Part shown: positions 1 to 64,000 of the stretch, in pieces
Numbering within the stretch: position 1 is the stretch's first letter
How the letters are laid out: every line of letters starts with the position of its first letter
Assembly (NCBI GenBank): GCA_964551945.1
Contig: CAZKFH010000001.1
Coordinates: 81,274 to 145,273, forward strand
DNA length: 64,000 nucleotides
Source of the DNA: an uncultured Actinomycetes bacterium
GTDB lineage: Bacteria > Actinomycetota > UBA4738 > CALAEC01
Direction of reading: 5' to 3'
The notes under the pieces: model-generated
The model's database searches: none
Told to the model about the DNA's origin: nothing
The model's input: only the letters and a program-made list of their open reading frames with translations
Position numbers and translations under genes: made by a program

Positions 1-132
1 AGTCCCCATCCAGGGCTTGGACTCGGTCGGCGAGACCGCGGAGCCCGGTGCCGTGCGCGAGGTTGGCGCCGCCTTTTCCGTCGTCCGACACGGTGATCAC
101 GAGCTCGTCGGCCTCGACGCGCGCGGACACCT
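1..132 (-). CDS. partial ORF, N-terminal 44 aa resembling a histidine-kinase HATPase segment (…GTGLRGLADRV…); window-edge fragment, possibly a remnant
   Basis: Minus-strand ATG at 132 with in-frame stop just upstream (187-189). Motif typical of the sensor kinase ATPase C-terminus, but placed at the N-terminus of the ORF. Runs off the window. Confidence 0.2.
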
Positions 133-192
133 CGGCTTCCATGGCTCGCGCATCGGGGAACGCCCGGGGGTTCGGCGAGCGTGTCGCTAGTC

Positions 193-795
193 CTACTTGA
201 AGTCGCCGCGTGCCTGCTCGGCGCGTGACTGGCCGATCGCGGACTTCACGTCCTTCTTCTCCTCCGGCGGAGGGAGCACGGCCTTGAGGCCGAGTGACTC
301 GATCCACAGCTCACGGGCCCAGCCCATCGTGTGGTACAGGTGTTCGTCCTCCTGATCGGAGACCTCGTCGTAGGCCTCCTTGAGGAACTTCTTGATGTCG
401 CCGGTGGTTTCCTCGGTCAGGGTGCCGATCAGCTCCCAGTTCTGGTGGTCCTTCGTCTCCGCGTCGACCACCGCCTCCGCGGCAACGAGCTGGGCCGCCG
501 ACGGGTCTCCCGCTGAGAGCGCCGACTGCATCGACTGGACCAGCGCGGCGGCCTTGTCGCGGACGATCAGGCGGCCGGGAGTCTCGACCTGGGGGTCGAG
601 GCCGATGCTGTCGAACACGTGCGTGACGATCTCGACGTGCTTCCGGGTCTCCTCGAGGTACTTGGTCCACTCCTTCTTCAGGTCCTCGTTGATCGCGCAC
701 TTGATGGCGTTTTCGTAGATCTGGACGCCGCCGAGCTCCGTCTCCAGGGCCTGGTAGAGAAGCTCATTCACCTGTTCCTGTTTTGCCTGTGCCAT
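193..795 (-). CDS. ferritin-like (diiron E…ExxH…E…ExxH) domain protein
   Basis: 200-aa ORF; spaced glutamates and ExxH pairs (EETRKH, EDEHLYH) typical of the ferritin-like four-helix-bundle superfamily. Confidence 0.55.
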   Translation of the reverse strand: MAQAKQEQVNELLYQALETELGGVQIYENAIKCAINEDLKKEWTKYLEETRKHVEIVTHVFDSIGLDPQVETPGRLIVRDKAAALVQSMQSALSAGDPSAAQLVAAEAVVDAETKDHQNWELIGTLTEETTGDIKKFLKEAYDEVSDQEDEHLYHTMGWARELWIESLGLKAVLPPPEEKKDVKSAIGQSRAEQARGDFK

Positions 796-864
796 GCGGG
801 CCTCCTTTGGGTCGGTGTCTCGCTGATATACCTTCCCCGGGTCGGCCGTAAACGCAAAAAGGGA

Positions 865-1584
865 CTAATCGGGCGGCGAATCTCGGAGGCTCGACAACGC
901 CTCGGCCGAGTCGTCGGAGTCCCACCGCTCGACGACCGTGCCGTCCTCGAAATGCATGACCGTGATGCCCGTGATGGAGATCTGCTTGCCGGTCGCGGGG
1001 ATCCCCATCAGATCGCCGGTGTGAGTACCGGTGACCGTATATCTCGCGACGAGCTTGTCGCCCTCGCCGAACGCCTCATGGATATCGAGTCTCAGATCCG
1101 AGGTGGCGGCATGCATACCCTTGTACATACCCTCGACCGCCTCCCGGCTGGGGAAGTCGTAGGTCCCCGCGTGCAGCTTGATGCTGTCGGCGTACAGCTC
1201 CATGTAGGCGTCGACGTTGCCGGCGTTCCACGCCTCGACCGCGCGCGTGAGCGCGGCCGTGTTCTCATTGACGCCCATCGGTTTGAACGCGCCGGCCTGC
1301 TGATCGTAGGACTGGATCTCGCTGATCTCCAGACCCCGCTCGGTGAGCTCCTTGTGTACGGCGCGGAGGTCCGATGTCGTGATCTGAAGACCTTGCAGTG
1401 AACCGGGCTTCATGTCCGGTGTGCCGGGCCCCTTCACCATCGAGATCGAGCAGGCGGACCCGGGAGGCGTGAGCTGCACGACTCGGAACTCGTCGTTGGG
1501 CTGGTGGTCGACGTCGACGTTGAAGCCCAGCTTCTCGGTGTAGAACTCCTTGGCTCGGTCCACTTCCGAGACGGGAACCACCAC
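865..1584 (-). CDS. VOC/glyoxalase-domain fused to SnoaL-like (NTF2-fold ester cyclase) domain protein
   Basis: N-terminal ~120 aa match the glyoxalase/bleomycin-resistance fold; C-terminal ~120 aa match the SnoaL-like polyketide cyclase pattern. Confidence 0.6.
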   Translation of the reverse strand: MVVPVSEVDRAKEFYTEKLGFNVDVDHQPNDEFRVVQLTPPGSACSISMVKGPGTPDMKPGSLQGLQITTSDLRAVHKELTERGLEISEIQSYDQQAGAFKPMGVNENTAALTRAVEAWNAGNVDAYMELYADSIKLHAGTYDFPSREAVEGMYKGMHAATSDLRLDIHEAFGEGDKLVARYTVTGTHTGDLMGIPATGKQISITGITVMHFEDGTVVERWDSDDSAEALSSLRDSPPD

Positions 1585-1686
1585 AACCTCAACTTCATGT
1601 CCATGACCGGACCCTAACCGTAGGGAGCGGGGACACCCTGCCCCCGGGCACCGCCAGGCCCGTCGTCAGCGTGAGACGATTCGCTT

Positions 1687-2925
1687 GTGAACGACGAGAG
1701 GCACGCGCGGCTCGTGCCCGTCTCAGAGGACGCTCGTGTCGCCCCGATCGAGCTCTTCTTCGACCTGGTCTTCGTCTTCTCGTTGACCCAGGTGACCGCC
1801 CTGATGGGCGACGACCTGACCGAGCGTGGCATCCTTCGCGGCCTACTCGTCCTCGCGCTGCTCTGGTGGGCGTGGGTGGGGTACGCCTGGCTGGCCAACG
1901 TCGTGCAAGCGGACGAGGGGCTGGGCCGGGCATCGATGCTCGCTGCAATGGCCGCGATGTTCGTGGTCGCCGTCACCGTGCCCGAGGCCTTCGAGGATCT
2001 GCCCGGTGGGCTCGACGGACCGGTCGTGATCGCGTTCGCGTACCTGGCAGTGCGACTGCTGCATCTCGCGATGTTCGTGCTGCTGTCTGGCGACGATCCC
2101 GGGCTCAGGCGTCAGGTCTGGCGGTTCTCGCCATCGGTCTTCGGCAGCACCGCGGTCCTGCTGGTCGCGTCACAGCTCGAGGGGACGGCGCAGACACTCG
2201 CCTGGCTGGCCGCCCTGATCGTGGACTACGTGGGCACGATCCTCGCCGGCGCATCGGGCTGGAGGCTCCGCTCCGCGTCACACTTCGCCGAGCGGCACGG
2301 GCTGATCCTCATCGTCGCCCTCGGCGAGTCGATCGTCGCGATTGGCGTCGGCGTGGCGCAGATACCGATCGCGTGGCCGATCATCGTGGGGTCGGTGCTG
2401 GGTCTCGCGCTCGCCGGGTGTCTGTGGTGGGCGTACTTCGACGTTGTGTCGATCGCCGCGGAGCGAGCGCTCCGCCGCGCGACGGGGGAAAAGGCCGCGC
2501 GCCTCGCCCGAGATGCGTACAGCTACCTGCACCTGCCGATGGTCGCCGGCATCGTGCTGATGGCTCTGGGGATGGAGCAGGTGCTCGAGTACGTGGGGGA
2601 CGAGAGCTTGCACGGCGTTTCGGAGCCTCTCCCGGCCCTCCCGCTGGGTGCGCTGTACGGGGGAGTCGTGTGTTTCCTTCTCGCGCACGTCGCGTTCAAG
2701 TACCGGACGTGGCACCGCCTGTCGGTGCGACGGCTGGTTGTGGCTGCGCTCATGGTCGCGCTGATACCCGTGGCCGCGGAGCTCCCCGCCCTCGCGGCCC
2801 TGGGCCTGCTGGTCGCCGTCATGGTCGCGATGATCGGGACCGAGATGGTTCGCTACGCCGAGGATCGTGAACGGATCCGGCACGAGATGGGTGAGGGACA
2901 CGAGGAGGTCGGCACCTCGCACTGA
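1687..2925 (+). CDS. ltrA: low temperature requirement protein A (LtrA) family membrane protein
   Basis: 412 aa, multi-TM; N-terminal 'ELFFDLVFVF' signature of the LtrA family. Confidence 0.75.
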   Translation: MNDERHARLVPVSEDARVAPIELFFDLVFVFSLTQVTALMGDDLTERGILRGLLVLALLWWAWVGYAWLANVVQADEGLGRASMLAAMAAMFVVAVTVPEAFEDLPGGLDGPVVIAFAYLAVRLLHLAMFVLLSGDDPGLRRQVWRFSPSVFGSTAVLLVASQLEGTAQTLAWLAALIVDYVGTILAGASGWRLRSASHFAERHGLILIVALGESIVAIGVGVAQIPIAWPIIVGSVLGLALAGCLWWAYFDVVSIAAERALRRATGEKAARLARDAYSYLHLPMVAGIVLMALGMEQVLEYVGDESLHGVSEPLPALPLGALYGGVVCFLLAHVAFKYRTWHRLSVRRLVVAALMVALIPVAAELPALAALGLLVAVMVAMIGTEMVRYAEDRERIRHEMGEGHEEVGTSH

Positions 2926-2935
2926 CGGCTCCCGG

Positions 2936-3334
2936 TCAGAAGTCCTGGAGCACGGACAGGATGTTGCCGGACGGGTCCTTGAACCAGGCGATGCTCGGTC
3001 CCATCTTGGCTTCCAGGCCGCGGGCGATTCCTTTCTCGTCTTGCTCGAACGGGAAGCCCTCGTACCTCTCGAAGGTCACGCCGCGCGCGGACAATCCGTC
3101 GACGGCCTCGTCGATGTCCTCCACGGGGAAGTTGAGGATCGTGTAGCTCGCGGGTGTTGGGTTCTCGGTCTGATAGACGAGCGTGTCCCGTTCGCCGGCG
3201 AGGTGCAGCGTCATCAGTCCCATCTCCTTGTCCAGGATCGAGGTCTTCACCCCGAGTGTCTCGCCGTAGAACTTCTGGGCCTTGTCCAGGTCGTCGACCC
3301 CGATACCGCTGTATGCCTTGCTGTTCTCGAGCAT
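2936..3334 (-). CDS. VOC family (glyoxalase/bleomycin resistance/dioxygenase) protein
   Basis: 132 aa with the characteristic beta-alpha-beta-beta-beta module pattern ('YSGIGVDDLDKAQKFY…'). Confidence 0.7.
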   Translation of the reverse strand: MLENSKAYSGIGVDDLDKAQKFYGETLGVKTSILDKEMGLMTLHLAGERDTLVYQTENPTPASYTILNFPVEDIDEAVDGLSARGVTFERYEGFPFEQDEKGIARGLEAKMGPSIAWFKDPSGNILSVLQDF

Positions 3335-3396
3335 GGTTCCCTCCTTCTCCTAGCGTCTACTGGTCAGACCCCTGTCGCGCCGAGAACTCATCGCTC

Positions 3397-3795
3397 CTAG
3401 CGCCAGAGGCTGACGATGACCGAGACCAGGAGCAGCTTGAGCAGCCAGTCTCCCGCGTGGATGGTGGCGAGCTTCGGGGGCACGTTCTCCCAGATGACCG
3501 AGCCGACGAGGAGAACGAAGGGGAAGCCGACCCACATCGAGAGGGCGAGCAGGACGCCGCCGGGCGCATCGTCGATCTCGAGCTTCGCGGCCAGACACGC
3601 CAGGACGATGGCGACGATGAGGCTCCGAAGGATCTCGACGAGCATCTTCCACGCTGGCGGCCTCGACGCGCCGGGATCGGCGTAGGCGGGGTGCAAGGCC
3701 GCCATCTGCTTGGCGAACGCCATGTAGTAGACGGTGCTCAGGATGAACGCTGCGACGGCAGCAACGGCGACCGCCAGATAGTTGACCTCAAGCAT
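3397..3795 (-). CDS. DUF1761-like small integral membrane protein
   Basis: 132 aa, 4 predicted TM helices. Start codon overlaps the stop of the upstream gene (ATGA), so likely translationally coupled. Confidence 0.5.
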   Translation of the reverse strand: MLEVNYLAVAVAAVAAFILSTVYYMAFAKQMAALHPAYADPGASRPPAWKMLVEILRSLIVAIVLACLAAKLEIDDAPGGVLLALSMWVGFPFVLLVGSVIWENVPPKLATIHAGDWLLKLLLVSVIVSLWR

Positions 3796-4364
3796 CAGCT
3801 ATTTCCTTTCTCGAGCAGAGCCTTGAGGGGGCCAAGGCGCTCGCGCCAGTAGGCCTTCATCCTCTCCGCCGACTTCGCGTCAGGCAGGAGCTCGTGCTCG
3901 ACCGCAACCTGGCTCTTGGTCTTGCCGCTGGCGATGAACGTGACGCTGATCCGGGTGGCGCTGTCCTCCCAGTCGAACTTCGCGGAACGTCCGGGCTGAG
4001 CAGTGCGCTTGCGCAGCTTCGCCCCGGGCAGCCAGCGATTGCGCAGCCTGGTGTCGACGAACGCCTCGAAGAGACGCTCGACGGGAACGTTGACCGTCTT
4101 GCTGGCGCCGACCGTGAACGTGCCGCCGGGCCGAACACCGGCAGGGCGAAGCCCTCGAACCTGCTCGTACTCGACGATCAGCTTCTGCGCCCACCAGTGG
4201 CTGAGATCGTGCTCGGTCTTGAGCCAGTCGGCGATCTCCCGGAACGGCCGTCCCGCGGCACCCCATCCGTCGAGCAGGCCGAACCACTCCTCGCGGTCCC
4301 GGCCGGTCGCTCGCTGCACTCCGGTGGGCTGCGCCTCTCGCATCATCGTGCTGAGCGTATCCAT
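3795..4364 (-). CDS. DUF4287 N-terminal domain fused to SRPBCC (AHSA1/START-like) domain protein
   Basis: Start re-assigned to ATG at 4364, preceded by GGAGGAGG. N-terminal 'W…WxxKLxxEYE' DUF4287 pattern, then an SRPBCC-like C-terminus. Confidence 0.6.
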   Translation of the reverse strand: MDTLSTMMREAQPTGVQRATGRDREEWFGLLDGWGAAGRPFREIADWLKTEHDLSHWWAQKLIVEYEQVRGLRPAGVRPGGTFTVGASKTVNVPVERLFEAFVDTRLRNRWLPGAKLRKRTAQPGRSAKFDWEDSATRISVTFIASGKTKSQVAVEHELLPDAKSAERMKAYWRERLGPLKALLEKGNS

Positions 4365-4440
4365 ACCTCCTCCTCCGCGTCGCCTCCACTGAAGCGACGA
4401 ACGGGAGCGTCCGACTTCGACATCTTGGGGAGGAGACGGA

Positions 4441-5019
4441 TCAGGCGTCGGGTTGCAATCCTGCCAACGTGACGGTGACGAGACGGTGGACCGCCGCCTT
4501 GGTCGGCAGGCCCCTGGCTGCGGCGAGAGAGTGGAGGCAGTAGCTTGCGAGCTCCGCGGGCGCGACGTCCGTGCGGACAACACCGGTGGCAGCTCCCTCG
4601 ATCAGCAGGTCACGAACGATGTTGCGGAGCTGTTTCTCCGCCCGCGCAACCTGCTCGTCTCGATGGAGGAACGAAGCGAGCTCTGAGTCGTGATGCCCGC
4701 GGGTCTTGTGGGAGTTGAGGGCGAAGGCCTCAAGCACGGCCTCGAGCCGGGCCGCAGGGTCCTCGGCTCGATCGCGAACCTCGGCGAGGTGATGGAGGTG
4801 GTGGGAGATCTGATGCTCGTGCCAGGCGAGCAGGATCCCCTCGACGTCGGGGAAGTACTTGTACAACGTCGCTCGGCCGATGCCGGTCTCCTCGGCGATG
4901 CGGGACATCGTGACCGAGAGCAACCCCTGTTCGGCCACGATGGCGGCGGTGGTCTCCACGATCGCGTCGCGTACCTCACGGCGATGCGAATCGATCGTCT
5001 CGGTCCACAGCTTCGGCAC
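4441..5019 (-). CDS. TetR/AcrR family transcriptional regulator
   Basis: N-terminal HTH 'LSVTMSRIAEETGIGRATLYKYF' is the canonical TetR signature. Confidence 0.85.
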   Translation of the reverse strand: MPKLWTETIDSHRREVRDAIVETTAAIVAEQGLLSVTMSRIAEETGIGRATLYKYFPDVEGILLAWHEHQISHHLHHLAEVRDRAEDPAARLEAVLEAFALNSHKTRGHHDSELASFLHRDEQVARAEKQLRNIVRDLLIEGAATGVVRTDVAPAELASYCLHSLAAARGLPTKAAVHRLVTVTLAGLQPDA

Positions 5020-5053
5020 GCAGGCAGTATAACGTCGAAAGAGACATCTTGAG

Positions 5054-5083
5054 TTGACAGCGACACTCTGTCTCGATAGTGTC
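5054..5083 (+). promoter_or_regulatory. candidate promoter (TTGACA-N17-TAGTGT) with two nested inverted repeats; putative TetR operator
   Basis: gacag-N7-ctgtc (5056-5072) and gacact-N10-agtgtc (5062-5083) lie between the divergent TetR gene and the small membrane ORF. Confidence 0.5.
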
Positions 5084-5090
5084 CGGGCCC

Positions 5091-5246
5091 ATGCCGCGAT
5101 GGGTAAAGGTCTTCATCATCATCGGGATCGTGCTCGTTCTCGGATTCGTCATCTCGATGGTCGCCGGTGTCGATCACGGCCCGGGCATGCACACGCCTTC
5201 TAACGATCCCGGCAATCACTCACCGCCCGTGCAGCACGGCCCATAG
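5091..5246 (+). CDS. small hydrophobic membrane protein (51 aa)
   Basis: ATG at 5091: 'MPRWVKVFIIIGIVLVLGFVISMVAGVDHGPG…'. One TM helix. Absent from the ORF track because it is under 60 aa. Confidence 0.4.
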   Translation: MPRWVKVFIIIGIVLVLGFVISMVAGVDHGPGMHTPSNDPGNHSPPVQHGP

Positions 5247-5255
5247 GACAGCGCG

Positions 5256-5777
5256 ATGCTGATGCCTCCCAACGTCCGCAAGCTTGTGCTCGCGGTGCAT
5301 CTCACGATTTCGATCGGGTGGATCGGCGCGGTCGCTGCCTACATCGCCTTCGACATCGTCGCGGCGGCCGGCGGAGACGCGCAGCAGCTGCGCATCTCCT
5401 ATCTCGCGATGGAGCAGATCGCCCGGTATGTCATCGTTCCCCTGGCCATCGCGTCGCTGCTCACCGGATTCGTTGTGTCCCTCGGGACCAAATGGGGCCT
5501 CATCCGCCATTACTGGGTCGTGATTTCGCTCGCCCTGACGGCCTTCGCGACCCTCGTCTTGCTGAGGGAGATCCGGGTGATCGGCCATTACGCCGACGTG
5601 GCAGGCCACCCGGCGACGTCAAGCGAGGCGCTCCGCGAGCTGCCGAGCACATTGCTGCATTCTGTCGGGGGAATCGTGGTGTTACTGGTGATCTTGGTCC
5701 TCAACGTGTACAAGCCGCGGGGCCTGACCCGATACGGTCGACGCAAAGAGGAGCAGCGCGCGAGACCGGGTGCGTAA
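5256..5777 (+). CDS. integral membrane protein (4 TM, DUF2269-like)
   Basis: 173 aa hydrophobic ORF directly downstream of the small ORF; likely the same transcript and a TetR target. Confidence 0.5.
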   Translation: MLMPPNVRKLVLAVHLTISIGWIGAVAAYIAFDIVAAAGGDAQQLRISYLAMEQIARYVIVPLAIASLLTGFVVSLGTKWGLIRHYWVVISLALTAFATLVLLREIRVIGHYADVAGHPATSSEALRELPSTLLHSVGGIVVLLVILVLNVYKPRGLTRYGRRKEEQRARPGA

Positions 5778-5830
5778 AACGGCGTGTGGAATCACCTCTC
5801 ACGCGCAGCATGTGCGAGTATTCAATTCGC

Positions 5831-6406
5831 ATGACGGGTCGGTTCCTCGCGTTCGTCGCGTTCCTTCTCCTGGCTGCTTGCTCGTCCCCGTCACCTGGCG
5901 AGGCTAAGGTCGTCTCTCCTGAAGAGGGAGACATTGCGCCTCGGTTTGAGCTTCCAACCTCGAATGGCACGCGGATGTCGTTGGAGCAGCTCAGCGGGAG
6001 GTCGGTGCTCCTGTACTTCAGCATGGGTCCCGGTTGACTGCCGTGCATCGAGCAGGTCGTGGACCTGCAGGAGAGCCAGGCATTCGAGGCGCTTGGCGTC
6101 GAGCTCGTCAGCATCTCCCCGGACCACGTCGAGACGTGGCGCGAGGTCGGCGCCGAATACGGTCTCGAATCACCGCTTCTGTCGGATCCCCTCAATCGGG
6201 TTGCTGATCGCTACGGCGTCATGCGCTGGCGGGTGCCGCCGACAGCTGATATCGACTCAGCTGAGCCCGGCCACACCTTCGTTCTCGTCGACGAGGAAGG
6301 AAGGATCGCCTGGATCCAGGACTACGGCGCGCCGGAAAACGGCGGGCTGATGTACGTTCCGCCGGGGGACCTTCTCCCACAGATCGAACGCTCTCTTGCG
6401 GAGTAG
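5831..6406 (+). CDS. selenocysteine-containing BCP/PrxQ-type peroxiredoxin lipoprotein (TGA at 6035-6037 read as Sec)
   Basis: Lipobox 'LLLAAC'. 'GDIAPRFELP…VLLYFSMGPG-[TGA]-LPC…LLSDP' aligns with BCP 'GDIAPKFSLP…VLVYFYPKAMTPGC…LLSD'. The TGA falls on the peroxidatic Cys and the ORF continues in the same frame to 6406. Confidence 0.7.
6052..6068 (+). promoter_or_regulatory. putative SECIS hairpin (GCAGGUC-GUG-GACCUGC) 14 nt downstream of the in-frame UGA
   Basis: Perfect 7-bp stem with a GU-containing loop at the distance typical of bacterial SECIS elements. Confidence 0.55.
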
Positions 6407-6478
6407 CTTGGGAGGCGAGAGAGATGGATGACCTGGCCTTCTCGGTGGCCAGGGTGAATCCACCGAGGAGAGTGGCTC

Positions 6479-6934
6479 GTGAGGTGGGAGGAAAGGCGAG
6501 TCTCGGTTGTCGGACGCGTTGCCGTATGCGTTGTGGCGCTGGCTGGGGTGGGATGTGGCCCGGTCGGCGATGACGATGGCGCATCCGGTCCGCCGACGGC
6601 GGTGAGCCCAACGCCGGTTCGCATCGATCCGCGGTTCGAGGGCATCGCAACCGTCTCCGAGGCGGTCGAGGGGCTCGAACGAACGATCCAGGACGTCTAT
6701 CACCTGCAGGTGATCGATTCTCGCGACGGCCTCCTGCTCCTCGAGAGAGCGGAGGAGATCGAGAACGCGTACAAGCAGGGCAACATCACCGAGGCATTCG
6801 CGGGTCTTCAGGAAGCTCACGCCTTCATCGATGCGAGCGTGGCCCGGGGGCACCCTTCCTCGGAGGAAGGTGCCGGGCAGCTCCATCAGTCCATCAACGT
6901 GATGGGGGCGCTCATCGCGGCGAACCCCCCGTAG
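6479..6934 (+). CDS. hypothetical lipoprotein
   Basis: Signal/lipobox-like 'VVALAGVGC'; no recognisable domain. An antisense ORF overlaps but is less protein-like. Confidence 0.35.
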   Translation: MRWEERRVSVVGRVAVCVVALAGVGCGPVGDDDGASGPPTAVSPTPVRIDPRFEGIATVSEAVEGLERTIQDVYHLQVIDSRDGLLLLERAEEIENAYKQGNITEAFAGLQEAHAFIDASVARGHPSSEEGAGQLHQSINVMGALIAANPP

Positions 6935-6937
6935 GGT

Positions 6938-7489
6938 TCACTTCTTGATCAGGAAGGTCAGGCTGGTTCTCGAACCCACTTCCTGAACGCCGATCTTCTC
7001 CAGCTCGAGGCGTTCGAGCTCGCCGTCGGCAAAGAGTCGCAAGCCACTGCCGAGGATCACAGGCATGATGTCGACATGAAGTTCGTCCGCCAGTCCCGCG
7101 CGCAGGAGCTGGTTCAGGACGTCGACGCCACCGACCACCTGAACGGCCTTGTTCCCCGCCGCAGTCTTCGCCTGAGCGACCGCCGACTCGAGGCCGTCGG
7201 TCACGAAGGTGAACGTCAGCTTGTCGTCCTGTTTCGGGGCGACCTTTGGCGGGTGGTGGGTCAGCACGAAGATCGGGACTTGGAACTCGTAGGTGCCGAC
7301 GAACGAGTCGGGATCTCCCATCTCGAAAGTCCTTCTGCCCATGAGGACGGCACCGGTCTCCTCGATCATCTCTTTCATGTGGGTGGTCTCGCGGAGGTCC
7401 GCGAGGTCCGGATAGAGATCAGCCGCGCCGCTGTGATCGGCGACGAAGCCGTCCAAGGACATCGTCATGCCGACGATCACCTTTGTCAT
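6938..7489 (-). CDS. dihydrofolate reductase-like (RibD C-terminal domain) family protein
   Basis: 'MTMSLDGFVA…GRRTFE…VVGG' pattern of the RibD_C/YwjB reductase family. Confidence 0.75.
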   Translation of the reverse strand: MTKVIVGMTMSLDGFVADHSGAADLYPDLADLRETTHMKEMIEETGAVLMGRRTFEMGDPDSFVGTYEFQVPIFVLTHHPPKVAPKQDDKLTFTFVTDGLESAVAQAKTAAGNKAVQVVGGVDVLNQLLRAGLADELHVDIMPVILGSGLRLFADGELERLELEKIGVQEVGSRTSLTFLIKK

Positions 7490-7492
7490 GGT

Positions 7493-7915
7493 TCAGTCGC
7501 GCACGTGCATGTCGTATCGTTCGAAGAGGTCGGGGCCGGGCGCCTCCCCACGTTCGAGCAGAGAGATGAGCTCGCGCAGGTATGTGCCGAAGTTCATGCC
7601 GGGCGCGTGGATGTTGAGGAAGCGCGCTCGCTCGGGGACGGCGAATGAGTGGAGGGCGCCTGGGGGAGCGACGGCGAACGCGCCGGGGCCCAGCAGGACC
7701 GTCTCGCTCTCCGAGATCGCGACCTCCAGCTCACCTTCGAGAACGTAGAACGCGTCGGTGTGACGCTCGTGCGTGTGGAGCGGGGCCATGGGCGCCGTCT
7801 CCGCCGAATACTCGGTCAGGTGAAGGCCGTGGATGTCCACCTTCACGTCGCGAACGGACGTCCCGCTCGAGAGCGATTCGCCTCCCCCCGGCTGCACCAC
7901 GATCACCTTCTCCAT
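7493..7915 (-). CDS. cupin domain protein
   Basis: Start re-assigned to ATG at 7915 (GGAGGTA RBS). 'HTHERHTDAFYVLEGELEV' matches the cupin motifs. Confidence 0.65.
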   Translation of the reverse strand: MEKVIVVQPGGGESLSSGTSVRDVKVDIHGLHLTEYSAETAPMAPLHTHERHTDAFYVLEGELEVAISESETVLLGPGAFAVAPPGALHSFAVPERARFLNIHAPGMNFGTYLRELISLLERGEAPGPDLFERYDMHVRD

Positions 7916-7947
7916 GGCTCGGTACCTCCTTTGATCCAGGACGAGCG

Positions 7948-10848
7948 CTACGCGTGGGACTCGCGGAGCCGGTCGGACAGGACGCGCATCACCGCGAGAC
8001 TGACGTCCGGTCGCTCGCGAAGGATGCGCTGGAAGCTCGGCTGGTCGAGGCTGAGCGTTCGCACGGCACCGGCGCATTGCAGCGAGGCCATCCTCGCCTC
8101 CTGGCCGATAACGGCCATCTCGCCGACGTACTCGCCGACGGTACGCCTCGCCACCTCCCGCGGCGCCTCGCCGTCATGGCGCACCAGCACCTTGATCTCG
8201 CCCGCCACGACGATGTACATCTCGTCGCCGGCCTCACCCTGCTCGGCGATCACCTCCCCGTCGGGGTAGGCGTGCTCCGAGGCGACTTCGGCGACGTGCT
8301 TGAGGTCCTCGGGCGTCAGGTCCGCGAACAGCGGGACCTTCTTCAGGAAGATGACCCGCTGCAGCAGCGAGAGGGTGGAAAGCGTCTCCACGAGGCTTCC
8401 ATTCAACGCCATCGTGGCGGCCTCGCGCACCAGCCGGTCGGGATCGGACGCGGCCAGCTCCTCCAGGGCCGGGGTCGAATCGGATCCCGCGGCCGCGAGT
8501 ACGGCACACGCTCGCAGCCAGGGGTCCGCTTCCTTCATGAGCTCTGCGATCACCGGTGCGCTGTCGGCGGATGGCGATGCGGCCGTTTCCCAAACCGCCA
8601 GCAAGGGCCGGACGACGTCGGCATCCCCGACGGCTTCCAAGGTCTCGAGCGCGTTCGCTCGTTGTTGCGGGTCCTTGCTGGACAGGTTCTCGAGGGCCGC
8701 ACGCATGGCCAAGGTGTCGCCTTGCCGGCCGGAGGCACGCAGGGCGTTGAGCGCATGCCGCACGGCGCGGTGTCGGACGGCGTGCGCGAGGAGCTCGAGC
8801 CGATCGTCTCCTCCCGAGCTCACCGCGAGCCACAGCCGCTGATAGCGGCTCGCCGAGGTCACCTGATCCAGGGCGTACGAGCGAAGCTCGGCTCGTGACG
8901 GACCCGGGACCGCCGCCAACGCCCGCACGGCTCCGGCTTCGAGCTGCGGCCGTGCCAGGGCGATGACCAGCGCGTCTTCCGCGGAAGCACCAAGCCGAGC
9001 CAGCGCATCCGCGGCGGCGTCGCGGACCACGGCCTCGGGATCCCCGAGCGCCGCGATCAGAGGCTCGATCGCCACGTCGGGCTCGAAGCGCGAGAGCGCA
9101 TCCGCGGCCGTCGCTCGTACCGCCGGAGCTTCGTCCGACAGCGCGCCGATCACGGCTTCCGGTTCCACCCGCGTCTGCCCGAGGATTCGCACCGCCCACG
9201 AGCGCCGCTCCGGATCGGGGTCTCGGGACATCTCGACCAGGAGTGGGATCGCGTCGAGCGCACCCGCCGCGCGAGCCCGGACCTCCGGTTCGGGGTCCTC
9301 TAGCAGGGGCTCGATAGCGCTTGCCACCGACGGGTCCGTGCTCCGCTCGAGGCCTCGCAGGGCCGTTGCTCGGATCTCGGGCGCCGGGTCGGACAGCGCC
9401 GGCACCAGGACGTGCTCGGCATCGGGACCAGAGACCTCCGCGAGGATCTCGAGCGAGACACGGCGAACCGTTGGGTCGGGATCCGTGGCACCGGCGAGCA
9501 CCGCGGCGTTGGCCTCGGCATCGTTGCGGATGCCGCCGAAGGGCTCTTCCTCCAGGCGGAAGACATCCGGGTTGCCGGCTCGCAGGGCTTCGACCAGCGC
9601 GCTTGCGTATGCCCGCCGAGCGCGCCACATCGCCACGACCGCGAGCACCGCGGCGAACGCGCCGATCACGTAAAGCTGATCCGGCTCGAGAACCCGCTCG
9701 GCCAGGATCAGGAGGAGGCCCGACAGGACGATACCGGCTTGGAGCGGCCCGCCGTCCATGAACAGACGCGTCCTGGCGCGTCGCTCCGAAGGCACCACGT
9801 TGAACAGCGCCTGCCACCCGGTGGCCCACACGCCGTTCACCCACACCATCTGCAGGAACCGGAAGCCGATCAGCACCGCGAACGACGTGCTCACGATGAG
9901 CGCCGCGTAGCCGGCGAGGTAGAAGACGGCCAGCATCAGCACCATCGCGAGGACGCCGAACTTCGCGAACAGACGATTCGCCGCCACCACGGAGACCAGG
10001 AGGGCCGCGCCGTTGCTCGCGCCCATGAACAGGCCGAGGAATCCCGCGAGCTGATCGGTCTCCGGGAAGCGAGCGGTCGCGGCACGAGCGAACAACAGGG
10101 CCAGGGTGAAGTACAGGACCGCGAAAAGCACGAGTCCGATCGACATCCATCGCAGGAGGGGCCAACTCCACACGTCCCGGAACCCCTGCGCCATCTGCGA
10201 CCGCACGCCCGGTCCTCGACCACGCCGCTTCCCTCGAGGCGCGACCGGTACGGTCCCGATCAGAGATCGCGCAACGAAGAACGTCGCCACGAGGGCTGCC
10301 GCCCAGAGTAGGAGCAGGTTCTCCGTGTGTAGCCAGCCGGCGAGCGGCCCCGTGGAGAGCCCGCCGACAACGCCGCCGAGGATCAGCCCCGCGCCGTACA
10401 GCGGGAACAGCCGCTTCGCCTGGCGCGTGTCGCTGATCGCGCCCGCCAGCCCCCACGACCCCATGACCTGCACTGTCCAGACGACCATCATCACGAGCCA
10501 CAGGACCGGGTAGAACCACCGAGCGCCGGGGAGCAGCGCGAGCCTCGCCGCGACGAGCGCCGCTGCGAGCGCGAGTGGGAGCCGCGTCAGGAAGCGCGTC
10601 GCCTCACGCGAGAGAAGCGCTCCCATCCCCACCATGACCGCGAACGTGATCGGACCGAGCACGAGGTAGAGGTAGGGGAGGAACTCGGGTCCGTAGCGCG
10701 AGAAGAAGAGGGACTCCACCCCCGCGGAGCCGATGATGGCGCCGGCCATCCCAACGATCATCAGAGTCACCATGCGGAACGCCGTGGCACCCTCGCCGGG
10801 ACGGATCTTCAGTGCGCCTTGCAGCCGGGCCGCAGGGGCTAACGCCAT
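7948..10848 (-). CDS. Npt1/Npt2 (TLC, ATP/ADP-translocase-like) transporter domain fused to HEAT repeats and a C-terminal cyclic-nucleotide-binding domain
   Basis: ~440-aa 12-TM N-terminus. Repeated 'DPxPxVRxxAxxAL' HEAT/PBS-lyase repeats. C-terminal cNMP-binding fold ('FLKKVPLFADL…GEMA'). Confidence 0.7.
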   Translation of the reverse strand: MALAPAARLQGALKIRPGEGATAFRMVTLMIVGMAGAIIGSAGVESLFFSRYGPEFLPYLYLVLGPITFAVMVGMGALLSREATRFLTRLPLALAAALVAARLALLPGARWFYPVLWLVMMVVWTVQVMGSWGLAGAISDTRQAKRLFPLYGAGLILGGVVGGLSTGPLAGWLHTENLLLLWAAALVATFFVARSLIGTVPVAPRGKRRGRGPGVRSQMAQGFRDVWSWPLLRWMSIGLVLFAVLYFTLALLFARAATARFPETDQLAGFLGLFMGASNGAALLVSVVAANRLFAKFGVLAMVLMLAVFYLAGYAALIVSTSFAVLIGFRFLQMVWVNGVWATGWQALFNVVPSERRARTRLFMDGGPLQAGIVLSGLLLILAERVLEPDQLYVIGAFAAVLAVVAMWRARRAYASALVEALRAGNPDVFRLEEEPFGGIRNDAEANAAVLAGATDPDPTVRRVSLEILAEVSGPDAEHVLVPALSDPAPEIRATALRGLERSTDPSVASAIEPLLEDPEPEVRARAAGALDAIPLLVEMSRDPDPERRSWAVRILGQTRVEPEAVIGALSDEAPAVRATAADALSRFEPDVAIEPLIAALGDPEAVVRDAAADALARLGASAEDALVIALARPQLEAGAVRALAAVPGPSRAELRSYALDQVTSASRYQRLWLAVSSGGDDRLELLAHAVRHRAVRHALNALRASGRQGDTLAMRAALENLSSKDPQQRANALETLEAVGDADVVRPLLAVWETAASPSADSAPVIAELMKEADPWLRACAVLAAAGSDSTPALEELAASDPDRLVREAATMALNGSLVETLSTLSLLQRVIFLKKVPLFADLTPEDLKHVAEVASEHAYPDGEVIAEQGEAGDEMYIVVAGEIKVLVRHDGEAPREVARRTVGEYVGEMAVIGQEARMASLQCAGAVRTLSLDQPSFQRILRERPDVSLAVMRVLSDRLRESHA

Positions 10849-12794
10849 GCGACGATGCCGACCCGGACCGGCTCGGCGATGCCCTTCAAAGAAACTTCGC
10901 GAACGGCCGAGAGCTCGACTCCGTCGCCGGCGTCCTTGGCCGTCTCCTCGCTGGCCAGGATCTCGCCGCCTTCGGCCAGCGCGGCGATGCGTGCGGCCTT
11001 GTGGACCTCGACGCCGCCGTAGTCCTGCCCGCGGCGGGTCCCCTTACCGCTGTGGATGCCAATGCGAACCATCAGCGCGAAGCCGTGGGTCCGTCGGTGC
11101 TCCTCGAGCGCTCGCTGCACCGCCACCGCGCACCGCAGCGACGCCGATGCGTCGGGGAACGCGACGAAGAACCCGTCGCCCGTTGGATGCGCCACCTCGC
11201 CGCCGTGAGATGCGAAGAGCGAGCGCAGGGTCCGGTCGTGCCAGGTGAGGAGGTTCTCCCATGCCCCGTCGCCGATCACGCCGATCAGGTCCGTTGACTT
11301 GACGATGTCCGTGAACAGGAACGTCCGTCCCACGCGCTCGGGTTGCTCGACCGAGGAGGCCATCTCGCCCAGCAGCTCGCTTGCCTGCTCGGCTGCCGCC
11401 ACGGCCCCGAGCTGCGTGAACGCCTCCCGGGCGGCGCGAGCCTCTGACACGGCGGCCTCGTCGTTGCCCAGGGCTCGCTGCGCCTTCGCCAGCAGCATGC
11501 GCGTCTCGGCCACCTCGAATGGGGCGTTGACGTTCTGCCACGTCTTCTGCGCCTGCCGGAGGTCCCGGAGGGCCGCATCCGGCTCGCCACGAGCCAGCAG
11601 CACGGCGCCGCGCGCGTGCGCGGCGATGGCGTGGATGGGCTCGCTCTGGTACTCGCCGATGATCGTGTCGAGCTCGTCTGTGGCGGCGGTCGCCGTCTCG
11701 AGGTCGTCTCCGGCGAGCGCTATCTCGGTTTGGGCGGCGAGAAGTCGTACCCGCAGGCAGTGGTTCCCGCGACTCTCGGCCAATGCCTGATCGATCCCGG
11801 CGGCTGCCGCTTGGACCTTCCCCTGGGCCAGCCGCAACAACGACGTGCCGGGCTCGGCGTCGTGGCCGTACTGGTGCGCGCGTGCGTACGCCTCCTCCGC
11901 CTCGACGAAGTCGCCGAGTCGCCGACGCACCTCGCCGATCTCGTGGTAGGCGGGGCCGAGGCCGACCATGAAATTGAACCGAGGCAGCTCCTCACACGCG
12001 AGGCGGGCCTCGTGCTCCGCCTCACTCAACGAACCCCGAAGCCGCATGAGCTCGGCCTTGTGGATCCGGCACACACCGGGAAACGCGGGCACTCCTTGGC
12101 GTTCGGTCCATCGCAAGGTTGCCTCGGTCCACTCGGCCGCTCGTTGGTAGTCACCGAGCTTCGAGCAGATGCCGATCATTCCGCAGTAGACGTATCCCGC
12201 GGCCTGAGGCTCGAGCTCGCCACCGACGACGGCGACCATCGCCTCGTCGAGGAGTTTCATGCCCTCCTCGACCCTCCCAAGGAGGCAGAGTGCACTTCCC
12301 TTGTCGTGGAGGCACATGCCCGCGAGGTCCCGGTCCCCGGTTGTGCCCGCGAGCTCGATCGCCTCGTCGTATGCAGCGATCGCGGCCTCGAAGTCCGACG
12401 CGAACCAGCTCATGAGTCCTCGCAGCCACAACAGCCACCCGTTCACGGGCCACGAGGGGTCCTCCTCGGCCAGGCGTTGCGCCTTGGCCGCCCATCCTTG
12501 CGACTGCGGGCCCGCTGTCCGCATCGCGTGCTGCTGGCTGATCCGGAACGCCGACATGGCGGCAGCAGGGCGGTTGTCCTCGTCGAGGTAGCCGCGGTAA
12601 GCCCGTTCCAGGAGGTCGAGGGTCTCCTCCGGGTGCTCGCTCCAGTAGGCCGCGGAGGCCAGCAGCTCGAGACCCTCGCCGTTCAGGGCACCGGCCTTGT
12701 CCGCCTGCGAGAGCGCCTCGTACGCTTCGCCCCAGGCGTGGCGGTCCAGCGCATCCCGGCCGATCGCGACCGGGTCGTCCGTGTTGGTAGCCAT
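10839..12794 (-). CDS. TPR-repeat regulator with C-terminal class III adenylate/guanylate cyclase domain
   Basis: C-terminal 'FLFTDIVKSTDL…GDGFFVAFP…VRIGIHSG' are class III cyclase catalytic motifs. The stop overlaps the downstream gene's start by 10 nt. Confidence 0.8.
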   Translation of the reverse strand: MATNTDDPVAIGRDALDRHAWGEAYEALSQADKAGALNGEGLELLASAAYWSEHPEETLDLLERAYRGYLDEDNRPAAAMSAFRISQQHAMRTAGPQSQGWAAKAQRLAEEDPSWPVNGWLLWLRGLMSWFASDFEAAIAAYDEAIELAGTTGDRDLAGMCLHDKGSALCLLGRVEEGMKLLDEAMVAVVGGELEPQAAGYVYCGMIGICSKLGDYQRAAEWTEATLRWTERQGVPAFPGVCRIHKAELMRLRGSLSEAEHEARLACEELPRFNFMVGLGPAYHEIGEVRRRLGDFVEAEEAYARAHQYGHDAEPGTSLLRLAQGKVQAAAAGIDQALAESRGNHCLRVRLLAAQTEIALAGDDLETATAATDELDTIIGEYQSEPIHAIAAHARGAVLLARGEPDAALRDLRQAQKTWQNVNAPFEVAETRMLLAKAQRALGNDEAAVSEARAAREAFTQLGAVAAAEQASELLGEMASSVEQPERVGRTFLFTDIVKSTDLIGVIGDGAWENLLTWHDRTLRSLFASHGGEVAHPTGDGFFVAFPDASASLRCAVAVQRALEEHRRTHGFALMVRIGIHSGKGTRRGQDYGGVEVHKAARIAALAEGGEILASEETAKDAGDGVELSAVREVSLKGIAEPVRVGIVAWR

Positions 12795-12905
12795 CGAGGC
12801 GATGGTACGCGCAGCGCCTGAAGGACGTGGGCTCGTGATCTCGCCAACCCTTTCGGTCCGGCGTCGCTCGTCGATCTCGATCGGCGAAAGGGCTTGCGGC
12901 TCGCG

Positions 12906-14480
12906 TCAGGAGTCGAGCGCCCTCGTCGTCGCCGTCGATCCCATCCGCATGGAGCGGTCGAACACCACGTAGCGAGCCCGGCCGTCCTCCTTCGCCCTAT
13001 AGAGGGCTATGTCCGCGGCGCGGACGAGCTCGTCGGGGCTCTCGTCGGCCCGTTTGCCCACGGCGATCCCGATGCTCGTCGTCACGACGACCTCACCTGC
13101 ATCGAGAACCATGGGTTCGGCGATCGCCTGTAGGAGCCGCCCCCCGATGACGGGGACCTCATCCTCGCTCCGGAGATCCTCGAGCAGGATGACGAACTCG
13201 TCCCCGCCGAATCTCGCGGGGGTATCGACCTCCCGCACCACGCCCCGGATGCGTTCCGTCATGTGCCGGAGCACGCTGTCTCCCGCCTCATGTCCCAGGG
13301 TGTCGTTGATCACCTTGAACCGGTCGAGGTCGAGGAATGCGACCGCGACGGTTCCCGGGCGTCGCGCCGATCGGGCGAGAGCCTGCTTCAGCCGATCCAT
13401 GAACAGCGTCCGGTTGGCGAGACCGGTCAGTTGATCGTGGAGCGCTCGCCGAATCAGCTCCTTCTCTGCTCGATCGCGCGCGCTCAGATTCTCACGGCGT
13501 TCGGCGACGACGGCGGCGAGGAGGAAGCTCGAGAGCGCCGCGCTGGCGTTGAAGACTTGCAGCGTCACCATCTTGTCCGCCAGGCCGGCCCCGGCGAAGG
13601 GACCGGTTGCGTCCAGGGCGGCCCAGATCGCACCGCCGGAGGCGACCAGAACGGCCAACGTGGCTCCCCGTTGGCCGAAGCGCCAGGCGGCCCACGCCAG
13701 GAGCGGGAACACCAGGTACTGGATCGGGAGCTGGCTCCGGAAGACGAGGTAAGTGGTCGCCGCCAGCAGCAGGGCGAGAGAGATGACCTCGATCCGGCGA
13801 GGCCACGGAACCGTCTTGCCTCGCGGCCGCCATCGCGCCAGGGTGAGCAGGAGCGGCGCGAAGACGAGCACGCCCATCGCGTCGCCGGCCCACCAAACCA
13901 GCCAGGTGGCGAGGAACGCCATCTGCGGGATCGCGTCCGAGAGCAATAGCGTCGAGGTTCCGGCCGTGGCGCTCACGGTCATTCCGAGCAGCGCTCCGAG
14001 GAACACGATGGCCATGGCATCGCGAAGCCTCTGGAGATCCGGCCTGAATCCGGTGACGCGCAGCAGCGACACGGCAACCAGCGGGGCGGCGGTGTTTCCG
14101 GCGGCGATGCTTGCAGCGGCGAGCGCCGTGGGCCCGATGGGGAGGTTCACCAGGAACGCGCTGACCGCGATGCCGGGCCACATGCGCCGCCCGAACAGGA
14201 GCATCCCCGCTACGGCGATTCCGGTCGGGGGCCAGATCGGCGTGACCTGATCCCGAACCAGGGCGAGGCGCAGACTCAGGCGAGCAGCGAAGTAGTAGAC
14301 CACCGCGAGAGCGGCCATCTTCGCGATGTCCACCAGAATCCTGCGAGCGGGAGAGTCGCGCGTGGGAAGGGCGGCTGCCGTAGGGGCGGACCGTTCCTCA
14401 GCAGTGCGGTTCGGGCTCACGGCTCCACATTCCTCGAGGGGGCGGTGCGATCGAAGCATCAGCTTCGGGTTGGGATCCAT
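12906..14480 (-). CDS. MASE1 membrane sensor domain fused to GGDEF diguanylate cyclase
   Basis: Start re-assigned to ATG at 14480 ('MDPNPK…'). ~300-aa polytopic N-terminus, then 'RFGGDEFVILL' GGDEF active site with the RxxD I-site region. Confidence 0.75.
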   Translation of the reverse strand: MDPNPKLMLRSHRPLEECGAVSPNRTAEERSAPTAAALPTRDSPARRILVDIAKMAALAVVYYFAARLSLRLALVRDQVTPIWPPTGIAVAGMLLFGRRMWPGIAVSAFLVNLPIGPTALAAASIAAGNTAAPLVAVSLLRVTGFRPDLQRLRDAMAIVFLGALLGMTVSATAGTSTLLLSDAIPQMAFLATWLVWWAGDAMGVLVFAPLLLTLARWRPRGKTVPWPRRIEVISLALLLAATTYLVFRSQLPIQYLVFPLLAWAAWRFGQRGATLAVLVASGGAIWAALDATGPFAGAGLADKMVTLQVFNASAALSSFLLAAVVAERRENLSARDRAEKELIRRALHDQLTGLANRTLFMDRLKQALARSARRPGTVAVAFLDLDRFKVINDTLGHEAGDSVLRHMTERIRGVVREVDTPARFGGDEFVILLEDLRSEDEVPVIGGRLLQAIAEPMVLDAGEVVVTTSIGIAVGKRADESPDELVRAADIALYRAKEDGRARYVVFDRSMRMGSTATTRALDS

Positions 14481-14614
14481 GCGAAGGGACGCGAGGATTG
14501 TATCCACCCCAACGCCCCGGAAAGGAGAGTTGACCTGCGGATCTGCAGGAAGTCCGGCACCCGATGGCCCCTCCCGTGGGCATGCCCGTTGTCGATGCCC
14601 GAAGGGGGAGCAGA

Positions 14615-14917
14615 ATGGTCTTGGATGAGCGACGTCGCCAGCAGATGTACCGCAAGCTTGAGGAGATCCTCGGGCCGGACGAGGCAAGCACGCTGATGGA
14701 GCCCCTGCCTCCAGTGGGCTGGGGAGATGTTGCTCGCCAGAGTGACATCGTGTTACTTCGGCGCGACCTGGACAACATGGCTGAGCGGCTCTCGGACCGG
14801 TTCGAGGCGAAGCTCGAGTCCAAGCTGAACTCTCAAACCAAGACCCTGGTGGCCCTGATGTCCGCGCAGACTCTCGCCGTCGCCGGTCTGGCTTTCGCTG
14901 CGGCGCGTCTCGCCTAG
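14615..14917 (+). CDS. hypothetical coiled-coil protein with C-terminal transmembrane anchor
   Basis: ATG at 14615 preceded by GGGGGAG. 100 aa with a hydrophobic C-terminal tail. Confidence 0.4.
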   Translation: MVLDERRRQQMYRKLEEILGPDEASTLMEPLPPVGWGDVARQSDIVLLRRDLDNMAERLSDRFEAKLESKLNSQTKTLVALMSAQTLAVAGLAFAAARLA

Positions 14918-14926
14918 TCGAGGCGG

Positions 14927-15832
14927 CTATTGCCCCGGCGAATCTCGGGCCGGACGCAGAGCTCCCAGGTAGACCCCCACCAGGACGAGGATCGAGCCGA
15001 TCACGAAGCCCGTCGTGATGCGCTCGTCGAACAACCAGGCCGCCAGAGCGATGCCGAACACAGGCGCGAGCACGAACTCGTACGACGTGGCGCTGGCCGA
15101 CCAACGCCTCAGCACGAACAGGTAGAGCCCGAACACGCCGACGGTGCCGAAGGTCACGAGGTACGCCTGCGCCACCCACGTCGAGGTCGCCGTGGGGATC
15201 GCGTACGACTCGCCGAAGAAGGGCATGAGCACGAGGAGCATCACGGCTCCAACGGCCATGGCGATCGCGTTCCTGGCGGCCGGATGCACCTGGGGGAACG
15301 CCTTCACGACGACGGCTCCCTCGGCGGCGCACGCAGAGGCGGCGAGGATCGCCAGCAGGGAAGCGACGGGGATGCCCTCGCCGGCGCTCACGCTGAAGAT
15401 CACGGCGGTACCGGCGACGACGATGGCGGCGCCGAGCATGCTGTCCCAACGGAACCGCTCCTGGCCGTGAGCGAGTGCCAAGAGGAAGGTGAGGAGTGGG
15501 CCGGTGGCCAGGATCACGCCGGCGAGCCCCGCCGGAGCTTCCTGCAGGCCCCAGTACACGAAGGCGAAGAACGTGCCGATCGTGAGCGCGCCGTACAGCA
15601 CGGCCCCGACCAGCGCGCGCCCGCGAGGCATCGGCGCGCGCACAACTCGTGCGGCCACCGCGAAGATGAGTGCCGCCAGCACGAACCGCGAGGCGGCCGC
15701 CCACATGGGATCGAGGTCGCCGGCTCGCGCGATGTACTTCACGGAGGTGATGTTGCCCGCGATCCCGATGGTCATCGCGAGGAAGGCCACGATGGTGATC
15801 CGGTCCCGGGCGACTCCGGCAGGCTGTTGCAC
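14927..15832 (-). CDS. DMT superfamily (EamA-like) transporter
   Basis: 10-TM, 301 aa, duplicated EamA-domain pattern. Confidence 0.75.
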   Translation of the reverse strand: MQQPAGVARDRITIVAFLAMTIGIAGNITSVKYIARAGDLDPMWAAASRFVLAALIFAVAARVVRAPMPRGRALVGAVLYGALTIGTFFAFVYWGLQEAPAGLAGVILATGPLLTFLLALAHGQERFRWDSMLGAAIVVAGTAVIFSVSAGEGIPVASLLAILAASACAAEGAVVVKAFPQVHPAARNAIAMAVGAVMLLVLMPFFGESYAIPTATSTWVAQAYLVTFGTVGVFGLYLFVLRRWSASATSYEFVLAPVFGIALAAWLFDERITTGFVIGSILVLVGVYLGALRPARDSPGQ

Positions 15833-15865
15833 GAGCGGAATCTACATCGAGGCTATCGTGCTGCG

Positions 15866-16405
15866 GTGGCGATACGAAGGGTCCCGACCGACGAGCTCAG
15901 CGCGAACGAGCTGGCGGAACTCGATCGAATGGTTCGCGCCGCCTTCTCCGACTATCCCGAGGGGTTCAGCGACGAGGACTGGGACCATGCCCTCGGAGGC
16001 GTCCACTTCATCCTGGAGGAGGACGGGGTCGTCGCGGCTCACGCGTCGGTGGTCGAGCGAGAGCTGCACGCGGGTGACCATCACTTGGTAGCCGGATACG
16101 TCGAGGCGGTTGGGACGAGGAAGGATTCTTGGGGTCGCGGCTACGGCTCGGTGGTGATGCGCGAGGTTGGGGAGTACATCGACAAGAACTTCTCGCTCGG
16201 TGCGCTGGACACGGGTGTCAACGCTTTCTACGAGCGGTTGGGATGGGTCACTTGGAAGGGTCCCACCTTCGTCCGGACGGAGTCAGGACCCGTCCGAACG
16301 GAAGAGGACGACGGCAGCGTGATGGTGCGCCTCACGCCGGCCTCCCCGGAGCTCGACCTCACAGCACCGATCAGCTGCGAGTGGCGCTCGGGCGATGTCT
16401 GGTAG
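15866..16405 (+). CDS. aac: aminoglycoside 2'-N-acetyltransferase, AAC(2') family (GNAT)
   Basis: C-terminus '…GPTFVRTESGPVRTEEDDGSVMV…CEWRSGDVW' matches the AAC(2') C-terminus '…GPVRTPDDDGTV…CDWRAGDVW' closely. GTG start at 15866 (uncertain; TTG at 15827 is an alternative). Confidence 0.75.
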   Translation: MAIRRVPTDELSANELAELDRMVRAAFSDYPEGFSDEDWDHALGGVHFILEEDGVVAAHASVVERELHAGDHHLVAGYVEAVGTRKDSWGRGYGSVVMREVGEYIDKNFSLGALDTGVNAFYERLGWVTWKGPTFVRTESGPVRTEEDDGSVMVRLTPASPELDLTAPISCEWRSGDVW

Positions 16406-16448
16406 CCGCGACCGGTCGTTGCCACCCTCGATCAGGATGGGTGGCTAG

Positions 16449-17147
16449 TTAGGGGTTGACGTTGGTGCTGGAATCGCAGCTACCCGTTGCGGTATCGGTT
16501 CCGCCCCCCGGTGGGGGATCGCCACCATCGCAGATGTCCATGCCGGGGCCACCGGAGAGGTTATCGCTGCCGTCGCCGCCGTAGAGATCGTCGTCATCGG
16601 CGCTACCCCAGAGGAGGTCGTCGCCGTCGCCACCGAAGAGGGTGTCGTTGCCGGCCTTGCCGACGAGAGCGTCACGGGCTGCGCCGCCCTTAATGGTGTC
16701 CAAGCCAGGGTTACCGACCAGTTCATCCCTACCCTCGCCGCCGGAGATCTCGTCATTGCCGCTGAAACCGCCGATGCTGTCTTTATCGTCGCCGCCGTAG
16801 AGATCGTCGTCACCGCCGAAACCGCAGATGAGGTCGTCGCCGGCCAGAGCGTAGATGATGTCGTCACCAGATGTGCCGTAGATCGTGTCATTTCCGAGTG
16901 TGCCCATTGTGGTCTGGTTCGGACCCGTTGCCGTGATGGTCGCCGAATTGTTCAAACAGTTGGTCGCCGGCACGGTATTCGCCATTCTGCTGACGCGGGC
17001 GCCGGTCGCGCCGCCGGCGGGGGAGAAGGGGGCGACGACCACGAGGCTCGCCGCAAGTGCAGCCACGAGGACGAACGCGACCCGGGGGCGCGGAAACCCT
17101 CGCGTCGGAAGGATGCTGATGGACCTCGCTGGTCTCATGCTCTTCAT
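16449..17147 (-). CDS. secreted RTX-type (hemolysin-type GGxGxD) calcium-binding repeat protein
   Basis: Signal peptide, then tandem 'GGxGxDxL' nonapeptide repeats. Confidence 0.75.
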   Translation of the reverse strand: MKSMRPARSISILPTRGFPRPRVAFVLVAALAASLVVVAPFSPAGGATGARVSRMANTVPATNCLNNSATITATGPNQTTMGTLGNDTIYGTSGDDIIYALAGDDLICGFGGDDDLYGGDDKDSIGGFSGNDEISGGEGRDELVGNPGLDTIKGGAARDALVGKAGNDTLFGGDGDDLLWGSADDDDLYGGDGSDNLSGGPGMDICDGGDPPPGGGTDTATGSCDSSTNVNP

Positions 17148-17203
17148 CGTCTTCTCTCCTTCGTTGTTCCGTCGGCCGAACTAACAACATGGTTAGTGAG
17201 GGG

Positions 17204-17935
17204 TTAGCCAGATAGCGTGACGACGATGCTTGGCGGTGATGATCCCACCGTAACCGTGTAGTCGCGCTGGCTGTCGAGCCCGATCACCCAGTCGAGCTGG
17301 TCCTCGAAATCCTCCTCGAGGTGCACCTCACGTACGAAACTGCCGGACGGCGTGATCACGTCAGGCCCCGTGTAGATCTGCGTTCCGGTGGTGAGATCGA
17401 ACCGTGAAGCGGGCTGCATCTCGATGACCAGGAAGGCAGAGCCCTGGACCGTGAACGGATTCCCTGACGGGAACTGAGTGAAGCCCGGGCCTGGACGGTA
17501 CTCGATGGTGAACGACGGGGTCGAGGACTGGAACACGAACTCGACTCGACACTCGAAGACCCCGATCTCCGCCAGAAGCGAGGTGCTCTGCGAGCTCCCC
17601 TGGCCCGATTTCTGGGCGGTGTCCCCGCCCGTGGGACACGCACCCGTGCCACCCTGCCGAGCGAGCCGGGCCTCGAGGCCCTCGATCTCCGCGAGCGCAT
17701 CCTCGAGGTTGGCGGCTGCCTGATCATCGATGGCGATCCGATCGACGGCGTCGCGCACCGCGGAGAACTGGAACCAAAGAAGGAGGCAGCAGATGACCTT
17801 CAAGACGAGCAACGCGACAGCGATCCCGATGATCCATCTCCAGCGGCGCCGCCGTCCTTCCCTGTACTCCGAGACCTCTTCAAGCGCAGCTTCCCCTGGC
17901 GGATCCCCCCTCGCTGTCCTCCTCTTCTCGGGCAT
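17204..17935 (-). CDS. type-II membrane-anchored hypothetical protein (cytoplasmic tail, CC-containing TM, coiled coil, extracellular domain)
   Basis: TM 'WIIGIAVALLVLKVICCLLLWF'; architecture paralogous to the next gene. Confidence 0.45.
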   Translation of the reverse strand: MPEKRRTARGDPPGEAALEEVSEYREGRRRRWRWIIGIAVALLVLKVICCLLLWFQFSAVRDAVDRIAIDDQAAANLEDALAEIEGLEARLARQGGTGACPTGGDTAQKSGQGSSQSTSLLAEIGVFECRVEFVFQSSTPSFTIEYRPGPGFTQFPSGNPFTVQGSAFLVIEMQPASRFDLTTGTQIYTGPDVITPSGSFVREVHLEEDFEDQLDWVIGLDSQRDYTVTVGSSPPSIVVTLSG

Positions 17936-17944
17936 ATTTGCTCC

Positions 17945-19174
17945 CTACTTCGCGGCTACTTGCCAGAGGTCGTGCGTCGTGCCTCCGAGCGAGTGATCCA
18001 CCCACTGATGGCCGTCGGTCGAGGTAAAGATCAGGCTCTTGTCGCCGACCGCGATCCATTGGCTGCCGGTCCAGGCAACGCCCCGAATGGTTTCTGTAGT
18101 TGCGATCTGCTGTATCGGCCAGTTGTTCCCGTTTGCCGAGACCAGCACGAGGCTGTCCGGCCCTGGCACGGTCAGCGATCCGACAGCGAGGAACTGTGAG
18201 CCGTTGAAGTCGATGTCATTGACGAGCGTCGAGGTGACCACCGCACCTCCGAAGCCCCAAACGCCCGAGCCCACTGCCGAACGCTGGAACACGCCGTTCT
18301 CGCCCACCACGTACCAGTCAGAACCCGTGGTCATCAGCCCCTTGAGGTCGGTGAGTACCGGCTTGGCGACGTTGGTCCAGCTGGTCCCGTTGCTCGAGGA
18401 GCGGACGAACCCCTTATCGCCGACGGCGTACCACTCGCCGGAGGTGTCATCCCACTCGACCTCCCACAGGTCCGGGACCGCCTGCTTCGCTGCGACCGCT
18501 TGGTTCCAGTTCACGCCGTTGGTTGACGTGAAGGTGACTCCCTGGAGACCCACCGCGACCCAGAGCGACCCGTTCCAGCCGACTCCTTGGAGCATCTCGG
18601 GGCAAGCGAGATCGTGGACCGCCCAATTCACTCCGTCGGTCGACGAATACGTCTCCCCGCACGCGCCGCTACCGCCGGCACTCTCCGCGCCAACCGCCAC
18701 CCAGAGCGAGCCGTTCCATTCGACGTCGAAGAGGAACTTGGTGCTTCCGATGCTCTGAGGTGTCCATGAGCTCCCGTCGGAGGACGTGAGGATCGTCCCC
18801 TCGTTGCCGACGGCAACCATCGTGACCTCGGCGGCCGGCGATGGAACGGTCTCAGGCACGTCCTCGCCCCGAAGCTCCGCGCGGAGGTCATCCACGCGCT
18901 GCTGCGCGTTCGCCAGCTCCACAACCGTGTCGGACGCCCGCGCCAAGTCCTCCACGTCGGACCGAAGGGATCGGAGGAGAAGCATGAACAGGATGCAGCA
19001 CACGAGGAAGATCACGAGGAGGGCGATGAGCAGCCCGATCAGCCAGCGCTCACGCCGAAGCTGCCGGACGTCATCTTCCTCTTCCTCGTTTGGCGGTTCC
19101 TCGATGGGCGGCTCCGGCGCCGCCTGAGGTTTCTTGGCTCGGGACCTGACCGGCTTCTTGGGCTGGTCGCTCAC
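17945..19174 (-). CDS. type-II membrane-anchored BNR/Ycf48-like beta-propeller protein
   Basis: TM 'LIGLLIALLVIFLVCCILFML', coiled coil, then repeated 'S.DG.SW'/'WxxV' BNR-like blades. Confidence 0.55.
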   Translation of the reverse strand: MSDQPKKPVRSRAKKPQAAPEPPIEEPPNEEEEDDVRQLRRERWLIGLLIALLVIFLVCCILFMLLLRSLRSDVEDLARASDTVVELANAQQRVDDLRAELRGEDVPETVPSPAAEVTMVAVGNEGTILTSSDGSSWTPQSIGSTKFLFDVEWNGSLWVAVGAESAGGSGACGETYSSTDGVNWAVHDLACPEMLQGVGWNGSLWVAVGLQGVTFTSTNGVNWNQAVAAKQAVPDLWEVEWDDTSGEWYAVGDKGFVRSSSNGTSWTNVAKPVLTDLKGLMTTGSDWYVVGENGVFQRSAVGSGVWGFGGAVVTSTLVNDIDFNGSQFLAVGSLTVPGPDSLVLVSANGNNWPIQQIATTETIRGVAWTGSQWIAVGDKSLIFTSTDGHQWVDHSLGGTTHDLWQVAAK

Positions 19175-19195
19175 CGCTCGATCCTTTGTCTCACC

Positions 19196-19756
19196 TTAGG
19201 GGTGCTCGCAATTGGTCGCTCCGTTATTGGAATCCGGGTCGAGGCAGGTGTCGTTCCCTATCCCGCCGTCGTTCGTCGCCCCGCCTGGACCGCCGTAAAG
19301 CTCGTCGTTGCCTTTGTCCCCACTGAGGCCATCGAATCCGCCCTGACCGTAGAGGTCGTCCTTGCCCGTGCCTCCGTAGAGCCGATCACCACCTGGACCG
19401 CCCTGGATCACATCGTCGCCCGGTCCGCCGATCAGCCCTCCGCCCGCGGTCTCGGTTCCCGGGCCCCCGAAGATCTGGTCATCGCCCGCACCGCCGAGGA
19501 TCGAGTCGTTTCCCGTCGCGCCGCAGATCAAGTCGTCGCCGCCACGGCCCTTGATGTAGTCGTCGCCACCGTTCCCCTGAATCACGTCGTCGCCCGTCGT
19601 GCCGGGGATAGTCTCGGTTGCTGGCGTGCCGACGATCGTTGCTGGAGCCCCGTCACAGGTGGCAGACGACACGGCCAGGGAAGCCTCCGGATGCCCACCA
19701 ATGAGGAGGACAACCCAACTCAGCTTGATCCAGCTACTCCGTGGCGCGCGAAGCAT
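19196..19756 (-). CDS. secreted RTX-type calcium-binding repeat protein
   Basis: Signal peptide plus GGxGxD nonapeptide repeats; second copy flanking the membrane-protein pair. Confidence 0.75.
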   Translation of the reverse strand: MLRAPRSSWIKLSWVVLLIGGHPEASLAVSSATCDGAPATIVGTPATETIPGTTGDDVIQGNGGDDYIKGRGGDDLICGATGNDSILGGAGDDQIFGGPGTETAGGGLIGGPGDDVIQGGPGGDRLYGGTGKDDLYGQGGFDGLSGDKGNDELYGGPGGATNDGGIGNDTCLDPDSNNGATNCEHP

Positions 19757-19886
19757 CCCTTTCCTTCCAATGTCGGGGCTTCCAGAGCTCAGGAAAACTT
19801 TGGGTGAGATGGGCTGTTCATCCCATTTTTCTCCTTGGTTCGCGCCAAGTCAAACCGTTCCCTCGAGGCGCAGCCCTCCGAGCTAA

Positions 19887-20198
19887 CTCGCTGAACGGCG
19901 ATTTCCGCGCCGAACCCCAGGCCTGAACGAGGATCAGCTCCCCCAGACCGATGCAGCCGTTCGGAAGAACACCGGCAAGGGCTGGAAGGAATGGCTGCGC
20001 ATCCTCGATGCATGGGGTGCGAGGGATCGCAAGCACGGCGAGATCGCCACGTACCTGACGGAGGAGCAGGGCGTACCGGGCTGGTGGGCCCAGTCGATCA
20101 CGAACGGTACGAGCGTTCCCGGGGTGTGCGTGAGTCGTCGCTCGGCGCTCAGTCGAAGGGGAGGGCCTGATGATGCGGCCTGCGGAGGCCACCCGTAG
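19887..20198 (+). pseudogene. DUF4287-family gene remnant (no canonical start; frame decay after 'WWAQ')
   Basis: Translation '…NTGKGWKEWLRILDAWGARDRKHGEIATYLTEEQGVPGWWAQ…' is homologous to the N-terminus of the 3795-4364 gene. The open frame begins right after a TAA with no ATG/GTG. Downstream homology continues in the +2 frame. Confidence 0.4.
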
Positions 20199-20233
20199 GA
20201 GGAGGTTGGAGCGTGCGTGGCGAAAGTTAATGC

Positions 20234-22921
20234 GTGCGCCCGCCGCCCGTGAAAGCCCTGCTCGTCCTCACGCTTCTGGGATCGCTGGTGTCGGTCGTGC
20301 CCGCGGGCCCGGCCCTCAGCGCCGACCCCGCCGCTGACCTGGCGGGGAAGTGGGAGCGAGCCCATGAGCGCGTGGCTCCGTCTGAGCGGGGCCGTATGTC
20401 GATGGCCTACGACGAGGGGCACGACACACTCGTACTGTTCGGCGGGCTCAACAACACCGGCCAGCTCGGAGACACGTGGCTATTCGAGGGCAGCTGGAAG
20501 CAAGCGGAACCGGAGTCCTCGCCTTCACCGCGTCTCGGAACGGCCATGGCCTACGACAGGGTTCGGGAACAGGTGGTCATGTTCGGTGGCCACGCAGGGA
20601 CCGAGCGTCTCGCCGAGACGTGGGCCTGGAACGGGACCACCTGGAGTCGGCTAACACCTCTGAGCTCACCGAGCGCTAGGTCGTTCTCGACCATGGCGTA
20701 CGACGCGGCTCGGGACGAGATCGTGCTGTTCGGCGGGATGCCCGCCGGTGGTGGCAACCTCGCCGACACCTGGACGTGGGACGGCAGCACATGGACGAGG
20801 GAGACGCTTTCAGTATCTCCGCCGTACCGGGATTCCGCGTCGATGGTCTACGACCCGGCGCGGCAAGAGGTCCTCTTGTTCGGAGGGTACGGACAGGGAG
20901 GTGCGCTCTCGGATACCTGGACGTGGGACGGCTCCACGTGGGAACAGCAGTCGTCCGCCGCATCGCCTCCTCGGCGCAGCTCGGCTGGCCTTGCCCCCGA
21001 TCCTCGGAACGACACCGTTGTCCTGTTCGGTGGCATCGACAACGTGGGCTACCGAAACGACACCTGGACGTGGGATGGCGCGACGTGGACGCAGGCGACT
21101 CCACCCGCGAGTCCCCCCAGCCGCGCATCGATGGGCCTGGCCTGGCACGGAGATAAAGAGGAGGTCGTGCTCTTCGGGGGCAGCTCGGCGAACCTCGACC
21201 GCAACGACACCTGGACGTGGGACGGTTCGCGCTGGCTCAGCCGCGATCAGCTCGCGCCCGATGCTCGGCATAGCGCGGTCACGAGCTCGGGACCCGACGG
21301 CACCGCCGTGCTCTTCGGGGGGATGACCGACGCCGGCATGTCCGCCGAGACGTGGACGTGGGACGGCGCGTGGAAGCAGGAGGCTTCGGGGGGACCACCG
21401 GCGAGGATCAACGGGGCGATGGCCTACGACCCGCGGCACGACGAGGTCGTGCTCTTCGGCGGCATGGCGGCCGACGGCAGCGAGCTCGGTGACACCTGGG
21501 TGTGGGACGGCAAGGCGTGGACGCGCCGCGAGGCGACGCTCGCCCCGCCGCCGCGCCACAACCACGTCATGGCCTACGACGTCGTGACCCGCCGGATCCT
21601 CCTCTTCGGCGGGTCGAACTCGGATCTCGGCCTCGTGTTCTCCGACACGTGGACCTGGGGCGGCGGGGAGTGGAGGCCGCTGCGGCCCGGGACTTCCCCG
21701 CCGCCACTCAGCGCAGCCTCGATGGCGTACGACCCCGGCCACGAGAAGATCGTGCTGTTCGGCGGCTACGACCAGAATGTCCAGCGCACGAACGCGACGT
21801 GGACCTGGGACGGGTTCACCTGGTCGGAGGCGCAGCCCCCGGCGTCGCCCCCCGCGCGAGCAGCGGGGCACATGTCGTACGACCCGAACCTGGGTACGCC
21901 GGTCCTATTCGGCGGCAACGCCGGGCTCGGCGAGCATCTCGCCGACGCCTGGGCCTGGGACGGCCAGGCGTGGGTGGAGCTGACCCTTCCCGGTCCGGCG
22001 GAGCGATGGGGGGCGGCGTTCGCATACAGCCCCGCCGCGGGTGCCTCGGTGCTGTTCGGCGGGAATCGCAACTCCTACCTCGACGACACGTGGGTCTTCC
22101 GGAGCCTTCGGCGCATCGGCGCCGACCCCACGTTGATCATCGACAGCCGGACGATCGAGGGGCCGTTCTGGTACGTGCACGCGGTGTCCATCGCCGAGGA
22201 CGGCGTCAGGGTGGCGGTAGACATCGATCGCACCGTCGAGCAGGCGAGTGGGATCGGGTACGGCGTGTTCGTCGTGCGAGCGGACACGCTCCAGTCGAAG
22301 GGTTTCTCCCTCGCCACTGGTCACGCCACCGAAAGCGAGGTGTACGTCGACGACGATGCCCAAGCAGTCCACGAGCATGTCGAGGCGCCCGGCGTGGAGG
22401 GGCAGACGAGCAACTCGGAGACGAGCTTCCACCCGCTCGACCAGGGTGACTACTACATCGTCGTCGTCAACACGGCGCCGGGCTCGATCGAGTCAACTGT
22501 CCGCCTGCACGGCGACTCCAGGGTCCGTGTGGTCGCGACCTCCCAGGGGACCGCCGGCGGGTTCTGGAGGGAGACCGACTTCGAGGCGCCGCGGAACGTT
22601 CAGGCGCGGATCGGTGGCGGCGCTATCAACGCGCACGCCGGGGTGATCGAGGACGGGAGGATTGACCTCCACTTCGACCACCGGCTGTTCGGCATCTACC
22701 AGAGTGTCATCGCCAACCCGAACGACGTGAGCTACATCGGCCCTGACGGCACCGAGCGCACCGGGCAGACGACCTACGTGCTGTCGGCCCGCGACCCCGG
22801 TGACTACACCTTCAAGGTCAACGAGTGGCAAGCGGCGCGCGCCGGGCCAGGCCCCACGGGGTACATCGCCCTCCTAACCGCCGACGTCGTCCTGCCGAGC
22901 TTGAGCGGCGCGCCCGACTGA
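20234..22921 (+). CDS. secreted Kelch-repeat (galactose-oxidase-like) beta-propeller protein with ~300-aa uncharacterised C-terminal domain
   Basis: GTG start, signal peptide, ~12 tandem 'MAYD…VLFGG…DTWTWDG..W' Kelch motifs. Confidence 0.75.
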   Translation: MRPPPVKALLVLTLLGSLVSVVPAGPALSADPAADLAGKWERAHERVAPSERGRMSMAYDEGHDTLVLFGGLNNTGQLGDTWLFEGSWKQAEPESSPSPRLGTAMAYDRVREQVVMFGGHAGTERLAETWAWNGTTWSRLTPLSSPSARSFSTMAYDAARDEIVLFGGMPAGGGNLADTWTWDGSTWTRETLSVSPPYRDSASMVYDPARQEVLLFGGYGQGGALSDTWTWDGSTWEQQSSAASPPRRSSAGLAPDPRNDTVVLFGGIDNVGYRNDTWTWDGATWTQATPPASPPSRASMGLAWHGDKEEVVLFGGSSANLDRNDTWTWDGSRWLSRDQLAPDARHSAVTSSGPDGTAVLFGGMTDAGMSAETWTWDGAWKQEASGGPPARINGAMAYDPRHDEVVLFGGMAADGSELGDTWVWDGKAWTRREATLAPPPRHNHVMAYDVVTRRILLFGGSNSDLGLVFSDTWTWGGGEWRPLRPGTSPPPLSAASMAYDPGHEKIVLFGGYDQNVQRTNATWTWDGFTWSEAQPPASPPARAAGHMSYDPNLGTPVLFGGNAGLGEHLADAWAWDGQAWVELTLPGPAERWGAAFAYSPAAGASVLFGGNRNSYLDDTWVFRSLRRIGADPTLIIDSRTIEGPFWYVHAVSIAEDGVRVAVDIDRTVEQASGIGYGVFVVRADTLQSKGFSLATGHATESEVYVDDDAQAVHEHVEAPGVEGQTSNSETSFHPLDQGDYYIVVVNTAPGSIESTVRLHGDSRVRVVATSQGTAGGFWRETDFEAPRNVQARIGGGAINAHAGVIEDGRIDLHFDHRLFGIYQSVIANPNDVSYIGPDGTERTGQTTYVLSARDPGDYTFKVNEWQAARAGPGPTGYIALLTADVVLPSLSGAPD

Positions 22922-23062
22922 AGGCCTGCTGGCCTGAAGGATCTGGATCTAGCCACGCCCTGAGCGTTGTAGGAATGGACGCGTCAGCCGCCGCTCCCGT
23001 CTACCCGTACCACGCGTGACAGCTCGACCGTTTGGTTGGTTTCGTTCTCGTAGGATGGCGGG

Positions 23063-23398
23063 GTGGCGTACGACGAAGACCTCGCGGATCGCTTGCGTGA
23101 GCTTCTCGCCGACACACGCCGCCTAACCGAGCGGAAGATGTTCGGAGGACTGGCGTTCCTCATCGGGGGCCACATGGCCATCGGCGCGAGCGGCCAGGGC
23201 GGTGCGCTCGTCCGGGTTGACCCGGAGCAGTCCGACAAGATCGTCGCGACCACCAAGGCCCGCCCTATGGAGATGCGTGGCCGGCAGATGCAGGGATGGC
23301 TGCGAGTGGACTCCGATGACTTGCGCACGAAGCGCCAGCTCGAGAAGTGGGTCAAGCTCGGCTCGGACTACGCACAGTCACTGGCCCCGAAGCGCTAG
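23063..23398 (+). CDS. TfoX/Sxy N-terminal domain family protein
   Basis: 'MFGGLAFLIGGHMAIG' matches the TfoX_N pattern. Confidence 0.6.
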   Translation: MAYDEDLADRLRELLADTRRLTERKMFGGLAFLIGGHMAIGASGQGGALVRVDPEQSDKIVATTKARPMEMRGRQMQGWLRVDSDDLRTKRQLEKWVKLGSDYAQSLAPKR

Positions 23399-23405
23399 GC
23401 ACTCA

Positions 23406-23885
23406 ATGGACAGGTTGTGGGCGCCGTGGCGAGGGGAGTACGTCAAGCAAGCGTCCAAGGGCGAGGATCAGGGGTGCCTGTTCTGCGAGCTGCAGAAGCA
23501 GGATGACGAGGAGGCGCTGATCCTCGCGCGTAGCGAGCACTCGTTCGCCGTGCTGAACCGGTACCCGTACAACAGCGGCCACCTGATGGTCGCGCCGCTC
23601 CGGCACGTCGGCGAGCTCGAGGACGTGACGGACGACGAGAACCTCGACTTGCAGCGGATGCTCCAGCGCTGCGTCCGCGCGCTAAAGGAGGCGATGGAGC
23701 CGGACGGTTTCAACCTCGGGATGAACCTGGGCCGAGTGGCCGGGGCCGGGGTGCCGGACCACCTTCACTGGCACGTCGTTCCTCGCTGGAACGGCGACAC
23801 CAACTTCATGCCCAGCGTGGCTCAGACGAAGGTTCTGCCTGAGGGCCTTGATTCAGTGCTGGGGAAGCTCAAGGCAGCCCTCTAG
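23406..23885 (+). CDS. HIT (histidine triad) family nucleotide hydrolase/phosphorylase
   Basis: 'HLHWHVVPR' histidine triad; start re-assigned to ATG at 23406. Confidence 0.75.
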   Translation: MDRLWAPWRGEYVKQASKGEDQGCLFCELQKQDDEEALILARSEHSFAVLNRYPYNSGHLMVAPLRHVGELEDVTDDENLDLQRMLQRCVRALKEAMEPDGFNLGMNLGRVAGAGVPDHLHWHVVPRWNGDTNFMPSVAQTKVLPEGLDSVLGKLKAAL

Positions 23886-23914
23886 CTCTTGCCAATCAGC
23901 GCGAGATTGACAGA

Positions 23915-23934
23915 GATAGCATAAATATGCATAC
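23915..23934 (+). promoter_or_regulatory. AT-rich imperfect palindrome (atagcataaatatgcatact); candidate ARG box/ArgR operator and promoter (-35 TTGACA at 23906)
   Basis: A single AT-rich island in otherwise ~70% GC DNA, 13 nt upstream of argC. Resembles 'CATGAATAAAAATGCAAG'-type ARG boxes. Confidence 0.4.
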
Positions 23935-23946
23935 TGACGCATTCTC

Positions 23947-24969
23947 ATGGGTACCGCTGCTGTTGCCGTGCTGGGGGCCTCTGGATACACGGGGGCGGAG
24001 CTTCTACGTCTGCTCGCTACTCACCCTGACCTCGAAGTAGCCGCGATTGGAGCTTCCTCGGCTGCGGGGGAGCCCGTCACCTCCCGGTACCCGCACCTCG
24101 ATTTTTATGCGGATCGACTCTTCGAGGATCTCAAGCCCGACGACGTGGCCGGGCGGACCGAGGCTGCGCTTCTCGCGCTGCCGCACGGGGAGAGCGCGGT
24201 CATGGCTCCAGCGCTGTTAGAGGCCGGTCTTCGGGTCGTGGATCTCTCCGGAGACTTTCGCCTCCCCGCCGACGCGTACCCGGGCTGGTACGGGTACGAG
24301 CACCCATCCCCGGCCTGGCTCGAGAAGGCCGTGTACGGCCTGCCGGAGCTGTTCGCCGACGAGATCACCGACGCGGCGCTGGTGGCGAACCCCGGCTGCT
24401 ACCCGACGGCAGTTCTGCTGGGACTAGCGCCGTTGGCGAAGGCGGGCCTGATCGAGACCGACGGCATCGTGATCGACGCGAAGTCCGGCGTCTCGGGCGC
24501 CGGGCGCATGCCGACCGACTCGACGCACTTCGCCACAGCCGACGGCAGCGTCCGTCCGTACAAGGCCGGCGGCGTGCATCAGCACACGCCGGAGATCGAG
24601 CGGTACCTCGGCGCCTCAGTCACGTTCGTGCCGCACCTGGTCCCGTCGGTGCGCGGCGTGCTGACGACGAGCTACGCGCCGACCAGCTCGGACGCGGCGA
24701 CGCTGCTTGGGGCGCTGAACGAGGCGTACTCGGCGGCGCCGTTCGTCCGCGTGCTCCCGGAGGGGACGCTGCCGGACAGCAAGCGGGTCCAGGGCACGAA
24801 CGTGTGCGAGCTCGGCGTCGTGGTCGACGGCCGGACCGGGACCGCGATCGTCATCGGAGCGGTGGACAACCTGGTGAAGGGCGCGGCCGGGCAGGCGATC
24901 CAGAACCTGAACCTGATGCTCGGCCTCCCCGAGACGACCGGGCTCGAGGCGCAGGCGGTGTACCCGTGA
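23947..24969 (+). CDS. argC: N-acetyl-gamma-glutamyl-phosphate reductase
   Basis: 'VLGASGYTGAELLRLL…ANPGCYPT' are canonical ArgC motifs. Confidence 0.9.
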   Translation: MGTAAVAVLGASGYTGAELLRLLATHPDLEVAAIGASSAAGEPVTSRYPHLDFYADRLFEDLKPDDVAGRTEAALLALPHGESAVMAPALLEAGLRVVDLSGDFRLPADAYPGWYGYEHPSPAWLEKAVYGLPELFADEITDAALVANPGCYPTAVLLGLAPLAKAGLIETDGIVIDAKSGVSGAGRMPTDSTHFATADGSVRPYKAGGVHQHTPEIERYLGASVTFVPHLVPSVRGVLTTSYAPTSSDAATLLGALNEAYSAAPFVRVLPEGTLPDSKRVQGTNVCELGVVVDGRTGTAIVIGAVDNLVKGAAGQAIQNLNLMLGLPETTGLEAQAVYP

Positions 24970-24995
24970 GCGCGCCGCTTGTCACCCGCTCAAAA

Positions 24996-25017
24996 TGTGG
25001 CTACAATTGCAGCCACA
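24996..25017 (+). promoter_or_regulatory. 22-bp near-perfect palindrome tgtggctacaattgcagccaca overlapping a TTGTCA-N17-TACAAT promoter; putative antitoxin operator
   Basis: Arms tgtggct/agccaca are perfect. The TACAAT -10 sits in the palindrome centre and ends 11 nt before the antitoxin ATG, so the transcript would be leaderless. Confidence 0.5.
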
Positions 25018-25275
25018 ATGTCCGTCGGCATCCGAGACCTCAAGAACCGAGCCACCGAGATCCTGCGCGGGCTGGAGGAGCGCGGGAAGGCCGTGCTGGT
25101 CACGCGGCACGGGAAGCCGGCCGCCCTCATCCTGCCGATGGGATCACCGGAGGCGGAGGACTACATACTCGCCCATGCGCCAGAGATCGTTACCTCCCTC
25201 AGAGAGGCGGAGGCGGATCTTCGAGCGGGACGCACCAAGACGCTGAAGTCGTATCGGCGTCGCCGCGGGCTATAG
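25018..25275 (+). CDS. type II toxin-antitoxin system Phd/YefM family antitoxin
   Basis: 'MSVGIRDLKNRATEIL…VLVTRHGKPAALILP' is the canonical YefM N-terminus. Confidence 0.75.
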   Translation: MSVGIRDLKNRATEILRGLEERGKAVLVTRHGKPAALILPMGSPEAEDYILAHAPEIVTSLREAEADLRAGRTKTLKSYRRRRGL

Positions 25276-25281
25276 ACGCCC

Positions 25282-25560
25282 GTGGCCGAAGTTCGGCTCG
25301 CCCGCAGGGCCGAGAAGGAGCTGGACGGCCTATCCAAGCGCGTGGCTGTTCGAGTCCTCGACGCCCTGGAAAGGCTCGGTGCGGACCCGGGTTCGCCGGA
25401 GCTCGATGTGAAAGTGCTGGCCGGGCGGAGGCCGTGGCGACGACTGCGCGTCGGCGATCACCGAGTCGTGTTCAAGCTCTCGGACCGGGGGCGCGTGGTC
25501 CTAGTTGCGCGCGTTATCGACCGCCGGGAGCTGGAGAGAGTCGTCCGAACGCTCCCCTGA
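25282..25560 (+). CDS. type II toxin-antitoxin system RelE/ParE family toxin
   Basis: 92 aa, GTG start 6 nt after the antitoxin stop; RelE/ParE-like C-terminus 'RVGDHRVVFKL…VLVARVIDRRE'. Confidence 0.7.
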   Translation: MAEVRLARRAEKELDGLSKRVAVRVLDALERLGADPGSPELDVKVLAGRRPWRRLRVGDHRVVFKLSDRGRVVLVARVIDRRELERVVRTLP

Positions 25561-25573
25561 AGGGAGCGAACCG

Positions 25574-26743
25574 GTGAGCGTCACCACGCCGAATGGGTTT
25601 CGGGCCTCCGGCGTGGTCGCGGGCCTGAAGGAGAGCGGCCGGCCGGACCTCGGGCTGCTGGTGGCCGACGGGGGAACGTCCGCCGCCGGGCTCTTCACCA
25701 CGAACGCGTTCCCTGCCGCGCCGGTGACGGTCTCGCAGCGTCACCTGCTGAGCGGGCGAGCTAGCGCCGTCGTGGTCAACAGCGGTCAAGCGAACGCCGC
25801 GACCGGCGACGTGGGCATCGAAGACGCCGCGAGCACGTGCGCCGCCGTCGCCGAAGCTGTGGGGGCTGAGGCCGAGGACGTGCTGTTGTGCTCTACCGGC
25901 GTGATCGGGCCTCGGGTGAAGCTGGCCGAGCTGATCGCGGCGCTTCCCGGTGTGGTGGGGGAGCTAACCGCCGACGGCGGCTCGAGGTTCGCGGAGGCGA
26001 TCCTCACGACCGACACGGTCTCTAAGGAAACCGTGGTCCGGGGCGAGGGGTTCACGGTCGGCGGGTGCGCGAAAGGCGTGGGGATGATCGCGCCGCGGCT
26101 GGCCACGATGCTCGCTTTCCTAACCACAGACGCAGAGGTCGAGCCGGCGATCCTGGATGCAGCCTTACGGCGCGCGGTTGCTCCGGTATTCAACGGACTC
26201 ACGGTGGACAACTGCCCGAGCACGAACGACACCGTGCTCCTCCTCGCGAGCGGCGCCTCGGGTTTCAGGGCGGACCCGGGGACGCCGCAGCTCGCAGCGC
26301 TCGAGACGGCGCTCGCAGAGGCCGCGCGAGACCTCGTGCATCAGATCCAGCTCGACGCCGAGGGGGCCACCAAGGCGATCGCGGTTCAGGTGTCGGGTGG
26401 ACTCGGCGACGACGCGGCGACGGTGGCGCGGGCGGTGGCGACCTCGATGCTCGTCAAGACCGCGGTGTTCGGCGGTGACCCGAACCCCGGACGGATCCTC
26501 CAGGCCGTTGGCGCGAGCGGGGTGCCGATCATCCCCGAGCGGGTCTCGATCGACCTCGCCGGCCACCGGGTGGTCACGGGCGGCGTGATGGTTCCGTTCG
26601 ATCAGGGCGCGTGCGCCGAGGCGCTGAAGGAGCGCGATGTGGCCATCGAGGTGGACCTCGGGCTCGGCGACGAGCAGGCCACCGCGTTCGGCTGCGACCT
26701 CGGCTACGAGTACATCCGGATCAACGCGGAGTACACGACATGA
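25574..26743 (+). CDS. argJ: bifunctional glutamate N-acetyltransferase/amino-acid acetyltransferase (ornithine acetyltransferase)
   Basis: 'ATMLAFLTTDA' autocleavage site plus overall ArgJ pattern; GTG start after a GAAGGGAG RBS. Confidence 0.85.
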   Translation: MSVTTPNGFRASGVVAGLKESGRPDLGLLVADGGTSAAGLFTTNAFPAAPVTVSQRHLLSGRASAVVVNSGQANAATGDVGIEDAASTCAAVAEAVGAEAEDVLLCSTGVIGPRVKLAELIAALPGVVGELTADGGSRFAEAILTTDTVSKETVVRGEGFTVGGCAKGVGMIAPRLATMLAFLTTDAEVEPAILDAALRRAVAPVFNGLTVDNCPSTNDTVLLLASGASGFRADPGTPQLAALETALAEAARDLVHQIQLDAEGATKAIAVQVSGGLGDDAATVARAVATSMLVKTAVFGGDPNPGRILQAVGASGVPIIPERVSIDLAGHRVVTGGVMVPFDQGACAEALKERDVAIEVDLGLGDEQATAFGCDLGYEYIRINAEYTT

Positions 26744-27012
26744 GTAGCTCGGAGCTCCTCTTCAACGTGGTGTTGATCGGTCAAGGCATCGGCCTGCTTT
26801 TCCTCGCCAGGTTGATCGGGTCCTGGTGGCTCCTTCTCGTCCCAGTCGTCGGATGGCCGCTGTTCCTTGTCGGCGTCGCAAAGGACTGGTGGGAGGTTGA
26901 GTTCTTCGATACGGAGGCCGGTTACACCCTTGCATTCCCGTTTGCAGTGCTTGGAGCGGTCGGGGTTGTCGTCGGCCAGGTCCTCCATCGTCCTCGGAAG
27001 GAAGCCAGGTGA
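26740..27012 (+). CDS. small membrane protein (2 TM) embedded in the arg operon
   Basis: ATGA overlap with the argJ stop and GTGA overlap with the argB start; hydrophobic 90-aa ORF. Confidence 0.45.
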   Translation: MSSSELLFNVVLIGQGIGLLFLARLIGSWWLLLVPVVGWPLFLVGVAKDWWEVEFFDTEAGYTLAFPFAVLGAVGVVVGQVLHRPRKEAR

Positions 27013-27914
27013 CAAGCGAGCCTGTGGTGCGCGAGCGCGAGGTGGCGCAGCGGACGCTGTCGAAGGCGCGGGTGCTCCTCGAGGCGCTCCCGTACATGAA
27101 GGAGCACTCGGGGAAGACCGTGGTGGTCAAGCTCGGCGGGGCCGCGATGGCCGACCCGGGCCCGGCCTCGAGCTTCGCGGAGGACGTGGCGCTGCTCCGC
27201 CTGGCCGGCGTGCATGTCGTGGTGGTGCACGGGGGCGGGCCGCAGATCAGCGAGCTCTCCGAGCGGCTCGGCATCGAGACCCGATTCGAGCGCGGGCTCC
27301 GCGTGACCGACGCGGAGACCCTCGACGTGGCGCGGATGGTGCTCATCGGCAAGATCAACACCGAGATCGTGGCCGCGATCAACCGGCAAGGCGTCCCGGC
27401 GGCCGGCGTCTCGGGCGACGACGGCGCGCTGTTCGTGGCGCGGCCGAAGGAGCGGACCGAGGAAGGCGTGGACCTCGGCCTGGTGGGCGACATCGTCGAG
27501 GTGCGCCCCGCACTGCTCCAGGACCTGATGCAGCGGTTCGTCCCGGTCGTGGCTTCCACCGCGACCGACGGGCGCGGGCAGGGCTTAAATGTGAACGCAG
27601 ACGAGGCCGCGGCCGCGCTCGCCGTCGCCCTCGGCGCTGAGAAGCTGATCTTCATGACCGACGTCCCCGGCCTGTACGAGGAGCTCGGCGGCGTCGAGCA
27701 GCTCCTGTCCGAGGTCTCGCTGGCGGAGTGCGAGCGGCTGCTCGCGGACGGCGTGGTCGAGGGCGGCATGGTGCCGAAGGTCGAGGCCGTGCTCCAGGCA
27801 ATGAAGGGCGGCGTGCACAAGGCGCACATCCTGGACGGCCGCGTGCCGCACGCCCTGATCCTCGAGATGTTCACTCCCGAGGGCCTCGGAACGATGATCA
27901 CGGAGGATTCGTGA
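27009..27914 (+). CDS. argB: acetylglutamate kinase
   Basis: 'VVVKLGGAAM…VVVHGGGPQI' amino-acid-kinase motifs. Confidence 0.9.
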   Translation: MTSEPVVREREVAQRTLSKARVLLEALPYMKEHSGKTVVVKLGGAAMADPGPASSFAEDVALLRLAGVHVVVVHGGGPQISELSERLGIETRFERGLRVTDAETLDVARMVLIGKINTEIVAAINRQGVPAAGVSGDDGALFVARPKERTEEGVDLGLVGDIVEVRPALLQDLMQRFVPVVASTATDGRGQGLNVNADEAAAALAVALGAEKLIFMTDVPGLYEELGGVEQLLSEVSLAECERLLADGVVEGGMVPKVEAVLQAMKGGVHKAHILDGRVPHALILEMFTPEGLGTMITEDS

Positions 27915-29059
27915 GCACGCTGGCCGCGCGCGAGGCCGCGGCGATCATGCCGACCTACACGCGCTACCCGGTCACGTTCGTGCGCGGGGAGGGGATGCGG
28001 TTGTGGGACGCGGAAGGGACGGAATACCTGGACTTCGCGGCCGGGATCGCGGTTGCGTCGATCGGGCACTCGCATCCGAAGTGGGTCGAGGCGGTCTGCT
28101 CACAGGCCCGCGAGCTGGCGCACGTGAGCAACCTGTTCTACACGGAGCCGCAGGTCTCGCTGGCGGAGCGGTTGGCGTCAGTGACTGGGTTGTCACAGGC
28201 GTTCTTCGCCAACTCCGGCGCCGAGGCGAACGAGGCCGCGGTCAAGCTCGCTCGGCGCGCGACCGGCAGGTCGAAGGTCGTGGCCGCGATCGGCAGCTTC
28301 CACGGGCGGACTTTCGCGACACTCGCGGCGACCGGACAGAAGGAGAAGCACGAAGCGTTCCAGCCACTGCCGGACTGGTTCACGCACGTGCCGTACGGCG
28401 ACGTGAGCGCGCTGCGCGCGGCGGTGGACAACGAGACGAGCGCGGTGCTGCTCGAGCCGGTGCTGGGGGAGGGCGGCGTGGTGCCGGCGCCCGATGGCTA
28501 CCTCGAGGCGGCCCGCAGGGTTTGTGACACGGCGGGCGCGCTCTTGGTGCTCGACGAAGTGCAGACTGGTGTCGGTCGGTGCGGCGCTTGGCTCGCCTCG
28601 CAGCTCGCGGAGGTCAGGCCCGACATCGTCACGCTGGCGAAGGCGCTGGGCGGCGGGTTGCCGATCGGCGCGTGTCTCGCTCGCGAGGGGATCGCGTTCG
28701 CGGCGGGGGAGCACGCCTCGACGTTCGGCGGCGGACCGATCGTGTGCGCGGCAGCGCTCGCGGTGCTCGACGTGATCGAGGAAGAGGGCCTGCTGGAGAA
28801 CTCGCAGCAGCGTGGCGAGCAGTTGGTGAAGGGTCTCGGGGAGCTCTCCGTGGAGCCGCGTGGCCTCGGGCTGCTGGTCGGCGCCAAGGTTCCGGGCGAG
28901 AACGCCGACGGGGTCGTGCGCGCCGCGCTGAAGGAACAGCTGGTTCTCACGGTCGCGGGCAAGGACGTGGTCCGGTTCACCCCGCCGCTCATGGTTTCGG
29001 CGGACGAGGTCGACGAGGCGGTCGCACGTTTCTCGCGGGCGCTGGAGCACGCCGCATGA
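27911..29059 (+). CDS. argD: acetylornithine aminotransferase
   Basis: Class III PLP aminotransferase motifs ('LDEVQTGVGRCG', 'TLAKALGGGLPIGA'). GTG start overlaps the argB stop. Confidence 0.85.
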   Translation: MSTLAAREAAAIMPTYTRYPVTFVRGEGMRLWDAEGTEYLDFAAGIAVASIGHSHPKWVEAVCSQARELAHVSNLFYTEPQVSLAERLASVTGLSQAFFANSGAEANEAAVKLARRATGRSKVVAAIGSFHGRTFATLAATGQKEKHEAFQPLPDWFTHVPYGDVSALRAAVDNETSAVLLEPVLGEGGVVPAPDGYLEAARRVCDTAGALLVLDEVQTGVGRCGAWLASQLAEVRPDIVTLAKALGGGLPIGACLAREGIAFAAGEHASTFGGGPIVCAAALAVLDVIEEEGLLENSQQRGEQLVKGLGELSVEPRGLGLLVGAKVPGENADGVVRAALKEQLVLTVAGKDVVRFTPPLMVSADEVDEAVARFSRALEHAA

Positions 29060-29517
29060 AGCGCAGGCGGCAGAACGCGATCCTCGACCTGGTCCGGAAG
29101 GAATCGCTCGGCTCGCAGGCGGCGATCCTCGAGCGGCTGCGCGAGCAGGGCTTCGAGGTCACGCAGCCGACAGTGTCGCGTGACCTGGAGGAGCTCGGGC
29201 TGGTTCGTGCGCGGGACGAGGAGGGGCACCTCCGATACGTTCCTCCCGGCGCGGCGACCAACGGGCACGGGGTCGAGCGCCTGCACCGCGTGCTGGCGGA
29301 GTTTGTCATGGGGCTCGAGGCCTCGCGGAACATCGTCGTGGTGCGGACTCCCCCGGGCTCCGCGAACACGGTTGCGCAGGTGATCGACCAGGTCGGGCTG
29401 GAGGACGTGATCGGTACGGTTGCCGGCGACGACACGATCCTGGTGGTGACGCGCGAGGGCGTCCGCGCGACGACCGTCGTGAAGCGCCTGCAGGACCTGA
29501 TCGAGGGCGCGGCATGA
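29056..29517 (+). CDS. argR: arginine repressor
   Basis: N-terminal wHTH 'QAAILERLREQGFEVTQPTVSRDLEEL' and C-terminal 'GTVAGDDTILVV' oligomerisation/arginine-binding motif. Confidence 0.85.
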   Translation: MKRRRQNAILDLVRKESLGSQAAILERLREQGFEVTQPTVSRDLEELGLVRARDEEGHLRYVPPGAATNGHGVERLHRVLAEFVMGLEASRNIVVVRTPPGSANTVAQVIDQVGLEDVIGTVAGDDTILVVTREGVRATTVVKRLQDLIEGAA

Positions 29518-32177
29518 CCGACCGCGTGGTGCTCGCGTACTCAGGTGGCCTGGACACCTCGGTCGCCGCGCGGACGCTCCGCGAGGAGCGGGGCCTCGAC
29601 GTCGTGGCGGCCTTCGTCGATCTCGGCCAGCCGTTCGACCGCGTGGAGGTGGAGGAGCGCGCAGCCGCGGCGGAGGTTGAGCTTCACGTCGTCGATGCGC
29701 GTGAGGTCTTCGCGTCTCAGTTCTGTTTGCCCGCGCTGCACGCCAACGCGCTGTACGAGGGCAAGTACCCCTTGGTCTCCGCGCTGGCCCGCCCATTGAT
29801 CGCCGCCGAGGTGGTCCGCATCGCCCGCGAGACCGGCGCGAAGTTCGTCGCGCACGGCTGCACGGGTAAGGGGAACGACCAGGTCCGGTTCGAGACGTCG
29901 TTCGCGGCGCTCGGGCCCGATCTCGGCGTGATCGCGCCGGTTCGTGAGGAGTCCCTGTCACGCGAGGAGTCGCTGGAGCGCGCAGCCCGGTGGGGGATCC
30001 CGATCCAGACGGTGGCCAAGAAGTACTCGGTGGACGAGAACCTGTGGGGCCGGACGGTCGAGTGCAGCGAGCTCGAGGATCCGTGGATCGAGCCGCCCGC
30101 CGACGCGTTCGAGCTCACCGTCGATCCGCGCCACGCGCCGGACGAGCCTGCGGAGATCGTGATCGGGTTCGAGGGCGGCGCGCCGGTGTCCCTCGACGGC
30201 GCGGGGTTGTCGCCCGTCGATCTGATCGCACGGCTCACCGAGGTCGCCGGCGCTCACGGGTACGGGCGCGTGGACATGGTCGAGAACCGCCTGGTGGGCA
30301 TCAAGTCGCGCGAGCTGTACGAGGTGCCCGGCGCGCTCGCGCTGATCGCCGCGCACCGCGAGCTTGAAGACCTGACGCTCGAGCGTGACCTGGCGCACGA
30401 GAAGGCCGGGCTTGAGCGCCGCTGGGCCGAGCTCTGCTACTACGGGCAGTGGTACGGACCGCTGCACGCGGGGCTGCGCGCGTTCATGGCCGAGACGCAG
30501 GCCGATGTCACCGGCGAAGTGCGGGTTCGATTCCACAAGGGCACGGCGACCGTGATCGGCCGGCGCAGCCCCAAGTCCCTCTACGACTTCTCGCTCGCGA
30601 CGTACGAGCGCGGCGCGGACCGGTTCGACCAGCGTCAGGCGGCCGGGTTCATCTCGCTGTGGTCGCTCCCGATCAAGACGTGGGCCGCGCGCGGAGCGAA
30701 CGTGCAGGGCGTGCCCGCTGCACCTGCTGCACCCCCACGCGCGGCCCAACCTGCTCCGACGCAGACCGAGTCGGCCCCGGTTGCGCCGGCGCCTTCGGGA
30801 AGTGTTCGTCCCACCTGGGCCGGTCGGTTCGAGTCGGCCCCCGCCGAGGATGCGATGGCGTTCACGAAGTCCCTCGGGTTCGACCGGCGGCTGATCCTGC
30901 AGGACCTCCTGGTCACGCGGTTGCATGTGGCCGCACTCGGACGGGCGAAGCTGCTCGAGGCAGAGGAGCGGAAGACCCTGGATGGCGAGCTCCAAAACCT
31001 GGCGGCGGAGGCGCGAGCGGGGGAGTTCCCGTTCGACGACGCCGACGAGGACGTGCACTCCTCCGTCGAGCGCGTCCTGACCGAGCGGCTGGGTGACCTC
31101 GGCGCGAAGGTGCACGCGGGTCGGAGCCGCAACGACCTGGTGGTCACCGATCTCCGTCTGTGGATCACCGAGGCCGCGGAGCGACTGACGGCGGCGTGCG
31201 AGAAGCTGGCCATCGCGCTCGCGAACCGGGCCGAGCAGAACGCCGAGACGATCGTGCCCGGGTACACGCACCTGCAACGAGCACAGCCGATCACGCTCGG
31301 TCACCACCTGATGGCGCATGCTTCCCCGCTGGCGCGCGACGCCGACAGGTTCCGGCTTGCCGCCGCCTCCGCGGGAACCTCGGCTCTCGGTGCCGGAGCG
31401 CTCGCCACATCCACGCTCGGGCTCGGCGCGACCGCGACCGCGGAGGTCCTCGGCTTCGACGTCTTCGACAACTCGATCGACGCCGTGAGCGATCGTGACT
31501 TCGCGCTGGACTTCCTGGCGGCCTGCGTATCGACCGCGGTGCACGTCTCCCGGCTGGGCGAGGACTTGGTGCTGTGGTGCTCGCAGGAGTTCGGGTTCGC
31601 TCGGCCCCACGATGCGTACGCGACCGGGTCGAGCATGATGCCGCAGAAGCGGAACCCGGACGTCGCGGAGCTGGCACGCGGCAAGGCCGGCCGTGTCCTG
31701 GGCGACTACGTGCAGCTCGCGACCGTGCTCAAGGGCCTGCCGCTCGCATACGCGCGCGACCTCCAGGAGGACAAGGAGGCGGTGTTCGACGCGCACGACG
31801 CGCTGCTCCCCGCACTCGAGGCGCTGAGCGGCATGGTCGAGTCGCTCACGTTCGACAAGGAGCGCATGCGCCAGGCCGCGAGCGACCCGTCATTGCTTGC
31901 CACGGACCTCACCGAGCACCTGGTCCGCAAGGGCGTCCCGTTCCGCGAGGCACACGAAGCGATCGGCGGTCTCGTCGCGAAGCTTGAAGCTGAAGGACGA
32001 ACCCTCGGCGACGTCAAGCCAGACGAGTGGTCGGGGCTCGATGGGCGTCTCGACGAGGAGACGGGCGTCCTGCTCGATCCTGAGATCTCGATCTCTCATC
32101 GCGCCGGGCCCGGTGGTCCGTCACCGAACTCGGTCCGCGACCAGGTCGCGGTGCTGCGCTCGAAGCTCGGCCGCTGA
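29514..32177 (+). CDS. argG/argH: argininosuccinate synthase fused in-frame to argininosuccinate lyase (ArgG-ArgH) via a Pro/Ala-rich linker
   Basis: N-terminal 'AYSGGLDTS' ArgG P-loop through '…SLWSLPIKTW'. A ~40-aa PAAPAAPPRAAQPAPTQTESAPVAPAPS linker (nt ~30687-30812). Then ArgH 'WAGRFE…' to 'GSSMMPQKRNPD'. No stop codon between the two. Confidence 0.7.
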   Translation: MTDRVVLAYSGGLDTSVAARTLREERGLDVVAAFVDLGQPFDRVEVEERAAAAEVELHVVDAREVFASQFCLPALHANALYEGKYPLVSALARPLIAAEVVRIARETGAKFVAHGCTGKGNDQVRFETSFAALGPDLGVIAPVREESLSREESLERAARWGIPIQTVAKKYSVDENLWGRTVECSELEDPWIEPPADAFELTVDPRHAPDEPAEIVIGFEGGAPVSLDGAGLSPVDLIARLTEVAGAHGYGRVDMVENRLVGIKSRELYEVPGALALIAAHRELEDLTLERDLAHEKAGLERRWAELCYYGQWYGPLHAGLRAFMAETQADVTGEVRVRFHKGTATVIGRRSPKSLYDFSLATYERGADRFDQRQAAGFISLWSLPIKTWAARGANVQGVPAAPAAPPRAAQPAPTQTESAPVAPAPSGSVRPTWAGRFESAPAEDAMAFTKSLGFDRRLILQDLLVTRLHVAALGRAKLLEAEERKTLDGELQNLAAEARAGEFPFDDADEDVHSSVERVLTERLGDLGAKVHAGRSRNDLVVTDLRLWITEAAERLTAACEKLAIALANRAEQNAETIVPGYTHLQRAQPITLGHHLMAHASPLARDADRFRLAAASAGTSALGAGALATSTLGLGATATAEVLGFDVFDNSIDAVSDRDFALDFLAACVSTAVHVSRLGEDLVLWCSQEFGFARPHDAYATGSSMMPQKRNPDVAELARGKAGRVLGDYVQLATVLKGLPLAYARDLQEDKEAVFDAHDALLPALEALSGMVESLTFDKERMRQAASDPSLLATDLTEHLVRKGVPFREAHEAIGGLVAKLEAEGRTLGDVKPDEWSGLDGRLDEETGVLLDPEISISHRAGPGGPSPNSVRDQVAVLRSKLGR

Positions 32178-32218
32178 CGCCAACGCACAAGTTGGCGGCC
32201 GCGCGTACTCTCTCCGAG

Positions 32219-32587
32219 ATGGACTCTGGAGCCGAGGAGGTGGAGGCGTACCTCGCCGGGGTGCCTGAGGATGCGCGCGCGGAACTCGAGAACATTCGGA
32301 AGACGATCCGTGCCGCCGCCGGGCCGAACGCCGAGGAGGGCTTCAGCTACGGGATCCCCGCTTTCAAGCTGAACGGAAGGCCCCTGGTCGCCTACGCGGC
32401 GCTGAAGAACCACTGCAGCTTCTTCCCGATGAGTCCCGCCGTGATCCAGGCGCACGCGAAGGAGCTCTCGGGCTACGAGACCGCGAAGGGCACCATCCGG
32501 TTCACCGCGGACAATCCGCTTCCGTCCGCGTTGGTTCGGAAACTCGTCAAGGCGCGGATCGCAGAGAGCGAGGCCCCGGAAGCGTGA
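32219..32587 (+). CDS. DUF1801 (YdhG-like) domain protein
   Basis: 'VEAYLAGVPEDARAELENIRKTI' typical DUF1801 N-terminus. Track start 32192 (TTG); ATG at 32219 preferred. Confidence 0.6.
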   Translation: MDSGAEEVEAYLAGVPEDARAELENIRKTIRAAAGPNAEEGFSYGIPAFKLNGRPLVAYAALKNHCSFFPMSPAVIQAHAKELSGYETAKGTIRFTADNPLPSALVRKLVKARIAESEAPEA

Positions 32588-32871
32588 GTCGTCGCCAACG
32601 AGGTGAGTTCACACAGCGCGTGCGTGACCGCATCCTTTCATTGCGGCCGGGGGAGGTCGCCACATACGGGGAGATCGCTGAGGAGGCAGGGTCCCCCCGA
32701 GCGGCTCAGGCTGTCGGCAACGTGCTCTCGCGAGGGGATGGACTCCCGTGGTGGAGGGTCGTAACCGTCACGGGACGCTTCGCGCCTGGGCACGAGGCTG
32801 AGCAGGCGGCGCAGCTTCGGCGCGAGGGTCACACGGTTGGCCCAAACGGCTTCCAGAGGTTCAGGGCGTGA
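32584..32871 (+). CDS. atl: alkyltransferase-like protein (MGMT-family DNA-binding domain lacking the catalytic Cys: 'PWWRV' instead of 'PCHRV')
   Basis: 95 aa. 'GEVATYGEIA…GNVLSRGDGLPWWRVV' is the MGMT C-terminal domain with Trp at the Cys-acceptor position, as in ATL proteins. GTGA overlap with the upstream gene. Confidence 0.7.
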   Translation: MSRRQRGEFTQRVRDRILSLRPGEVATYGEIAEEAGSPRAAQAVGNVLSRGDGLPWWRVVTVTGRFAPGHEAEQAAQLRREGHTVGPNGFQRFRA

Positions 32872-33542
32872 CCGCCGACCTCGACGCCCGCGTTCGCCTC
32901 CACATCTACCGAACGTTCGTGGACCGCGGGACGCCGCCGACGACCGAGGAGACCGCCTCTGCGCTCTCGCTGTCCGAGCCCGGAGCCGCCGATGCGTACC
33001 GGCGGCTGGCGGAGGCGCACGCGATCGTGCTCGAGCCCGGCTCCACCGACGTCTGGATGGCGAACCCGCTCTCAGCCCGGCCCACGCCCTTCGAAGTTCG
33101 GACCGCGGTTGGCCGCAGTTGGTATGGCGTGTGTGCGTGGGATGCGCCGGGCGTGCTGGCGATGGTCGGCAGCGATGGTGTGGTCAGGTCGAGCTGCCCC
33201 GACTGCGACGAGCCGCTCGAGCTGATCGTCGAGAACGGAGAGATGCGCGGCCCGGAGGGGGCGGTCGCCCACTTCCTCGTCCCCGCCAAGCGCTTCTGGG
33301 ACGACATCGGTTTCACCTGAAGCACGATGCTTCTCTTCCGGTCGGAAGAGCACGTCGACACATGGTGCGGGGAGCGAGGCGATCAGAAGGGCGCGGTTCT
33401 CACGCTCGACCAGCTCTGGGGGCTGGGGAAGGCTTGGCACGGTCCGCGACTCGAACTCGACTGGCGCCGTCCGGCACCCGACGAGGCAGAGACGCTCTTC
33501 GCTTCCCTCGGACTCACCGGGGACTTCTGGCGACTGACCTGA
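32868..33542 (+). CDS. MerB-like organomercurial lyase homolog with in-frame TGA (33318-33320) at the catalytic Cys159 position; predicted selenoprotein
   Basis: 'YGVCAWDAPGVLAMVG' aligns with MerB 'YAWCALDTLIFPALIG' (Cys96/Asp99). 'GFT-[TGA]-STMLLFRSEEHVDTW' aligns with 'SFCCHVHFFASVPTAEDW'. Cys-to-TGA spacing is 62 against 63 in MerB. The two parts are in the same frame. GTGA overlap with atl. Confidence 0.6.
33333..33350 (+). promoter_or_regulatory. putative SECIS hairpin (CUCUUCC-GGUC-GGAAGAG) 12 nt downstream of the in-frame UGA
   Basis: Perfect 7-bp stem (8 bp with a 2-nt loop alternative), GU in the loop, at the canonical bacterial SECIS distance. Confidence 0.5.
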
Positions 33543-33555
33543 TGAAGGCGGGAAC

Positions 33556-33951
33556 ATGACACCGACCGAGAAGCAGCCGGGACCGAAGGAGGTCGACGCC
33601 TACCTGGCGAACGTCCCCGAGGAACCGCGGGCGGCACTCGAGAAGCTTCGGAAGGCGATACGGGCAGCCGCGCCGACGGCGACCGAGACGATCAGCTACG
33701 GCATGCCCACATTCAAGATGAACGGTCGGTTCCTGGTGTCGTACGCGGCCTGGAAGAAACATTGCAGCCTCTACCCGGTCTCGGCCTCTTCCTTGGAGGC
33801 GGTCGGGGAGGACCCTGCGGAGTTCGACGTCTCCAAGGGGACCGTGCGATTCCCGCACGCAAAACCTCCGCCGGCTTCGCTCGTTCGCAAGCTGGTGAAG
33901 GATCGGATCGCGAATGAGTTGAGGAGATCTACAAGGGCTGATCGAGCCTGA
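33556..33951 (+). CDS. DUF1801 (YdhG-like) domain protein, second paralog
   Basis: 'VDAYLANVPEEPRAALEKLRKAI'; paralog of 32219-32587. Confidence 0.6.
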   Translation: MTPTEKQPGPKEVDAYLANVPEEPRAALEKLRKAIRAAAPTATETISYGMPTFKMNGRFLVSYAAWKKHCSLYPVSASSLEAVGEDPAEFDVSKGTVRFPHAKPPPASLVRKLVKDRIANELRRSTRADRA

Positions 33952-33957
33952 CGTAGC

Positions 33958-35523
33958 TCAGACCGACCGAAGGAGGCCGCAGCCGGGCTCCCCATTTCCG
34001 AACGCGTGCACGGTCCCCCCGAGGGTCGGCACGATGATCTCCTCACCCGGCTGGCCGTCCACGTTTCCAGTCCGAAGGGTCCATGCCTGGCGCTGCATGT
34101 GGAAGCGACACCGCACCGCCCCCGTGGCCAGGTCGTACGTGCCCACATACCCCGTCTCGTCCTGGGTGTTGCCCGAGAGGACAAAGGCCTCTCGGGCCGT
34201 CTGGGCTGTGACGACCTCGGCCTTGCCATCGCCGTCCACGTCGGCGATGTCCCACGCGAGCACGCCGTTCTTCCCGAGCTGGTCCTCGATGGTCCAGAGC
34301 TGGGTCCCGGTCACCCCGTCGAGGGCGAACAGAAGGGTCGGATACAGCCCCACTCCTCTGAAGAAGTTGACGATCAGGTCGTCGGTCGCGTCGCCGTTCA
34401 CATCGGCCACCCGGAAGGTGCCGGATGGCTGCTGGGGGACCAACGGCGACGACCAGATGGTCGATCCGTCCTTAAGCGACAAAGCCTTGGTGGCTTGACC
34501 CATCGGCAAAACGATCGCTGGCACCTCGCCAGCGAGGATCACTGCAGGGAACGTGGTCATCGGGATGCCGCCGAAACCCTCTGCGCTCCAGGTCGGATCG
34601 ATCTGCAGAGCCTCCTGATCACCTCGGCGGAGGTCGTAGGCGCGAATGCGGACCACCCCACCCTCGGGATTGCCGACGTGCACGCTGACCATGGCGAGCA
34701 TGGTCCGGTTCCCGTCCGCGACGGCGAACGGGTAGCGGGTCACTCCGGCCTGGGTCTGGAGTGATGCCTCCAGGGTTGGTGGAAGACCGAGGTTGAACGT
34801 GAGGAGCTCAACCGTTGAGGTGAAGGCATAGCCCGGGTACGCGATCTCCGACGTGGAGACCACTACCCCCGGCTTCCCGGCGATCGAGACCGGCTCGATA
34901 TTGCGGAACAGGATCGAGCCGTCGGGCACTTCTTCAGTGCGCTCCCACACCACGGACCCGTCGCTGGGATCGAGCATGGTCAGCTTGGCGGTGCCGTCCT
35001 GTGCGGTCGGGGTGAGCGAGGTCGGGGACAGGTGATCGGCCGGGTAGATGCCGTGGGCGATCAGGAGGTCGTCCTGGCCATCGCCGTCGAGATCGCCCAT
35101 CGCGCTGTCTTCGAGCAGGTCGTACCGGGTTCGCTGGGAGATCGGGATGGACCCCTCGGTCGAGAAGTGGCGTTCCCACAGGACGGTGCCGTCCGTACCG
35201 TCCAGCGCCAGGATCTTACGAGCGGGCGATATCGCGGAATCGAGACCCTGATGGATGTAGCCCCCCGGGTGACATGGCATGCACCCGACGTACGCGGCAT
35301 TACGATCCCCGGCCAGCGCGACGATGTCCTCCGTTCCGTCGCCGTTCACGTCGGTGACGCCGGATTGCTGGAAGAAGGCATGGTCGGGATGAACCCATCG
35401 GGCGCTGGTCGCGGTCTGGGCCTCCGCAGAAGAGAGGCTGCTGAGCGTGAGCAGCACCCAACCAAGAGCAGCGAAGCCGCGAGCTCGTTTCCCGTGAGCT
35501 CGTTTCGGCGGATTGCTGCGCAT
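33958..35523 (-). CDS. secreted FG-GAP/VCBS-type repeat beta-propeller protein
   Basis: Start re-assigned to ATG at 35523 (signal peptide 'MRSNPPK…LSSAEA'). Repeated 'DxDGDGxDD' / 'DVNGDGxxD' FG-GAP calcium-binding motifs. Confidence 0.65.
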   Translation of the reverse strand: MRSNPPKRAHGKRARGFAALGWVLLTLSSLSSAEAQTATSARWVHPDHAFFQQSGVTDVNGDGTEDIVALAGDRNAAYVGCMPCHPGGYIHQGLDSAISPARKILALDGTDGTVLWERHFSTEGSIPISQRTRYDLLEDSAMGDLDGDGQDDLLIAHGIYPADHLSPTSLTPTAQDGTAKLTMLDPSDGSVVWERTEEVPDGSILFRNIEPVSIAGKPGVVVSTSEIAYPGYAFTSTVELLTFNLGLPPTLEASLQTQAGVTRYPFAVADGNRTMLAMVSVHVGNPEGGVVRIRAYDLRRGDQEALQIDPTWSAEGFGGIPMTTFPAVILAGEVPAIVLPMGQATKALSLKDGSTIWSSPLVPQQPSGTFRVADVNGDATDDLIVNFFRGVGLYPTLLFALDGVTGTQLWTIEDQLGKNGVLAWDIADVDGDGKAEVVTAQTAREAFVLSGNTQDETGYVGTYDLATGAVRCRFHMQRQAWTLRTGNVDGQPGEEIIVPTLGGTVHAFGNGEPGCGLLRSV

Positions 35524-35605
35524 ATTCACTGTTTCGACCCGATCCGGCTCTGGACCTTTGTGCAGACCGACAACCCAGACGTTCCGGGCAGCCCGGGGGT
35601 CCGTT

Positions 35606-36586
35606 TCAGATCGAGCGGGCACCCTTGGGCTCGGACGGAGCTTTCTTGCTCAGCCGCGTGACGAGTAGTCCCGCGATCACCAGCAGACCGCCGACCACCT
35701 CCGCGACGCCGAAGGTCTCGTCGAGGGCGAGCACCGCGATCGCACCGCCCAGCACCGGGACCAGGAACCCGTACACGACGGTGCGGGGGATTCCGCGGTG
35801 CTTGATGGCCCAGTTCCACAACGCATACGCGAGGTAGACGGGCCCGATCGTCGCGTAGGCGACGATGACCCACGAGGACGCGCTCACGCTGCCCCAGTCC
35901 TGGGAGACCATCGACGGGATGGCCACGATCGTGACGAGGAGCCCACCGAACGCGAGTCCGTACGACATCAGCTCCCGAGAGGGATACCGAGCGGTGAGGG
36001 GCTTGTTGATCACGCTGTACGCGCCGAACGCAGCGGCAGCTCCGAGGGAGAACAGGTCTCCCACGCGCGCGGTCGCGAAGGCGTCCCAGGCCCTGAGGAA
36101 CACCGCGACTCCGAGGAAGCCGAGCAACACGCCTCCCAGCTCCAGCTTGCTGGGTCGCTGCCGCCGAGCGAACCACTCGAAGACGACCGCGAAGATCGGA
36201 TGGGTGGAGATGAGGATCGCGCTCGCGAGAGCCGTCGTTCGATCGAGCCCCAGGACGAATCCCATCTGGTAGAGGAAGTAACCGGTCAATCCGGAGGCGA
36301 TGAGCAACCGTAGGTCTGCGCGACGCGGCCGGATGCGGTTCTTCATCAGCACTAGGACCGCGACCGAGAACGCGAACATCGCCCCGAAGCGAACGCCAGT
36401 GAAGGCAACGGGGTCGATCTCTCGCCAGGCGACCTTGAACAACGTGAAGGTGGAGGCCCACATCACGACCACGGAGAACAGCGCGAGGTCGATCAGGATG
36501 GGGGAGGGGCCGCGAGCGCCGCCCTCAGTCTCCGCTGCGGGGATCTCGTCTCGAGCTCGGGTGTCCTGCGCCATCAGGGACGACAA
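35606..36586 (-). CDS. DMT superfamily (EamA-like) transporter
   Basis: 10 TM, duplicated EamA pattern. Confidence 0.75.
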   Translation of the reverse strand: MSSLMAQDTRARDEIPAAETEGGARGPSPILIDLALFSVVVMWASTFTLFKVAWREIDPVAFTGVRFGAMFAFSVAVLVLMKNRIRPRRADLRLLIASGLTGYFLYQMGFVLGLDRTTALASAILISTHPIFAVVFEWFARRQRPSKLELGGVLLGFLGVAVFLRAWDAFATARVGDLFSLGAAAAFGAYSVINKPLTARYPSRELMSYGLAFGGLLVTIVAIPSMVSQDWGSVSASSWVIVAYATIGPVYLAYALWNWAIKHRGIPRTVVYGFLVPVLGGAIAVLALDETFGVAEVVGGLLVIAGLLVTRLSKKAPSEPKGARSI

Positions 36587-36622
36587 CCGGCGGGGCCGGC
36601 GCTTGATTCCCGGGCGGCGCCT

Positions 36623-37888
36623 CTAGGCCGTGACGGACCAGTGCAGCGTCTGGGTGAGGAAGTTCTCGATCCAGGCGGGGTCTCGGACGAAGGGGGTTTC
36701 ATCCATGACGCGCACGTCGAGTTGGGAGTGCTCACCGCTCGGGAACTCGAACGTCGTGCTGTTGTGCGCCGCGGGCACGAGCTGGCCGTTGAGGTACCAA
36801 TCGATCGTCAGGTTGTGGTCGGTCGGTTGCAGGACGTCGATGTGGACCGGGGTTACACCGTCGAGCGGCTGGGTCGTCGGAGGCGCGGATTCGATCGGGT
36901 CGAGCTTCGCGTACATCGCCTGCGTCATCTTCTCGCGTCCCGGCAGGTTGAAAGGCCGGCCGAGGAAGCGCATGAGCGACTGATCGGTCGGGCGGTACAT
37001 CCCGTACCGGTAGTAGCCCCCGCCCTCGTAGGTGCCGACGACGGTGCCGTCCGGTGACATCTCCCCGAGCCACCGCCACCACTTGATCTTGCTCGTCGCC
37101 ATGTCCGCGGCCTGCGACGCGGTGATGTTGACCTGACCGGGCTCGCCCTGCACAGCCCCGACGTACATGAGGTAGGGGAGCGGGATCTGGACGTCGTCCT
37201 CGGCGTCCTCGTCGACCCCGGCACGGTAGTAGTAGATGTACTCGTCCGCCAGGTTGCCGATCGAGTGTCCCAGCTCATGCACGGTGATCTGCCCCGCCTT
37301 GGCGTTCCCGCCGGACGAGGTTGCGTACACGCCGCCGGCCCCGCCGTACTTCGTACTGTTCGCCAGCCCGAGGACCTGGTCGGCTTCGGGGGCGAGCGCA
37401 GCGAACTGCTCCGCCTTCGTGTTGTTCATACAGAGCAACCGCTCGGTGCCGTTGCACCAGAACTGCATGTCGAGCGCCGTGTTCTTCATGGTTCCGGGGA
37501 GCGGGTCGTTGTCAACGCCGGACTCGGCCGAGACGACGTCAACGACCCAAACGTTGAAGTAGTCGCTATACGTCGTGAAGGGCTCGGTCGCCTTGATCGT
37601 CTGCCACTTGTCTGCCGCGTGCTGATGGAACAGCTCCATCTGGCTCTGCGTATATCCGTCGCCCACGATGACGATGTCGAACCGGTTCGAGCTGGGCCCG
37701 CTCACGTGGAGCGCAGTCACGCCATCCGCCGTCTCCTCGAGCTCCGCGGCTGTCGCTGATGCCTCTGCGCGAACCGGCACCGACACCTGCGCGATGGTCC
37801 CGTTCGGGGAGAAGACCTCGAACACCTGGAGCTCGGGAGCGCCCGCCGCGACGGGGGTTGCCCCGAGGAGGGACAACCCCGCGATCAC
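36623..37888 (-). CDS. secreted peptidase M64 (IgA-peptidase-like) family zinc metalloprotease
   Basis: 'HELGHSIGNLADEY' is the M64 HExxHx(n)DEY signature; GTG start with signal peptide. Confidence 0.7.
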   Translation of the reverse strand: MIAGLSLLGATPVAAGAPELQVFEVFSPNGTIAQVSVPVRAEASATAAELEETADGVTALHVSGPSSNRFDIVIVGDGYTQSQMELFHQHAADKWQTIKATEPFTTYSDYFNVWVVDVVSAESGVDNDPLPGTMKNTALDMQFWCNGTERLLCMNNTKAEQFAALAPEADQVLGLANSTKYGGAGGVYATSSGGNAKAGQITVHELGHSIGNLADEYIYYYRAGVDEDAEDDVQIPLPYLMYVGAVQGEPGQVNITASQAADMATSKIKWWRWLGEMSPDGTVVGTYEGGGYYRYGMYRPTDQSLMRFLGRPFNLPGREKMTQAMYAKLDPIESAPPTTQPLDGVTPVHIDVLQPTDHNLTIDWYLNGQLVPAAHNSTTFEFPSGEHSQLDVRVMDETPFVRDPAWIENFLTQTLHWSVTA

Positions 37889-37911
37889 GGGAGCGGTGCG
37901 GAGAACGCCGC

Positions 37912-40900
37912 CTAGGACTCGCAGGCGACTGCCTTTCCGCCGTCCGCGTCGACCGAGCAGACGTCCGTGCCTGCGCCGCCGTTGAGCTTGTCGTTCCCGG
38001 CGCCGCCGCGCAGCGTGTCGTCTCCTCGCTCACCTCGCATGTCGTCGTTCCCCGCGTCCCCGCGGAGCTCGTCGTTGCCTTCCCCGCCATAGACGAGGTC
38101 GACGCCGTCCCCGCCGAGGACCAGGTCGTTGCCGCCCAGGGAGTTGATCGTGTCATTGCCGCCGAGCCCACAGATCACGTCGGCGCCGTTCGTCCCGTTG
38201 ATGACGTTGGCAGCGGCCGTACCGGTGATGGTGCACGCCGTCCCGGTCGACTGCGACGTCACGCGGAACGTCAGCATCTTCGTCTCCTCGACGTTGCCGA
38301 CCTTGTCCGTCGAGCGGTACTCGAGCGTGTGATCCCCGAGCGCCGTCACCTCGAAGGGGGCCGAGTACGCGGTCCAGTCACCGCCGTTCAGGCGGTACTC
38401 GGTCGTGTCCACGCCTGCGCCACCCGCGTCGGCCGCGTTCAGCGTCACCGTGGGCGAGACGTACTCGCCGTTGACCGGGTCCGGGGACAGCGAGGCGGTT
38501 GTCGTTGGGGCCACCGTGTCCACAACGAAGGTGGCCGACTGCAGGTCCGAGACGTTGCCGCGGATGTCCTCCGCGATCCAGTTCACGGTTGTGGTCTGGT
38601 CGAAGTGGAGCCACTGGCCGGGCTGACGCGGCCCGCGAGCCTCCCAGGTCGGGGAGCTCTCGGTCGGCGTCGAGCCATCGGTCGTGTAGTGGATCACCGA
38701 GGGCTCGTTCACCCAGGAGAACGTGGCGTCGAGGGGATCGCGCCCGAGCGCGCCGTTCGGCTTGATCTCCGCCGTCGGCGCCACGTTGTCGTACGCGTAC
38801 TCGAGCGCGGTCTCGAGCAGACCGTAGTTCCCGGCCGCGAACTCGTTCGCCTCGTGGCTGCCCTCGCTCGCGTAGTCGGGCATGAAGCCGACCGCGGTCT
38901 GCGTCGTCCCGGTCTCCGTCGACGCGAACAGGTCGGCACCGGTCTCGAAGCTGTAGGCGATGATGTCACGCCGGTACCATTGCTCGTCGGCGCTGTTGCC
39001 GGCGGCCGAGTACAGCACGTCCGCGACGGGACCGGTCCGACCCGGCAGGATCACCGTGCCGCGCGACTCCCTGATCCGCTCGAGGATCTTCTCGGCTCCC
39101 TCGAAGAAGTACGCCTCGATCCCGATGTTCGGCGTCGGGAGCGTCTTCCGTCCGGAGGCCACGTAGGCGCCCGGCGCCCACATGAAGTACCCACCGTAGC
39201 TGTGGATGTTGTTCGAGAACTTGATGTTGTCGAAGGTCTCCACGATCCAGTGCTCGTTCTGGATCTCCGGCTCGGAAGCCTCGCTCGGGCCGGCGTAGGT
39301 CTCGCCGGTGCAGCTCGTGGAGGCGCCGGAGTACCCGTCGAACAGCGTGCCGATCGTGTTGTTCCTGTTGAGGTCGACGCCCCAGGAGTTGCGGCTGGCC
39401 GGCATGCCGGTCGTGGCGGTCAGGGGGCAGTGACGGGTCATGTTCTTCCGCTGGCTCGCGAAGTCGTAGAAGGAGTACAGCGAGCCATCGGGGTTCACCG
39501 AGGGCAGGATGAAGATGTCGAGGTTGTCGACCAGCTCCTTCGTGCCCGGGTCGATCGCGTAGTTGCGGAGCAGGCGCTCGGCCGTCTCCACACACGTCAG
39601 CGGCGTCGCCCACTCGCGAGCGTGCTGCTGGCAGTACAGGAACACGCCCACCTTGTCGCCGCTGCGGTCACTGCCGATCCGGATGACCTCTGGCTGAGTC
39701 TCCCCGCGCGGGATGTCCGCCGGCGCCATCAGGAAGTCATCGAGCGTGGTGAGGGCGACGGGGAGGACCGCTCCCGAGCCGGCGTTGCCAGCGTAGGGGT
39801 GCGCCGTGACCAGCTGGCTGGCCGTCGGGTGAGCGTTGATCGCCGAGATGACCTGTAACGCGTTGGTGCCCGGTTGGAACGTGACGGTGATCTTCGATCC
39901 CGTCACGGCCACGCTCGTGAGCACGCCCGGAACGAACTCCGCCTGGACCAGGTCGCCACCCTCGTGGCCGTACGCCTTGGAGATCAGGAGCACCGCTCGC
40001 GATGCGTCCTGTGGCGCCGCGCCCGGCGTGGCGGCGCCCATGACCGCCATCGACTTCCGCTGGTAGCCCTCCGTCTCGTATGGCAGGTCGATGATCTCGG
40101 AGATGTTCGGGAACTCCACCGCGAGGTCGTGGATGCGGTCGTAGACCTCGACGGGGTCCATGTAGTGCGTGTGGAAGTTGCTCAGGTACCCGTCCGCGTA
40201 GGGCGGAAGTCCCGGGCCGGGCCACGGCTTCACGTGGTCCTCGGCGAACTGCCCCGTGCTCGAGGCGACCCGGACGGTCGCGGGGACAGGGGTGGTCGAG
40301 CTCGCGGATCCCACGCGCAAGAGGATGCGGTGGTACATGTACGCGCCGGAGTCGGTGAACTTCGACATCGTGGTCGCGGCTCCGTACGCGCCGCCGTCCT
40401 CCGCCCATGCAGCGGAGAGCGTCGGGCCACCGGATTGGGTGCCGAGCGCGGTCCTTGCCTCGACAGAGAGGAACCGTCCCGAGCGGTGGACGAAGTAGTC
40501 GGCGCGCATCAGGGTGACCTCGCCGGGAGGCTGCTCCTCGCCGGGGCCGTCGGAGGACTCGGCGGCAGATGATGTCATCGGCGCCGACAGTGTCGGGACG
40601 ATCCCGGTCACGTCGGCCTCGAAGCCGTGCTCCGCGATCGCCTGTGAGTTCTGCTCCGCCTCGATGGCCTCCTGCCGCTCCTTCGTTCGCGCCTCCCACG
40701 TCGAGCGATCCTCGACGGTTCTGCCGAAGCGGTAGCCCATGGTCTCGAGGAACCCTCGCTCGGCCGGGGTCACGAAAGCGGCAACCGTGACCGTGCCGTC
40801 GGGCTCGTCCCGGCGGTACTCCGCGAGGTCCACGCCGATACCGAGGAGGTTGTCGATCGCGTCTCGGGTCGGAAGGTTGATCTCGATCAGGGCCTCGTCC

Positions 40901-41019
40901 TCGGCCGCATCCGAGAGCGGAAGGGTCGTCCCGACCGAGTTCGCGGGGCCTCCCGCGAGAGGCGCGAGCATGACGGCGAGCAGGGCAACGGCAATGGTTC
41001 TGAAGCGGAAGCGAGGCAT
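37912..41019 (-). CDS. large secreted M14 zinc carboxypeptidase with N-terminal extension, Fn3/CHB_HEX_C-like domains and C-terminal RTX calcium-binding repeats
   Basis: 'YCQQHAREWATP' (M14 HxxE zinc site) and 'NIHSYGGYFMW' (second His). C-terminal GGxGxD repeats. Confidence 0.7.
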   Translation of the reverse strand: MPRFRFRTIAVALLAVMLAPLAGGPANSVGTTLPLSDAAEDEALIEINLPTRDAIDNLLGIGVDLAEYRRDEPDGTVTVAAFVTPAERGFLETMGYRFGRTVEDRSTWEARTKERQEAIEAEQNSQAIAEHGFEADVTGIVPTLSAPMTSSAAESSDGPGEEQPPGEVTLMRADYFVHRSGRFLSVEARTALGTQSGGPTLSAAWAEDGGAYGAATTMSKFTDSGAYMYHRILLRVGSASSTTPVPATVRVASSTGQFAEDHVKPWPGPGLPPYADGYLSNFHTHYMDPVEVYDRIHDLAVEFPNISEIIDLPYETEGYQRKSMAVMGAATPGAAPQDASRAVLLISKAYGHEGGDLVQAEFVPGVLTSVAVTGSKITVTFQPGTNALQVISAINAHPTASQLVTAHPYAGNAGSGAVLPVALTTLDDFLMAPADIPRGETQPEVIRIGSDRSGDKVGVFLYCQQHAREWATPLTCVETAERLLRNYAIDPGTKELVDNLDIFILPSVNPDGSLYSFYDFASQRKNMTRHCPLTATTGMPASRNSWGVDLNRNNTIGTLFDGYSGASTSCTGETYAGPSEASEPEIQNEHWIVETFDNIKFSNNIHSYGGYFMWAPGAYVASGRKTLPTPNIGIEAYFFEGAEKILERIRESRGTVILPGRTGPVADVLYSAAGNSADEQWYRRDIIAYSFETGADLFASTETGTTQTAVGFMPDYASEGSHEANEFAAGNYGLLETALEYAYDNVAPTAEIKPNGALGRDPLDATFSWVNEPSVIHYTTDGSTPTESSPTWEARGPRQPGQWLHFDQTTTVNWIAEDIRGNVSDLQSATFVVDTVAPTTTASLSPDPVNGEYVSPTVTLNAADAGGAGVDTTEYRLNGGDWTAYSAPFEVTALGDHTLEYRSTDKVGNVEETKMLTFRVTSQSTGTACTITGTAAANVINGTNGADVICGLGGNDTINSLGGNDLVLGGDGVDLVYGGEGNDELRGDAGNDDMRGERGDDTLRGGAGNDKLNGGAGTDVCSVDADGGKAVACES

Positions 41020-41141
41020 CGGCGGGACTCCCTCCTGTTGTGTGTGGTGCCGGGCGATAGAAATACTTCGCCATGTGCCGTCCGGATACCTTCTCCAGAC
41101 CGGCGGAATCCCTCTTGGAAGGCGTGTGTTGAAGGATCCAG

Positions 41142-41774
41142 ATGCCTGAGCTCTCCACGTTGGGGCTGTTTGCGCTCGCCGCGCTGGGACTGCTGGTGGT
41201 CCCCGGCCCCGCGGTCATCTACATCACGACGAGGAGCATCGACCAGGGCCTGGCGGCGGGATTCGCGTCCGTGCTCGGGATCACGACCGGGACGCTGGTC
41301 CATACGGTCGCCGCGGCGCTCGGGCTGTCCGCGCTCGTGGCCTCCTCGGCGCTCGCGTTCAACGTGATCAAGCTCGTTGGCGCCGGATACCTGATCTACC
41401 TGGGCATCCGGCGGATGATGCAGCCCGACACCGTGGGCGATGACGTTCGAGTGCCCAGGCAGCCCCTATGGAGGATCTACCGCCAGGGCATCTTCGTGAA
41501 CCTCCTGAATCCGAAGACCGCGCTCTTCATGCTCGCGTTCCTGCCGCAGTTCGTCGACCCCCTTCGGGGGCCGGTCGAGCTGCAGATCCTGCTGCTGGGC
41601 AGCGTCCTCGCCACGCTCGGATTGCTCTCCGACGGCGCATATGCGCTGCTCGCGGCCCACTTCGGCCGCTGGCTCCGAGCGAGCCCCCGGTTCGCGAGGG
41701 CGCAGCGCTACGTGGGTGGCGGGGTCCTGGTGGCGCTCGGCGTATCGGCCGCGGTCACGAACGCCCGCAAGTAG
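41142..41774 (+). CDS. LysE/RhtB family amino-acid efflux translocator
   Basis: 'LVVPGPAVIYITTRSI…GAGYLIYLG' is the LysE-family signature. Confidence 0.8.
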   Translation: MPELSTLGLFALAALGLLVVPGPAVIYITTRSIDQGLAAGFASVLGITTGTLVHTVAAALGLSALVASSALAFNVIKLVGAGYLIYLGIRRMMQPDTVGDDVRVPRQPLWRIYRQGIFVNLLNPKTALFMLAFLPQFVDPLRGPVELQILLLGSVLATLGLLSDGAYALLAAHFGRWLRASPRFARAQRYVGGGVLVALGVSAAVTNARK

Positions 41775-41783
41775 CGAGCCGAC

Positions 41784-43229
41784 TCAGGTGGCGTCGTACG
41801 CCAGCGTGAGGAAGTCCATCTCTTCAGGCTGGCTGAGGAACTTGCCCGAGTAATACAGGCGAGTCCCGTCGGGGCTCACATCCAGGCCCTGGGGCTCGGA
41901 GACGCCGTCCGTGCCGCTACCCCGGTGGAGCGTCTGCCACACCGTGGTGCCGTCGTCCGCGTCGTACGCGATCACGGCGTGGGCCATGTCGATGCCTCCG
42001 AGTAGCACCGTATCTCCGCCGATGTAGACCTTTTGGCCGTCGGGGCTCGCCTCGACCGACCACGCGGCGTCGCCGTTGTTCCCCAGGCCGTTGAACCGTT
42101 TCGACCAGCGGGAACCTCCTCCGGGGTTGTACGCCACCGTGAGCATGTCGTAGCCGCCCGATGCCGCGCGGCTCATTCCGGTGACGTACACCGATCCATC
42201 GGGCCCCATGCTCAGGTCGAGCGGCAGATCGTGGAACTGACCGTTCGTACGGCCGTCCCAGATCCGGTTTCCCGTCTGGGCGTCGTACCCGTAGGTCGCA
42301 TAGTCGGCTCCGCCCGGGGTTCCGGGCCCATCCGTGGTGCCCGTCACGGCCACCCTTCCGTGACCGACGGCGATCCCCGTGGGCGTGTCGGACCCTCCGT
42401 GGTCGTCCTCCCGGGCGACCCACAGACGCTCACCATCCTCGGCGTCGAAGGCGACGGTCGCGTAGTCCCGGCCGCTCATGAGGCTGTCGCTGGGCCCTGT
42501 GATGTAGATGCGCTGGCCGTTCTGCGCGACGGCCAGGCGGTGCGCAGCGTCGAAGCCTCGCGAGCCGTCGTATGTGGAGGTCCACATGATGTCTCCATCG
42601 GCAGCGTCGATGGCCGTGAGCGTCGCATCCGCTCCCGTCGATCCGGCGGCCTGCAATCCCGCCACGTAGGCGACCGCGCCGTCCGGCGACAGCGCGATGT
42701 CGCTGGCGGTGTCCTGATCGCCGGCGTCGAGCCGGATTCGCCATGCCGTGACCCCGGAGGACAGGTCCAGGGCCCGAACGATCATGTCGCAGGTGGACAG
42801 GGCCGCCCCGGATTCACAGGTGCTCCCGGCCACGAGGACGCGCGCGCTGTCCGGGGTGATCGCCATGCCCGAGGGCGTATCCCATGCGGTCTCCGGCCCC
42901 GCCTCCGAGACGACCCACTTCCGCTCTCCGCTGGCGGCCGTGTTCGCGACCACCGTCCAGTCCACGTAGGTGGCCTCCGTGATCGCGGTACCCAGCGTGA
43001 CGACTGTGTTCCCGTCCGGGGAGACGACCACGTCCATGGGGACGTCCCTCACGCCCGGCGCCGCCCCGTAGGTGCCGGACCACTGGGGGCAGCGGTCGTT
43101 GACGGTGGGGATCTGCACGCAGGGCTCCTCGATCTCCTGGGCCGTGGCGCCCGGCGCCCCGAGCAGGACCAGCGCGAGGAGGGGAAGGATGGTGCGGCGG
43201 CGGGTCCACATGCCGGGAGAATTCGACAC
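41784..43229 (-). CDS. secreted beta-propeller repeat protein (SBBP/YVTN-like)
   Basis: Signal peptide (alternative ATG at 43211 gives 'MWTRRRTILPLLALVLL'). Repeated 'SPDGxxVYVTG' blades. Confidence 0.55.
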   Translation of the reverse strand: MSNSPGMWTRRRTILPLLALVLLGAPGATAQEIEEPCVQIPTVNDRCPQWSGTYGAAPGVRDVPMDVVVSPDGNTVVTLGTAITEATYVDWTVVANTAASGERKWVVSEAGPETAWDTPSGMAITPDSARVLVAGSTCESGAALSTCDMIVRALDLSSGVTAWRIRLDAGDQDTASDIALSPDGAVAYVAGLQAAGSTGADATLTAIDAADGDIMWTSTYDGSRGFDAAHRLAVAQNGQRIYITGPSDSLMSGRDYATVAFDAEDGERLWVAREDDHGGSDTPTGIAVGHGRVAVTGTTDGPGTPGGADYATYGYDAQTGNRIWDGRTNGQFHDLPLDLSMGPDGSVYVTGMSRAASGGYDMLTVAYNPGGGSRWSKRFNGLGNNGDAAWSVEASPDGQKVYIGGDTVLLGGIDMAHAVIAYDADDGTTVWQTLHRGSGTDGVSEPQGLDVSPDGTRLYYSGKFLSQPEEMDFLTLAYDAT

Positions 43230-43318
43230 CGGGTGCTTGTTCTCCTTCAGCAGGAATCCGGGCCTCTCGGGGCGAACCCTTAGAAGAGGTCAAACCGCCC
43301 AACGAAGGAGACTGCCAT

Positions 43319-44854
43319 ATGAGAGCCCGCGCCCTGCTACTCGCCCTGATCCTGCTCGGAGCTTTCGCCGGTGCCCGCCTCGCGGCGGGAGGATCCGGAC
43401 TCTCCTCTCTTGCCGACGTGAGTGGGCTCGCAGTGGCTGAAGGCCCCGCACGACTTCTGTCGCCGTACGGCGGCCCGATGGGTGGAGGGGCGCTCGGCCA
43501 GGGAGCGGGCAACGCAACGGCTCCGGTTGAGGTCGGGCTCCCGGCACGCGTCGTGGACTTCACGCCCACGGTGCCGACCACGACGCGCACGTTCGGGACC
43601 ACGGACTTCACCGATCTTGAGGTGGGCCCGCGTCAGGGCACCACCGACTGGCGTGTCGTCGGGGGCACGGGGAACGCCGCGGAGCTGTGGTTCCACATCA
43701 CCAACACCGGGCGGATCATGGACCTCGGCGGCCGGTACGTGAACTATTCCGACGACCAGGGCGTGACGTGGAAGTCGGTCAAGCCCAGCGAGGAGCTGGT
43801 CAACGGCGAGGGCGCGATCCTCCAGGCGCCCAACGGCGATGTCGTTGCCGCCACGTGGGATCCCTACTCGGGCGACCGGGTGTTGACCTTCAAGTACACC
43901 GCGGCGACGCAGAAGTGGAGCTACATGTATCAGCCGCTCCACAACCCGTTCTGGGATCGTCCCGAGATCTACGTGATCCCAGGGTCGTTCACCGATCCCA
44001 CCGGTGACCCTGTGCCCTACATCTCGTTCCTCCACGGATTCCCGCAGGCTCACTGGCAATACAGCTACGACAGCCTCAACTACCCGTTCGTCTCCTCACC
44101 GGACGTGGACGCCAGAAACGGAGGCGCTGCGATTCAGTCGTGGCTCGACGTGACCCCTTCTCCGATGCTGGACTACATGCAGCCGAATGTGGACCGGCTC
44201 TTCGAGCCGTTCACATCTCTCGGTGGGGGCAGGGCTCTCAAGGGTGACGTCATGTTCACATCGCAAGACATGAAATGGCACTCCTGGGAGACACCCGCGG
44301 GCGAAGGGATCAGCGGTCCCGTGCAGGTCGACTCCCGCGGCTGGCTCCACAACGTCAGCGGCGGCGAGTACCGGATCTCGACCGATGGAGCCCGGACGTG
44401 GAACGTGCTCGAGGGCCTTACGGGCTCCTTGGGTGACTTCAAGGCGAACGCGGCGGCGGGCGTGGCCGCTGTCGTTGCCGAGCGGAACACGCCGACGGGC
44501 GTACAGGACTTCATCTACAAGATCGACATCTCCACTGCGGAGCCCAAGCTGATGCGCACGTATCTGGTCGGCGACGCTGACGACGGCCGAATCAGCGGCG
44601 CCGGCGCCTACACGCTCCAGGGTGGGCACCGATTCGACTTCTCGAACGTCGCGATCTTCCCGGACGGGCGGCTCGCGGTCACCTTCATGGACAAGAAGAC
44701 GAGGATCCCGGTCCCGACCCTCGGCGAGAACCCCGCCGTATGTCTGGTTGAGGATCAGCCACCCGGGCCGGCGGAGCTGGGATCACCCTGCAGGGTGGTG
44801 GCGCCCATGCTCGCGATCGAGCAGGTCACCCACCTGCCGGGGAGCTCGAGCTAG
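43319..44854 (+). CDS. secreted BNR-repeat sialidase-like (exo-alpha-sialidase fold) protein
   Basis: Signal peptide; 'SDDQGVTW' and 'STDGARTW' BNR (Asp-box) motifs. Confidence 0.6.
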   Translation: MRARALLLALILLGAFAGARLAAGGSGLSSLADVSGLAVAEGPARLLSPYGGPMGGGALGQGAGNATAPVEVGLPARVVDFTPTVPTTTRTFGTTDFTDLEVGPRQGTTDWRVVGGTGNAAELWFHITNTGRIMDLGGRYVNYSDDQGVTWKSVKPSEELVNGEGAILQAPNGDVVAATWDPYSGDRVLTFKYTAATQKWSYMYQPLHNPFWDRPEIYVIPGSFTDPTGDPVPYISFLHGFPQAHWQYSYDSLNYPFVSSPDVDARNGGAAIQSWLDVTPSPMLDYMQPNVDRLFEPFTSLGGGRALKGDVMFTSQDMKWHSWETPAGEGISGPVQVDSRGWLHNVSGGEYRISTDGARTWNVLEGLTGSLGDFKANAAAGVAAVVAERNTPTGVQDFIYKIDISTAEPKLMRTYLVGDADDGRISGAGAYTLQGGHRFDFSNVAIFPDGRLAVTFMDKKTRIPVPTLGENPAVCLVEDQPPGPAELGSPCRVVAPMLAIEQVTHLPGSSS

Positions 44855-44858
44855 CCGG

Positions 44859-46208
44859 TTACAGCGACCCGTCCCGCGCGAGGTCGCGGAACATCGCCTG
44901 GGCTGACGCGCCCAAGCGGATGACGCTTGCGCCACCGACGAAGCCGCCGCCACCGGTGGCAACCCTGTTCTTGACCTTGTCCGTCGTGAGCGCGGCGGTG
45001 AGCAGCTCGAGCATCTCGAGGAACGAGAGGTCCGTGTCGAGGTACTTCGCGCCGACCAGCAGCCAGCGGAAGAGCGCCAACGGATCCTTGCGAACGTCCT
45101 CCCGCAGCTCGCGCAGCGCCGCGATCATCAGGCGACCCTGATTGAGGGACCGCCCGATGTCCCCGCCGCGGACGTCGTGTCGGTTGCGGGAGAAGGCGAG
45201 CGCCTTCGGGCCGTCGAGCCGCGCGGGCCCGGCCTGAAAGTGCGCGCCGGAGTAGAAGTCGCTCATCCCCTCGGAGATCGTGATCTCGATGCCGCCGATC
45301 TCGCTGACCATCCGGCGGAAGTCCTCGAAGCCGGTCAGCAGGTAGGCGTCGATCTCGATGCTGGTCAGACGCTCGACGGTCTCGACGACCAGGTTCGGGC
45401 CGCCGTGGAACAGGGACGCGTTGATCTTCTGGGTCGCCGCGCCGGGGATCGGCACGTACGAGTCTCTCGGGATCCCGAGGATCGAGGCGTCGCCCGTCCG
45501 GCGGTTCACCCCGATGATGTGCAGTGAGTCGGCGAGCGCCCCATCGACCGGCTTGCGGGGCCTCGCGTCGCTTCCGATCGCCAGGATGAAGAGTGGGTCG
45601 CTTCCCGGGATGCCGGGCCGGTAAGAAGCGGCCCCGACTTCTCCACGAACGTCGTAGCCGGAGACGAGCCACCGCTTGTCGACGAGCCGCAGGTCGTAGT
45701 CGCCGCCATGGCGGATGGGAACCTCGAGACCGTCGCCGTAGCCGATGGCCTCGAAACGCATGTTCGCGATCGCCGCGACCGGGGTGCCGTTCTCGTTGCG
45801 CAAGAACTGCACGACGATCCGAGCATCGTCCGGATGGACGGTGTCAAGGTCGCGCGCATCGCGCCCGAGGGTGAGGCGGTCGAGGTCGCGGCGGGCCTGG
45901 TCGCGCGTTTCGCGCATGAACGCGTCGAGTACGCCCGGGTAGCCGGCCTCACGCTGCGAGAGATCGACGAACGCGGCGGCGTACATCGCGGTCATCGTCT
46001 CCCGAACCTTTTCCGCCGCTCCGAGCAGCGGCCCGCGCGGCGCGCGGCCCTTGAGCTCGACGGACGTGAACTTCGCCAGACGGACCTCGAGCTGTGGCCG
46101 CTCGGCAGGTGCGACCGGCGCGACGTCCGTGTCGGCTGGGGTGCACGCCGAGGCGAGGCAGGCCGCGAGGGATATTGCGAGGCGCTTCCGCCAGATTCCG
46201 GGCTTCAT
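44859..46208 (-). CDS. LCP (LytR-CpsA-Psr) family cell-wall polymer transferase lipoprotein with N-terminal accessory domain
   Basis: Start re-assigned to ATG at 46208 (lipobox 'LAACLASAC'). 'ILGIPRDSYVPIPG…KINAS' is the LCP catalytic core. Confidence 0.7.
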   Translation of the reverse strand: MKPGIWRKRLAISLAACLASACTPADTDVAPVAPAERPQLEVRLAKFTSVELKGRAPRGPLLGAAEKVRETMTAMYAAAFVDLSQREAGYPGVLDAFMRETRDQARRDLDRLTLGRDARDLDTVHPDDARIVVQFLRNENGTPVAAIANMRFEAIGYGDGLEVPIRHGGDYDLRLVDKRWLVSGYDVRGEVGAASYRPGIPGSDPLFILAIGSDARPRKPVDGALADSLHIIGVNRRTGDASILGIPRDSYVPIPGAATQKINASLFHGGPNLVVETVERLTSIEIDAYLLTGFEDFRRMVSEIGGIEITISEGMSDFYSGAHFQAGPARLDGPKALAFSRNRHDVRGGDIGRSLNQGRLMIAALRELREDVRKDPLALFRWLLVGAKYLDTDLSFLEMLELLTAALTTDKVKNRVATGGGGFVGGASVIRLGASAQAMFRDLARDGSL

Positions 46209-46340
46209 GGCTCCGAGGCTATCCGGTCCCCGGGGGTGCGCTCGAGTGTTCATTCGCCGGTCATGTTCCGTTTTGCAGGACCTGGGAGCCTTATAGCGAA
46301 CTCTCATACGCATGTGGGCGCTCTCGAGGAGGCCAAGACG

Positions 46341-47723
46341 ATGCCCGTGACCCGACGAGACTTCCTGAAGACGAGCGCGGCCGCCGGCGCGCTGCTTCTC
46401 GCCCGGCCGTGGAGCCGCGCCCTCGGAGCCACGCTCGGCTCGGACACGGCCACCGCCGCCTCTCGCACCTCACGGCTGTTCCCCGGGACGACCCTTGTCC
46501 ATGCCGACCTCCACAATCACACCCTGCTCTCGGATGGGGACGGCGACGCCACGCAGGCGTTCATCAAGATGCGGGACGCCGGGCTCGACGTCGCCGCGCT
46601 CACCGACCACTCGACGATCGGCCTGACAGGCGGTACCTGTGTGGGCGGCGAATGCTCGATCGCGGGCATCAACGAGGAGAGCTGGCAGCAACTGAGTGGC
46701 CTCGCCGACGCTGCCAATTCCGACGGATCCTTCGTGGCGATCCGGGGCTTCGAGTGGTCGAGCCCGACCATGGGGCACATGAACGTCTGGTTCTCCGAGA
46801 GGTGGATAGACCCGCTTCACACGGGCGGCGCCAGTACGGGCGAGGGGGCGGCCCAGTTCATGCACCAGGAGATGCCGGGTGGGGATACGTTCAGCGCCGA
46901 GCTGGACGCGCTGGTGCGCCAGTTCCCGAGCAACGGGACGAGCATGCGGGCGTTCTACGAGTGGCTGCGCCAGCCGGCGAGCACGCCAGGCATCGGCGGA
47001 GGCCTCGACGGGATCGCGGGCTTCAATCACCCGGGTCGCGAGCCGGGCCGGTTCGGCTACTTCACGCCCGACAGCAGGCTCGAGGGCCAGGTCGTGAGCC
47101 TCGAGATGATGAACCGCGGCGAGGACTACATCTACGAGGGCACCGACGAGGGATTCCCCTCGCCAATGGTCGACTGCCTGAACAAGGGCTGGCGTGTCGG
47201 TCTCCTCGGCGTCACCGACGAGCACGGGACGAACTGGGGAACGCCGCTCGGCAAGGGACGCGGTGGGATCTGGGTGGACTCGCTCACGCGCAACGGCGTG
47301 AAGGAGGGGATGAAGTCCCGCCGCTTCTTCGCCACCCGGGAACGCGGCCTGCGCATCGACGCTGCCGCGAACGGTGTGCGCATGGGGAGTGTGTTGCCGC
47401 ATTCCTCCGGCACGGTCCGATTCGAGCTCGATATCGACGGGGGATCGTCCTGGTACGGACGGGCGCTCTCGGTGCAGGTGCTCCGCCCCGGCACCCTCAT
47501 GCCGACGGTTGCCCACGTGGAGGCGGTTCGCGTTCCCGTGAGCGAGGGGGCGGGTGCCGAGCCGGTGATCTCCTTCGAGGTCCCTATCAACGCGGCGGAC
47601 GGTGGCTGGGTCGTCCTGCGGGTCACAGACCCCGCGGCGACCGCCGACGGCCGCGCGGATGCGACCTGGCGCGGGTTCGGCAACGCGATCGCCTACGCGA
47701 GCCCGTTCTTCCTGCAGCCCTAA
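46341..47723 (+). CDS. Tat-secreted PHP-domain metallohydrolase (CehA/McbA-like)
   Basis: Twin-arginine signal 'RRDFLKTSAAAGA'; 'HADLHNHTLLSDGDG' PHP metal-binding motif. ATG at 46341 after GAGGAGG. Confidence 0.65.
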   Translation: MPVTRRDFLKTSAAAGALLLARPWSRALGATLGSDTATAASRTSRLFPGTTLVHADLHNHTLLSDGDGDATQAFIKMRDAGLDVAALTDHSTIGLTGGTCVGGECSIAGINEESWQQLSGLADAANSDGSFVAIRGFEWSSPTMGHMNVWFSERWIDPLHTGGASTGEGAAQFMHQEMPGGDTFSAELDALVRQFPSNGTSMRAFYEWLRQPASTPGIGGGLDGIAGFNHPGREPGRFGYFTPDSRLEGQVVSLEMMNRGEDYIYEGTDEGFPSPMVDCLNKGWRVGLLGVTDEHGTNWGTPLGKGRGGIWVDSLTRNGVKEGMKSRRFFATRERGLRIDAAANGVRMGSVLPHSSGTVRFELDIDGGSSWYGRALSVQVLRPGTLMPTVAHVEAVRVPVSEGAGAEPVISFEVPINAADGGWVVLRVTDPAATADGRADATWRGFGNAIAYASPFFLQP

Positions 47724-47829
47724 GCCCCACTCCCCGGCATATCCTCGGCGCATGAACGACGCCGAGCCATACCTCGAGCACAACCGCGCGCTCTGGAACG
47801 AGAGGGCGACGAAGCCGGCTGGCTAGCTG

Positions 47830-48075
47830 TCAAGCGGAGCGGCGGAGGAGCGCCTGCTCGAGCTCTGGGTCCGTTGGCTCGACCAGGATGTCTCCGTCGG
47901 GGAAGACGATCACGGGGATGTTCCTGCGGCCCGACAGCCTGATGGCCTCTTCCTTGGCCTCGGCGTCCACGTCGACATCGATGTACTCATAGTCGGTTCC
48001 CGTGCGGTCGAGCATGCGCTTGGCGCGGAAGCAGTCCCCACACCAGTCGGCGCCGTAGACCTTGATCTCAGTCAT
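47830..48075 (-). CDS. glutaredoxin-like (NrdH/mycoredoxin-like) protein, CGDC active site
   Basis: 81 aa; 'KVYGADWCGDCFRAK' thioredoxin-fold CxxC. Confidence 0.7.
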   Translation of the reverse strand: MTEIKVYGADWCGDCFRAKRMLDRTGTDYEYIDVDVDAEAKEEAIRLSGRRNIPVIVFPDGDILVEPTDPELEQALLRRSA

Positions 48076-48150
48076 CTCCTCTATATGTACCCGCTTTCAG
48101 CCCGAAATCCCTGCTTTCGCTGTGATCAGCCGTCTGGGACAATACGGGCG

Positions 48151-49038
48151 ATGCCAGTATTGCCCGTCCTGCTCGCCAGCGGCCTCCTTGCTGCATCCGG
48201 TCAATCGCTCGCCTCGAGTGAGCAAGCGACGTGTACGTACGACGACCCCTTGAAGACGGTGACCATAACCATCCCCAATACCGAGGAGCCCGCATTCGTT
48301 CTGTTGACGGCTGAGGGTGGGGTCATCTCGTACCAAGAGATCGACTTCGAAACGTTCGAGTTCACCCCGAAGCAGACCTGCGGCGCCGCAACCACGACCA
48401 ACACGGACCTCGTCCGAACCCAGGGTGGGGGACCGAACGGCGCCCTGCTCATCGCCGACGAGACCACCGGACCCTTTGCGCCGGGGTTCACCGCGGAGGG
48501 GACCGGCGTGGCGGAGATTGAGTTCGAGTTCCAGCCCATCGGGGGCGTCATCTTCGGTGGCTCCCCGACACCGGCGGTCGTTCGTCTCGGAACCCTCGGG
48601 GCGAACATCAACGGGGACGACGACGTGGACGTGACGTTGGTAGGGAGCCAGACCACCTTCTTCGGTTCCATCGGGAGTCCCGGCGCGGATGACATCGCCG
48701 CCACCGGTGGGTTCGGGACGGGCGACCCGTCGCCGATCCTGTTTTCCGCCGCGGGGGGAGATGGGAACGATCACCTCGTGGCTGGAACCGGACCCGCGGG
48801 GTTGAACGGGTTCGGCGGAGACGACATCATCGTCGGCGGCCCGGGTGGGGACTCCATCACGGGCGATGCCGGGAACGATCGGGTGAGCGCCGGTCCGGGC
48901 GCGGACGACGTCACGGGCGGTGGCGGCAACGACACCCTTCGTGGAGGGCCCAGCAGGGATCTCTTGAACGGCGGCAGCGGACGCGACAAGTGTGTCGGCG
49001 GCCCCGGCAAGGATCTCGTGACGAAGTGCGAGCGCTGA
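48151..49038 (+). CDS. secreted RTX-type calcium-binding repeat protein
   Basis: Start at ATG 48151 (signal peptide 'MPVLPVLLASGLLAASG'); C-terminal GGxGxD repeats. Confidence 0.7.
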   Translation: MPVLPVLLASGLLAASGQSLASSEQATCTYDDPLKTVTITIPNTEEPAFVLLTAEGGVISYQEIDFETFEFTPKQTCGAATTTNTDLVRTQGGGPNGALLIADETTGPFAPGFTAEGTGVAEIEFEFQPIGGVIFGGSPTPAVVRLGTLGANINGDDDVDVTLVGSQTTFFGSIGSPGADDIAATGGFGTGDPSPILFSAAGGDGNDHLVAGTGPAGLNGFGGDDIIVGGPGGDSITGDAGNDRVSAGPGADDVTGGGGNDTLRGGPSRDLLNGGSGRDKCVGGPGKDLVTKCER

Positions 49039-49039
49039 G

Positions 49040-49663
49040 CTAGGAACGTCTGAAGGCGGCGAGATAGGCGGGGTGCCAGCCTCGCCTCGAGCCCAGCCAC
49101 CGGCGGTGCGGCGCGTACGAGCCCTCGATCTCGACGAGGCCCTGCGACTCGAAGAGCCGTCGTACCTCATTGCCGGAGGGCCGATAGATATGTGTCGGGT
49201 CCTTCGAGTACGCGAACCGGTAGATCGCGCGACTGACCGGGCCGTTGACCGTCGGGAGATGCACCACACACGTCCCTCCGGGGACGAGGGCTCCACGGAT
49301 CGCACCAACCCCCGCGACGGGATCCTGCAGGTGCTCGATGACGTTGATCGCCAGGACGACATCGAAGGGGCGATTGAAGGGGAGTGACCGCTGGATGTCG
49401 GCGGTGACGACGGTGGCACCAGGGACGCGGGATCTCGCTACACCTGCGGCGTGCGCCGAAACGTCGACGCCGGCCAGTCGGCACCGGTTCGCGAAACGCC
49501 TGAGCAGATGGCCGTACCCGCACCCGATGTCGAGGAGAGCGCTCTTTGGCCCCGGCGGGGGTGCGAGGCGTTGCACCAGCTCGACGACGCGATCATCGCG
49601 TGCGCGATCGAACCGGGTTTGCCGCTGACCGCACACGTCGCGGTAGTACGACTCTTCGAACAC
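49040..49663 (-). CDS. class I SAM-dependent methyltransferase
   Basis: 'LLDIGCGYGHLL' motif I. Start tentatively GTG at 49663; the track gives 49747. Confidence 0.65.
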   Translation of the reverse strand: MFEESYYRDVCGQRQTRFDRARDDRVVELVQRLAPPPGPKSALLDIGCGYGHLLRRFANRCRLAGVDVSAHAAGVARSRVPGATVVTADIQRSLPFNRPFDVVLAINVIEHLQDPVAGVGAIRGALVPGGTCVVHLPTVNGPVSRAIYRFAYSKDPTHIYRPSGNEVRRLFESQGLVEIEGSYAPHRRWLGSRRGWHPAYLAAFRRS

Positions 49664-49670
49664 CTGTGCG

Positions 49671-50141
49671 TCAGGCGACCGTGAACTCCCCGCGCATACC
49701 GAGGAACGCGTGCGGCGTGCCGTCCGGAGCCTCCACGAAGCACACATACCCGAACCTGCCGGGAACCAGAGCCGCGGCGAACTCCGCTGACTCGCCGGGT
49801 TGGGCCTCGACGCGATTCACAGCTTGCGTGAGCTTGCCGATCTCTTTCTCCGGGAGCTCGATGATCTCCTCGATGCTCTGCGGACCTGTGATGTACGCGA
49901 GATACAGCTCGTGCGGCTCCTCGCCGGTGTTCTCGAGGACAAAGGTGTACTCGCCTTCGGCGACCGTAGCGGGCGCCAACTGGAACTCGTACTCGACTGC
50001 AGTGATCGGGATCTCGTCACCGATACCGCCGCCGAGAGTCTGCTCCTCGACCGGCTGCCCGGGCCGGGCATCGATCGTCGGGTCGTCCTGCGCGCACGCT
50101 CCGAGGACCAGGGTGAGCGTGACCAGGAACAGCCGCCTCAC
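49671..50141 (-). CDS. cupredoxin-like lipoprotein (possible type-1 copper site Cys…His…Met)
   Basis: Lipobox 'LVLGAC'; 'HELYL…GYVCFVEAPDGTPHAFLGM'. Start overlaps the upstream EF-G-like stop. Confidence 0.45.
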   Translation of the reverse strand: MRRLFLVTLTLVLGACAQDDPTIDARPGQPVEEQTLGGGIGDEIPITAVEYEFQLAPATVAEGEYTFVLENTGEEPHELYLAYITGPQSIEEIIELPEKEIGKLTQAVNRVEAQPGESAEFAAALVPGRFGYVCFVEAPDGTPHAFLGMRGEFTVA

Positions 50142-52222
50142 TTATGCGCCTCTTCCTTCTCCTTCTGGGACTCGGCGATCACCTTGTCGGCGAGGTGCGA
50201 GGGCACTTCCTCGTAGTGCGAGAACGTCATGGTGAACACGCCGCGCCCTCCGGTGATCGAGCGTAGGTCGATCGAGTAGCGCGTCAGCTCCGACTGGGGG
50301 ACCTGCGCGAAGACCCGCGTCTTGCCCGTGCCGGTCGGGTTCATCCCCGACACGCGCCCGCGTTTCGTGTTGAGGTCGCCGATCACATCACCGGTCATCG
50401 AGTCGGGGACGAGAACGTCGAGGTCCATAACGGGCTCGAGGAGCACGACGCCCGACTTCTGCACGGCCTCCTTGATCCCGATCGAGCCGGCGATCTGGAA
50501 CGCCATGTCGGACGAGTCCACGGTGTGAAACTTTCCGTCGTGAAGGGTCACGCGCAGGTCGACCATCTGGTGGCCGGTCGTCCCTTCCTCCATCGCCTTG
50601 CGGATGCCCTTCTCCACCGACGGGATGAACTGGCTCGGGATCGCGCCGCCGTGGATCTTGTTGATGTACTCGAAGCCGCCGCCTCGCTCGAGCGGCTCGA
50701 CCTTCATGTGCGCAACGGCGTACTGGCCGTGGCCCCCGCTCTGCTTCACGTGGCGCCCGATCGCCTCCACCGCCGAGCGGATCGTCTCCTTGTACGGGAC
50801 GCGCGCGGGGTGGCTGATGACCTCCACGCCGAACTTGCGCAGCATCCGCTCCGCCATCACGTCGAGGTGCGCCTCGCCCATGCCGTACATCACGGTCTCG
50901 TGGGTGTCTGCTTTTCGCTCGACGCGGAACGTCGGATCCTCTTCCTGCAGCCGGTGGTACGCGGTGGAGAGCTTGTCCTCGTCGCCCTTCGTCTTCGGCT
51001 CCACCGCGACCGCGTGGAGCGGCTCCGGCAGCTCGAGCGCGGCGACCGTCACCGGTGCCGATTTCTCCGAGAACGTGTCGCCCGTGTGCGTGCCCGACAG
51101 CTTGGCAACCGCACCGATGTCGCCGGCCGGCACCTCCGCCACGTTCTCGTGTTCCTTGCCGCGCATCGTGAAGAGCTGATGAACACGCTCGTCGGAGTTC
51201 TGCGTGGCGTTGTGCACCGTCGTGTCGGGACGGAGCTTGCCGGAATAGACGCGGAACAGGTTGATGCGACCGACGTAGGGATCGGAGACGGTCTTGAAGA
51301 CGAACGCGGCCAGGGGCCCGTTCGGATCGTTGGGAAGCTCCTGCTCCTCGCCCTCCTTCGTCATCGCCTTGGCGGGCGGCCGGTCGAGCGGCGAGGGGAA
51401 CTCGTCCACGATCAGGTCCGCGAGCCGGTCGACCCCAATCCCCTTGGAGGCGGCGCCGACGAGAACCGGCGCGATCCTGGCCTCAGCGAGTCCACCGCGG
51501 ATCCCCTTGACGATGTCCTCCTCGGGCAGCTCTCCTTCTTCCAGGTAGCGCTCGAGGAGCGCGTCGTCGGACTCCGCGACGGACTCGGCCAGCTTCTCTC
51601 GAAGCGGGTCGGCCTGGTTGTGTAGCTCCTCGGGCCAGTCGCTCTCCTGGCCCTTCGGGCCCGATGGGTAGCGGTACGCCTTGTTGGTGAGGAAGTCGAC
51701 CACGCCTTCGAAGCCGTGCTCCTCGCCGATGGGGAACTGGAGCGGTGCGACCTGGGTGCCGAACGACTGCACGAGCTGGTCGAGCGTCCGCTGGAACGAG
51801 GCGCGCTCCCGATCCATCTTGTTGATGAAGAACGCGCGCGGGAGGTTGTGCTCGACCGCGAGCTCCCAGACGACCTCGTGCTGCACTTCCACGCCGTCCA
51901 CGGCAGAGACCACGAACAGGCAGGCATCCACGGCGCGGAGCGCGGCGCGCACATCGCCGATGAAGTCCGCATACCCGGGGGCGTCGAGGATGTTCAGCTT
52001 GTTGTTGCGCCACTCGATGGGGGTCAAGGCGAGGGAGACGCTGATCTGTCGCTTGACCTCTTCGGGCTCGAAATCGCTGACGGTATTGCCGTCCTCGACG
52101 GTTCCCATCCGGGTGGTCACACCCCCCAGGAACTGAAGGGCTTCGGCGAGCGTCGTCTTGCCGCTCCCTCCGTGGCCGACGAGCAGGACGTTGCGGATGT
52201 TGCCGGCTTCGTAGGTGTTCAA
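50138..52222 (-). CDS. elongation factor G paralog (EF-G2-like translational GTPase)
   Basis: 'VGHGGSGKTTL', 'DAPG', 'NKMD' G-motifs and full five-domain EF-G architecture; 694 aa. Confidence 0.85.
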   Translation of the reverse strand: MNTYEAGNIRNVLLVGHGGSGKTTLAEALQFLGGVTTRMGTVEDGNTVSDFEPEEVKRQISVSLALTPIEWRNNKLNILDAPGYADFIGDVRAALRAVDACLFVVSAVDGVEVQHEVVWELAVEHNLPRAFFINKMDRERASFQRTLDQLVQSFGTQVAPLQFPIGEEHGFEGVVDFLTNKAYRYPSGPKGQESDWPEELHNQADPLREKLAESVAESDDALLERYLEEGELPEEDIVKGIRGGLAEARIAPVLVGAASKGIGVDRLADLIVDEFPSPLDRPPAKAMTKEGEEQELPNDPNGPLAAFVFKTVSDPYVGRINLFRVYSGKLRPDTTVHNATQNSDERVHQLFTMRGKEHENVAEVPAGDIGAVAKLSGTHTGDTFSEKSAPVTVAALELPEPLHAVAVEPKTKGDEDKLSTAYHRLQEEDPTFRVERKADTHETVMYGMGEAHLDVMAERMLRKFGVEVISHPARVPYKETIRSAVEAIGRHVKQSGGHGQYAVAHMKVEPLERGGGFEYINKIHGGAIPSQFIPSVEKGIRKAMEEGTTGHQMVDLRVTLHDGKFHTVDSSDMAFQIAGSIGIKEAVQKSGVVLLEPVMDLDVLVPDSMTGDVIGDLNTKRGRVSGMNPTGTGKTRVFAQVPQSELTRYSIDLRSITGGRGVFTMTFSHYEEVPSHLADKVIAESQKEKEEAHK

Positions 52223-52268
52223 GGCTCGGCTCCCCGGGTCGGTGGGAGCCGATTATAGAGTTCCCTCG

Positions 52269-52796
52269 ATGAAGCGCTTCTTGCCCCCTGCCGCTTCGGC
52301 CGTCCCGTGGCTCCTCGGGGTGTCCGTGACGGCCTCCGTAGCCGCGGCGATCCTGATCGTCTCGGGTCGCCTCCTGGCAGGGGGAGTGGTCGGGGGGGTC
52401 GCGGTGGCTGCCTCGATCGTTGCGGGTCTGGGCGCGAAGCGCTCGGGGACGGCCAGGCTGGTCTTCGCAGACCATGCCGTCGAGCGCGTCCTGGAGGCGT
52501 CGCTGTTCGGATCAGTGGCGTGGGCCGCGATGCCCTCCGACCCGTGGACCGCCGGCGCCGCGCTGACCGCTCTCGTGGCGTCCTACCTCGCGTCGTATCT
52601 CACGGCAAAGGCGATCGGCCTGGGTTTCGAGGTGCACGAGCGCCTCCCGTACCGATCCGTTCGGCCGCTCCTCGGAGTCCTCGGACTGTTGATCCCCGAG
52701 ATCCTCGACATCGCGTTATGGGCGGCCGCCGTCATCTCGCTGGAGCCGGTGGTGCGCCACGGCACGTCGGTCGCTCGCCAACGGGAGCCCGAATGA
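52269..52796 (+). CDS. integral membrane protein at the position of pgsA1 (PI-phosphate synthase); the CDP-alcohol phosphatidyltransferase motif is not recognisable
   Basis: 5 TM, 175 aa, ATGA overlap with the patA-like gene. Lacks the DGxxAR…GxxxGxxxDxxxD signature. Confidence 0.4.
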   Translation: MKRFLPPAASAVPWLLGVSVTASVAAAILIVSGRLLAGGVVGGVAVAASIVAGLGAKRSGTARLVFADHAVERVLEASLFGSVAWAAMPSDPWTAGAALTALVASYLASYLTAKAIGLGFEVHERLPYRSVRPLLGVLGLLIPEILDIALWAAAVISLEPVVRHGTSVARQREPE

Positions 52797-53746
52797 GCGT
52801 GCCGCCGGAGACGCTCAAGGAGCGCATCGCGTACTCCGCGTTCGCCACGATGGAGCGCCTCGCGATGGCGCTGCCGGAGTCGATCGGGCGCCCACTCTTC
52901 GAGGAGCTGTCGGGGGCCGCGTTCCACGTCGCCGCCAAAGCGCGCCGCGTGGTCGCCGGCAACCTCTCCCGCGTGTTGGGTCGGGCACCGGGATCGCCGC
53001 TGGTTCAGGCGGCGACGAAGGAGGCGTTCCGTTCGTACGGCCGCTACTGGTTCGACACGTTCCATGCTCGAGTGATCCCGCCCGAGGAGCTGGCGCGGCG
53101 GCAGGTCTTCATCGGACGCGAGCATCTCGAGCGAGCCTTCGAGAAGGGTGGCGGCCTCGTGCTCGCGCTTCCGCATCTCGGGAACTGGGACACGGCCGGA
53201 GCCTGGGTGCCGCTGCAGGGCTGGGGGATCACCGCCGTCGCGGAGCTGCTGCGCCCCGAGCGTCTGTACGACCTATTCCTCAACCACCGCCGGTCGCTCG
53301 GGTTGGGCGTGCTCGGCCTCGCCGACGATCGCAAGGTTGCGGAGGAGTGCATCCGCTTGCTGTCGGAGAACGAGCTGATCGCGCTCGTCGCCGACCGCGA
53401 CCTGCAGGGGAACGGCGTCGTGGTCGAGATGTTCGGCGAGGAGCGGCGCATGCCGGCAGGCCCGGCATTGCTCTCGCTCGCGACGGGCTGTCCGCTGATG
53501 TCGGCCGCGTGCTACGACACCGCGGACGGTTGGGTGACGTACATCTCCGCGCCGATCGAGATCGAGAGGACCGACAGCCTGCGTGACGACGTCACCACGG
53601 TGACCCGCATCCTTGCCGAGCACTTCGAGCGAGCGATCGGCGCCGCACCCACCCAGTGGCACATGTTCCAGCCGGCGTGGGAGGAGCCGGCCGACGTCGG
53701 CAAGCCCGCGTCTGCGGCCGCCGCGGCGGGTGCCGCGGCTCCATGA
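52793..53746 (+). CDS. patA: lysophospholipid/PIM acyltransferase (HtrB/PatA-like LPLAT family)
   Basis: 'LALPHLGNWD' acyltransferase HX4D-equivalent region and LPLAT pattern; gene-order match to actinobacterial patA-pimA. Confidence 0.7.
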   Translation: MSVPPETLKERIAYSAFATMERLAMALPESIGRPLFEELSGAAFHVAAKARRVVAGNLSRVLGRAPGSPLVQAATKEAFRSYGRYWFDTFHARVIPPEELARRQVFIGREHLERAFEKGGGLVLALPHLGNWDTAGAWVPLQGWGITAVAELLRPERLYDLFLNHRRSLGLGVLGLADDRKVAEECIRLLSENELIALVADRDLQGNGVVVEMFGEERRMPAGPALLSLATGCPLMSAACYDTADGWVTYISAPIEIERTDSLRDDVTTVTRILAEHFERAIGAAPTQWHMFQPAWEEPADVGKPASAAAAAGAAAP

Positions 53747-54843
53747 AGATCCTCCTCGCCTGCCCGTACGCCTGGGACGCGCCGGGAGGCGTGCAGGTCC
53801 ACGTCGGTCAGCTGGCCGCGAGACTTCGAGACAAGGGACACGAGGTGCTCGTCCTCGCGCCATCGTCGTCACGTCCCGCCGAGCCATTCGTGCGTGTGAC
53901 AGGACGCCCGATCAGGGTTTCGTACAACCAGTCGGTCGCGCCGATCGCTCCGACCCCCCGTGCCTATCGCTCGACGCGGGTCGAGGTCGCGAGGTTCCGA
54001 CCCGATGTCGTGCACGTGCACGAGCCGTTCGTGCCGGGTCCCTCGATGTTCGCCGCGATGTCTTCGCACGCGCCCGTCGTCGCGACGTTCCATGCGTACG
54101 CTGATCGGTCGCGACTCTTGTCACTCGCCGCTCCCGCCCTGCGGAAGGTCTGGGGGCGACTTTCGATCCGGATCGCCGTCTCACAGGCGGCCGCGGACTT
54201 CGTCGGCGGGCCGATGGGGGAGAGGAATGTGTTGCGCATCGTTCCGAACGGAGCCGATGTCGAGCTGTTCGCGTCCGCACAGCCGGCGCAGCTACCGGAA
54301 GGCCGGCGGATCCTGTTCGTGAACCGTCTCGATCCTCGGAAAGGGTTCCGCGTGATGGTTGAGGCCTTCCGCGAGCTTGCGTCCGAACGTTCGGACGCCA
54401 TCCTGGTGGTGGCGGGCGACGGCGCCGAGCGAACCGCCCTGCGCGAGCTGCCGATCGAGACGCGCTCGCGCGTCGTCATGCTCGGGAACGTTCCGCACGA
54501 GGAGCTGCCGCAGTACCACGCGGCCGCGGAGGTGTTCTGCGCGCCCGCCACCGGTCGGGAGTCGTTCGGCATCGTCCTGGTCGAGGCGATGGCCGCCGGA
54601 CTCCCGGTCATCGCCACCGACATCCCCGGATACCGGGAGGTCGTCCGCAGCGATATCGAGGGGATCCTGGTTCCGCCTCGAGATGCCGGCGCGTTGGCCG
54701 CCTCGCTCGCTCGGTTGCTGGACGATGCGGATCTCGCGAAGCGTCTGGGCGAGGCCGGCCGCCAGCGCGCGCAGCGCTACTCCTGGGACAGGGTCGCCGC
54801 CGAGATCGAGGATATCTACCGAGAGGCCAAGAGCCGGTCTTAA
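53743..54843 (+). CDS. pimA: GT4 family glycosyltransferase, phosphatidylinositol alpha-mannosyltransferase-like
   Basis: 'EAMAAGLPVIATDIPGYREVV' EX7E GT-B motif; ATGA overlap with patA. Confidence 0.75.
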   Translation: MKILLACPYAWDAPGGVQVHVGQLAARLRDKGHEVLVLAPSSSRPAEPFVRVTGRPIRVSYNQSVAPIAPTPRAYRSTRVEVARFRPDVVHVHEPFVPGPSMFAAMSSHAPVVATFHAYADRSRLLSLAAPALRKVWGRLSIRIAVSQAAADFVGGPMGERNVLRIVPNGADVELFASAQPAQLPEGRRILFVNRLDPRKGFRVMVEAFRELASERSDAILVVAGDGAERTALRELPIETRSRVVMLGNVPHEELPQYHAAAEVFCAPATGRESFGIVLVEAMAAGLPVIATDIPGYREVVRSDIEGILVPPRDAGALAASLARLLDDADLAKRLGEAGRQRAQRYSWDRVAAEIEDIYREAKSRS

Positions 54844-55265
54844 CCGGCTTTGCGCTGCTTGCGGCAGCGAGCGCAGAGCCCGTACACGTCGGCGCGATGC
54901 CCGGTCACTCGGAACCCCCGTGGCTTCGCGACCGCGGCCGCCCAGTCCTCGACCTCGCACGACGGGATCGAGACGACCTGGCCGCATCGCTCACAGATGA
55001 GATGGTGGTGGTGCACGACCTCGCACAGCTTGTAGCCGAGCTCGCCAGGCTCGGCATCGAACGTCTCGGCCGTGCCGGCCTCCGCGAGCGCACGCAGGGT
55101 TCGGTACACGGTCGCCAAACCGGGTGCGCCCCGGCCGCGCAGCTCGTCGTGGAGGTTCTGCGCGGTGACCGGGCGGTCCTTCTTCTCGAGCGCCTCGATG
55201 ATCGCCACGCGCTGCGGGGTTGGACGAAGGCCCGAGTCGCGTGCGAGCGTCGCGGCGTCGCTCAT
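54840..55265 (-). CDS. zur: Fur family transcriptional regulator, zinc uptake regulator-like
   Basis: 'HHHHLICERCG…CARC' metal sites, N-terminal wHTH. Last gene of the znu operon with a 4-nt overlap. Confidence 0.8.
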   Translation of the reverse strand: MSDAATLARDSGLRPTPQRVAIIEALEKKDRPVTAQNLHDELRGRGAPGLATVYRTLRALAEAGTAETFDAEPGELGYKLCEVVHHHHLICERCGQVVSIPSCEVEDWAAAVAKPRGFRVTGHRADVYGLCARCRKQRKAG

Positions 55266-56122
55266 GCGCTCTTCCGGGGTCGGTGGGCGACGGCCGTGCG
55301 CCGCCCGATCGCGGCGAACACGACGAACGCGAGGATCGACGTGAGGACGATCGTGCCGCCGGGAACGAGCTCCCCGTGTGCGGCCGCGATGAACAGGCCG
55401 AGCAACGCAGAGGTGCCACCGACGACAACTGCCCAGCCGAGCGTCGCTCGGAACGAGTGAGCCACCTTCGATCCCGCCGCCACGGGCACGATCATCAGCG
55501 CGGCAACCAGTAACAATCCGACCACCCGCATCCCGCCGACGACGAGCAATGCCGTCAGACCGACGAGCAGCAGGTTCAGCATGTCGACCGGCAGCCCCGC
55601 GGCGCGCGCGGTCTCCTCGTCGAGCGCGACCGCAAGCAGCGGCCGGTAGAGCAGAAGGATCGCGGCAACGACCGCCACGCCAAGAACGGCGATCAACAAG
55701 ACGTCGCTCCATGCCATCGAGAACAGCGACCCGAACAGGATGCCCAACGCCGAGGTGTTGAAGCGTCCCGCCAGGCTGAGCCCGACCGCACCCACTGCGA
55801 TCCCCAAGTAGAAGAGGAGCGCAAGAGAGAGGTCACCCGTGAGTCTTCCTCGTACCCGCAACGCTTCGAGGAGGATGGCGCCGAGCAGCGCCACGATCAG
55901 CGCCCCCCAGACGCCCGAGAACCCGACGAGCGCACCGAGCGCGACGCCGGCGAGCGCGAGGTGCCCAACCCCATCGCCGACGAGGGAGAGGCGCCGTTGG
56001 ACGAGGAAGGCGCCGACGAACGGAGCCACCAGGCCGATAAGGATCGCGGCCACGAGAGCGCGCTGCCCGAACTCTTGGGTGAATAGGAGAAAGAAACGTG
56101 ATGCGGAGCCGACGTCCGTCAT
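55262..56122 (-). CDS. znuB: metal ABC transporter permease
   Basis: 8 TM; ABC-3 family pattern. Confidence 0.8.
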   Translation of the reverse strand: MTDVGSASRFFLLFTQEFGQRALVAAILIGLVAPFVGAFLVQRRLSLVGDGVGHLALAGVALGALVGFSGVWGALIVALLGAILLEALRVRGRLTGDLSLALLFYLGIAVGAVGLSLAGRFNTSALGILFGSLFSMAWSDVLLIAVLGVAVVAAILLLYRPLLAVALDEETARAAGLPVDMLNLLLVGLTALLVVGGMRVVGLLLVAALMIVPVAAGSKVAHSFRATLGWAVVVGGTSALLGLFIAAAHGELVPGGTIVLTSILAFVVFAAIGRRTAVAHRPRKSA

Positions 56123-56817
56123 GCGAGCGTGTCCTCGGAATGGAACTCCTCATGCGAGACGTCGCGGAGCCGGCCGTCCTCCATGAACAGGATCCGGTCG
56201 GTGACGTCATGGAAGTCGTCGGGATCGTGCGACACGACCACCACAGCCGCGCCTTCGTCCGCGCGGCGCCGCAGGTCCTGGACCATCCTCGGCCTGAAGG
56301 AGCGGTCGATCGCGTTGGTGGGCTCATCCAGGATCAGGACGGGCTTGTCGCCGGCCAGCGCCCGGGCGATCAGCGCACGCTGCTGCTGTCCACCCGAGAG
56401 CTCGAAGACGCATTCATCTGCAAGGTCGGTCAGCCCCACCGAATCGAGTGCGGCGGCGACAAGCTGGTCATCTTCTTTGCGACTTCCGCGGAACAGTGAG
56501 CGGGCGGGCGTCAGCCCGGCCTCGACGAGCTCCGCCACCGACACGGGCAGCACCATCCGAGCCGCGCCCTGCTGGGGTGCATAGCCGATGCGCCGGCGGG
56601 CCTCGGGGAGGGCGGCGGGCCGGCTCAGCACGAGTACGGTGCCGTGCTCCGGCTCGATAAGGCCGACCACGACCTTGATCAGGGTCGACTTGCCCGAGCC
56701 GTTGGGGCCGGTCAGGACGACGAACTGTCCGGTCGCGATGAAGAGATCGAGTCCGTCGAGAACGGGGACCGGGCCGTAGCCGGCACGGAGCCCGCGAACC
56801 TCGATGGCGGCGGTCAC
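56119..56817 (-). CDS. znuC: metal ABC transporter ATP-binding protein
   Basis: Walker A 'GPNGSGKST', signature 'LSGGQQQR', Walker B 'ILDEPT'. Confidence 0.85.
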   Translation of the reverse strand: MTAAIEVRGLRAGYGPVPVLDGLDLFIATGQFVVLTGPNGSGKSTLIKVVVGLIEPEHGTVLVLSRPAALPEARRRIGYAPQQGAARMVLPVSVAELVEAGLTPARSLFRGSRKEDDQLVAAALDSVGLTDLADECVFELSGGQQQRALIARALAGDKPVLILDEPTNAIDRSFRPRMVQDLRRRADEGAAVVVVSHDPDDFHDVTDRILFMEDGRLRDVSHEEFHSEDTLA

Positions 56818-57713
56818 GGGCAGCCGAGGCCCTCTCGGAGCGACTCGAGGTTGTCTTCCATCACGGTGAGATAGTCGCCGTCTTCCGGTCGTGATTCCAG
56901 CGTATGCAGGGGGAGAGCCTCCACGCCGGCGTCGGACGCGACGGACTCGGCGATCCGCTTCGCCTCGTCGCTTGCCTCGTAGAAGACCGCTTTGGCTCCC
57001 TCCGAGCGCAGGAGATCCGCGGCTTCCTGGAGCGCTGTCGCGGTCGGCTCACCTTCCGGCTCGAGCCCGGCCAAGCCGTGCTGCTCCAAGCCGTACCGAT
57101 GCGCCACATAGCCGAAGGCTTCGTGGGAGACGATCATCTCCGTGACCTCACAGGTCGCCAAGGCCTCCTGGTACGTGCGGTCGAGATCTGTCAGCTCGTC
57201 GCTCAGCGCTCGGGCGTTGTCCTCGTAGTCTGCGGCGCGACCGGAGTCCGCCTCGCTGAGTGCGTCGGCGATCTTGCCCACGATGTCCCGAAACAGGACC
57301 GGATCCAGCCACACGTGCGCGTCGAATGCCGGCTCGCCGTTCTGTTCTGCCGCTTCGTCTTCCTCGTGAGCGTGACCCTCGAGCAGCTCGATCCCCTCCG
57401 TCACGTCGACCACGATTCCCGATGCGTCCCGTACCGAGTCCTCCACCTGCGGCTGGAACCCGATGTCTCCGAGGTAGAGCACGACGTCGGCATCCTCGAT
57501 GGCGGAGCGCTGCTCGAAGCTGAGCTCGACATCGTGTGCCTCGCCGCCCGGGGGGGTGAGGTCGGTCACCCGAACGTCGGAGCCGGCGATGCGCTCCGAG
57601 GCGTACGCCAGCGAGTAGAAGGAGGCGACTACCGATCGGCCATTACCGGTGGCCTCCGAACAGCCCGCCGCGAACAGCGCCGCGATCGTGAGAAAGGTCC
57701 ATAGCTTCTTCAT
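56814..57713 (-). CDS. znuA: metal ABC transporter substrate-binding lipoprotein with His/Asp/Glu-rich loop
   Basis: Lipobox 'LFAAGCS'; ZnuA/TroA fold motifs; 'EGHAHEEDEAAEQNGE' acidic His-rich loop. Confidence 0.8.
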   Translation of the reverse strand: MKKLWTFLTIAALFAAGCSEATGNGRSVVASFYSLAYASERIAGSDVRVTDLTPPGGEAHDVELSFEQRSAIEDADVVLYLGDIGFQPQVEDSVRDASGIVVDVTEGIELLEGHAHEEDEAAEQNGEPAFDAHVWLDPVLFRDIVGKIADALSEADSGRAADYEDNARALSDELTDLDRTYQEALATCEVTEMIVSHEAFGYVAHRYGLEQHGLAGLEPEGEPTATALQEAADLLRSEGAKAVFYEASDEAKRIAESVASDAGVEALPLHTLESRPEDGDYLTVMEDNLESLREGLGCP

Positions 57714-57722
57714 GTTTGGGAA

Positions 57723-57737
57723 TGATAATCGTTCTCA
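57723..57737 (-). promoter_or_regulatory. Fur-box-like imperfect palindrome TGATAATCGTTCTCA; putative Zur box
   Basis: Located 10 nt upstream of the znuA start, between znuA and the divergent yibE/F-like gene. AT-rich in GC-rich context. Confidence 0.5.
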
Positions 57738-57795
57738 AGTAGCGATCGCAACCCGGGTTGTTGCCTCCGGACCGACGGACGCGGAGACTCTGCCC

Positions 57796-58962
57796 ATGTC
57801 TCACCGCTTCGGAAAGGTGGCCCCGCGCACCACGAGGGCGCTCTCCGTGATCGCGGGGGCCTTCGCGGTGGCCACGCTCATCGGCCTGATCGTGCTGAGG
57901 CCAACAGGCGAGGAGCGCGGCGAGCTTCCTGCCCTGGGCTTCCCCAGCGAGGTACTCAGCGGCGAAGTGGTCAAGTCCGAGGAGCACCCGTGCCCGGGCG
58001 AGAGCGAGGCCCAAGGCGGCGTCGTGTGCCGCACCGCGACGTTCAGGATCGCGGAGGGGACCGACGAGGGCGAGTTCTTCACGCAGGAGCTCGTCGTGAG
58101 CGGCACCACGCCGAACCTCGAGGCCGGCGACCCGGTCATGATTGCGGTGGACCCGCTGGCGGAGCCCGAGTTCAAGTACCGCTACTTCGATCGCGCGCGC
58201 GGCTCGCCGCTCCTGTGGCTCTCCTTGCTCTTCGCCGCGGCGGTCGTGGCCCTGGGACGTTGGCGCGGGATCTCGGCGCTGGTGGGACTCGCCGCGAGCT
58301 TCTTCGTGCTCGTGCAGTTCATCCTTCCCTCAATCCTCGACGGACGGAGCGCGCTTCCCGTCGCGATCGTGGGCGCGGCCGCGATCGCCTTCCTCGCGCT
58401 CTACACCGCGCACGGGTTCGGCACGATGACCACGGTGGCCCTGCTGGGCACGCTCGCGAGCCTGGCGCTGGTGGCCATCCTGGCGAACGTGTTCACCGGG
58501 CTGACGGAGCTCACCGGCCTCGCGTCCGAGGAGTCCATCGTGGTCCAGATCGGAGCGGCAAACGTGGACCTCGCCGGCATCGTCCTGGGCGGAATGGTGA
58601 TCGGCGCGCTCGGAGCGATCGACGACATGACCGTCACGCAGGCCTCGGCGGTCTGGGAGCTGCATTCGATCGACCCGGGGATGTCGAAGGCATCGCTGGT
58701 CCGCTCCGCCCTCGCCATTGGACGAGACCATGTGGCCTCCACGGTCAACACGCTCGCGCTGGCGTACGCGGGAGCCTCGATGCCAGTCCTCCTGCTCCTG
58801 GTCCTGTCGGGGCAGTCCCTGACCACGGTGGCCAGCGGCGAGGTGATCGCCACCGAGATCGTCAGAACCCTCGTGGGGAGCATCGGACTGGTTGCCGCCG
58901 TCCCCATGACCACCGCGCTGGCGGCCTGGGCGGTCGGTCCCGGCCGAGCTCCGTCCGAGTAA
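57796..58962 (+). CDS. YibE/F family membrane protein
   Basis: ATG at 57796; N-terminal periplasmic segment then 8 TM with the YibE/F pattern. Confidence 0.65.
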   Translation: MSHRFGKVAPRTTRALSVIAGAFAVATLIGLIVLRPTGEERGELPALGFPSEVLSGEVVKSEEHPCPGESEAQGGVVCRTATFRIAEGTDEGEFFTQELVVSGTTPNLEAGDPVMIAVDPLAEPEFKYRYFDRARGSPLLWLSLLFAAAVVALGRWRGISALVGLAASFFVLVQFILPSILDGRSALPVAIVGAAAIAFLALYTAHGFGTMTTVALLGTLASLALVAILANVFTGLTELTGLASEESIVVQIGAANVDLAGIVLGGMVIGALGAIDDMTVTQASAVWELHSIDPGMSKASLVRSALAIGRDHVASTVNTLALAYAGASMPVLLLLVLSGQSLTTVASGEVIATEIVRTLVGSIGLVAAVPMTTALAAWAVGPGRAPSE

Positions 58963-58989
58963 CCTCCGGGCCCCTGGTACGATTCGGCC

Positions 58990-59541
58990 GTGCTCGGCCT
59001 GTGGATCCTCCTCGGCGTCGTCGGCGTCCTGCTGCTGTACGTCATCCTGACGTTCAACCGCCTGGTACGGCATCGGAACCGCGTCGAGAATTCCTGGTCC
59101 GGCATCGACGTCCAGCTGCGACGCCGCTACGACCTCATCCCGAACCTCATCGAGACCGTGAAGGGCTACGCGACACACGAGCGTGAGCTGTTCGAGCAGG
59201 TCACACGCGCAAGAACCCAGGCGATGGACGCGGGCACGGTCGGTGATCAAGCGCAGGCGGAGCGACAGGTCACCCAGAGCCTGGGCAAGTTGCTGGCGGT
59301 CGCGGAGGCGTACCCGCAGCTCCGCGCGAATGAGAACTTCCTTGCGCTGCAGGAGGAGCTGACGGCGACCGAGAGCAAGATCGCCTTCGCGCGCCAGTTC
59401 TACAACGACCAGGTGATGCGCTTCAACACGATCATCCAGCAGTTCCCATCCGTCGTCGTCGCCCGACTGACCGGGTTCCGCGAGCGAGAGTTCTTCGAGA
59501 CCGAAGAGGACTCGCGCGGCGCCGTGGCCGTCGACATCTAA
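58990..59541 (+). CDS. lemA: LemA family protein
   Basis: N-terminal TM then 'RYDLIPNLIETVKGYA…AEAYPQLRANENF' LemA signature. Confidence 0.8.
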   Translation: MLGLWILLGVVGVLLLYVILTFNRLVRHRNRVENSWSGIDVQLRRRYDLIPNLIETVKGYATHERELFEQVTRARTQAMDAGTVGDQAQAERQVTQSLGKLLAVAEAYPQLRANENFLALQEELTATESKIAFARQFYNDQVMRFNTIIQQFPSVVVARLTGFREREFFETEEDSRGAVAVDI

Positions 59542-59544
59542 GCC

Positions 59545-60435
59545 GTGTACGAGCAGATCACCAGCAACAGGCTCCGGTCCTTCCTGCTCGTCTTTCTCGT
59601 GATCCTCCTCGCCGGAGGGATGGGATGGCTGCTCGGCGAGTGGCTCGGCGGCGGGCCCGCCGGGATCCTCGGGCTGGCCGTTGCGCTCGGCATCGCGGGC
59701 GTCATGTCCTTCATGTCGTATCGGTTCGGCGATCGGCTCGTGCTGCGTGTGAGTCGTGCCAAGCCCGCCGATCCTCAGCAGTACGCCCAGCTTCACAACC
59801 TGATGGAGGGGCTCTCGATCGCGGCCGGCACGCCGAAGCCGGCCCTCTACGTCATCGACGAGCCGGCACCGAACGCGTTCGCGACGGGGCGCAATCCCGA
59901 GCACTCATCCGTCGCGGTGACGACCGGCCTGATCGAGGCCACGAACCGCGTCGAGCTCGAGGGCGTGCTGGCGCACGAGCTCTCTCACATCACGAACCGC
60001 GACATGCTCGTGAACACGCTGACGGCGACGCTCGTCGGGGTGGTCGCCCTGATCTCCGGCTGGATGCGGCGCATCCTGTTCTGGGGTGGCGGCCGTCGGA
60101 AGGGGACGGCGCCATTCGTGCTCATCATCGGCCTGGTCGGAGCGATCCTCGCGCCGCTCGCCGCACAGCTGATCCGTTTCGCGATCTCGCGCCGACGCGA
60201 GTACCTGGCAGACGCGAACGGCGCGCTGCTCACCCGCTACCCCCCCGGTCTCGCGAGCGCGCTGCGAAAGATCTCCCAGAATCCCAACCAGATGCGGGTC
60301 GCGAACAACGCGACCGCTCATCTCTGGCTCAGCCAGCCGTCCCGAGCGGCGGGAGAAGGCCACACGGGGATCGAGCGTCTCTTCTCGACCCACCCGCCGA
60401 TCCAGGAGCGGATCAGCATCCTCGAGGAGATGTGA
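59545..60435 (+). CDS. htpX: zinc metalloprotease HtpX (M48 family)
   Basis: 'HELSHITNRD' HExxH, and the downstream 'EYLAD' glutamate. Confidence 0.85.
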   Translation: MYEQITSNRLRSFLLVFLVILLAGGMGWLLGEWLGGGPAGILGLAVALGIAGVMSFMSYRFGDRLVLRVSRAKPADPQQYAQLHNLMEGLSIAAGTPKPALYVIDEPAPNAFATGRNPEHSSVAVTTGLIEATNRVELEGVLAHELSHITNRDMLVNTLTATLVGVVALISGWMRRILFWGGGRRKGTAPFVLIIGLVGAILAPLAAQLIRFAISRRREYLADANGALLTRYPPGLASALRKISQNPNQMRVANNATAHLWLSQPSRAAGEGHTGIERLFSTHPPIQERISILEEM

Positions 60436-60514
60436 CGCTCATTCGTTGATGCGCCTCGCCGAGGCCGATAGCATGAGGCCTCGGCCTTCCCCCCAACTCA
60501 GGAGGACTTCCAAA

Positions 60515-61534
60515 GTGGCTTCAGCACGTCTGAGAACGCTGTTCGCTTTGCTCGCTGCCTGCTCGCTCCTCGCCGCCTGTGGCGGTGACAGCGGTGGAGA
60601 GGATGGCGAGCTGTCCGAGCTCGGCATCGGTGAGGATGCACCGCCGGTCTGTCCGCTGACCGGCGTCGAGGCCGAAGACGAATCGCTGCTCGAGCGACGC
60701 GTCCTGGCAGTCAAGATCGAGAACTCGCCGGAGGCGCGGCCGCAGATCGGGCTCGTGGAGGCCGACATCGTCTACGAGCAGGAAGCCGAGGGCGGGATCA
60801 CGCGGTTCAACGTCCTGTACCACTGCGAGGACTCGGAGAGGATCGGCCCCATCCGGAGCGCAAGGCCGGTCGATCCCGCGATCCTGCAGCAATACGGCGA
60901 CCCCCTGTTCGTCCACGCCGGAAGCGTCGACGCTGTGATCGAGGACGTCGAGGCCGCCGGGATCGAGGACATCAACTGCAACTTCGAGGTTGATGTGTGC
61001 CCGCGCGACCCGAACCACACTGCGCCGCACGACGTCTTCACCTCAACCGACGCGCTCCGAGACGCTGGCAAGACGCCAGGCTCGGCGCCCGAGGCGGTCT
61101 TCACCTACGACGAGGAAGTCCCGAAGGGCAAGCGTGGTCGCGAGGTGAACCTCAACTTCTCGCCCGTCGCGAACGTCTTCTGGCGCTACCGCGCCAACCA
61201 GGGCCAGTACCTGCGTTTCCACGACGACACCGCTCACGACCTGGAGGACGGGTCCCAGGTGGCGGCGGACAACGTGGTGGTGATGGTGGTCGAGCGGTTC
61301 GACACTCGGATCACTGATGCAGCCGGGAACGCCGTGCCGAACTTCGAGATCGTCGGCTCCGGGGACCTGTACGTCTTCCGCAACGGGAAGGTCATCCAGG
61401 GCCGGTGGGACCGTGACGAGGACAGCGACAAGACCCAGCTCCTGGACAGGAAGGGCGAGGAGATCTTCCTCGCGCCCGGCCAGACCTGGGTCGAGCTGTT
61501 CCCCGACGACCCGGCATCGCCCGTCGAGTTCTGA
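60515..61534 (+). CDS. DUF3048 domain lipoprotein
   Basis: GTG at 60515 after AGGAGGA; lipobox 'LLAACG'; '[24 protein letters not shown]' DUF3048 core. Confidence 0.6.
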
Positions 61535-61593
61535 CGCGCGGACGCCTCCAGGCCCCGCGCCGTATCCTGAGAGCTCGACGATCGGGGGTCGAG

Positions 61594-62481
61594 ATGGACA
61601 GGGAGACGGGCACGTTCACGGTGAAGTCGGGCCTCGCCGAGATGCTCAAGGGCGGGGTCATCATGGACGTCACCAACGCCGAGCAGGCCAAGATCGCCGA
61701 GGACGCCGGCGCCGTCGCCGTGATGGCGCTCGAGCGTGTGCCCGCCGACATCCGGGCCGAGGGCGGCGTCGCCCGCATGGCGGATCCCACGAAGGTGCAG
61801 GAGATCATGGAGGCCGTCACGATCCCTGTCATGGCGAAATGCCGGATCGGCCACTTCGTCGAGGCCCAGATCCTGCAGGCCCAAGGCGTCGACTACATCG
61901 ACGAGTCCGAGGTCCTTACCCCCGCCGACGAGTCGTACCACATCGACAAGTGGGGATTCACGGTTCCTTTCGTCTGTGGCGCTCGCGATCTCGGTGAGGC
62001 GTTGCGCCGGATCGCGGAGGGCGCGGCGATGATCCGCACGAAGGGCGAGGCCGGCACGGGCAACGTCGTCGAGGCAGTTCGCCACGTGCGCACGATCAAC
62101 AAGCAGATCGCGGCGCTCAAAGGCGCGCGGGGAGAGGAGCTCGGGACGGCCGCCAAGGAGCTCGGTGCTCCGCTGGAGCTCGTGCGTCAGGTCGCGGCAA
62201 CCGGCTCGCTCCCTCTCGTGAACTTCGCGGCCGGTGGTCTCGCGACGCCGGCCGACGCGGCGCTGATGATGCAGCTCGGAATGGATGGCGTGTTCGTCGG
62301 CTCTGGGATCTACAAGTCCGAGGACCCGGCGCCCCGAGCCCGGGCGATCGTCGAGGCCACGACCTACTTCGAGGATCCCGACATGCTCGCGAAGATCTCG
62401 GCGGGTCTCGGCGAGCCCATGCCCGGCATCGAAATCTCGACCCTTGGCGAGGAGAATCTGCTCCAGAAGCGCGGCTGGTGA
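61594..62481 (+). CDS. pdxS: pyridoxal 5'-phosphate synthase lyase subunit
   Basis: Near-invariant PdxS sequence ('LKGGVIMDV', '[12 protein letters not shown]', 'KCRIGH'). Confidence 0.92.
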
Positions 62482-62601
62482 GCGAGGCGCCCGCACCAGC
62501 GAGACCAGAGGGCCGCGCAGCGCACGTCATCTCGCAGCTCGGTGGTGGCACCTGCGGCAGGGCCGCCTATTGACGACCCCACCGCCGAAAGCGATCGAGG
62601 C

Positions 62602-62988
62602 TTAGCTCTCGCGGTCCTGTGTCAGCGCGAGCGTGTTGCCCTCGCTGTCCTTGAACCACGCACCGAGGAATCCGTCCATGCTCGCGACGTCACCCTCCCA
62701 CTCGATGCCTTCCATCTCGAAGGTGTCGAAGGTCACACCGCTGGACTTCAGCTCCGCGACGGTTGCCTTGACGTCGGGAACCGTCCACTCCATCTGCGTG
62801 TTCTTCGCCGTTCCCGCGTACGGCGTCGGGAACAGCCCGAATCCAGTACCGCCGGTCTCGTAGTACACACCGCCGATGTCCTCTTCCTTGGGCGTGAGAC
62901 CGAGCTTGTCCTTGTACCAGGCCTTGGCCCGGTCCATGTCGGCGACCGGCAGTGTTGCGTGTGCTGCATAGCCCTCCAGGATCGACAT
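62602..62988 (-). CDS. VOC family (glyoxalase-like) protein
   Basis: 128 aa; the glyoxalase fold pattern occurs twice. Confidence 0.65.
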   Translation of the reverse strand: MSILEGYAAHATLPVADMDRAKAWYKDKLGLTPKEEDIGGVYYETGGTGFGLFPTPYAGTAKNTQMEWTVPDVKATVAELKSSGVTFDTFEMEGIEWEGDVASMDGFLGAWFKDSEGNTLALTQDRES

Positions 62989-63057
62989 GTGTTGCCTCCT
63001 CTCCGGGGCCGCCCGGCCCCGTGGCGTTCGATGGTACGCCGGAGCGGGCAGGAGTGG

Positions 63058-64000
63058 TTAGCGGGGTGGTGGACCGACGCCCATACGCTCCCGTACGAGG
63101 GCGAGCGTCTCCGACGAGATCGCGCGCGCTTTGTCGGCACCCTTCGACAGGATCTCCTCGAGTGCGGCCTGATCCGGCCGGATCTCCGCATAGCGATCGC
63201 GGATCGGCCCGAGGTGCTCGGCGACCGCATCGCCGACGGCCTGCTTGAAGGCGGCGTACCCCTCGGCAGACGCGTACTCCTTCTCTACGTGGTCCTGATC
63301 GACGCCGCGAACTGCGGCGAGGATGTCGATGAGGTTCGTGATGCCGGCCTTGTCGGGTCCGCGGACGATCTCCCTGCCCGAGTCGGTGACGGCGCTCTTG
63401 AACTTCTTCACGATGGCGGCGGGCTCGTCGAGAACGTAGACAGTTCCCTGCTCCGAGCCGCCCGTCGTGGACATCTTGTTCTCCGGGTTCTGCAGGTCCA
63501 TGATGCGCGCGCCGACTTTGGGAATGCGATGCTCGGGAACCACGAGCGTTTCGCCGAACCGCGCGTTGAACCGTTGCGCGATCTCGCGCATCAGCTCGAT
63601 GTGCTGCTTCTGATCCTCGCCGACCGGCACCTCGTCCACCTTGTACGCCAGCACGTCCGCCGCCTGCAGCACGGGGTAGAAGAACAATCCGCTCGATACG
63701 AGCTCCTTCTGCTGCGGCGCCTTCTCCTTGAACTGGTGCATCCGTCCGAGCTCGCCGTACGCGGTCACGTTCGCGAGGTACCAGCAGAGCTCCGTGTGCT
63801 CGGGCACGTCCCCCTGGCGGAACAGGATGCAGCGGTCCGGGTCGAGTCCGGCAGCCAGCAGGATGGCCGCGGTGTCGTAGACACGCTCGCGAAGCTCCGT
63901 GGGTTCGTATGCCACGGTGATCGCGTGGAGGTCGACGATGCAGTAGATGGCCTCGCCCCGGTCTTGACCCTCGACGTACTGCCGGATCGCCCCGATGTAG
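63058..64000 (-). CDS. trpS: tryptophan--tRNA ligase (C-terminal part; 5' end beyond window)
   Basis: 'KMSTTGG' = class I KMSKS motif; the frame remains open to the window edge. Confidence 0.85.
   Translation of the reverse strand, partial: YIGAIRQYVEGQDRGEAIYCIVDLHAITVAYEPTELRERVYDTAAILLAAGLDPDRCILFRQGDVPEHTELCWYLANVTAYGELGRMHQFKEKAPQQKELVSSGLFFYPVLQAADVLAYKVDEVPVGEDQKQHIELMREIAQRFNARFGETLVVPEHRIPKVGARIMDLQNPENKMSTTGGSEQGTVYVLDEPAAIVKKFKSAVTDSGREIVRGPDKAGITNLIDILAAVRGVDQDHVEKEYASAEGYAAFKQAVGDAVAEHLGPIRDRYAEIRPDQAALEEILSKGADKARAISSETLALVRERMGVGPPPR

What the first reader, a model, noticed from the sequence alone, without database searches (positions are those of the whole stretch)
5831..6406. 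Peroxiredoxin (BCP/PrxQ-type) lipoprotein with in-frame UGA at the peroxidatic cysteine plus downstream SECIS-like hairpin: predicted selenoprotein
The ORF track splits this gene at TGA 6035-6037, but the frame is continuous from 5831 to 6406. The translation 'GDIAPRFELPTSNG…VLLYFSMGPG-U-LPC…LLSDP' aligns residue-for-residue with E. coli BCP 'GDIAPKFSLPDQDG…VLVYFYPKAMTPGC…LLSD'. The UGA lands on the peroxidatic Cys of the T-P-G-C motif. A UxxC arrangement is typical of Sec-containing thiol oxidoreductases. A 7-bp perfect hairpin GCAGGUC-GUG-GACCUGC starts 14 nt after the UGA. This is a second, independent UGA-at-active-site case in the same window, so the two reinforce each other.
Basis: partly seen in the sequence, partly recalled or inferred. 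Interest (0 to 1): 0.75.

Follow-up and report, generated by a model that had tools for sequence, protein, structure and literature searches.

The report
Selenocysteine ResA/TlpA-like redox lipoprotein gene
This is a real gene for a membrane-anchored redox protein in which a "stop" codon is read as selenocysteine; it belongs to an already recognised class of bacterial selenoproteins, but to a clade that public databases record only as truncated "peroxiredoxin" fragments.

Summary
ORF 5831-6406 (+) is open apart from one TGA at 6035-6037. A perfect 7-bp hairpin (6052-6068, loop GUG) starts 14 nt after it.

The selenoprotein reading is strongly supported. All 79 scored relatives from Actinomycetota and Chloroflexota genomes carry TGA at the same codon, in G-U-x-x-C. 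Rare Cys forms put Cys there. Both sides of the TGA are under purifying selection. The hairpin is present in all 80 sequences and shows compensatory changes: Val/GAC versus Ile/GAT in 80 of 80, and CAA with TTG. It meets every published bacterial SECIS criterion.

The family assignment needs correcting. Sec does not replace the peroxidatic Cys. It occupies the first position of a UxxC motif, which aligns with ResA CxxC and with the Thr of the peroxiredoxin TxxC. The peroxiredoxin Pro, Thr and Arg are absent.

It is a lipoprotein thiol:disulfide oxidoreductase of the known "Prx-like, UxxC/UxxU" selenoprotein class. Relatives sit beside ccdA, resB-resC and copper transporters.

The Sec machinery (selA, selB, selC, selD) could not be checked. 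A second conserved UGA gene (MerB-like, 33318) lies in the same window.

Verdict: new member of a known kind, moderate interest.

The parts
5831..6406 (+). Complete coding sequence of the selenoprotein (191 aa; an in-frame ATG at 5810 is an alternative start)
   Evidence: translation; Pfam AhpC-TSA E = 6.5e-21, Redoxin 2.3e-13; dN/dS is 0.17 upstream and 0.31 downstream of the TGA across relatives.
5831..5881 (+). Signal peptide with lipobox L-A-A-C (Cys17 = 5879-5881), giving a lipid-anchored extracytoplasmic protein
   Evidence: Read directly from the sequence. A hydrophobic segment followed by a lipobox-like Cys is found in 63 of 77 relatives with a strict pattern and about 74 of 77 with common variants.
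6035..6037 (+). UGA decoded as selenocysteine (residue 69), first position of the U-L-P-C redox motif
   Evidence: TGA at the homologous codon in 79 of 79 scored loci. Cys in the rare Cys forms P0021 and P0073. Aligned with Cys74 of ResA CEPC.
6044..6046 (+). Cys72, the resolving partner in UxxC (a second TGA in relatives L057 and L077, giving UxxU)
   Evidence: (invariant C/U).
6052..6068 (+). SECIS hairpin: 7-bp stem (6052-6058 with 6062-6068) and GUG loop (6059-6061), encoded by the codons for (E)Q-V-V-D-L-Q
   Evidence: 93.6% of cells paired against 17-39% in slid controls. Pair 28-36 is AU:48 / GC:30 with none broken. Pair 27-37 is GC:72 / AU:5 / GU:1; codon-usage test; published bSECIS criteria; dG.
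6263..6280 (+). Invariant E-P-G-H-T-F loop before the central beta-strand, where thioredoxin-fold proteins have the cis-Pro and peroxiredoxins the catalytic Arg
   Evidence: 79 of 79 invariant. (alignment to BCP ..GIHRI..). (His kept in distant CxxC relatives). Proximity to the active site is inferred from the general thioredoxin fold, not measured.
6320..6358 (+). Family signature D-Y-G-A-P-E-N-G-G-L-M-Y-V in the C-terminal part
   Evidence: It was used as the search pattern that recovered 104 relatives.
5256..5777 (+). Upstream co-directional gene: 173-aa multi-pass membrane protein with no known family (possible operon partner; not conserved next to relatives)
   Evidence: no Pfam or NCBIfam match; not in any conserved neighbour cluster.
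6479..6934 (+). Downstream co-directional ORF (151 aa, no family), followed by a terminator-like hairpin at 6922-6939
4441..5019 (-). Divergent TetR-family regulator
   Evidence: PF00440 TetR_N, PF21597.

Best explanation
The gene encodes a lipid-anchored, extracytoplasmic thioredoxin-fold thiol:disulfide oxidoreductase. Its active site is Sec69-Leu-Pro-Cys72.

During translation, SelB bound to Sec-tRNA(Sec) recognises the 7-bp/GUG hairpin placed 14 nt after the UGA and inserts selenocysteine instead of terminating. The protein is then exported and lipidated at Cys17.

By analogy with ResA, TlpA and CcmG, the exposed N-terminal residue of the motif (here Sec) attacks a substrate disulfide. Cys72 resolves the mixed selenenyl-sulfide. 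The resulting Se-S bond is re-reduced by the membrane electron shuttle CcdA.

Gene neighbourhoods of relatives point to substrates in respiratory cofactor assembly and copper handling. Candidates are apocytochrome c CxxCH, or the copper-site cysteines of Sco or CoxB.

Shown here: the conserved UGA, the conserved and co-varying SECIS, translation constraint on both sides of the UGA, alignment of UxxC with CxxC, the lipobox, and the neighbourhoods. Inferred: SelB dependence, direction of electron flow, and identity of substrates.
For: 1. UGA conservation. TGA is at the homologous codon in all 79 scored loci from two phyla. Of the 120 best database homologues, 116 are C-terminal fragments of 107-129 aa that start just after the stop. 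A 75-aa N-terminal fragment ends at ...GPG.

2. Cys/Sec pairing. P0021 and P0073 read GPG-C-PPC. P0021's gene has TGC with the hairpin intact.

3. Coding constraint in one frame. dN/dS is 0.17 for the 12 codons before the TGA and 0.31 after it.

4. SECIS. The hairpin is present in 80 of 80 sequences and RNAalifold finds it independently. Ile(ATC) always goes with Asp GAT (50/50) and Val always with GAC (30/30), although other Asp codons in the same genes are 310:280 and 104:191. CAA always pairs with TTG. All bSECIS criteria are met: 3-nt loop starting GU, 7-bp stem, 21 nt from UGA to loop, dG -10.1.

5. Active site. The best solved-structure hits by sequence are ResA (E = 3e-8), with CEPC on ULPC. 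The HMM alignment agrees. The model helix starts right after the Sec position.

6. Context. ccdA-resB-resC lies directly upstream in L001/L087, next to a caa3 oxidase operon. TlpA-like genes occur in 12 loci and CcdA in 8. P1B copper ATPases lie within 4.5 kb in 18 loci, and immediately upstream in 11. A CopC-CopD gene is immediately upstream in L016, L017, L022 and L082. A cupredoxin-HMA ATPase is directly downstream in the 77%-identical relative.

7. A second family-wide conserved UGA gene lies in the same window and, on the same 160,541-bp NCBI contig.
Against: No selA, selB, selD or tRNA-Sec was found in the window or in 0.92 Mb of related loci. The rest of the genome could not be read, so Sec decoding in this organism is inferred, not shown.

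The window's own neighbours (TetR, an unknown membrane protein, an unknown ORF) give no functional clue. The window has no ccdA, tlpA or copper-transporter homologue.

Overall fold and family-HMM scores are slightly closer to BCP-type peroxiredoxins than to ResA, so a peroxide-reducing activity is not excluded.

The sequences are phylogenetically related, so the covariation statistics overstate independence.

No experiment exists for any member.
Confidence: 0.85

Rival explanations
1. It is a true BCP/PrxQ-type peroxiredoxin in which selenocysteine replaces the peroxidatic cysteine and reduces peroxides directly.
Against: The NCBIfam BCP score of 49.9 is far below its cutoff of 140. The PxxxTxxC motif is not present: the ungapped alignment gives M-G-P-G-U-L-P-C against P-K-A-M-T-P-G-C, so Pro becomes Met and Thr becomes Sec. 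The catalytic Arg is replaced, since the invariant loop reads EPGHTF. Known Sec-peroxiredoxins have TxxU, not UxxC. The neighbours are ccdA, resBC, tlpA and copper transporters, not peroxide-stress genes.
Confidence: 0.1
2. It is primarily a copper(I)-binding or copper-relay protein (Sco-like chaperone), with Sec69, Cys72 and the invariant His148 (perhaps also Met65 and Met174) as ligands. It would work with the adjacent copper pumps rather than as a disulfide reductase.
Against: There is no Pfam SCO1-SenC match. Sco is a more distant structural neighbour than BCP or ResA. The motif spacing is UxxC, not CxxxC. The His falls two residues away from the BsSco His in a strand-anchored hand alignment (my inference). 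Association with ccdA, tlpA and resBC fits a reductase equally well.
Confidence: 0.15
3. The TGA is an ordinary stop: the locus is a pseudogene, or two separate small genes (a 68-aa lipopeptide and a 115-aa fragment starting at GTG 6059). The hairpin is then a by-product of the conserved peptide QVVDLQ in a GC-rich genome.
For: Gene callers annotate only the 115-aa fragment. CAG-GTC / GAC-CTG are the preferred codons for Q-V / D-L, so a hairpin could arise from the peptide alone. No Sec machinery was seen.
Against: The stop lies at exactly the same codon in 79 of 79 relatives down to about 40% identity, with purifying selection on both sides in one frame. A thioredoxin fold cut at its active site would be non-functional. 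Cys occupies that position in the rare full-length forms. Synonymous choices track the pairing partner, not genome codon usage: GAT 50/50 with Ile and GAC 30/30 with Val, log10 P about -23 if sequences were independent; the Leu codon is only CTG or TTG.
Confidence: 0.03

Closest known systems
Prx-like thiol:disulfide oxidoreductase selenoproteins (pfam00578, UxxC/UxxU; Kryukov & Gladyshev 2004 class, as catalogued in PMC9312934, PMC13188914 and as 'Prx-like 1/3' in PMC2398784)
   Same: AhpC-TSA/Redoxin domain. Sec in the first position of UxxC. UxxU variants occur among relatives. A coding-region stem-loop SECIS follows immediately. Function predicted but untested.
   Different: The catalogued examples are mostly Deltaproteobacteria (Geobacter, Syntrophus, Desulfotalea) and marine metagenomes. 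This clade is from Actinomycetota and Chloroflexota. It is lipoprotein-anchored and carries its own invariant motifs (EPGHTF, DYGAPENGGLMYV). It is almost entirely Sec-containing rather than Cys-dominated. I could not compare it directly with the reference sequence WP_010940744.1.
Bacillus subtilis ResA / Bradyrhizobium TlpA / CcmG (extracytoplasmic CxxC reductases of cytochrome c and CuA maturation)
   Same: Best sequence match among solved structures, with CEPC aligned on ULPC. Membrane-tethered and extracytoplasmic. ccdA and resB-resC are neighbours in the closest genome relative.
   Different: Sec instead of Cys. The NCBIfam ResA score is 38.5 against a cutoff of 170. The active-site Trp of W-C-x-x-C is replaced by Gly. 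The cis-Pro loop reads EPGHTF. There is an extra C-terminal segment carrying DYGAPENGGLMYV.
BCP/PrxQ peroxiredoxins, including Sec-containing Prx (TxxU)
   Different: The PxxxTxxC motif and catalytic Arg are missing. Sec is three residues upstream of the peroxidatic position.
SelL / SelL-related redox proteins (UxxU, Prx-like)
   Same: Prx-like fold. Some relatives (L057, L077) have UxxU.
   Different: The NCBIfam SelL_rel_redox score is 32.5 against a cutoff of 120. The window protein is UxxC.
E. coli fdhF-type bacterial SECIS
   Same: Stem-loop immediately downstream of UGA inside the ORF. GU at the start of a small apical loop. UGA-to-loop spacing within 16-37 nt.
   Different: A shorter, simple 7-bp stem with a triloop (or pentaloop). 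The sequence is unrelated. No Rfam model matches.

Membership tests
Bacterial selenoprotein gene | In-frame UGA conserved across homologues, with conserved coding sequence on both sides | tested here: met
   79 of 79 loci have TGA at the same codon. dN/dS is 0.17 before and 0.31 after it.
Bacterial selenoprotein gene | Cys-containing homologues with Cys aligned to the UGA | tested here: met
   P0021 and P0073 read GPG-C-PPC. Distant CxxC relatives P0124-P0136. ResA Cys74.
Bacterial selenoprotein gene | Sec machinery (selA, selB, selC, selD) in the same genome | not testable with these tools
   None in the 64-kb window or in 0.92 Mb of related loci. Indirect support: a second family-wide conserved UGA gene in the same window, whose fragment is recorded on the same 160,541-bp NCBI contig.
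Bacterial SECIS (bSECIS consensus, PMC13188914 Fig. 2A) | Apical loop of 3-9 nt and upper stem of 4-16 bp | tested here: met
   Loop GUG (3 nt) and a 7-bp stem at 6052-6068. Relatives have 3- or 5-nt loops and 5-7 bp stems.
Bacterial SECIS (bSECIS consensus, PMC13188914 Fig. 2A) | G in one of the first two loop positions, usually followed by G or U | tested here: met
   G31 and U32 of alignment A2 are invariant in 80 of 80 sequences.
Bacterial SECIS (bSECIS consensus, PMC13188914 Fig. 2A) | 16-37 nt between UGA and the apical loop; MFE <= -7.5 kcal/mol | tested here: met
   21 nt. The hairpin alone is -10.1 kcal/mol. 63 of 80 relatives are <= -7.5 with the 17-nt core alone.
Bacterial SECIS (bSECIS consensus, PMC13188914 Fig. 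2A) | Structure maintained by compensatory changes | tested here: met
   Pairs 27-37 and 28-36 co-vary with no broken cells. The codon-usage control supports this.
Peroxiredoxin (BCP/PrxQ) | PxxxTxxC active-site motif with the peroxidatic Cys (or Sec, TxxU) in the first helical turn | tested here: not met
   The ungapped HMM alignment gives M-G-P-G-U-L-P-C against P-K-A-M-T-P-G-C. The helix begins after the Sec position in the model.
Peroxiredoxin (BCP/PrxQ) | Conserved catalytic Arg before the central beta-strand | tested here: not met
   The invariant loop EPGHTF has no Arg. BCP GIHRI aligns there.
Peroxiredoxin (BCP/PrxQ) | Score above the curated family cutoff | tested here: not met
   NCBIfam thiol peroxidase 49.9 against 140; PrxQ 35.1 against 260.
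Prx-like thiol:disulfide oxidoreductase selenoprotein (pfam00578, UxxC/UxxU) | AhpC-TSA domain | tested here: met
   PF00578 at E = 6.5e-21, 75 bits against a cutoff of 26.
Prx-like thiol:disulfide oxidoreductase selenoprotein (pfam00578, UxxC/UxxU) | Sec in a UxxC (or UxxU) motif | tested here: met
   U-L-P-C in the window. UxxC in 77 loci and UxxU in 2. Definition taken.
ResA/TlpA/CcmG-type extracytoplasmic reductase | CxxC at the N-terminus of helix 1, aligned with the family motif | tested here: met
   ResA CEPC aligns on ULPC.
ResA/TlpA/CcmG-type extracytoplasmic reductase | Extracytoplasmic location with a membrane tether | tested here: met
   Signal peptide plus lipobox, conserved in relatives. 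This is a prediction from sequence only.
ResA/TlpA/CcmG-type extracytoplasmic reductase | Genomic or functional coupling to CcdA/DsbD and cytochrome c maturation genes | tested here: inconclusive
   Present in relatives: ccdA-resB-resC directly upstream in L001/L087, CcdA in 8 loci, TlpA-like in 12. Absent from the window itself.
ResA/TlpA/CcmG-type extracytoplasmic reductase | Score above the curated ResA cutoff; cis-Pro loop | tested here: not met
   NCBIfam ResA 38.5 against 170. The loop reads E-P-G-H-T-F, and which residue replaces the cis-Pro is ambiguous by one or two positions (and hand alignment).
Sco/SenC copper chaperone | CxxxC plus distal His copper site; PF02630 match | tested here: not met

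The most novel reading that the evidence does not exclude
This clade uses selenocysteine almost without exception and is lipid-anchored. It could be a selenium-based component of copper trafficking at the cell surface. It might bind or relay Cu(I) through a Sec69/Cys72/His148 (plus Met) site. Alternatively it might keep the copper-ligand cysteines of Sco, CoxB or CopC-type partners reduced. Either way it would work as a dedicated partner of P1B ATPases and CopC-CopD importers. That would be a selenoprotein role in copper homeostasis and oxidase assembly that, as far as I could find, has not been described.
Probability: 0.2. Interest if true: 0.6.

Novelty: new member of a known kind. Interest (0 to 1): 0.4.

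Why it matters
Practical value. This gene and several hundred relatives are recorded in public protein sets only as 107-129-aa "peroxiredoxin" fragments. Annotation pipelines are therefore missing a whole selenoprotein clade in soil and groundwater Actinomycetota and Chloroflexota. The same is true of the MerB-like family in this window.

Biological value. The clade is unusual in being almost entirely Sec-containing; Cys forms look like recent derivatives. It is exported and lipidated. It sits repeatedly next to ccdA, resBC, cytochrome oxidase genes and four kinds of copper transporter. This gives a testable lead on why selenium is used outside the cytoplasm.

The hairpin is also a clean example of one sequence satisfying a peptide (Q-V/I-V-D-L) and an RNA structure at once, with an amino-acid change compensated by a synonymous change.

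Tried and rejected
1. Rfam at gathering and at E <= 10 gave no SECIS or other meaningful hit. This is expected for short, family-specific bacterial SECIS elements.

2. ARAGORN on the window and on 60 loci found no tRNA-Sec.

This says nothing about the rest of the genome.

4. Looking up P0001 to reach the 160-kb NCBI contig returned only a 20.7-kb Logan contig with the same genes. The organism's record was not identified. The closest relatives are unnamed Actinomycetota MAGs.

5. My codon-usage and GC-position scans for further in-frame TGAs were noisy. Only the looser GC-position scan listed both 6035 and 33318, among many ordinary stop-then-next-gene cases.

The Cys form P0021 was modelled instead.

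7. The Cys-homologue control for the hairpin was uninformative. P0021 keeps an intact 'fossil' hairpin, and P0020 is a 9-nt deletion of U-x-x. I replaced it with the within-gene codon-usage control.

9. UGA reassignment was rejected, because TGA ends 35 of 65 genes.

Full report
OBSERVATION. Reading 5831-6406 on the + strand gives a 191-residue product with one internal stop, TGA at 6035-6037, in ...SVLLYFSMGPG-*-LPCIEQVVDLQ.... With the stop replaced by Cys, the whole product matches Pfam AhpC-TSA (E = 6.5e-21) and Redoxin (2.3e-13) across the stop. The hairpin GCAGGUC-GUG-GACCUGC is at 6052-6068, 14 nt after the TGA. Alone it folds at -10.1 kcal/mol. The 50-nt stretch folds at -22.5 kcal/mol with z = -2.9. 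The N-terminus MTGRFLAFVAFLLLAAC has a lipobox.

IS THE UGA READ THROUGH? The 120 best homologues among 5.8 billion proteins were telling. 116 of them are 107-129-aa fragments that cover only the C-terminal 50-64% of the query and begin just after the stop. Most of those that carry a name are called 'peroxiredoxin'. Only four are full length. A pattern search of one genome per species returned 104 relatives. The best 80 come from Actinomycetota and Chloroflexota (mainly Anaerolineae) MAGs.

In all 79 loci that could be scored, the homologous codon is TGA. The context is FSMGPG-U-xxC in the Actinomycetota-type and FHMAxG-U-PPC in the Chloroflexota-type. Two loci (L057, L077) have a second TGA three codons later, giving UxxU. 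The rare full-length forms have Cys at the position (GPG-C-PPC). One of them carries TGC followed by an intact hairpin. Another has simply lost the nine nucleotides U-x-x. The Cys forms therefore look like recent derivatives of Sec forms.

Across relatives, the 12 codons before the TGA have median dN/dS of 0.17 and the 36 codons after it 0.31. Both halves are thus constrained as protein in the same frame. TGA ends 35 of 65 predicted genes in the window, so this is local recoding and not a changed code.

THE HAIRPIN. An ungapped alignment of 80 sequences shows the helix in every one. With the 7-bp structure, 93.6% of cells pair, against 17-39% when the 3' arm is slid by one to three columns. 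RNAalifold recovers the 5-bp core with no broken pair.

The helix is written in the codons for Q-(V/I)-V-D-L, so the peptide alone could in principle explain it. The synonymous sites say otherwise:
- Where the second residue is Ile (ATC), the Asp codon is GAT in 50 of 50 loci.
- Where it is Val (GTN), the Asp codon is GAC in 30 of 30 loci.
- The other Asp codons of the same genes are 310 GAT : 280 GAC and 104 : 191 respectively.
- Gln CAA occurs only with Leu TTG (5 of 5).
- The Leu codon is only ever CTG or TTG, although 45% of other Leu codons in these genes are of other types.

Both states of the 28-36 pair occur in both phyla. The loop always contains G-U. The published consensus for bacterial SECIS elements asks for a 3-9-nt loop, a 4-16-bp stem, G in the first two loop positions usually followed by G or U, 16-37 nt from UGA to loop, and MFE <= -7.5. 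The window element meets all of these (3 nt, 7 bp, GU, 21 nt, -10.1). No Rfam model matches, which is normal for such elements.

WHAT KIND OF PROTEIN? Three results contradict that.
- First, phmmer against all solved structures puts B. subtilis ResA first (E = 3e-8), with its C-E-P-C exactly on U-L-P-C.
- Second, a family HMM built from 79 full-length translations aligns ResA the same way. It aligns E. coli BCP without a gap, so that T-P-G-C falls on U-L-P-C.
- Third, in the AlphaFold model of the Cys form P0021 (pLDDT 84.5) the strand ALLYF is followed by six loop residues ending in the Sec-equivalent Cys77, and the helix starts at the next residue. That is the geometry of the N-terminal Cys of a CxxC motif, and of the Thr of the peroxiredoxin TxxC.

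Sec therefore sits at the exposed, attacking position of a thioredoxin-type UxxC motif. The peroxidatic-Cys equivalent is Cys72. The peroxiredoxin Pro and Thr are Met and Sec here. The catalytic Arg is missing from the invariant loop E-P-G-H-T-F.

[quoted passage not shown] By that definition the window protein is a member of the second, already catalogued, class.

More distant Cys relatives (34-41% identity) carry EG(V/I)G-C-xx-C-W and PGHTF. This confirms that a CxxC family is the parent stock.

LOCATION. A signal peptide ending in a lipobox-type Cys is found in 63 of 77 relatives with a strict pattern, and in nearly all with common variants. The protein is predicted to be a lipoprotein on the outer face of the membrane.

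CONTEXT. The window's own neighbours are uninformative: a divergent TetR gene, a 173-aa membrane protein and a 151-aa ORF without family matches. The window has no ccdA, tlpA or copper-pump homologue. Relatives are more telling.
- In the species closest to the window among reference genomes (L001/L087), the gene is the fourth in ccdA-resB-resC-[Sec gene]. That is the place of resA in a System II cytochrome c maturation cluster. It lies beside a caa3 cytochrome oxidase operon.
- Among the 26 Actinomycetota-type loci, a TlpA-like paralogue is nearby in 12 and CcdA in 7.
- A CopC-CopD-type gene ends 240-440 nt before the TGA in L016, L017, L022 and L082.
- P1B heavy-metal ATPases lie within 4.5 kb in 18 loci. 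They are CPH-type with His-rich N-termini, or CPC-type with CxxC domains. In 11 loci from both phyla they lie immediately upstream on the same strand.
- In a relative that is 77% identical over the annotated C-terminal fragment (P0004), a cupredoxin-HMA ATPase starts 67 nt after the stop.
- Cytochrome c genes follow in six Chloroflexota-type loci.

The common theme is electron supply across the membrane (CcdA), together with heme- and copper-cofactor handling.

MECHANISM. Most likely (about 0.85 for the gene-level claim, lower for physiology), SelB and Sec-tRNA(Sec) read the UGA under the direction of the hairpin. The exported lipoprotein then uses Sec69 to attack substrate disulfides, Cys72 resolves, and CcdA recycles the protein. 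Substrates are probably cysteines that must stay reduced for heme or copper insertion. A direct role in binding Cu(I) through Sec, Cys, His148 and Met65/174 is possible but unsupported by fold ranking. A peroxidase role is possible but lacks the catalytic residues.

WHAT COULD NOT BE SHOWN. No selA, selB, selD or tRNA-Sec lies in the window or in the 0.92 Mb of fetched loci. The rest of the genome was out of reach. The best indirect support is a second gene in the same window, a MerB-like ORF (32868-33542). It has TGA at 33318-33320, and Pfam MerB matches across the stop (E = 5.6e-31). A 7-bp hairpin with a GGUC loop starts 12 nt after the UGA. All 120 best homologues are N-terminal pieces of 140-178 aa (most 146-151) covering only the first 63-67% of the query, which fits termination at that stop. 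Two unrelated families with family-wide conserved UGA and similar downstream hairpins in one window (both fragments recorded on a 160,541-bp NCBI contig) are hard to explain without Sec decoding.

VERDICT. The selenoprotein, SECIS and lipoprotein readings are supported. The 'peroxiredoxin with Sec at the peroxidatic Cys' reading is not. The gene is a new, unannotated member of a known kind of selenoprotein. It belongs to a distinctive, almost obligately Sec-containing Actinomycetota/Chloroflexota clade with a suggestive link to copper and cytochrome maturation.

Noticed in passing
window 32868-33542 (+), TGA at 33318-33320, hairpin 33333-33350: A MerB-like (alkylmercury lyase family) ORF has an in-frame TGA in ...DDIGFT-U-STMLLFRSEEHVDTWC. 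Pfam MerB matches at E = 5.6e-31 across the stop. A 7-bp hairpin with a GGUC loop starts 12 nt after the UGA. All 120 best database homologues are N-terminal pieces of 140-178 aa (most 146-151) covering only the first 63-67% of the query, which fits termination at that stop, so this is a second conserved selenoprotein family. It scores below the cutoff for the known Sec-containing SaoL (46 against 140) and has T-U-S rather than the reported C-U motif.
   Followed up: partly
L057 2747-2758 and L077 6112-6123 (locus coordinates): Two Chloroflexota/Dehalococcoidia relatives have U-x-x-U (two TGA codons 9 nt apart) served by one hairpin. The second UGA is only 12 nt from the loop, outside the usual 16-37-nt spacing. 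In L077 a cytochrome c gene follows directly. Database protein P0122 has the C-terminal part fused to a cytochrome c domain.
   Followed up: partly
alignment A2 columns 30 and 33 (window 6058 and 6061): In the 30 Val-type hairpins, the third bases of the two Val codons are always complementary (GTG-GTC 11, GTA-GTT 10, GTC-GTG 9), although they are too close to form a normal pair. This could be clade structure or a loop-geometry requirement.
   Followed up: no
L081 1983-2570; L082 968-1528: The rare Cys forms look secondary. L081 has TGC with an intact 'fossil' SECIS hairpin and overlaps the stop of a TlpA-like paralogue. L082 lacks exactly the nine nucleotides encoding U-x-x and follows a CopC-CopD gene.
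   Followed up: partly
L003, L009, L012, L026, L041, L051, L053, L058, L068, L076, L078 (upstream of the match); L085 4641-7121: P1B-type copper ATPases of several architectures are immediate same-strand neighbours of the selenoprotein gene in both phyla: CPH with a His-rich N-terminus, CPC with CxxC, and cupredoxin plus HMA.
   Followed up: partly
window 23947-32177 (+): Judged only from the N-terminal sequences, an arginine biosynthesis cluster in the order argC, argJ, argB, argD, argR. It is followed by an 887-aa ORF beginning like argininosuccinate synthase, possibly an ArgG-ArgH fusion. No domain search was run.
   Followed up: no
window 50138-52222 (-): A 694-aa EF-G-like GTPase was the only weak hit to a SelB query (31% identity over the G domain). 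It is not a SelB by length or N-terminal sequence.
   Followed up: partly
L036 (JAIWHF010000120.1): One family member sits on a low-coverage contig of a MAG labelled Methanosarcinales. Its sequence is nearly identical to Anaerolineales loci (L041, L042, L053), so this is probably a binning contaminant.
   Followed up: no

What the first reader, a model, noticed from the sequence alone, without database searches (positions are those of the whole stretch)
6938..12794. cAMP signalling operon: TPR-adenylate cyclase, then Npt/TLC-like transporter-HEAT-cNMP-binding protein, then cupin, then RibD-C reductase
Four co-directional minus-strand genes have overlaps or gaps of 3-33 nt (the cyclase stop overlaps the transporter start by 10 nt). 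A class III cyclase is encoded immediately upstream of a 966-aa protein. That protein combines a nucleotide-transporter-like 12-TM domain, HEAT repeats and a C-terminal cyclic-nucleotide-binding domain. This pairs a second-messenger writer with a membrane-protein reader in one transcript. The cupin and DHFR-like genes suggest a small-molecule output.
Basis: partly seen in the sequence, partly recalled or inferred. Interest (0 to 1): 0.55.

Follow-up and report, generated by a model that had tools for sequence, protein, structure and literature searches.

The report
Cyclase paired with cNMP-sensing NTT-like transporter
An uncultured soil actinobacterium encodes a cyclic-nucleotide-making enzyme immediately before, and overlapping, a membrane transporter-like protein that carries its own cyclic-nucleotide sensor; the protein type was already described in 2017, but the enzyme-sensor pairing recurs in many relatives and offers a first functional handle on this uncharacterised transporter family.

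Summary
Four minus-strand genes lie at 6938-12794 with a 10-nt overlap, a 32-nt gap and a 3-nt gap. They encode a TPR + class III cyclase (651 aa), a 966-aa membrane protein with HEAT repeats and a C-terminal cNMP-binding domain, a cupin and a RibD_C protein.

The membrane domain does not hit Pfam TLC. A family profile does match the solved ATP/ADP translocators (E about 2e-6) and nothing else significantly. An AlphaFold model (pLDDT 89) has 12 TM helices, and its best PDB matches are those same NTT structures.

The NTT-HEAT-cNBD architecture was published by Major et al. (2017); its function is unknown.

New here: class III cyclase genes of several architectures and in all three orientations directly flank this gene. 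This holds for 17/30 actinobacterial and 6/50 Chloroflexota relatives, and for single Dormibacterota and Planctomycetaceae-labelled MAG contigs. The pairing is frequent but not obligate. TPR-cyclase relatives also sit beside stand-alone cNBD genes.

The cupin and RibD_C genes are found in none of about 160 related loci, so the "small-molecule output" idea is unsupported.

Best reading: a local cNMP (probably cAMP) writer-reader module gating an NTT-like transporter of unknown substrate. It is a new member of a known kind, of moderate interest.

The parts
11355..12794 (-). N-terminal TPR-rich region (about residues 1-480) of the 651-aa cyclase; presumed sensor or protein-interaction module
   Evidence: Pfam TPR_12 3.4e-12, TPR_1, TPR_2, TPR_8 and TPR_14. 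Conserved at 42-68% identity over its full length in orthologues.
10839..11339 (-). Class III nucleotidyl cyclase catalytic domain (residues about 486-651, stop included). Active-site set is D-H-D-D-H-R.
   Evidence: PF00211 30.6 bits, above the 21.9 cut-off. Closest solved structures are Ma1120 (4wp3, E 2.8e-31) and Rv1900c/LipJ (1ybt, E 3.3e-18). The catalytic columns are conserved in all TPR-cyclase orthologues.
10839..10848 (-). 10-nt overlap of the cyclase stop with the transporter start (ATGGCGTTAG), suggesting translational coupling
   Evidence: Read directly from the sequence.
9559..10848 (-). 12-TM MFS-fold, NTT-like membrane domain (residues 1 to about 430) of the 966-aa protein
   Evidence: No Pfam hit. 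The family profile matches solved NTTs at E 1.7e-6 and 2.1e-6. AF2 model pLDDT 89.3 with 12 TM helices. Foldseek top three are 9j3n, 9j3m and 9j3l, TM 0.70-0.77.
8359..9531 (-). HEAT-repeat solenoid (residues about 440-830), cytoplasmic linker or scaffold
   Evidence: HEAT_2 E 1.1e-39 in 5 stretches, HEAT 1e-27, HEAT_EZ 2e-12. alphaRep and HEAT PDB hits.
7969..8346 (-). C-terminal cyclic-nucleotide-binding domain (residues about 835-960)
   Evidence: PF00027 57.3 bits. PKA regulatory subunit hits at E about 1e-21. The cassette GEMAVIGQEARMAS keeps G, E and R, which are conserved across 67 relatives.
7493..7915 (-). Cupin_2 protein (140 aa), with RBS AAAGGAGG; probably co-transcribed but not a conserved partner
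   Evidence: Pfam; sequence; absent from all related loci.
6938..7489 (-). RibD_C / DHFR-like reductase (183 aa), 3 nt after the cupin; not a conserved partner
   Evidence: PF01872 4.8e-22; absent from related loci.
6922..6939 (.). GC-rich hairpin at the 3' end of the gene string, between convergent genes; candidate terminator
   Evidence: Consensus scan only.
12906..14318 (-). Upstream same-strand MASE1-GGDEF diguanylate cyclase gene (470 aa), separated by a 111-nt gap; not a conserved neighbour
   Evidence: Pfam MASE1 1.2e-51 and GGDEF 3.7e-45; gene call; found in no related locus.

Best explanation
This is a local cyclic-nucleotide writer-reader module.

The writer is a soluble class III cyclase. 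Its activity is presumably controlled through a 480-residue TPR domain, and it makes a cyclic nucleotide, most likely cAMP.

It is an inner-membrane protein whose 12-TM domain is a distant relative of NTT/TLC nucleotide transporters. A cytoplasmic HEAT solenoid links that domain to a C-terminal cNMP-binding domain.

Ligand binding to that domain is proposed to shift the HEAT linker and switch transport on or off, so that flux of a still unknown, probably nucleotide-like, substrate follows the cyclase's input signal.

What is shown: the gene layout, the domain identities, conservation of the catalytic and ligand-binding residues, and the recurrent genomic pairing.

What is inferred: the product (cAMP), actual binding, the direction of regulation, and the transported substrate.

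The cupin and RibD_C genes ride on the same transcript in this organism but are not part of the conserved module.
For: - Layout: a 10-nt stop/start overlap.
- Cyclase identity: PF00211 above its cut-off. The closest structures are the active adenylyl cyclase Ma1120 and Rv1900c (Ma1120 biochemistry in PMC4215837).
- Cyclase residues: both metal Asp, the substrate Asp and the transition-state Arg are kept. His replaces Asn exactly as in Rv1900c. The D-H-D-D-H-R set is found in 9 of the 10 TPR-cyclase genes next to an NTT gene, the window's included; L010 has Gln at the second position.
- cNBD: Pfam 57 bits, with G/E/R of the cassette conserved in 67 relatives.
- Membrane domain: an NTT relative by profile and by fold.
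- Synteny counts: a cyclase gene abuts the NTT-HEAT-cNBD gene in 17/30 Actinomycetota loci, or 11/14 when both flanks are visible, and in 6/50 Chloroflexota loci.
- Enrichment: 37 cyclase domains lie within 3 kb against 12.8 expected from the 3-8 kb density, P = 3e-8. The 64-kb window holds only this one cyclase.
- Variety: partners appear in co-directional, divergent and convergent orientations. Their architectures are TPR-CYC, CYC-STAND NTPase-TPR in one to three tandem copies, Ad_Cy_reg-CYC, and a short 277-aa cyclase.
- Reciprocal view: TPR-CYC relatives are next to NTT-HEAT-cNBD genes in 6 loci and near stand-alone cNBD genes in 5 loci. This fits a cNMP-writer role.
Against: - The pairing is facultative. 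Most Chloroflexota relatives lack an adjacent cyclase, and 8 of 13 informative close TPR-cyclase relatives lack an adjacent transporter.
- The substrate-specifying Lys is His, so the product is not certain.
- The cassette has Met where Ser, Thr or Ala usually follows the Arg.
- The membrane domain fails the Pfam TLC model and is only 12-13% identical to solved NTTs. Generic MFS transporters score only slightly lower, so nucleotide transport is an extrapolation.
- No experimental data exist for any NTT-HEAT protein.
- There is no transcript evidence for the operon.
Confidence: 0.62

Rival explanations
1. The NTT-like domain transports the cyclase's own product. It would be a cAMP (or other cNMP) exporter or importer, with the cNBD acting as a feed-forward valve that opens when the cytoplasmic level rises. 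This would terminate the signal or release it to the outside.
For: The domain is related to nucleotide carriers. It shows tight and recurrent linkage to cyclases rather than to metabolic genes. A free-living soil actinobacterium has little obvious use for ATP/ADP exchange with the environment (inference). Mycobacteria are reported to secrete cAMP (abstract of PMC3938503, seen); to my knowledge the exporter has not been identified.
Against: Nothing in the sequence speaks to the substrate. No NTT characterised so far is known, to my knowledge, to carry cyclic nucleotides. Many family members have no neighbouring cyclase.
Confidence: 0.12
2. The adjacency has no dedicated functional meaning. The transporter's cNBD reads the global cAMP pool made by many cyclases. 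Cyclase genes, which are numerous in these phyla, simply land nearby.
For: The pairing is absent from most Chloroflexota loci and from most TPR-cyclase relatives. Actinobacterial genomes often hold many class III cyclases (title and abstract of PMC2447327).
Against: There is a roughly three-fold excess of cyclase domains within 3 kb even against a background inflated by tandem arrays, P = 3e-8. Different cyclase architectures and all three orientations recur in MAGs labelled as four phyla. A stop/start overlap occurs here, and gaps of 9-13 nt occur in L162 and L163.
Confidence: 0.1
3. The membrane domain no longer transports anything. It would be an anchor or sensor, with the HEAT solenoid as a cAMP-controlled scaffold that recruits partners, possibly the TPR domain of the cyclase, to the membrane.
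For: HEAT and TPR are protein-interaction modules. The domain falls below the Pfam TLC threshold.
Against: The 12-TM domain is the best-conserved part of the protein, with invariant Arg, Gln and Asn residues and the DTRQAKRLFPL motif shared with NTTs. The confident MFS-type model has no degenerate helices.
Confidence: 0.08
4. It is a Pycsar-like anti-phage module. A sensor-coupled cyclase (TPR or STAND NTPase) would make a cNMP on infection, which opens a membrane effector that drains nucleotides and aborts infection.
For: The logic matches: cyclase plus cNBD-membrane protein. Partners in relatives are STAND NTPase-TPR fusions, often in tandem arrays. The cNBD and one partner cyclase give domain-level hits to PycTIR and PycC models.
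Against: The window cyclase hits no PADLOC model, and the other hits are generic domain similarity. The NTT-HEAT-cNBD protein is widely conserved, and in this ranked set its sequence identity to the window falls roughly in step with the MAGs' taxonomic labels, unlike mobile defence genes. No other defence or mobile-element gene appears among the called neighbours. Pycsar effectors are small proteins with 2-4 TM helices (own knowledge).
Confidence: 0.04

Closest known systems
NTT-HEAT-cNBD fusion proteins (Major, Embley & Williams 2017, Genome Biol Evol, PMC5381601)
   Same: The domain order is the same: an NTT-like 12-TM domain, then HEAT repeats, then a C-terminal cNBD in one polypeptide. The size is similar. 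Relatives of the window protein carry PF03219 + HEAT + PF00027.
   Different: That survey listed only one actinobacterial NTT sequence and reported no linkage to cyclase genes; it only speculated about cAMP. Here the gene is translationally coupled to a TPR-cyclase. The pairing recurs in MAGs labelled Actinomycetota, Chloroflexota, Dormibacterota and Planctomycetaceae. No member has been characterised.
Canonical NTT/TLC nucleotide transporters (Arabidopsis NTT1, Chlamydia NTT1/Npt1; PDB 9j3j-9j3o; Pfam PF03219; TC 2.A.12)
   Same: They share a 12-TM fold and are the top Foldseek matches (TM 0.70-0.77). They are the only significant profile hits among PDB sequences. The WG.A...AK+F.PLFG motif is shared.
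   Different: Identity is only 12-13%, with no Pfam TLC hit for this sequence. The canonical proteins lack HEAT and cNBD domains. The substrate and exchange mode here are unknown.
Mycobacterial class III cyclases Ma1120 and Rv1900c (LipJ)
   Same: They have the closest catalytic domains (E 2.8e-31 and 3.3e-18). The residue after the substrate-Asp motif is His in place of the canonical Asn, exactly as in Rv1900c. Ma1120 is active with Ala at that site.
   Different: Here the domain is C-terminal to a 480-residue TPR region rather than free-standing or fused to a lipase-like domain. His replaces the substrate Lys, where Rv1900c has Asn and Ma1120 has Lys.
Cyclase-STAND NTPase-TPR proteins of actinobacteria (for example M. 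tuberculosis Rv0386, Rv1358 and Rv2488c; own knowledge)
   Same: The second type of cyclase found next to NTT-HEAT-cNBD genes in relatives has the same N-terminal cyclase + NB-ARC/AAA + TPR order.
   Different: No LuxR-type HTH was seen in the ten relatives scanned; one fragmented downstream gene in L166 has a weak HTH_77 hit. The window's own cyclase has the reverse order, TPR then cyclase, and no NTPase.
Other cNBD-regulated membrane transport proteins (CNG/HCN-type channels such as MloK1; the cNBD-fused MFS proteins Rv3239c and Rv3728 of M. tuberculosis, own knowledge)
   Same: A cytoplasmic C-terminal cNBD is attached to a membrane transport domain. The cNBD is clearly similar to that of MloK1.
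   Different: The membrane domain is different, and a 390-residue HEAT solenoid lies between the gate and the sensor.
Pycsar (cyclase + cNMP-activated membrane effector)
   Same: A two-gene logic in which a class III-like cyclase sits next to a cNBD-bearing membrane protein.
   Different: There is no PADLOC system-level match. The effector here is a conserved 966-aa transporter-like protein, not a small TM effector, and there is no defence-island context.

Membership tests
Class III nucleotidyl cyclase (PF00211) | Pfam Guanylate_cyc match above the gathering score | tested here: met
   30.6 bits against a 21.9 cut-off, residues 491-638. PDB Ma1120 E 2.8e-31.
Class III nucleotidyl cyclase (PF00211) | Two metal-binding Asp residues | tested here: met
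   FTDIV and GDG align with those of Ma1120 and Rv1900c. They are conserved in 35/37 and 36/37 neighbouring cyclases.
Class III nucleotidyl cyclase (PF00211) | Adenine-specifying Lys / Asp pair | tested here: inconclusive
   The Asp is kept (GQDY). The Lys is replaced by His (EVAHPTGDG), where Rv1900c has Asn. The product is therefore not certain.
Class III nucleotidyl cyclase (PF00211) | Transition-state Asn / Arg pair | tested here: inconclusive
   The Arg is kept. Asn is replaced by His, identical to Rv1900c. Ma1120 is active with Ala at this site (PMC4215837).
Class III nucleotidyl cyclase (PF00211) | Cyclase activity | not testable with these tools
   Needs an enzyme assay.
NTT / TLC nucleotide transporter (PF03219, TC 2.A.12) | Pfam TLC match | tested here: not met
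   There is no Pfam hit for residues 1-439 even at E<=10, and none on the full protein. Relatives at 40-50% identity do carry PF03219.
NTT / TLC nucleotide transporter (PF03219, TC 2.A.12) | Detectable sequence homology to characterised NTTs | tested here: met
   The profile of 20 family members gives AtNTT1 (9j3j) E 1.7e-6 and Chlamydia NTT1 (9j3n) E 2.1e-6. The only other hit has E 0.35. The match covers profile positions 105-316 only.
NTT / TLC nucleotide transporter (PF03219, TC 2.A.12) | 12-TM fold closest to NTT structures | tested here: met
   AF2 pLDDT 89.3 with a 6+6 helix arrangement. Foldseek ranks 9j3n, 9j3m and 9j3l first, TM 0.70-0.77. Generic MFS proteins follow at 0.58-0.69.
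NTT / TLC nucleotide transporter (PF03219, TC 2.A.12) | Nucleotide-binding residues and transport activity | not tested
Transport needs an experiment.
NTT-HEAT-cNBD fusion clade (Major et al. 2017) | NTT domain, HEAT repeats and cNBD in this order in one protein | tested here: met
   The same order is found in nearly all complete relatives.
NTT-HEAT-cNBD fusion clade (Major et al. 2017) | Phylogenetic placement inside the published monophyletic clade | not tested
   No tree with the published sequences was built. Placement is inferred from shared architecture and from homologues annotated TLC + HEAT.
Cyclic-nucleotide-binding domain (PF00027) | Pfam match and the phosphate-binding cassette Gly-Glu ... 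Arg | tested here: met
   57.3 bits against a 27.5 cut-off. In GEMAVIGQEARMAS, the G, E and R are conserved in 67 relatives.
Cyclic-nucleotide-binding domain (PF00027) | Ligand identity (cAMP, cGMP or other) | not testable with these tools
   The residue after the Arg is Met, which is not diagnostic.
Single operon of four genes | Same strand, short gaps, no internal terminator | tested here: met
   A 10-nt overlap and gaps of 32 and 3 nt. The consensus scan finds hairpins inside coding sequence only, plus one after the last gene. Transcript evidence was not testable.
Single operon of four genes | All four genes conserved together | tested here: not met
   Cupin and RibD_C are absent from 160 related loci. 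Only the cyclase-transporter pair recurs.
Pycsar anti-phage system | Matches to PycC and a Pycsar effector model as a system | tested here: not met
   The window cyclase has no PADLOC hit. The transporter hits PycTIR models only through its cNBD.

The most novel reading that the evidence does not exclude
The recurrent cyclase partner would mean that the whole NTT-HEAT(-cNBD) family comprises cNMP-gated nucleotide carriers. That family includes the uncharacterised proteins of Chlamydia trachomatis, cyanobacteria and oomycetes. In this clade the cargo would be the cyclic nucleotide itself, making this a dedicated, self-regulated cAMP exporter. To my knowledge no such bacterial exporter has been identified, including for cAMP-secreting actinobacteria such as mycobacteria.
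Probability: 0.1. Interest if true: 0.75.

Novelty: new member of a known kind. Interest (0 to 1): 0.4.

Why it matters
NTT-HEAT fusion proteins are widespread. According to Major et al. 2017 they occur in cyanobacteria, Chlamydia trachomatis, oomycete pathogens and many soil bacteria, and none has been characterised. That paper flags them as possible drug targets.

Cyclase genes of several unrelated architectures have repeatedly come to lie next to the cNBD-bearing form. This is the first comparative evidence that the cNBD is fed by a dedicated local cyclase. It also yields a simple two-gene system, cyclase plus transporter, that can be expressed together to find both the ligand and the cargo.

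The analysis also removes a false lead: the cupin and reductase genes are not part of the module.

Tried and rejected
- Pfam on the isolated membrane domain at E<=10 gave no hit. NCBIfam gave only sub-threshold domain-level hits.
- PADLOC gave only generic cNBD and cyclase-domain similarity, so a known defence system was rejected.
- The Rfam gathering scan and the tRNA scan of the whole window found nothing. The promoter scan found nothing, and terminator-like hairpins are not above the shuffle expectation.
- Cupin, RibD_C and MASE1-GGDEF were searched as conserved partners with phmmer in 160 loci. Pfam was also run on the ORFs downstream of the closest relatives. None was found.
- Literature: no paper in the held library links HEAT + cNBD + cyclase + nucleotide transporter. 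Only three papers mention NTT-HEAT, and none is functional.
- The NTT cryo-EM paper and the Rv1900c structure paper are not held. NTT substrate-pocket residues therefore could not be mapped, and the Rv1900c residue roles rest on the alignment plus my own knowledge.
- One search, on 'His402', was wasted on unrelated papers.
- The idea that the TPR-cyclase is dedicated to the transporter was rejected. Its family is much larger, and most members lack the transporter nearby.
Full report
**Observation**

The region holds four minus-strand ORFs at the stated coordinates:
- 10839-12794, 651 aa
- 7948-10848, 966 aa
- 7493-7915, 140 aa. The longest ORF runs to 8077, but the ATG at 7915 has an AAAGGAGG ribosome-binding site.
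- 6938-7489, 183 aa

The cyclase stop and the transporter start share ATGGCGTTAG, a 10-nt overlap. The next two junctions are gaps of 32 nt and 3 nt. An identical public contig (Logan assembly of run SRR6868922) carries the same four gene calls.

The nearest relatives are uncultured Actinomycetota MAGs, at most 72% identity over the membrane domain.

**Domains**

Pfam gives the following:
- Cyclase gene: several TPR families plus Guanylate_cyc, 30.6 bits against a 21.9 cut-off.
- 966-aa protein: HEAT_2 (E 1.1e-39) and cNMP_binding (57.3 bits against 27.5).
- Third gene: Cupin_2.
- Fourth gene: RibD_C.

The N-terminal 439 residues of the 966-aa protein hit no Pfam family, even at E<=10. The relationship is still real at a deeper level:
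- 134 homologues of this domain were found. Many at 40-50% identity carry PF03219 and/or MFS_1 and are named Npt1/Npt2 family nucleotide transporters.
- A profile of 20 of them (A2) hits, among all PDB sequences, only the Arabidopsis and Chlamydia ATP/ADP translocators at E about 2e-6.
- An AlphaFold2 model (pLDDT 89.3, pTM 0.87) shows twelve TM helices in a 6+6 arrangement.
- The three best Foldseek matches of that model in the PDB are the same NTT structures (TM 0.70-0.77), ahead of generic MFS transporters.

**Is the cyclase likely active?**

The closest solved structures are Ma1120 (E 2.8e-31) and Rv1900c/LipJ (E 3.3e-18). The alignments show the following:
- Both metal-binding Asp residues are present.
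- The substrate Asp and the transition-state Arg are present.
- The adenine-specifying Lys is His; Rv1900c has Asn at this site.
- The transition-state Asn is His, exactly as in Rv1900c.

Ma1120 is an active adenylyl cyclase with Ala at that last position (PMC4215837). The D-H-D-D-H-R set is found in 9 of the 10 TPR-cyclase genes that sit next to an NTT gene, the window's included; L010 has Gln at the second position. This argues for selection on catalysis. The product is probably cAMP, but that is not proven.

**Is the cNBD likely functional?**

It matches PKA regulatory subunits at E about 1e-21. It keeps the Gly-Glu...Arg phosphate-binding cassette, which is conserved in 67 relatives. The residue after the Arg is Met, which does not indicate which nucleotide is bound.

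**Comparison with what is known**

Major, Embley & Williams (2017, PMC5381601) already described NTT-HEAT and NTT-HEAT-cNBD fusions. They found them to be a monophyletic, widely distributed bacterial clade that also occurs in oomycetes. The function is unknown, and they speculated that the cNBD might bind cAMP from an adenylate cyclase.

Only three papers in the held library mention NTT-HEAT, and none is functional. No held paper links these proteins to cyclase genes. The protein architecture is therefore not new.

**Conserved neighbourhood: the main new result**

A genome scan with the membrane-domain profile returned 80 loci from Actinomycetota and Chloroflexota MAGs. Nearly all complete genes have the NTT-HEAT-cNBD order and are 950-1020 aa long.

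A cyclase HMM built from the first hits shows class III cyclase genes abutting the transporter gene:
- 17 of 30 Actinomycetota loci, or 11 of 14 where both flanks are at least 2.7 kb.
- 6 of 50 Chloroflexota loci.

The partners vary in architecture and orientation:
- TPR-cyclase: co-directional upstream in L010, L011, L014 and L021, as in the window; divergent in L008, L009, L013 and L016; convergent in L075.
- N-terminal cyclase-STAND NTPase-TPR: present in one to three tandem copies, on either side and in either orientation.

More distant relatives looked up individually add further cases:
- An Ad_Cy_reg-cyclase lies 13 nt upstream of an NTT-cNBD protein that lacks HEAT, in a Dormibacteraeota MAG.
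- A 277-aa cyclase lies 9 nt upstream of an NTT-HEAT gene in a MAG labelled Planctomycetaceae.
- A cyclase-AAA_16 gene follows the transporter gene in L165. In L166 the downstream gene is an AAA_16-TPR protein, preceded by a 139-aa ORF with no Pfam hit. Both are long-read contigs with fragmented gene calls.

Cyclase domains are about three times denser within 3 kb of the transporter gene than at 3-8 kb: 37 observed against 12.8 expected, Poisson P = 3e-8. By locus the counts are 26/80 against 8/80. This holds even though the far zone is inflated by tandem arrays. The 64-kb window contains no other cyclase.

**Reciprocal test**

A metagenome scan with a TPR-cyclase alignment (A3) returned 80 loci. 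An NTT-HEAT-cNBD gene is adjacent in six: L082, L085, L086 and L089 co-directional, and L094 and L140 convergent.

Eight of the thirteen informative closest relatives lack an adjacent transporter gene. Five other loci carry stand-alone cNBD genes of about 140 aa next to or within about 2 kb of the cyclase.

The TPR-cyclase family is therefore a general cNMP writer that pairs with different readers. The transporter pairing is frequent but facultative.

**Genes that do not belong**

Cupin, RibD_C and the upstream MASE1-GGDEF gene have no counterpart in any of the 160 related loci. Pfam on the ORFs downstream of the closest relatives shows nothing similar. In this organism they are probably co-transcribed, given the short gaps, an RBS, and a hairpin only after the last gene. 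The 'small-molecule output' interpretation has no comparative support.

**Mechanism**

The best-supported model is as follows. An unknown input acts through the TPR domain and activates the cyclase. The cyclic nucleotide binds the cytoplasmic C-terminal cNBD. The HEAT solenoid then transmits the change to the NTT-like domain and modulates transport of an unknown, probably nucleotide-like, substrate.

Gene layout, domain identity, residue conservation and synteny are shown. Product, binding, direction of regulation and cargo are inferred.

Four rivals remain:
- The cargo is the cyclic nucleotide itself, in a self-regulated exporter.
- The adjacency is fortuitous.
- The domain is a scaffold rather than a transporter.
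- It is a Pycsar-like defence module. PADLOC gives only domain-level similarity, the window cyclase hits nothing, and the conservation pattern argues against this reading.

**Verdict**

This is a new actinobacterial member of a published but uncharacterised protein family. It adds a new and useful observation: dedicated class III cyclases recur next to it. Interest is moderate.

Noticed in passing
window 12906-14318 (-): A MASE1-GGDEF diguanylate cyclase gene lies 111 nt upstream on the same strand. A c-di-GMP writer therefore sits next to the cNMP module. It is not conserved in related loci. The longest ORF (932 aa, to 15704) over-extends the 470-aa gene call.
   Followed up: partly
L003 2-7995, L004 80-7995, L010 3-7995: Tandem arrays of two or three paralogous cyclase-STAND NTPase (NB-ARC/AAA)-TPR genes, about 880-910 aa each, lie directly upstream of the NTT-HEAT-cNBD gene. 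In L010 they lie together with a TPR-cyclase gene.
   Followed up: partly
L101 5995-6906, L105 5852-6787, L116 4298-5170, L143 3571-4443, L146 1579-1998: Stand-alone cNBD genes of about 140 aa lie next to or within about 2 kb of TPR-cyclase paralogues that lack a neighbouring transporter; four of the five loci have a divergently transcribed pair. They look like alternative readers for the same cyclase family.
   Followed up: partly
L162 4761-8298 (Dormibacteraeota MAG DASSLL010000011.1): A variant without HEAT repeats: NTT(TLC)-cNBD, 765 aa. It is preceded, with a 13-nt gap, by a 408-aa Ad_Cy_reg + Guanylate_cyc protein.
   Followed up: no
L005 about 4236-4970 (+): A calcineurin-like metallophosphoesterase (Metallophos) domain lies just downstream of the NTT-HEAT-cNBD gene. 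It could be a cNMP phosphodiesterase of the Rv0805/CpdA type. It was seen in one locus only.
   Followed up: no
L027 5006-8689, L041 10960-14613, L019 3-2573: Some partner cyclases carry an N-terminal double zinc-ribbon (DZR / Zn_Ribbon_1) before the cyclase-AAA_16-TPR modules.
   Followed up: no
L164-L167: In several long-read metagenome contigs, the NTT-HEAT gene lies next to 2-oxoacid dehydrogenase complex and lipoyl synthase-like genes. In these contigs the gene is fragmented, probably by frameshifts. The recurrent context is unexplained.
   Followed up: no
window 6922-6939: A GC-rich hairpin (GAACCCCCCGTAGGGTTC) sits exactly between the RibD_C stop and the end of a convergent 151-aa ORF (6479-6934, +). 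It may be a bidirectional terminator.
   Followed up: no
window 7916-8077 (-): The mechanical ORF list extends the cupin gene 162 nt upstream into the transporter's 3' end. The extension is Arg/Pro-rich translation of the other frame and is not coding.
   Followed up: yes

What the first reader, a model, noticed from the sequence alone, without database searches (positions are those of the whole stretch)
29514..32177. argG and argH read as one 887-aa ORF joined by a Pro/Ala-rich linker (bifunctional argininosuccinate synthase/lyase?)
There is no stop codon between the end of the ArgG homology (…SLWSLPIKTW) and the start of the ArgH homology (WAGRFE…). The two are bridged by ~40 aa of low-complexity PAAPAAPPRAAQPAPTQTESAPVAPAPSGS, typical of flexible interdomain linkers. 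The two enzymes catalyse consecutive steps (citrulline to argininosuccinate to arginine), so a fusion would allow substrate channelling. They are separate polypeptides in the canonical argCJBDRGH operons this locus otherwise mirrors.
Basis: seen in the sequence. Interest (0 to 1): 0.6.

Follow-up and report, generated by a model that had tools for sequence, protein, structure and literature searches.

The report
Conserved fused argG–argH arginine gene
The last two enzymes of arginine synthesis are truly encoded here as one 887-residue protein joined by a floppy Pro/Ala-rich tether. The fusion is fixed in a whole clade of uncultured soil Actinomycetota but appears never to have been studied.

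Summary
Window 29514..32177 (+) is one 887-aa ORF (95.5 kDa) made of three parts:
- full-length ArgG, residues 2-393
- a 40-aa Pro/Ala-rich spacer
- full-length ArgH, residues 434-885

A single open frame proves little here, because 59% of random 120-nt stretches in this GC-rich window are open. Comparative data settle it.

- About 70 full-length homologues (59-100% identity) from independent NCBI, JGI, ENA and Logan assemblies carry the same fusion.
- Their linkers share almost no sequence, 24% pairwise identity against 73% (ArgG) and 64% (ArgH).
- Linkers take 30 distinct lengths (37-103 aa). All are in frame and all are A/P/G/S/E-rich.
- Catalytic motifs of both enzymes are invariant. dN/dS is 0.08 for each domain and about 0.5 for the linker.
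- AlphaFold2 folds both bodies confidently and leaves the linker disordered.
- No conserved internal start or Shine-Dalgarno precedes ArgH, so ArgH must be made as part of the fusion.
- The fused clade is monophyletic in both domain trees. It collapses to one 50%-identity cluster among 1.84 billion representatives.
- All 80 reference-genome loci examined keep separate genes. A second lineage fused the genes independently.

Substrate channelling is plausible but untested. I rate it a genuine, uncharacterised architecture of two ordinary enzymes, of moderate interest.

The parts
29514..32177 (+). Fused argG-argH ORF, 887 aa plus stop, 95.5 kDa, pI 5.1
   Evidence: ORF listing; Pfam and NCBIfam domain hits; mass; about 70 fused homologues
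29514..30692 (+). ArgG (argininosuccinate synthase) module, residues 1-393, including the C-terminal arm ...GFISLWSLPIKTWAAR
   Evidence: NF001770 at 513 bits against a cutoff of 334, full model length. Best solved match is M. tuberculosis ArgG 4U7J, E 8e-125. Motifs Y9-T15, H114-E127 and S172/D174-N176 are invariant in 66 sequences. dN/dS 0.079.
30693..30812 (+). Disordered Pro/Ala-rich interdomain linker, residues 394-433
   Evidence: Family linkers contain A 21.6% and P 19.4%, with hydrophobic residues at 10.8% against 30% in the domains. There are 30 distinct lengths (37-103 aa between invariant W390 and W435), and pairwise identity is 24%. AF2 pLDDT is 33-45 with no secondary structure. 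dN/dS is about 0.5. GC3 is 0.59 against about 0.9 in the domains.
30813..32174 (+). ArgH (argininosuccinate lyase) module, residues 434-887
   Evidence: TIGR00838 at 503 bits against a cutoff of 279.5, full model length. Best solved match is M. tuberculosis ArgH 6IEM, E 3e-107. W435, R537-D541, T585-H586 and T704-N714 are invariant. dN/dS 0.085.
29514..29517 (+). ATGA overlap between the argR stop and the argGH start, implying translational coupling
   Evidence: The sequence reads GCGGCATGACC. The same 4-nt overlap occurs in L082 and L087-L091.
29056..29517 (+). argR (arginine repressor), immediately upstream in the operon
   Evidence: Pfam PF01316 and PF02863
23947..29059 (+). Upstream operon genes: argC 23947-24969, argJ about 25574-26743, argB 27009-27914, argD 27911-29059. 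A sigma-70-like promoter lies at 23907-23935.
   Evidence: Pfam hits; gene junctions; promoter scan; the same gene order in relatives

Best explanation
This is a genuine, evolutionarily fixed gene fusion. It is the last cistron of an argC-J-B-D-R operon and is translated from the ATG at 29514, coupled to argR by an ATGA overlap. The product is one roughly 95-kDa polypeptide that carries both argininosuccinate synthase activity (citrulline + aspartate + ATP to argininosuccinate) and argininosuccinate lyase activity (argininosuccinate to arginine + fumarate).

The two enzyme bodies are ordinary and fold independently. They are tied by an intrinsically disordered, Ala/Pro/Gly/Ser/Glu-rich tether whose sequence is free to drift. 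Its frame, its composition and a minimum length of about 37 residues are kept.

Inferred: the tether is long enough for each half to assemble into the homotetramer typical of its family. This gives an obligatory 1:1 ArgG:ArgH stoichiometry and holds the lyase active sites within a few nanometres of where argininosuccinate is released. ArgH has no conserved start codon of its own, so it can only be made through the fusion.

The likely origin is loss of the argG stop in an ancestor with tightly packed or overlapping argG/argH, as seen in the nearest unfused relatives. The spacer then grew by in-frame insertions and duplications.
For: Shown:
- Both modules are full length and score above the equivalog cutoffs.
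- About 70 full-length fused homologues at 59-100% identity come from NCBI, JGI, ENA and Logan assemblies, including Mb-scale contigs.
- All 11 loci examined at DNA level have argG and argH in the same frame with no stop. This includes L081, which the annotator had split.
- Linker: 30 distinct lengths, all multiples of three at DNA level by construction of the open frame; 24% identity against 73% (ArgG) and 64% (ArgH); composition conserved.
- Catalytic motifs of both enzymes are invariant across 66 sequences.
- dN/dS is 0.079 (ArgG), 0.085 (ArgH) and about 0.50 (linker).
- AF2 gives both bodies pLDDT of about 85-97 and the linker 33-45 with no secondary structure.
- No conserved in-frame start or SD precedes ArgH, and L090 has no ATG/GTG/TTG in its linker at all.
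- The fused family is monophyletic in both ArgG and ArgH NJ trees.
- It forms a single 50%-identity cluster among 1.84e9 representatives.
- The operon context is conserved.
- The nearest unfused relatives have argG stop and argH start overlapping or a few tens of nt apart.
Against: - There is no protein-level evidence: no proteomics and no assay. All carriers found are uncultured MAGs or metagenome contigs.
- Tetramer assembly of both halves from fused chains is inferred from homologous stand-alone structures and was not modelled.
- In the window and its 90% relative L087, an in-frame GTG (30702) with GGAG 9 nt upstream could give some separate ArgH carrying the linker as an N-terminal tail.
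- I could not check whether these genomes also carry stand-alone argG or argH copies elsewhere. None is present in the 64-kb window.
- Selective advantage of the fusion is not demonstrated. Frame maintenance is equally expected under a neutral ratchet.
Confidence: 0.88

Rival explanations
1. Assembly or sequencing artefact, or a recent pseudo-fusion. A lost stop codon or compensating frameshifts would merge two normally separate genes in this one assembly.
For: An open 120-nt stretch is expected by chance 59% of the time in this GC-rich DNA, and all three frames are open at the junction. Many distant 'fusions' in the database really are such artefacts. P0076, P0079, P0080, P0084, P0087, P0090, P0092, P0103 and P0104 have Arg-rich out-of-frame junctions or retain the native 'VSTNEGS' ArgH start.
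Against: About 70 independently assembled relatives down to 59% identity share the fusion with clean domain boundaries. Linkers of 30 different lengths all preserve the frame. Both halves have dN/dS of about 0.08. The fused clade is monophyletic.
Confidence: 0.02
2. The fused ORF exists, but the cell ends up with two separate enzymes. Either the exposed linker is cut proteolytically after translation, like the fungal ARG5,6 ArgB-ArgC polyprotein (own knowledge), or ArgH is additionally initiated at an internal start within the linker.
For: The linker is disordered and exposed, so it is a plausible protease substrate. The window and L087 have an in-frame GTG with GGAG 9 nt upstream at the beginning of the linker. 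NCBI's pipeline called an ArgH-only product from an internal GTG in L081.
Against: No internal start or SD is conserved across the family. L090 has no start codon in the linker, and L082, L088 and L089 have GTGs without any SD-like sequence. No conserved cleavage motif exists, since linker identity is 24%. Pro-rich linkers are generally rather protease-resistant (own knowledge).
Confidence: 0.1
3. The fusion is real and translated but selectively neutral. It would be a constructive-neutral ratchet with no channelling or kinetic benefit, and the linker is merely tolerated.
For: Linker sequence is unconstrained, with dN/dS about 0.5 and 24% identity. There is no conserved interface or motif. The fusion is rare, forming one 50% cluster in 1.84e9 representatives. 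Nearly all bacteria manage with separate genes. Once ArgH lost its own start, reversion needs several mutations.
Against: The fusion has persisted through deep divergence, with ArgH down to 56% identity. At least one further independent origin exists (P0098-P0101, P0088). Linker composition is conserved, and within this family the linker never falls below about 37 aa, suggesting selection on spacer properties. None of this proves a kinetic benefit.
Confidence: 0.35

Closest known systems
Stand-alone ArgG and ArgH of Actinobacteria, e.g. Mycobacterium tuberculosis ArgG (PDB 4U7J) and ArgH (PDB 6IEM)
   Same: They are the best solved-structure matches for each half, with E 8e-125 and 3e-107. They show full-length collinearity, the same catalytic motifs, and the same argCJBD-R-G-H operon logic.
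   Different: They are two polypeptides with a stop after argG, as in all 80 reference-genome loci. Here there is one polypeptide with a 40-aa disordered tether. The operon here also lacks argF.
ArgH(A): argininosuccinate lyase fused to a short N-acetylglutamate synthase domain in marine gammaproteobacteria (PMC1382215)
   Same: It is a natural fusion involving ArgH inside a tightly packed arg operon. The authors proposed that it arose from overlapping or adjacent cistrons.
   Different: The partner is a C-terminal GNAT domain catalysing the first pathway step, not the preceding enzyme. The window protein ends with ArgH (model position 454 of 455) and scores below the ArgH(A) model cutoff (NF008964, 368 against 657).
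Independent ArgG-ArgH fusions in a second lineage (P0098-P0101, locus L092 from GCA_040961615.1; also P0088)
   Same: They have the same domain order, intact domains and a P/A/S/G-rich linker of 17-84 aa. They are in frame at DNA level and sit next to argR.
   Different: They share only 46-48% (ArgG) and 41-45% (ArgH) identity with the window protein. That is less than the window shares with unfused relatives (58%). They cluster apart in both trees, which indicates convergent fusion. The genomic context also differs: amino-acid permeases are nearby and there is no argCJBD.
Fungal ARG5,6 (ArgB-ArgC) polyprotein (own knowledge)
   Same: Consecutive arginine-pathway enzymes are encoded as one ORF.
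   Different: It involves different enzymes and is eukaryotic. The precursor is cleaved into two enzymes in mitochondria. No cleavage signal is evident here.
Mammalian ASS-ASL(-arginase) metabolite channelling (Cheung et al. 1989, as cited in PMC7860981)
   Same: It is the same two reactions. Tracer evidence shows that argininosuccinate is handed from ASS to ASL without mixing with the bulk pool.
   Different: That association is non-covalent, between separate proteins. Here the association is covalent, and no kinetic data exist.

Membership tests
Argininosuccinate synthase (ArgG, EC 6.3.4.5; NCBIfam NF001770 / TIGR00032) | Full-length match above the curated equivalog cutoff | tested here: met
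   NF001770 at 513.1 bits (cutoff 334), residues 2-393 on model positions 4-397 of 401. TIGR00032 at 468.7 bits (cutoff 268.2).
Argininosuccinate synthase (ArgG, EC 6.3.4.5; NCBIfam NF001770 / TIGR00032) | N-type ATP-pyrophosphatase loop (A-Y-S-G-G-L-D-T-S) and the G-K-G-N-D-Q-x-R-F-E and S-x-D-E-N substrate motifs (motif roles from own knowledge) | tested here: met
   Y9 S10 G11 G12 L13 D14 T15, H114-E127, and S172 D174 E175 N176 are invariant in 66 fused sequences.
Argininosuccinate synthase (ArgG, EC 6.3.4.5; NCBIfam NF001770 / TIGR00032) | Catalytic activity and homotetramer formation | not testable with these tools
   Supported only by inference from homology to 4U7J and 1J1Z.
Argininosuccinate lyase (ArgH, EC 4.3.2.1; TIGR00838) | Full-length match above the curated equivalog cutoff, including the ASL_C2 C-terminal domain | tested here: met
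   TIGR00838 at 503.3 bits (cutoff 279.5), residues 434-885 on model positions 1-454 of 455. PF00206 and PF14698 both hit.
Argininosuccinate lyase (ArgH, EC 4.3.2.1; TIGR00838) | Three conserved fumarase/aspartase-superfamily regions with the catalytic His and Ser loop: S-R-N-D, T-H-L-Q, G-S-S-x-M-P-x-K-x-N (roles from own knowledge) | tested here: met
   R537 S538 R539 N540 D541, T585 H586 Q588, and T704 G705 S706 S707 M709 P710 K712 R713 N714 are invariant.
Natural bifunctional fusion enzyme (single polypeptide) | One uninterrupted ORF conserved among relatives rather than confined to one assembly | tested here: met
   About 70 proteins. 11 of 11 DNA loci are in frame with no stop.
Natural bifunctional fusion enzyme (single polypeptide) | No independent translation start for the downstream module | tested here: met
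   No conserved start or SD is found in the linkers, and L090 has none at all. A clade-restricted GTG with GGAG occurs in the window and L087 only.
Natural bifunctional fusion enzyme (single polypeptide) | A 95-kDa product present in cells, carrying both activities | not testable with these tools
   Needs proteomics or enzymology.
ArgH(A) bifunctional lyase/acetyltransferase (NF008964) | C-terminal GNAT (short NAGS) domain after ArgH | tested here: not met
   NF008964 scores 368 bits against a cutoff of 657, and only model positions 4-451 of 624 match. The protein ends 2 residues after the ArgH model.
Substrate-channelling enzyme complex | Structural tunnel, electrostatic path or a fixed interface between active sites, or kinetic evidence of channelling | not testable with these tools
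   AF2 gives no confident interdomain contact, and pTM is 0.57 with a disordered linker. No kinetic data exist.

The most novel reading that the evidence does not exclude
ArgG and ArgH are each D2 homotetramers in all solved homologues. The fused chains are linked by long flexible tethers, so they need not close into discrete 4+4 particles. They could instead cross-link different tetramers into open, multivalent networks, that is enzyme clusters or condensate-like assemblies. Channelling of argininosuccinate by clustering would then become kinetically effective, and arginine synthesis would be spatially organised in these bacteria. The variable linker length of 37-103 aa would tune the mesh. 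This would be a natural, genetically encoded bacterial 'metabolon by polymerisation'.
Probability: 0.08. Interest if true: 0.7.

Novelty: new variant of a known kind. Interest (0 to 1): 0.4.

Why it matters
(1) It is a natural, long-maintained covalent coupling of two consecutive homotetrameric enzymes through a disordered tether. That makes it a clean test system for whether simple tethering gives metabolite channelling, a debated point in enzyme-cascade design. At least one convergent origin offers a replicate.

(2) It has a practical cost today. Annotation pipelines name the same architecture either 'synthase' or 'lyase', or call only half of it (L081). Name-based metabolic reconstructions of these soil Actinomycetota MAGs will therefore score one arginine step as missing and predict false auxotrophy.

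(3) The fusion is a rare genomic change that can serve as a synapomorphy marker for this uncultured clade.

Tried and rejected
- The exact-sequence look-up of the window protein found no contig on record, so the source sample of the window stays unknown beyond 'NCBI, 160-kb contig'.
It returned only unfused argG/argH neighbours and missed the fused clade. It is useful as a negative control but not for taxonomy.
- The metagenome scan with the junction segment gave only 4 loci, of which 2 span the junction.
- Rfam found nothing in the window, so no rRNA is available for taxonomy.
- TRF found no tandem repeat in the window's linker DNA. Protein-level 6-mer repeats occur in 14 of 70 linkers, so duplication-driven growth is seen in relatives but not here.
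- Literature searches found no paper describing a natural ArgG-ArgH fusion. 'argGH' and 'argG-argH' in papers mean the operon or plasmid constructs. The 2007 MMBR arginine review could not be opened.
- I considered the conserved ATG at ArgH residue 14 with GAGGA upstream as an internal start. I rejected it for three reasons. The 'SD' is just the Glu-Asp codons. The start would delete the invariant W-x-G-R-F N-terminus. The Met is absent in L082 and L088-L090.
- I rejected most 'distant fusions' in the protein database as frameshift chimeras.
Full report
**1. Observation**

The ORF list shows a single ORF at 29514..32177 (+), 887 aa with an ATG start. The raw sequence has no in-frame stop between the ArgG and ArgH homology.

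NCBIfam equivalog models match a complete ArgG at residues 2-393 (NF001770, 513 bits, cutoff 334, model positions 4-397 of 401). They match a complete ArgH at residues 434-885 (TIGR00838, 503 bits, cutoff 279.5, model positions 1-454 of 455). Pfam finds Arginosuc_synth, Arginosuc_syn_C, Lyase_1 and ASL_C2 in that order.

The 40 residues between them (30693..30812) read GANVQGVPAAPAAPPRAAQPAPTQTESAPVAPAPSGSVRP. The predicted mass is 95.5 kDa.

**2. Is it more than chance?**

For this sequence alone, no. The window is 67% GC, and 59% of all 120-nt stretches are open in a given frame. All three frames are open across the junction. A single lost stop codon would look identical. The protein database also holds many such artefacts. 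P0076, P0079, P0080, P0084, P0087, P0090, P0092, P0103 and P0104 are 'fusions' whose junctions are Arg-rich out-of-frame translations, or which still contain the native ArgH start 'VSTNEGS'. The case rests on comparative evidence.

**3. Comparative evidence**

- A search of 5.8 billion proteins returned about 70 full-length homologues with all four Pfam domains. They are 59-100% identical and 875-973 aa long. They come from NCBI, JGI, ENA and Logan assemblies, including contigs of 0.96, 1.59 and 3.06 Mb.
- In every one, blastp places an intact ArgG (68-100% identity) and an intact ArgH (56-100%) separated by a spacer.
- In a 66-sequence alignment, the spacer between invariant W390 and W435 takes 30 distinct lengths (37-103 aa, median 54). 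Its mean pairwise identity is only 24%, against 73% for ArgG and 64% for ArgH.
- Linker composition is nonetheless constant: A 21.6%, P 19.4%, G 9.2%, S 8.6%, E 8.2%. Hydrophobic and aromatic residues make up 10.8%, against 30% in the domains.
- Many independent indels have therefore occurred, and all of them preserved the reading frame into ArgH.
- At DNA level, the window and the nine related family loci examined (L081-L084, L087-L091) have argG and argH in the same frame with no stop.
- The one apparent exception is P0072, an ArgH-only protein with 82% identity. Its locus L081 contains one continuous argG-linker-argH frame. The annotator simply started ArgH at an internal GTG and left the ArgG part uncalled.

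**4. Both enzymes are under selection**

- The ATP-pyrophosphatase loop (Y9-T15), the H114-E127 block and S172/D174-N176 of ArgG are invariant in all 66 sequences.
- So are W435, R537-D541, T585-H586 and T704-N714 (the GSSxMPxKxN signature loop) of ArgH. The motif roles come from my own knowledge of the two families.
- Nei-Gojobori dN/dS between the window and its 90% relative L087 is 0.079 for ArgG, 0.085 for ArgH and about 0.50 for the linker. The linker covers only 40 codons, so that last figure is imprecise.
- The best solved-structure matches are stand-alone M. tuberculosis ArgG (4U7J, E 8e-125) and ArgH (6IEM, E 3e-107). No solved chain in either list is long enough to hold both enzymes.

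**5. Structure**

I ran AlphaFold2 with the 66-sequence alignment. It gives mean pLDDT 83, with both bodies mostly at 85-97. Residues about 396-433 have no secondary structure and pLDDT 33-45.

The ArgG C-terminal arm (359-395, helix 373-395) is also low-confidence. That is expected for a segment that packs against neighbouring subunits in tetramers (own knowledge). pTM is 0.57, so no fixed interdomain orientation is predicted.

**6. Can ArgH be made separately?**

I listed every in-frame ATG/GTG/TTG around each linker, together with SD-like motifs.

- Nothing is conserved. L090 has no start codon in its linker. L082, L088 and L089 have GTGs without an SD.
- Only the window and L087 share a GTG (30702) with GGAG 9 nt upstream.
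- A frequent ATG 14 codons into ArgH, preceded by 'GAGGA', is simply the codons for A-E-D-A-M. Using it would delete the invariant WxGRF N-terminus, and it is absent from four loci.

ArgH expression in this clade therefore depends on translation through the linker.

**7. Distribution and origin**

- In NJ trees of each domain, built with unfused representatives, the fused family is monophyletic with no unfused sequence inside it. Its sister sequences are unfused.
- An exhaustive HMMER scan of 1.84 billion 50%-identity representatives found only one full-length fused representative (P0059) and two fragments. All other top hits are stand-alone ArgG at no more than 58% identity or stand-alone ArgH at no more than 55%.
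- In 80 reference-genome loci, spanning Actinomycetota, Bacillota, Chloroflexota, Proteobacteria and others, argG always ends with a stop.
- The nearest unfused relatives are L065, L067, L077 and several Acidimicrobiales. Their argG ends '...WAAKQ..GS*', and argH starts by overlapping the stop (GTGA in L067, ATGA in L072 and L078) or within a few tens of nt, in a different frame.
- My inference from this is that a small indel removed the stop in such an arrangement. The spacer then grew, and internal 6-mer repeats in 14 of 70 linkers point to in-frame duplications.
- A second group has intact domains and P/A/S/G-rich linkers of 17-84 aa: P0098-P0101, with locus L092 from GCA_040961615.1, plus P0088. 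It shares only 41-48% identity with the window protein and clusters apart. I read this as convergent fusion.
- All named carriers are 'Actinomycetota bacterium' MAGs. I found no cultured carrier.

**8. Genomic context**

The gene closes an operon: argC (23947-24969), argJ (about 25574-26743), argB (27009-27914), argD (27911-29059), argR (29056-29517) and argGH. The argB/argD, argD/argR and argR/argGH junctions are 4-nt overlaps. A sigma-70-like promoter sits at 23907-23935.

The same order, with 4-nt overlaps, is found in L082, L087, L088, L089, L090 and L091. No argF is present in the window or in these operons. No second argG or argH copy lies in the window.

**9. Mechanism**

Shown:
- One ORF.
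- Two intact modules under purifying selection.
- A disordered, compositionally constrained tether.
- No independent ArgH start.

Inferred:
- A single bifunctional polypeptide is made, and each half tetramerises as its homologues do.
- For a 40-residue random coil I expect an end-to-end distance of roughly 4 nm and a contour length of roughly 14 nm (own estimate). That is enough to let both tetramers form from the same chains.
- The certain consequences are equimolar synthesis and co-localisation.
- Channelling of argininosuccinate is plausible, and it has a non-covalent precedent in hepatocytes (Cheung et al. 1989, cited in PMC7860981). Proximity through a flexible tether does not by itself guarantee it, and nothing here tests it.
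- A neutral-ratchet origin remains a serious alternative for why the fusion persists.

**10. Comparison with known systems**

- The modules are ordinary members of the ArgG and ArgH families, and the membership tests were met.
- The protein is not an ArgH(A)-type fusion. NF008964 scores below its cutoff and there is no GNAT domain (PMC1382215).
- Four literature searches found no description of a natural ArgG-ArgH fusion. JGI's pipeline does label some members 'argininosuccinate lyase/argininosuccinate synthase'. The architecture is therefore catalogued but uncharacterised.

**11. Verdict**

This is a real and conserved architecture, and a new combination of two well-known enzymes. It is of moderate interest as a natural tethering experiment, as a clade marker and as an annotation pitfall. 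It is not a new biochemical principle.

Noticed in passing
window 24979-25560 (+): A type II toxin-antitoxin cassette sits between argC and argJ. It consists of a Phd/YefM antitoxin (24979/25018-25275, PF02604, 31.6 bits) and a ParE/RelE toxin (25282-25560, PF05016, 39.2 bits). It has its own sigma-70-like promoter at 24979-25007. It is absent from relatives L087 and L088, where argC and argJ overlap by 4 nt.
   Followed up: partly
window 26740-27012 (+): A 90-aa very hydrophobic small ORF (MSSSELLFNVVLIGQGIGLLFLARLIGSWWLLLVPVVGWPLFLVG...) lies between argJ and argB, with 4-nt overlaps at both ends (ATGA, GTGA). The region has lower GC (0.60) and is absent from L087, where argJ and argB overlap directly. 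It looks like a putative small membrane protein inserted in the arg operon.
   Followed up: partly
P0128 (598 aa) and P0126 (602 aa): Other arginine-enzyme fusions turned up among the unfused relatives. P0128 is ArgG followed by a linker and a GNAT-like acetyltransferase domain. P0126 is ArgH followed by a GNAT domain (ArgH(A)-type), and it falls in the sister group of the fused family's ArgH in the NJ tree. I do not know of a described ArgG-GNAT fusion.
   Followed up: no
L081 (GCA_050693095.1, JBOGVW010000141.1) 458-3133: The public annotation calls only a 503-aa ArgH from an internal GTG, although the DNA is one continuous argG-linker-argH frame. Across the family, the same architecture is named either 'synthase' or 'lyase'. 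This risks false 'missing step' calls in MAG metabolic reconstructions.
   Followed up: yes
window 23947-32177 and loci L082, L087-L091: No ornithine carbamoyltransferase gene (argF) is present in this arg operon or in those of the fused-clade relatives, unlike the argCJBDFRGH operons of Mycobacterium and Corynebacterium (the latter from own knowledge). No OTCase STRTR motif occurs anywhere in the 64-kb window.
   Followed up: partly
L082 6265-7508: In the 3.06-Mb long contig carrying P0066, argJ is called as two overlapping pieces (198 and 233 aa). This is probably a frameshift error in that assembly, yet the argGH fusion frame in the same locus is intact.
   Followed up: no
window 30693-30812 and linkers of L081-L091: Third-position GC of the linker is clearly lower than in the flanking domains: 0.59 in the window and 0.65-0.92 in relatives, against 0.86-0.97 in the domains. 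This suggests relaxed codon selection or a younger, insertion-derived origin of the spacer DNA.
   Followed up: partly
window 20234-22921 (+): A large 895-aa protein with multiple Kelch / beta-propeller repeats is encoded upstream of the arg operon. A HIT-family protein lies at 23202-23885.
   Followed up: no
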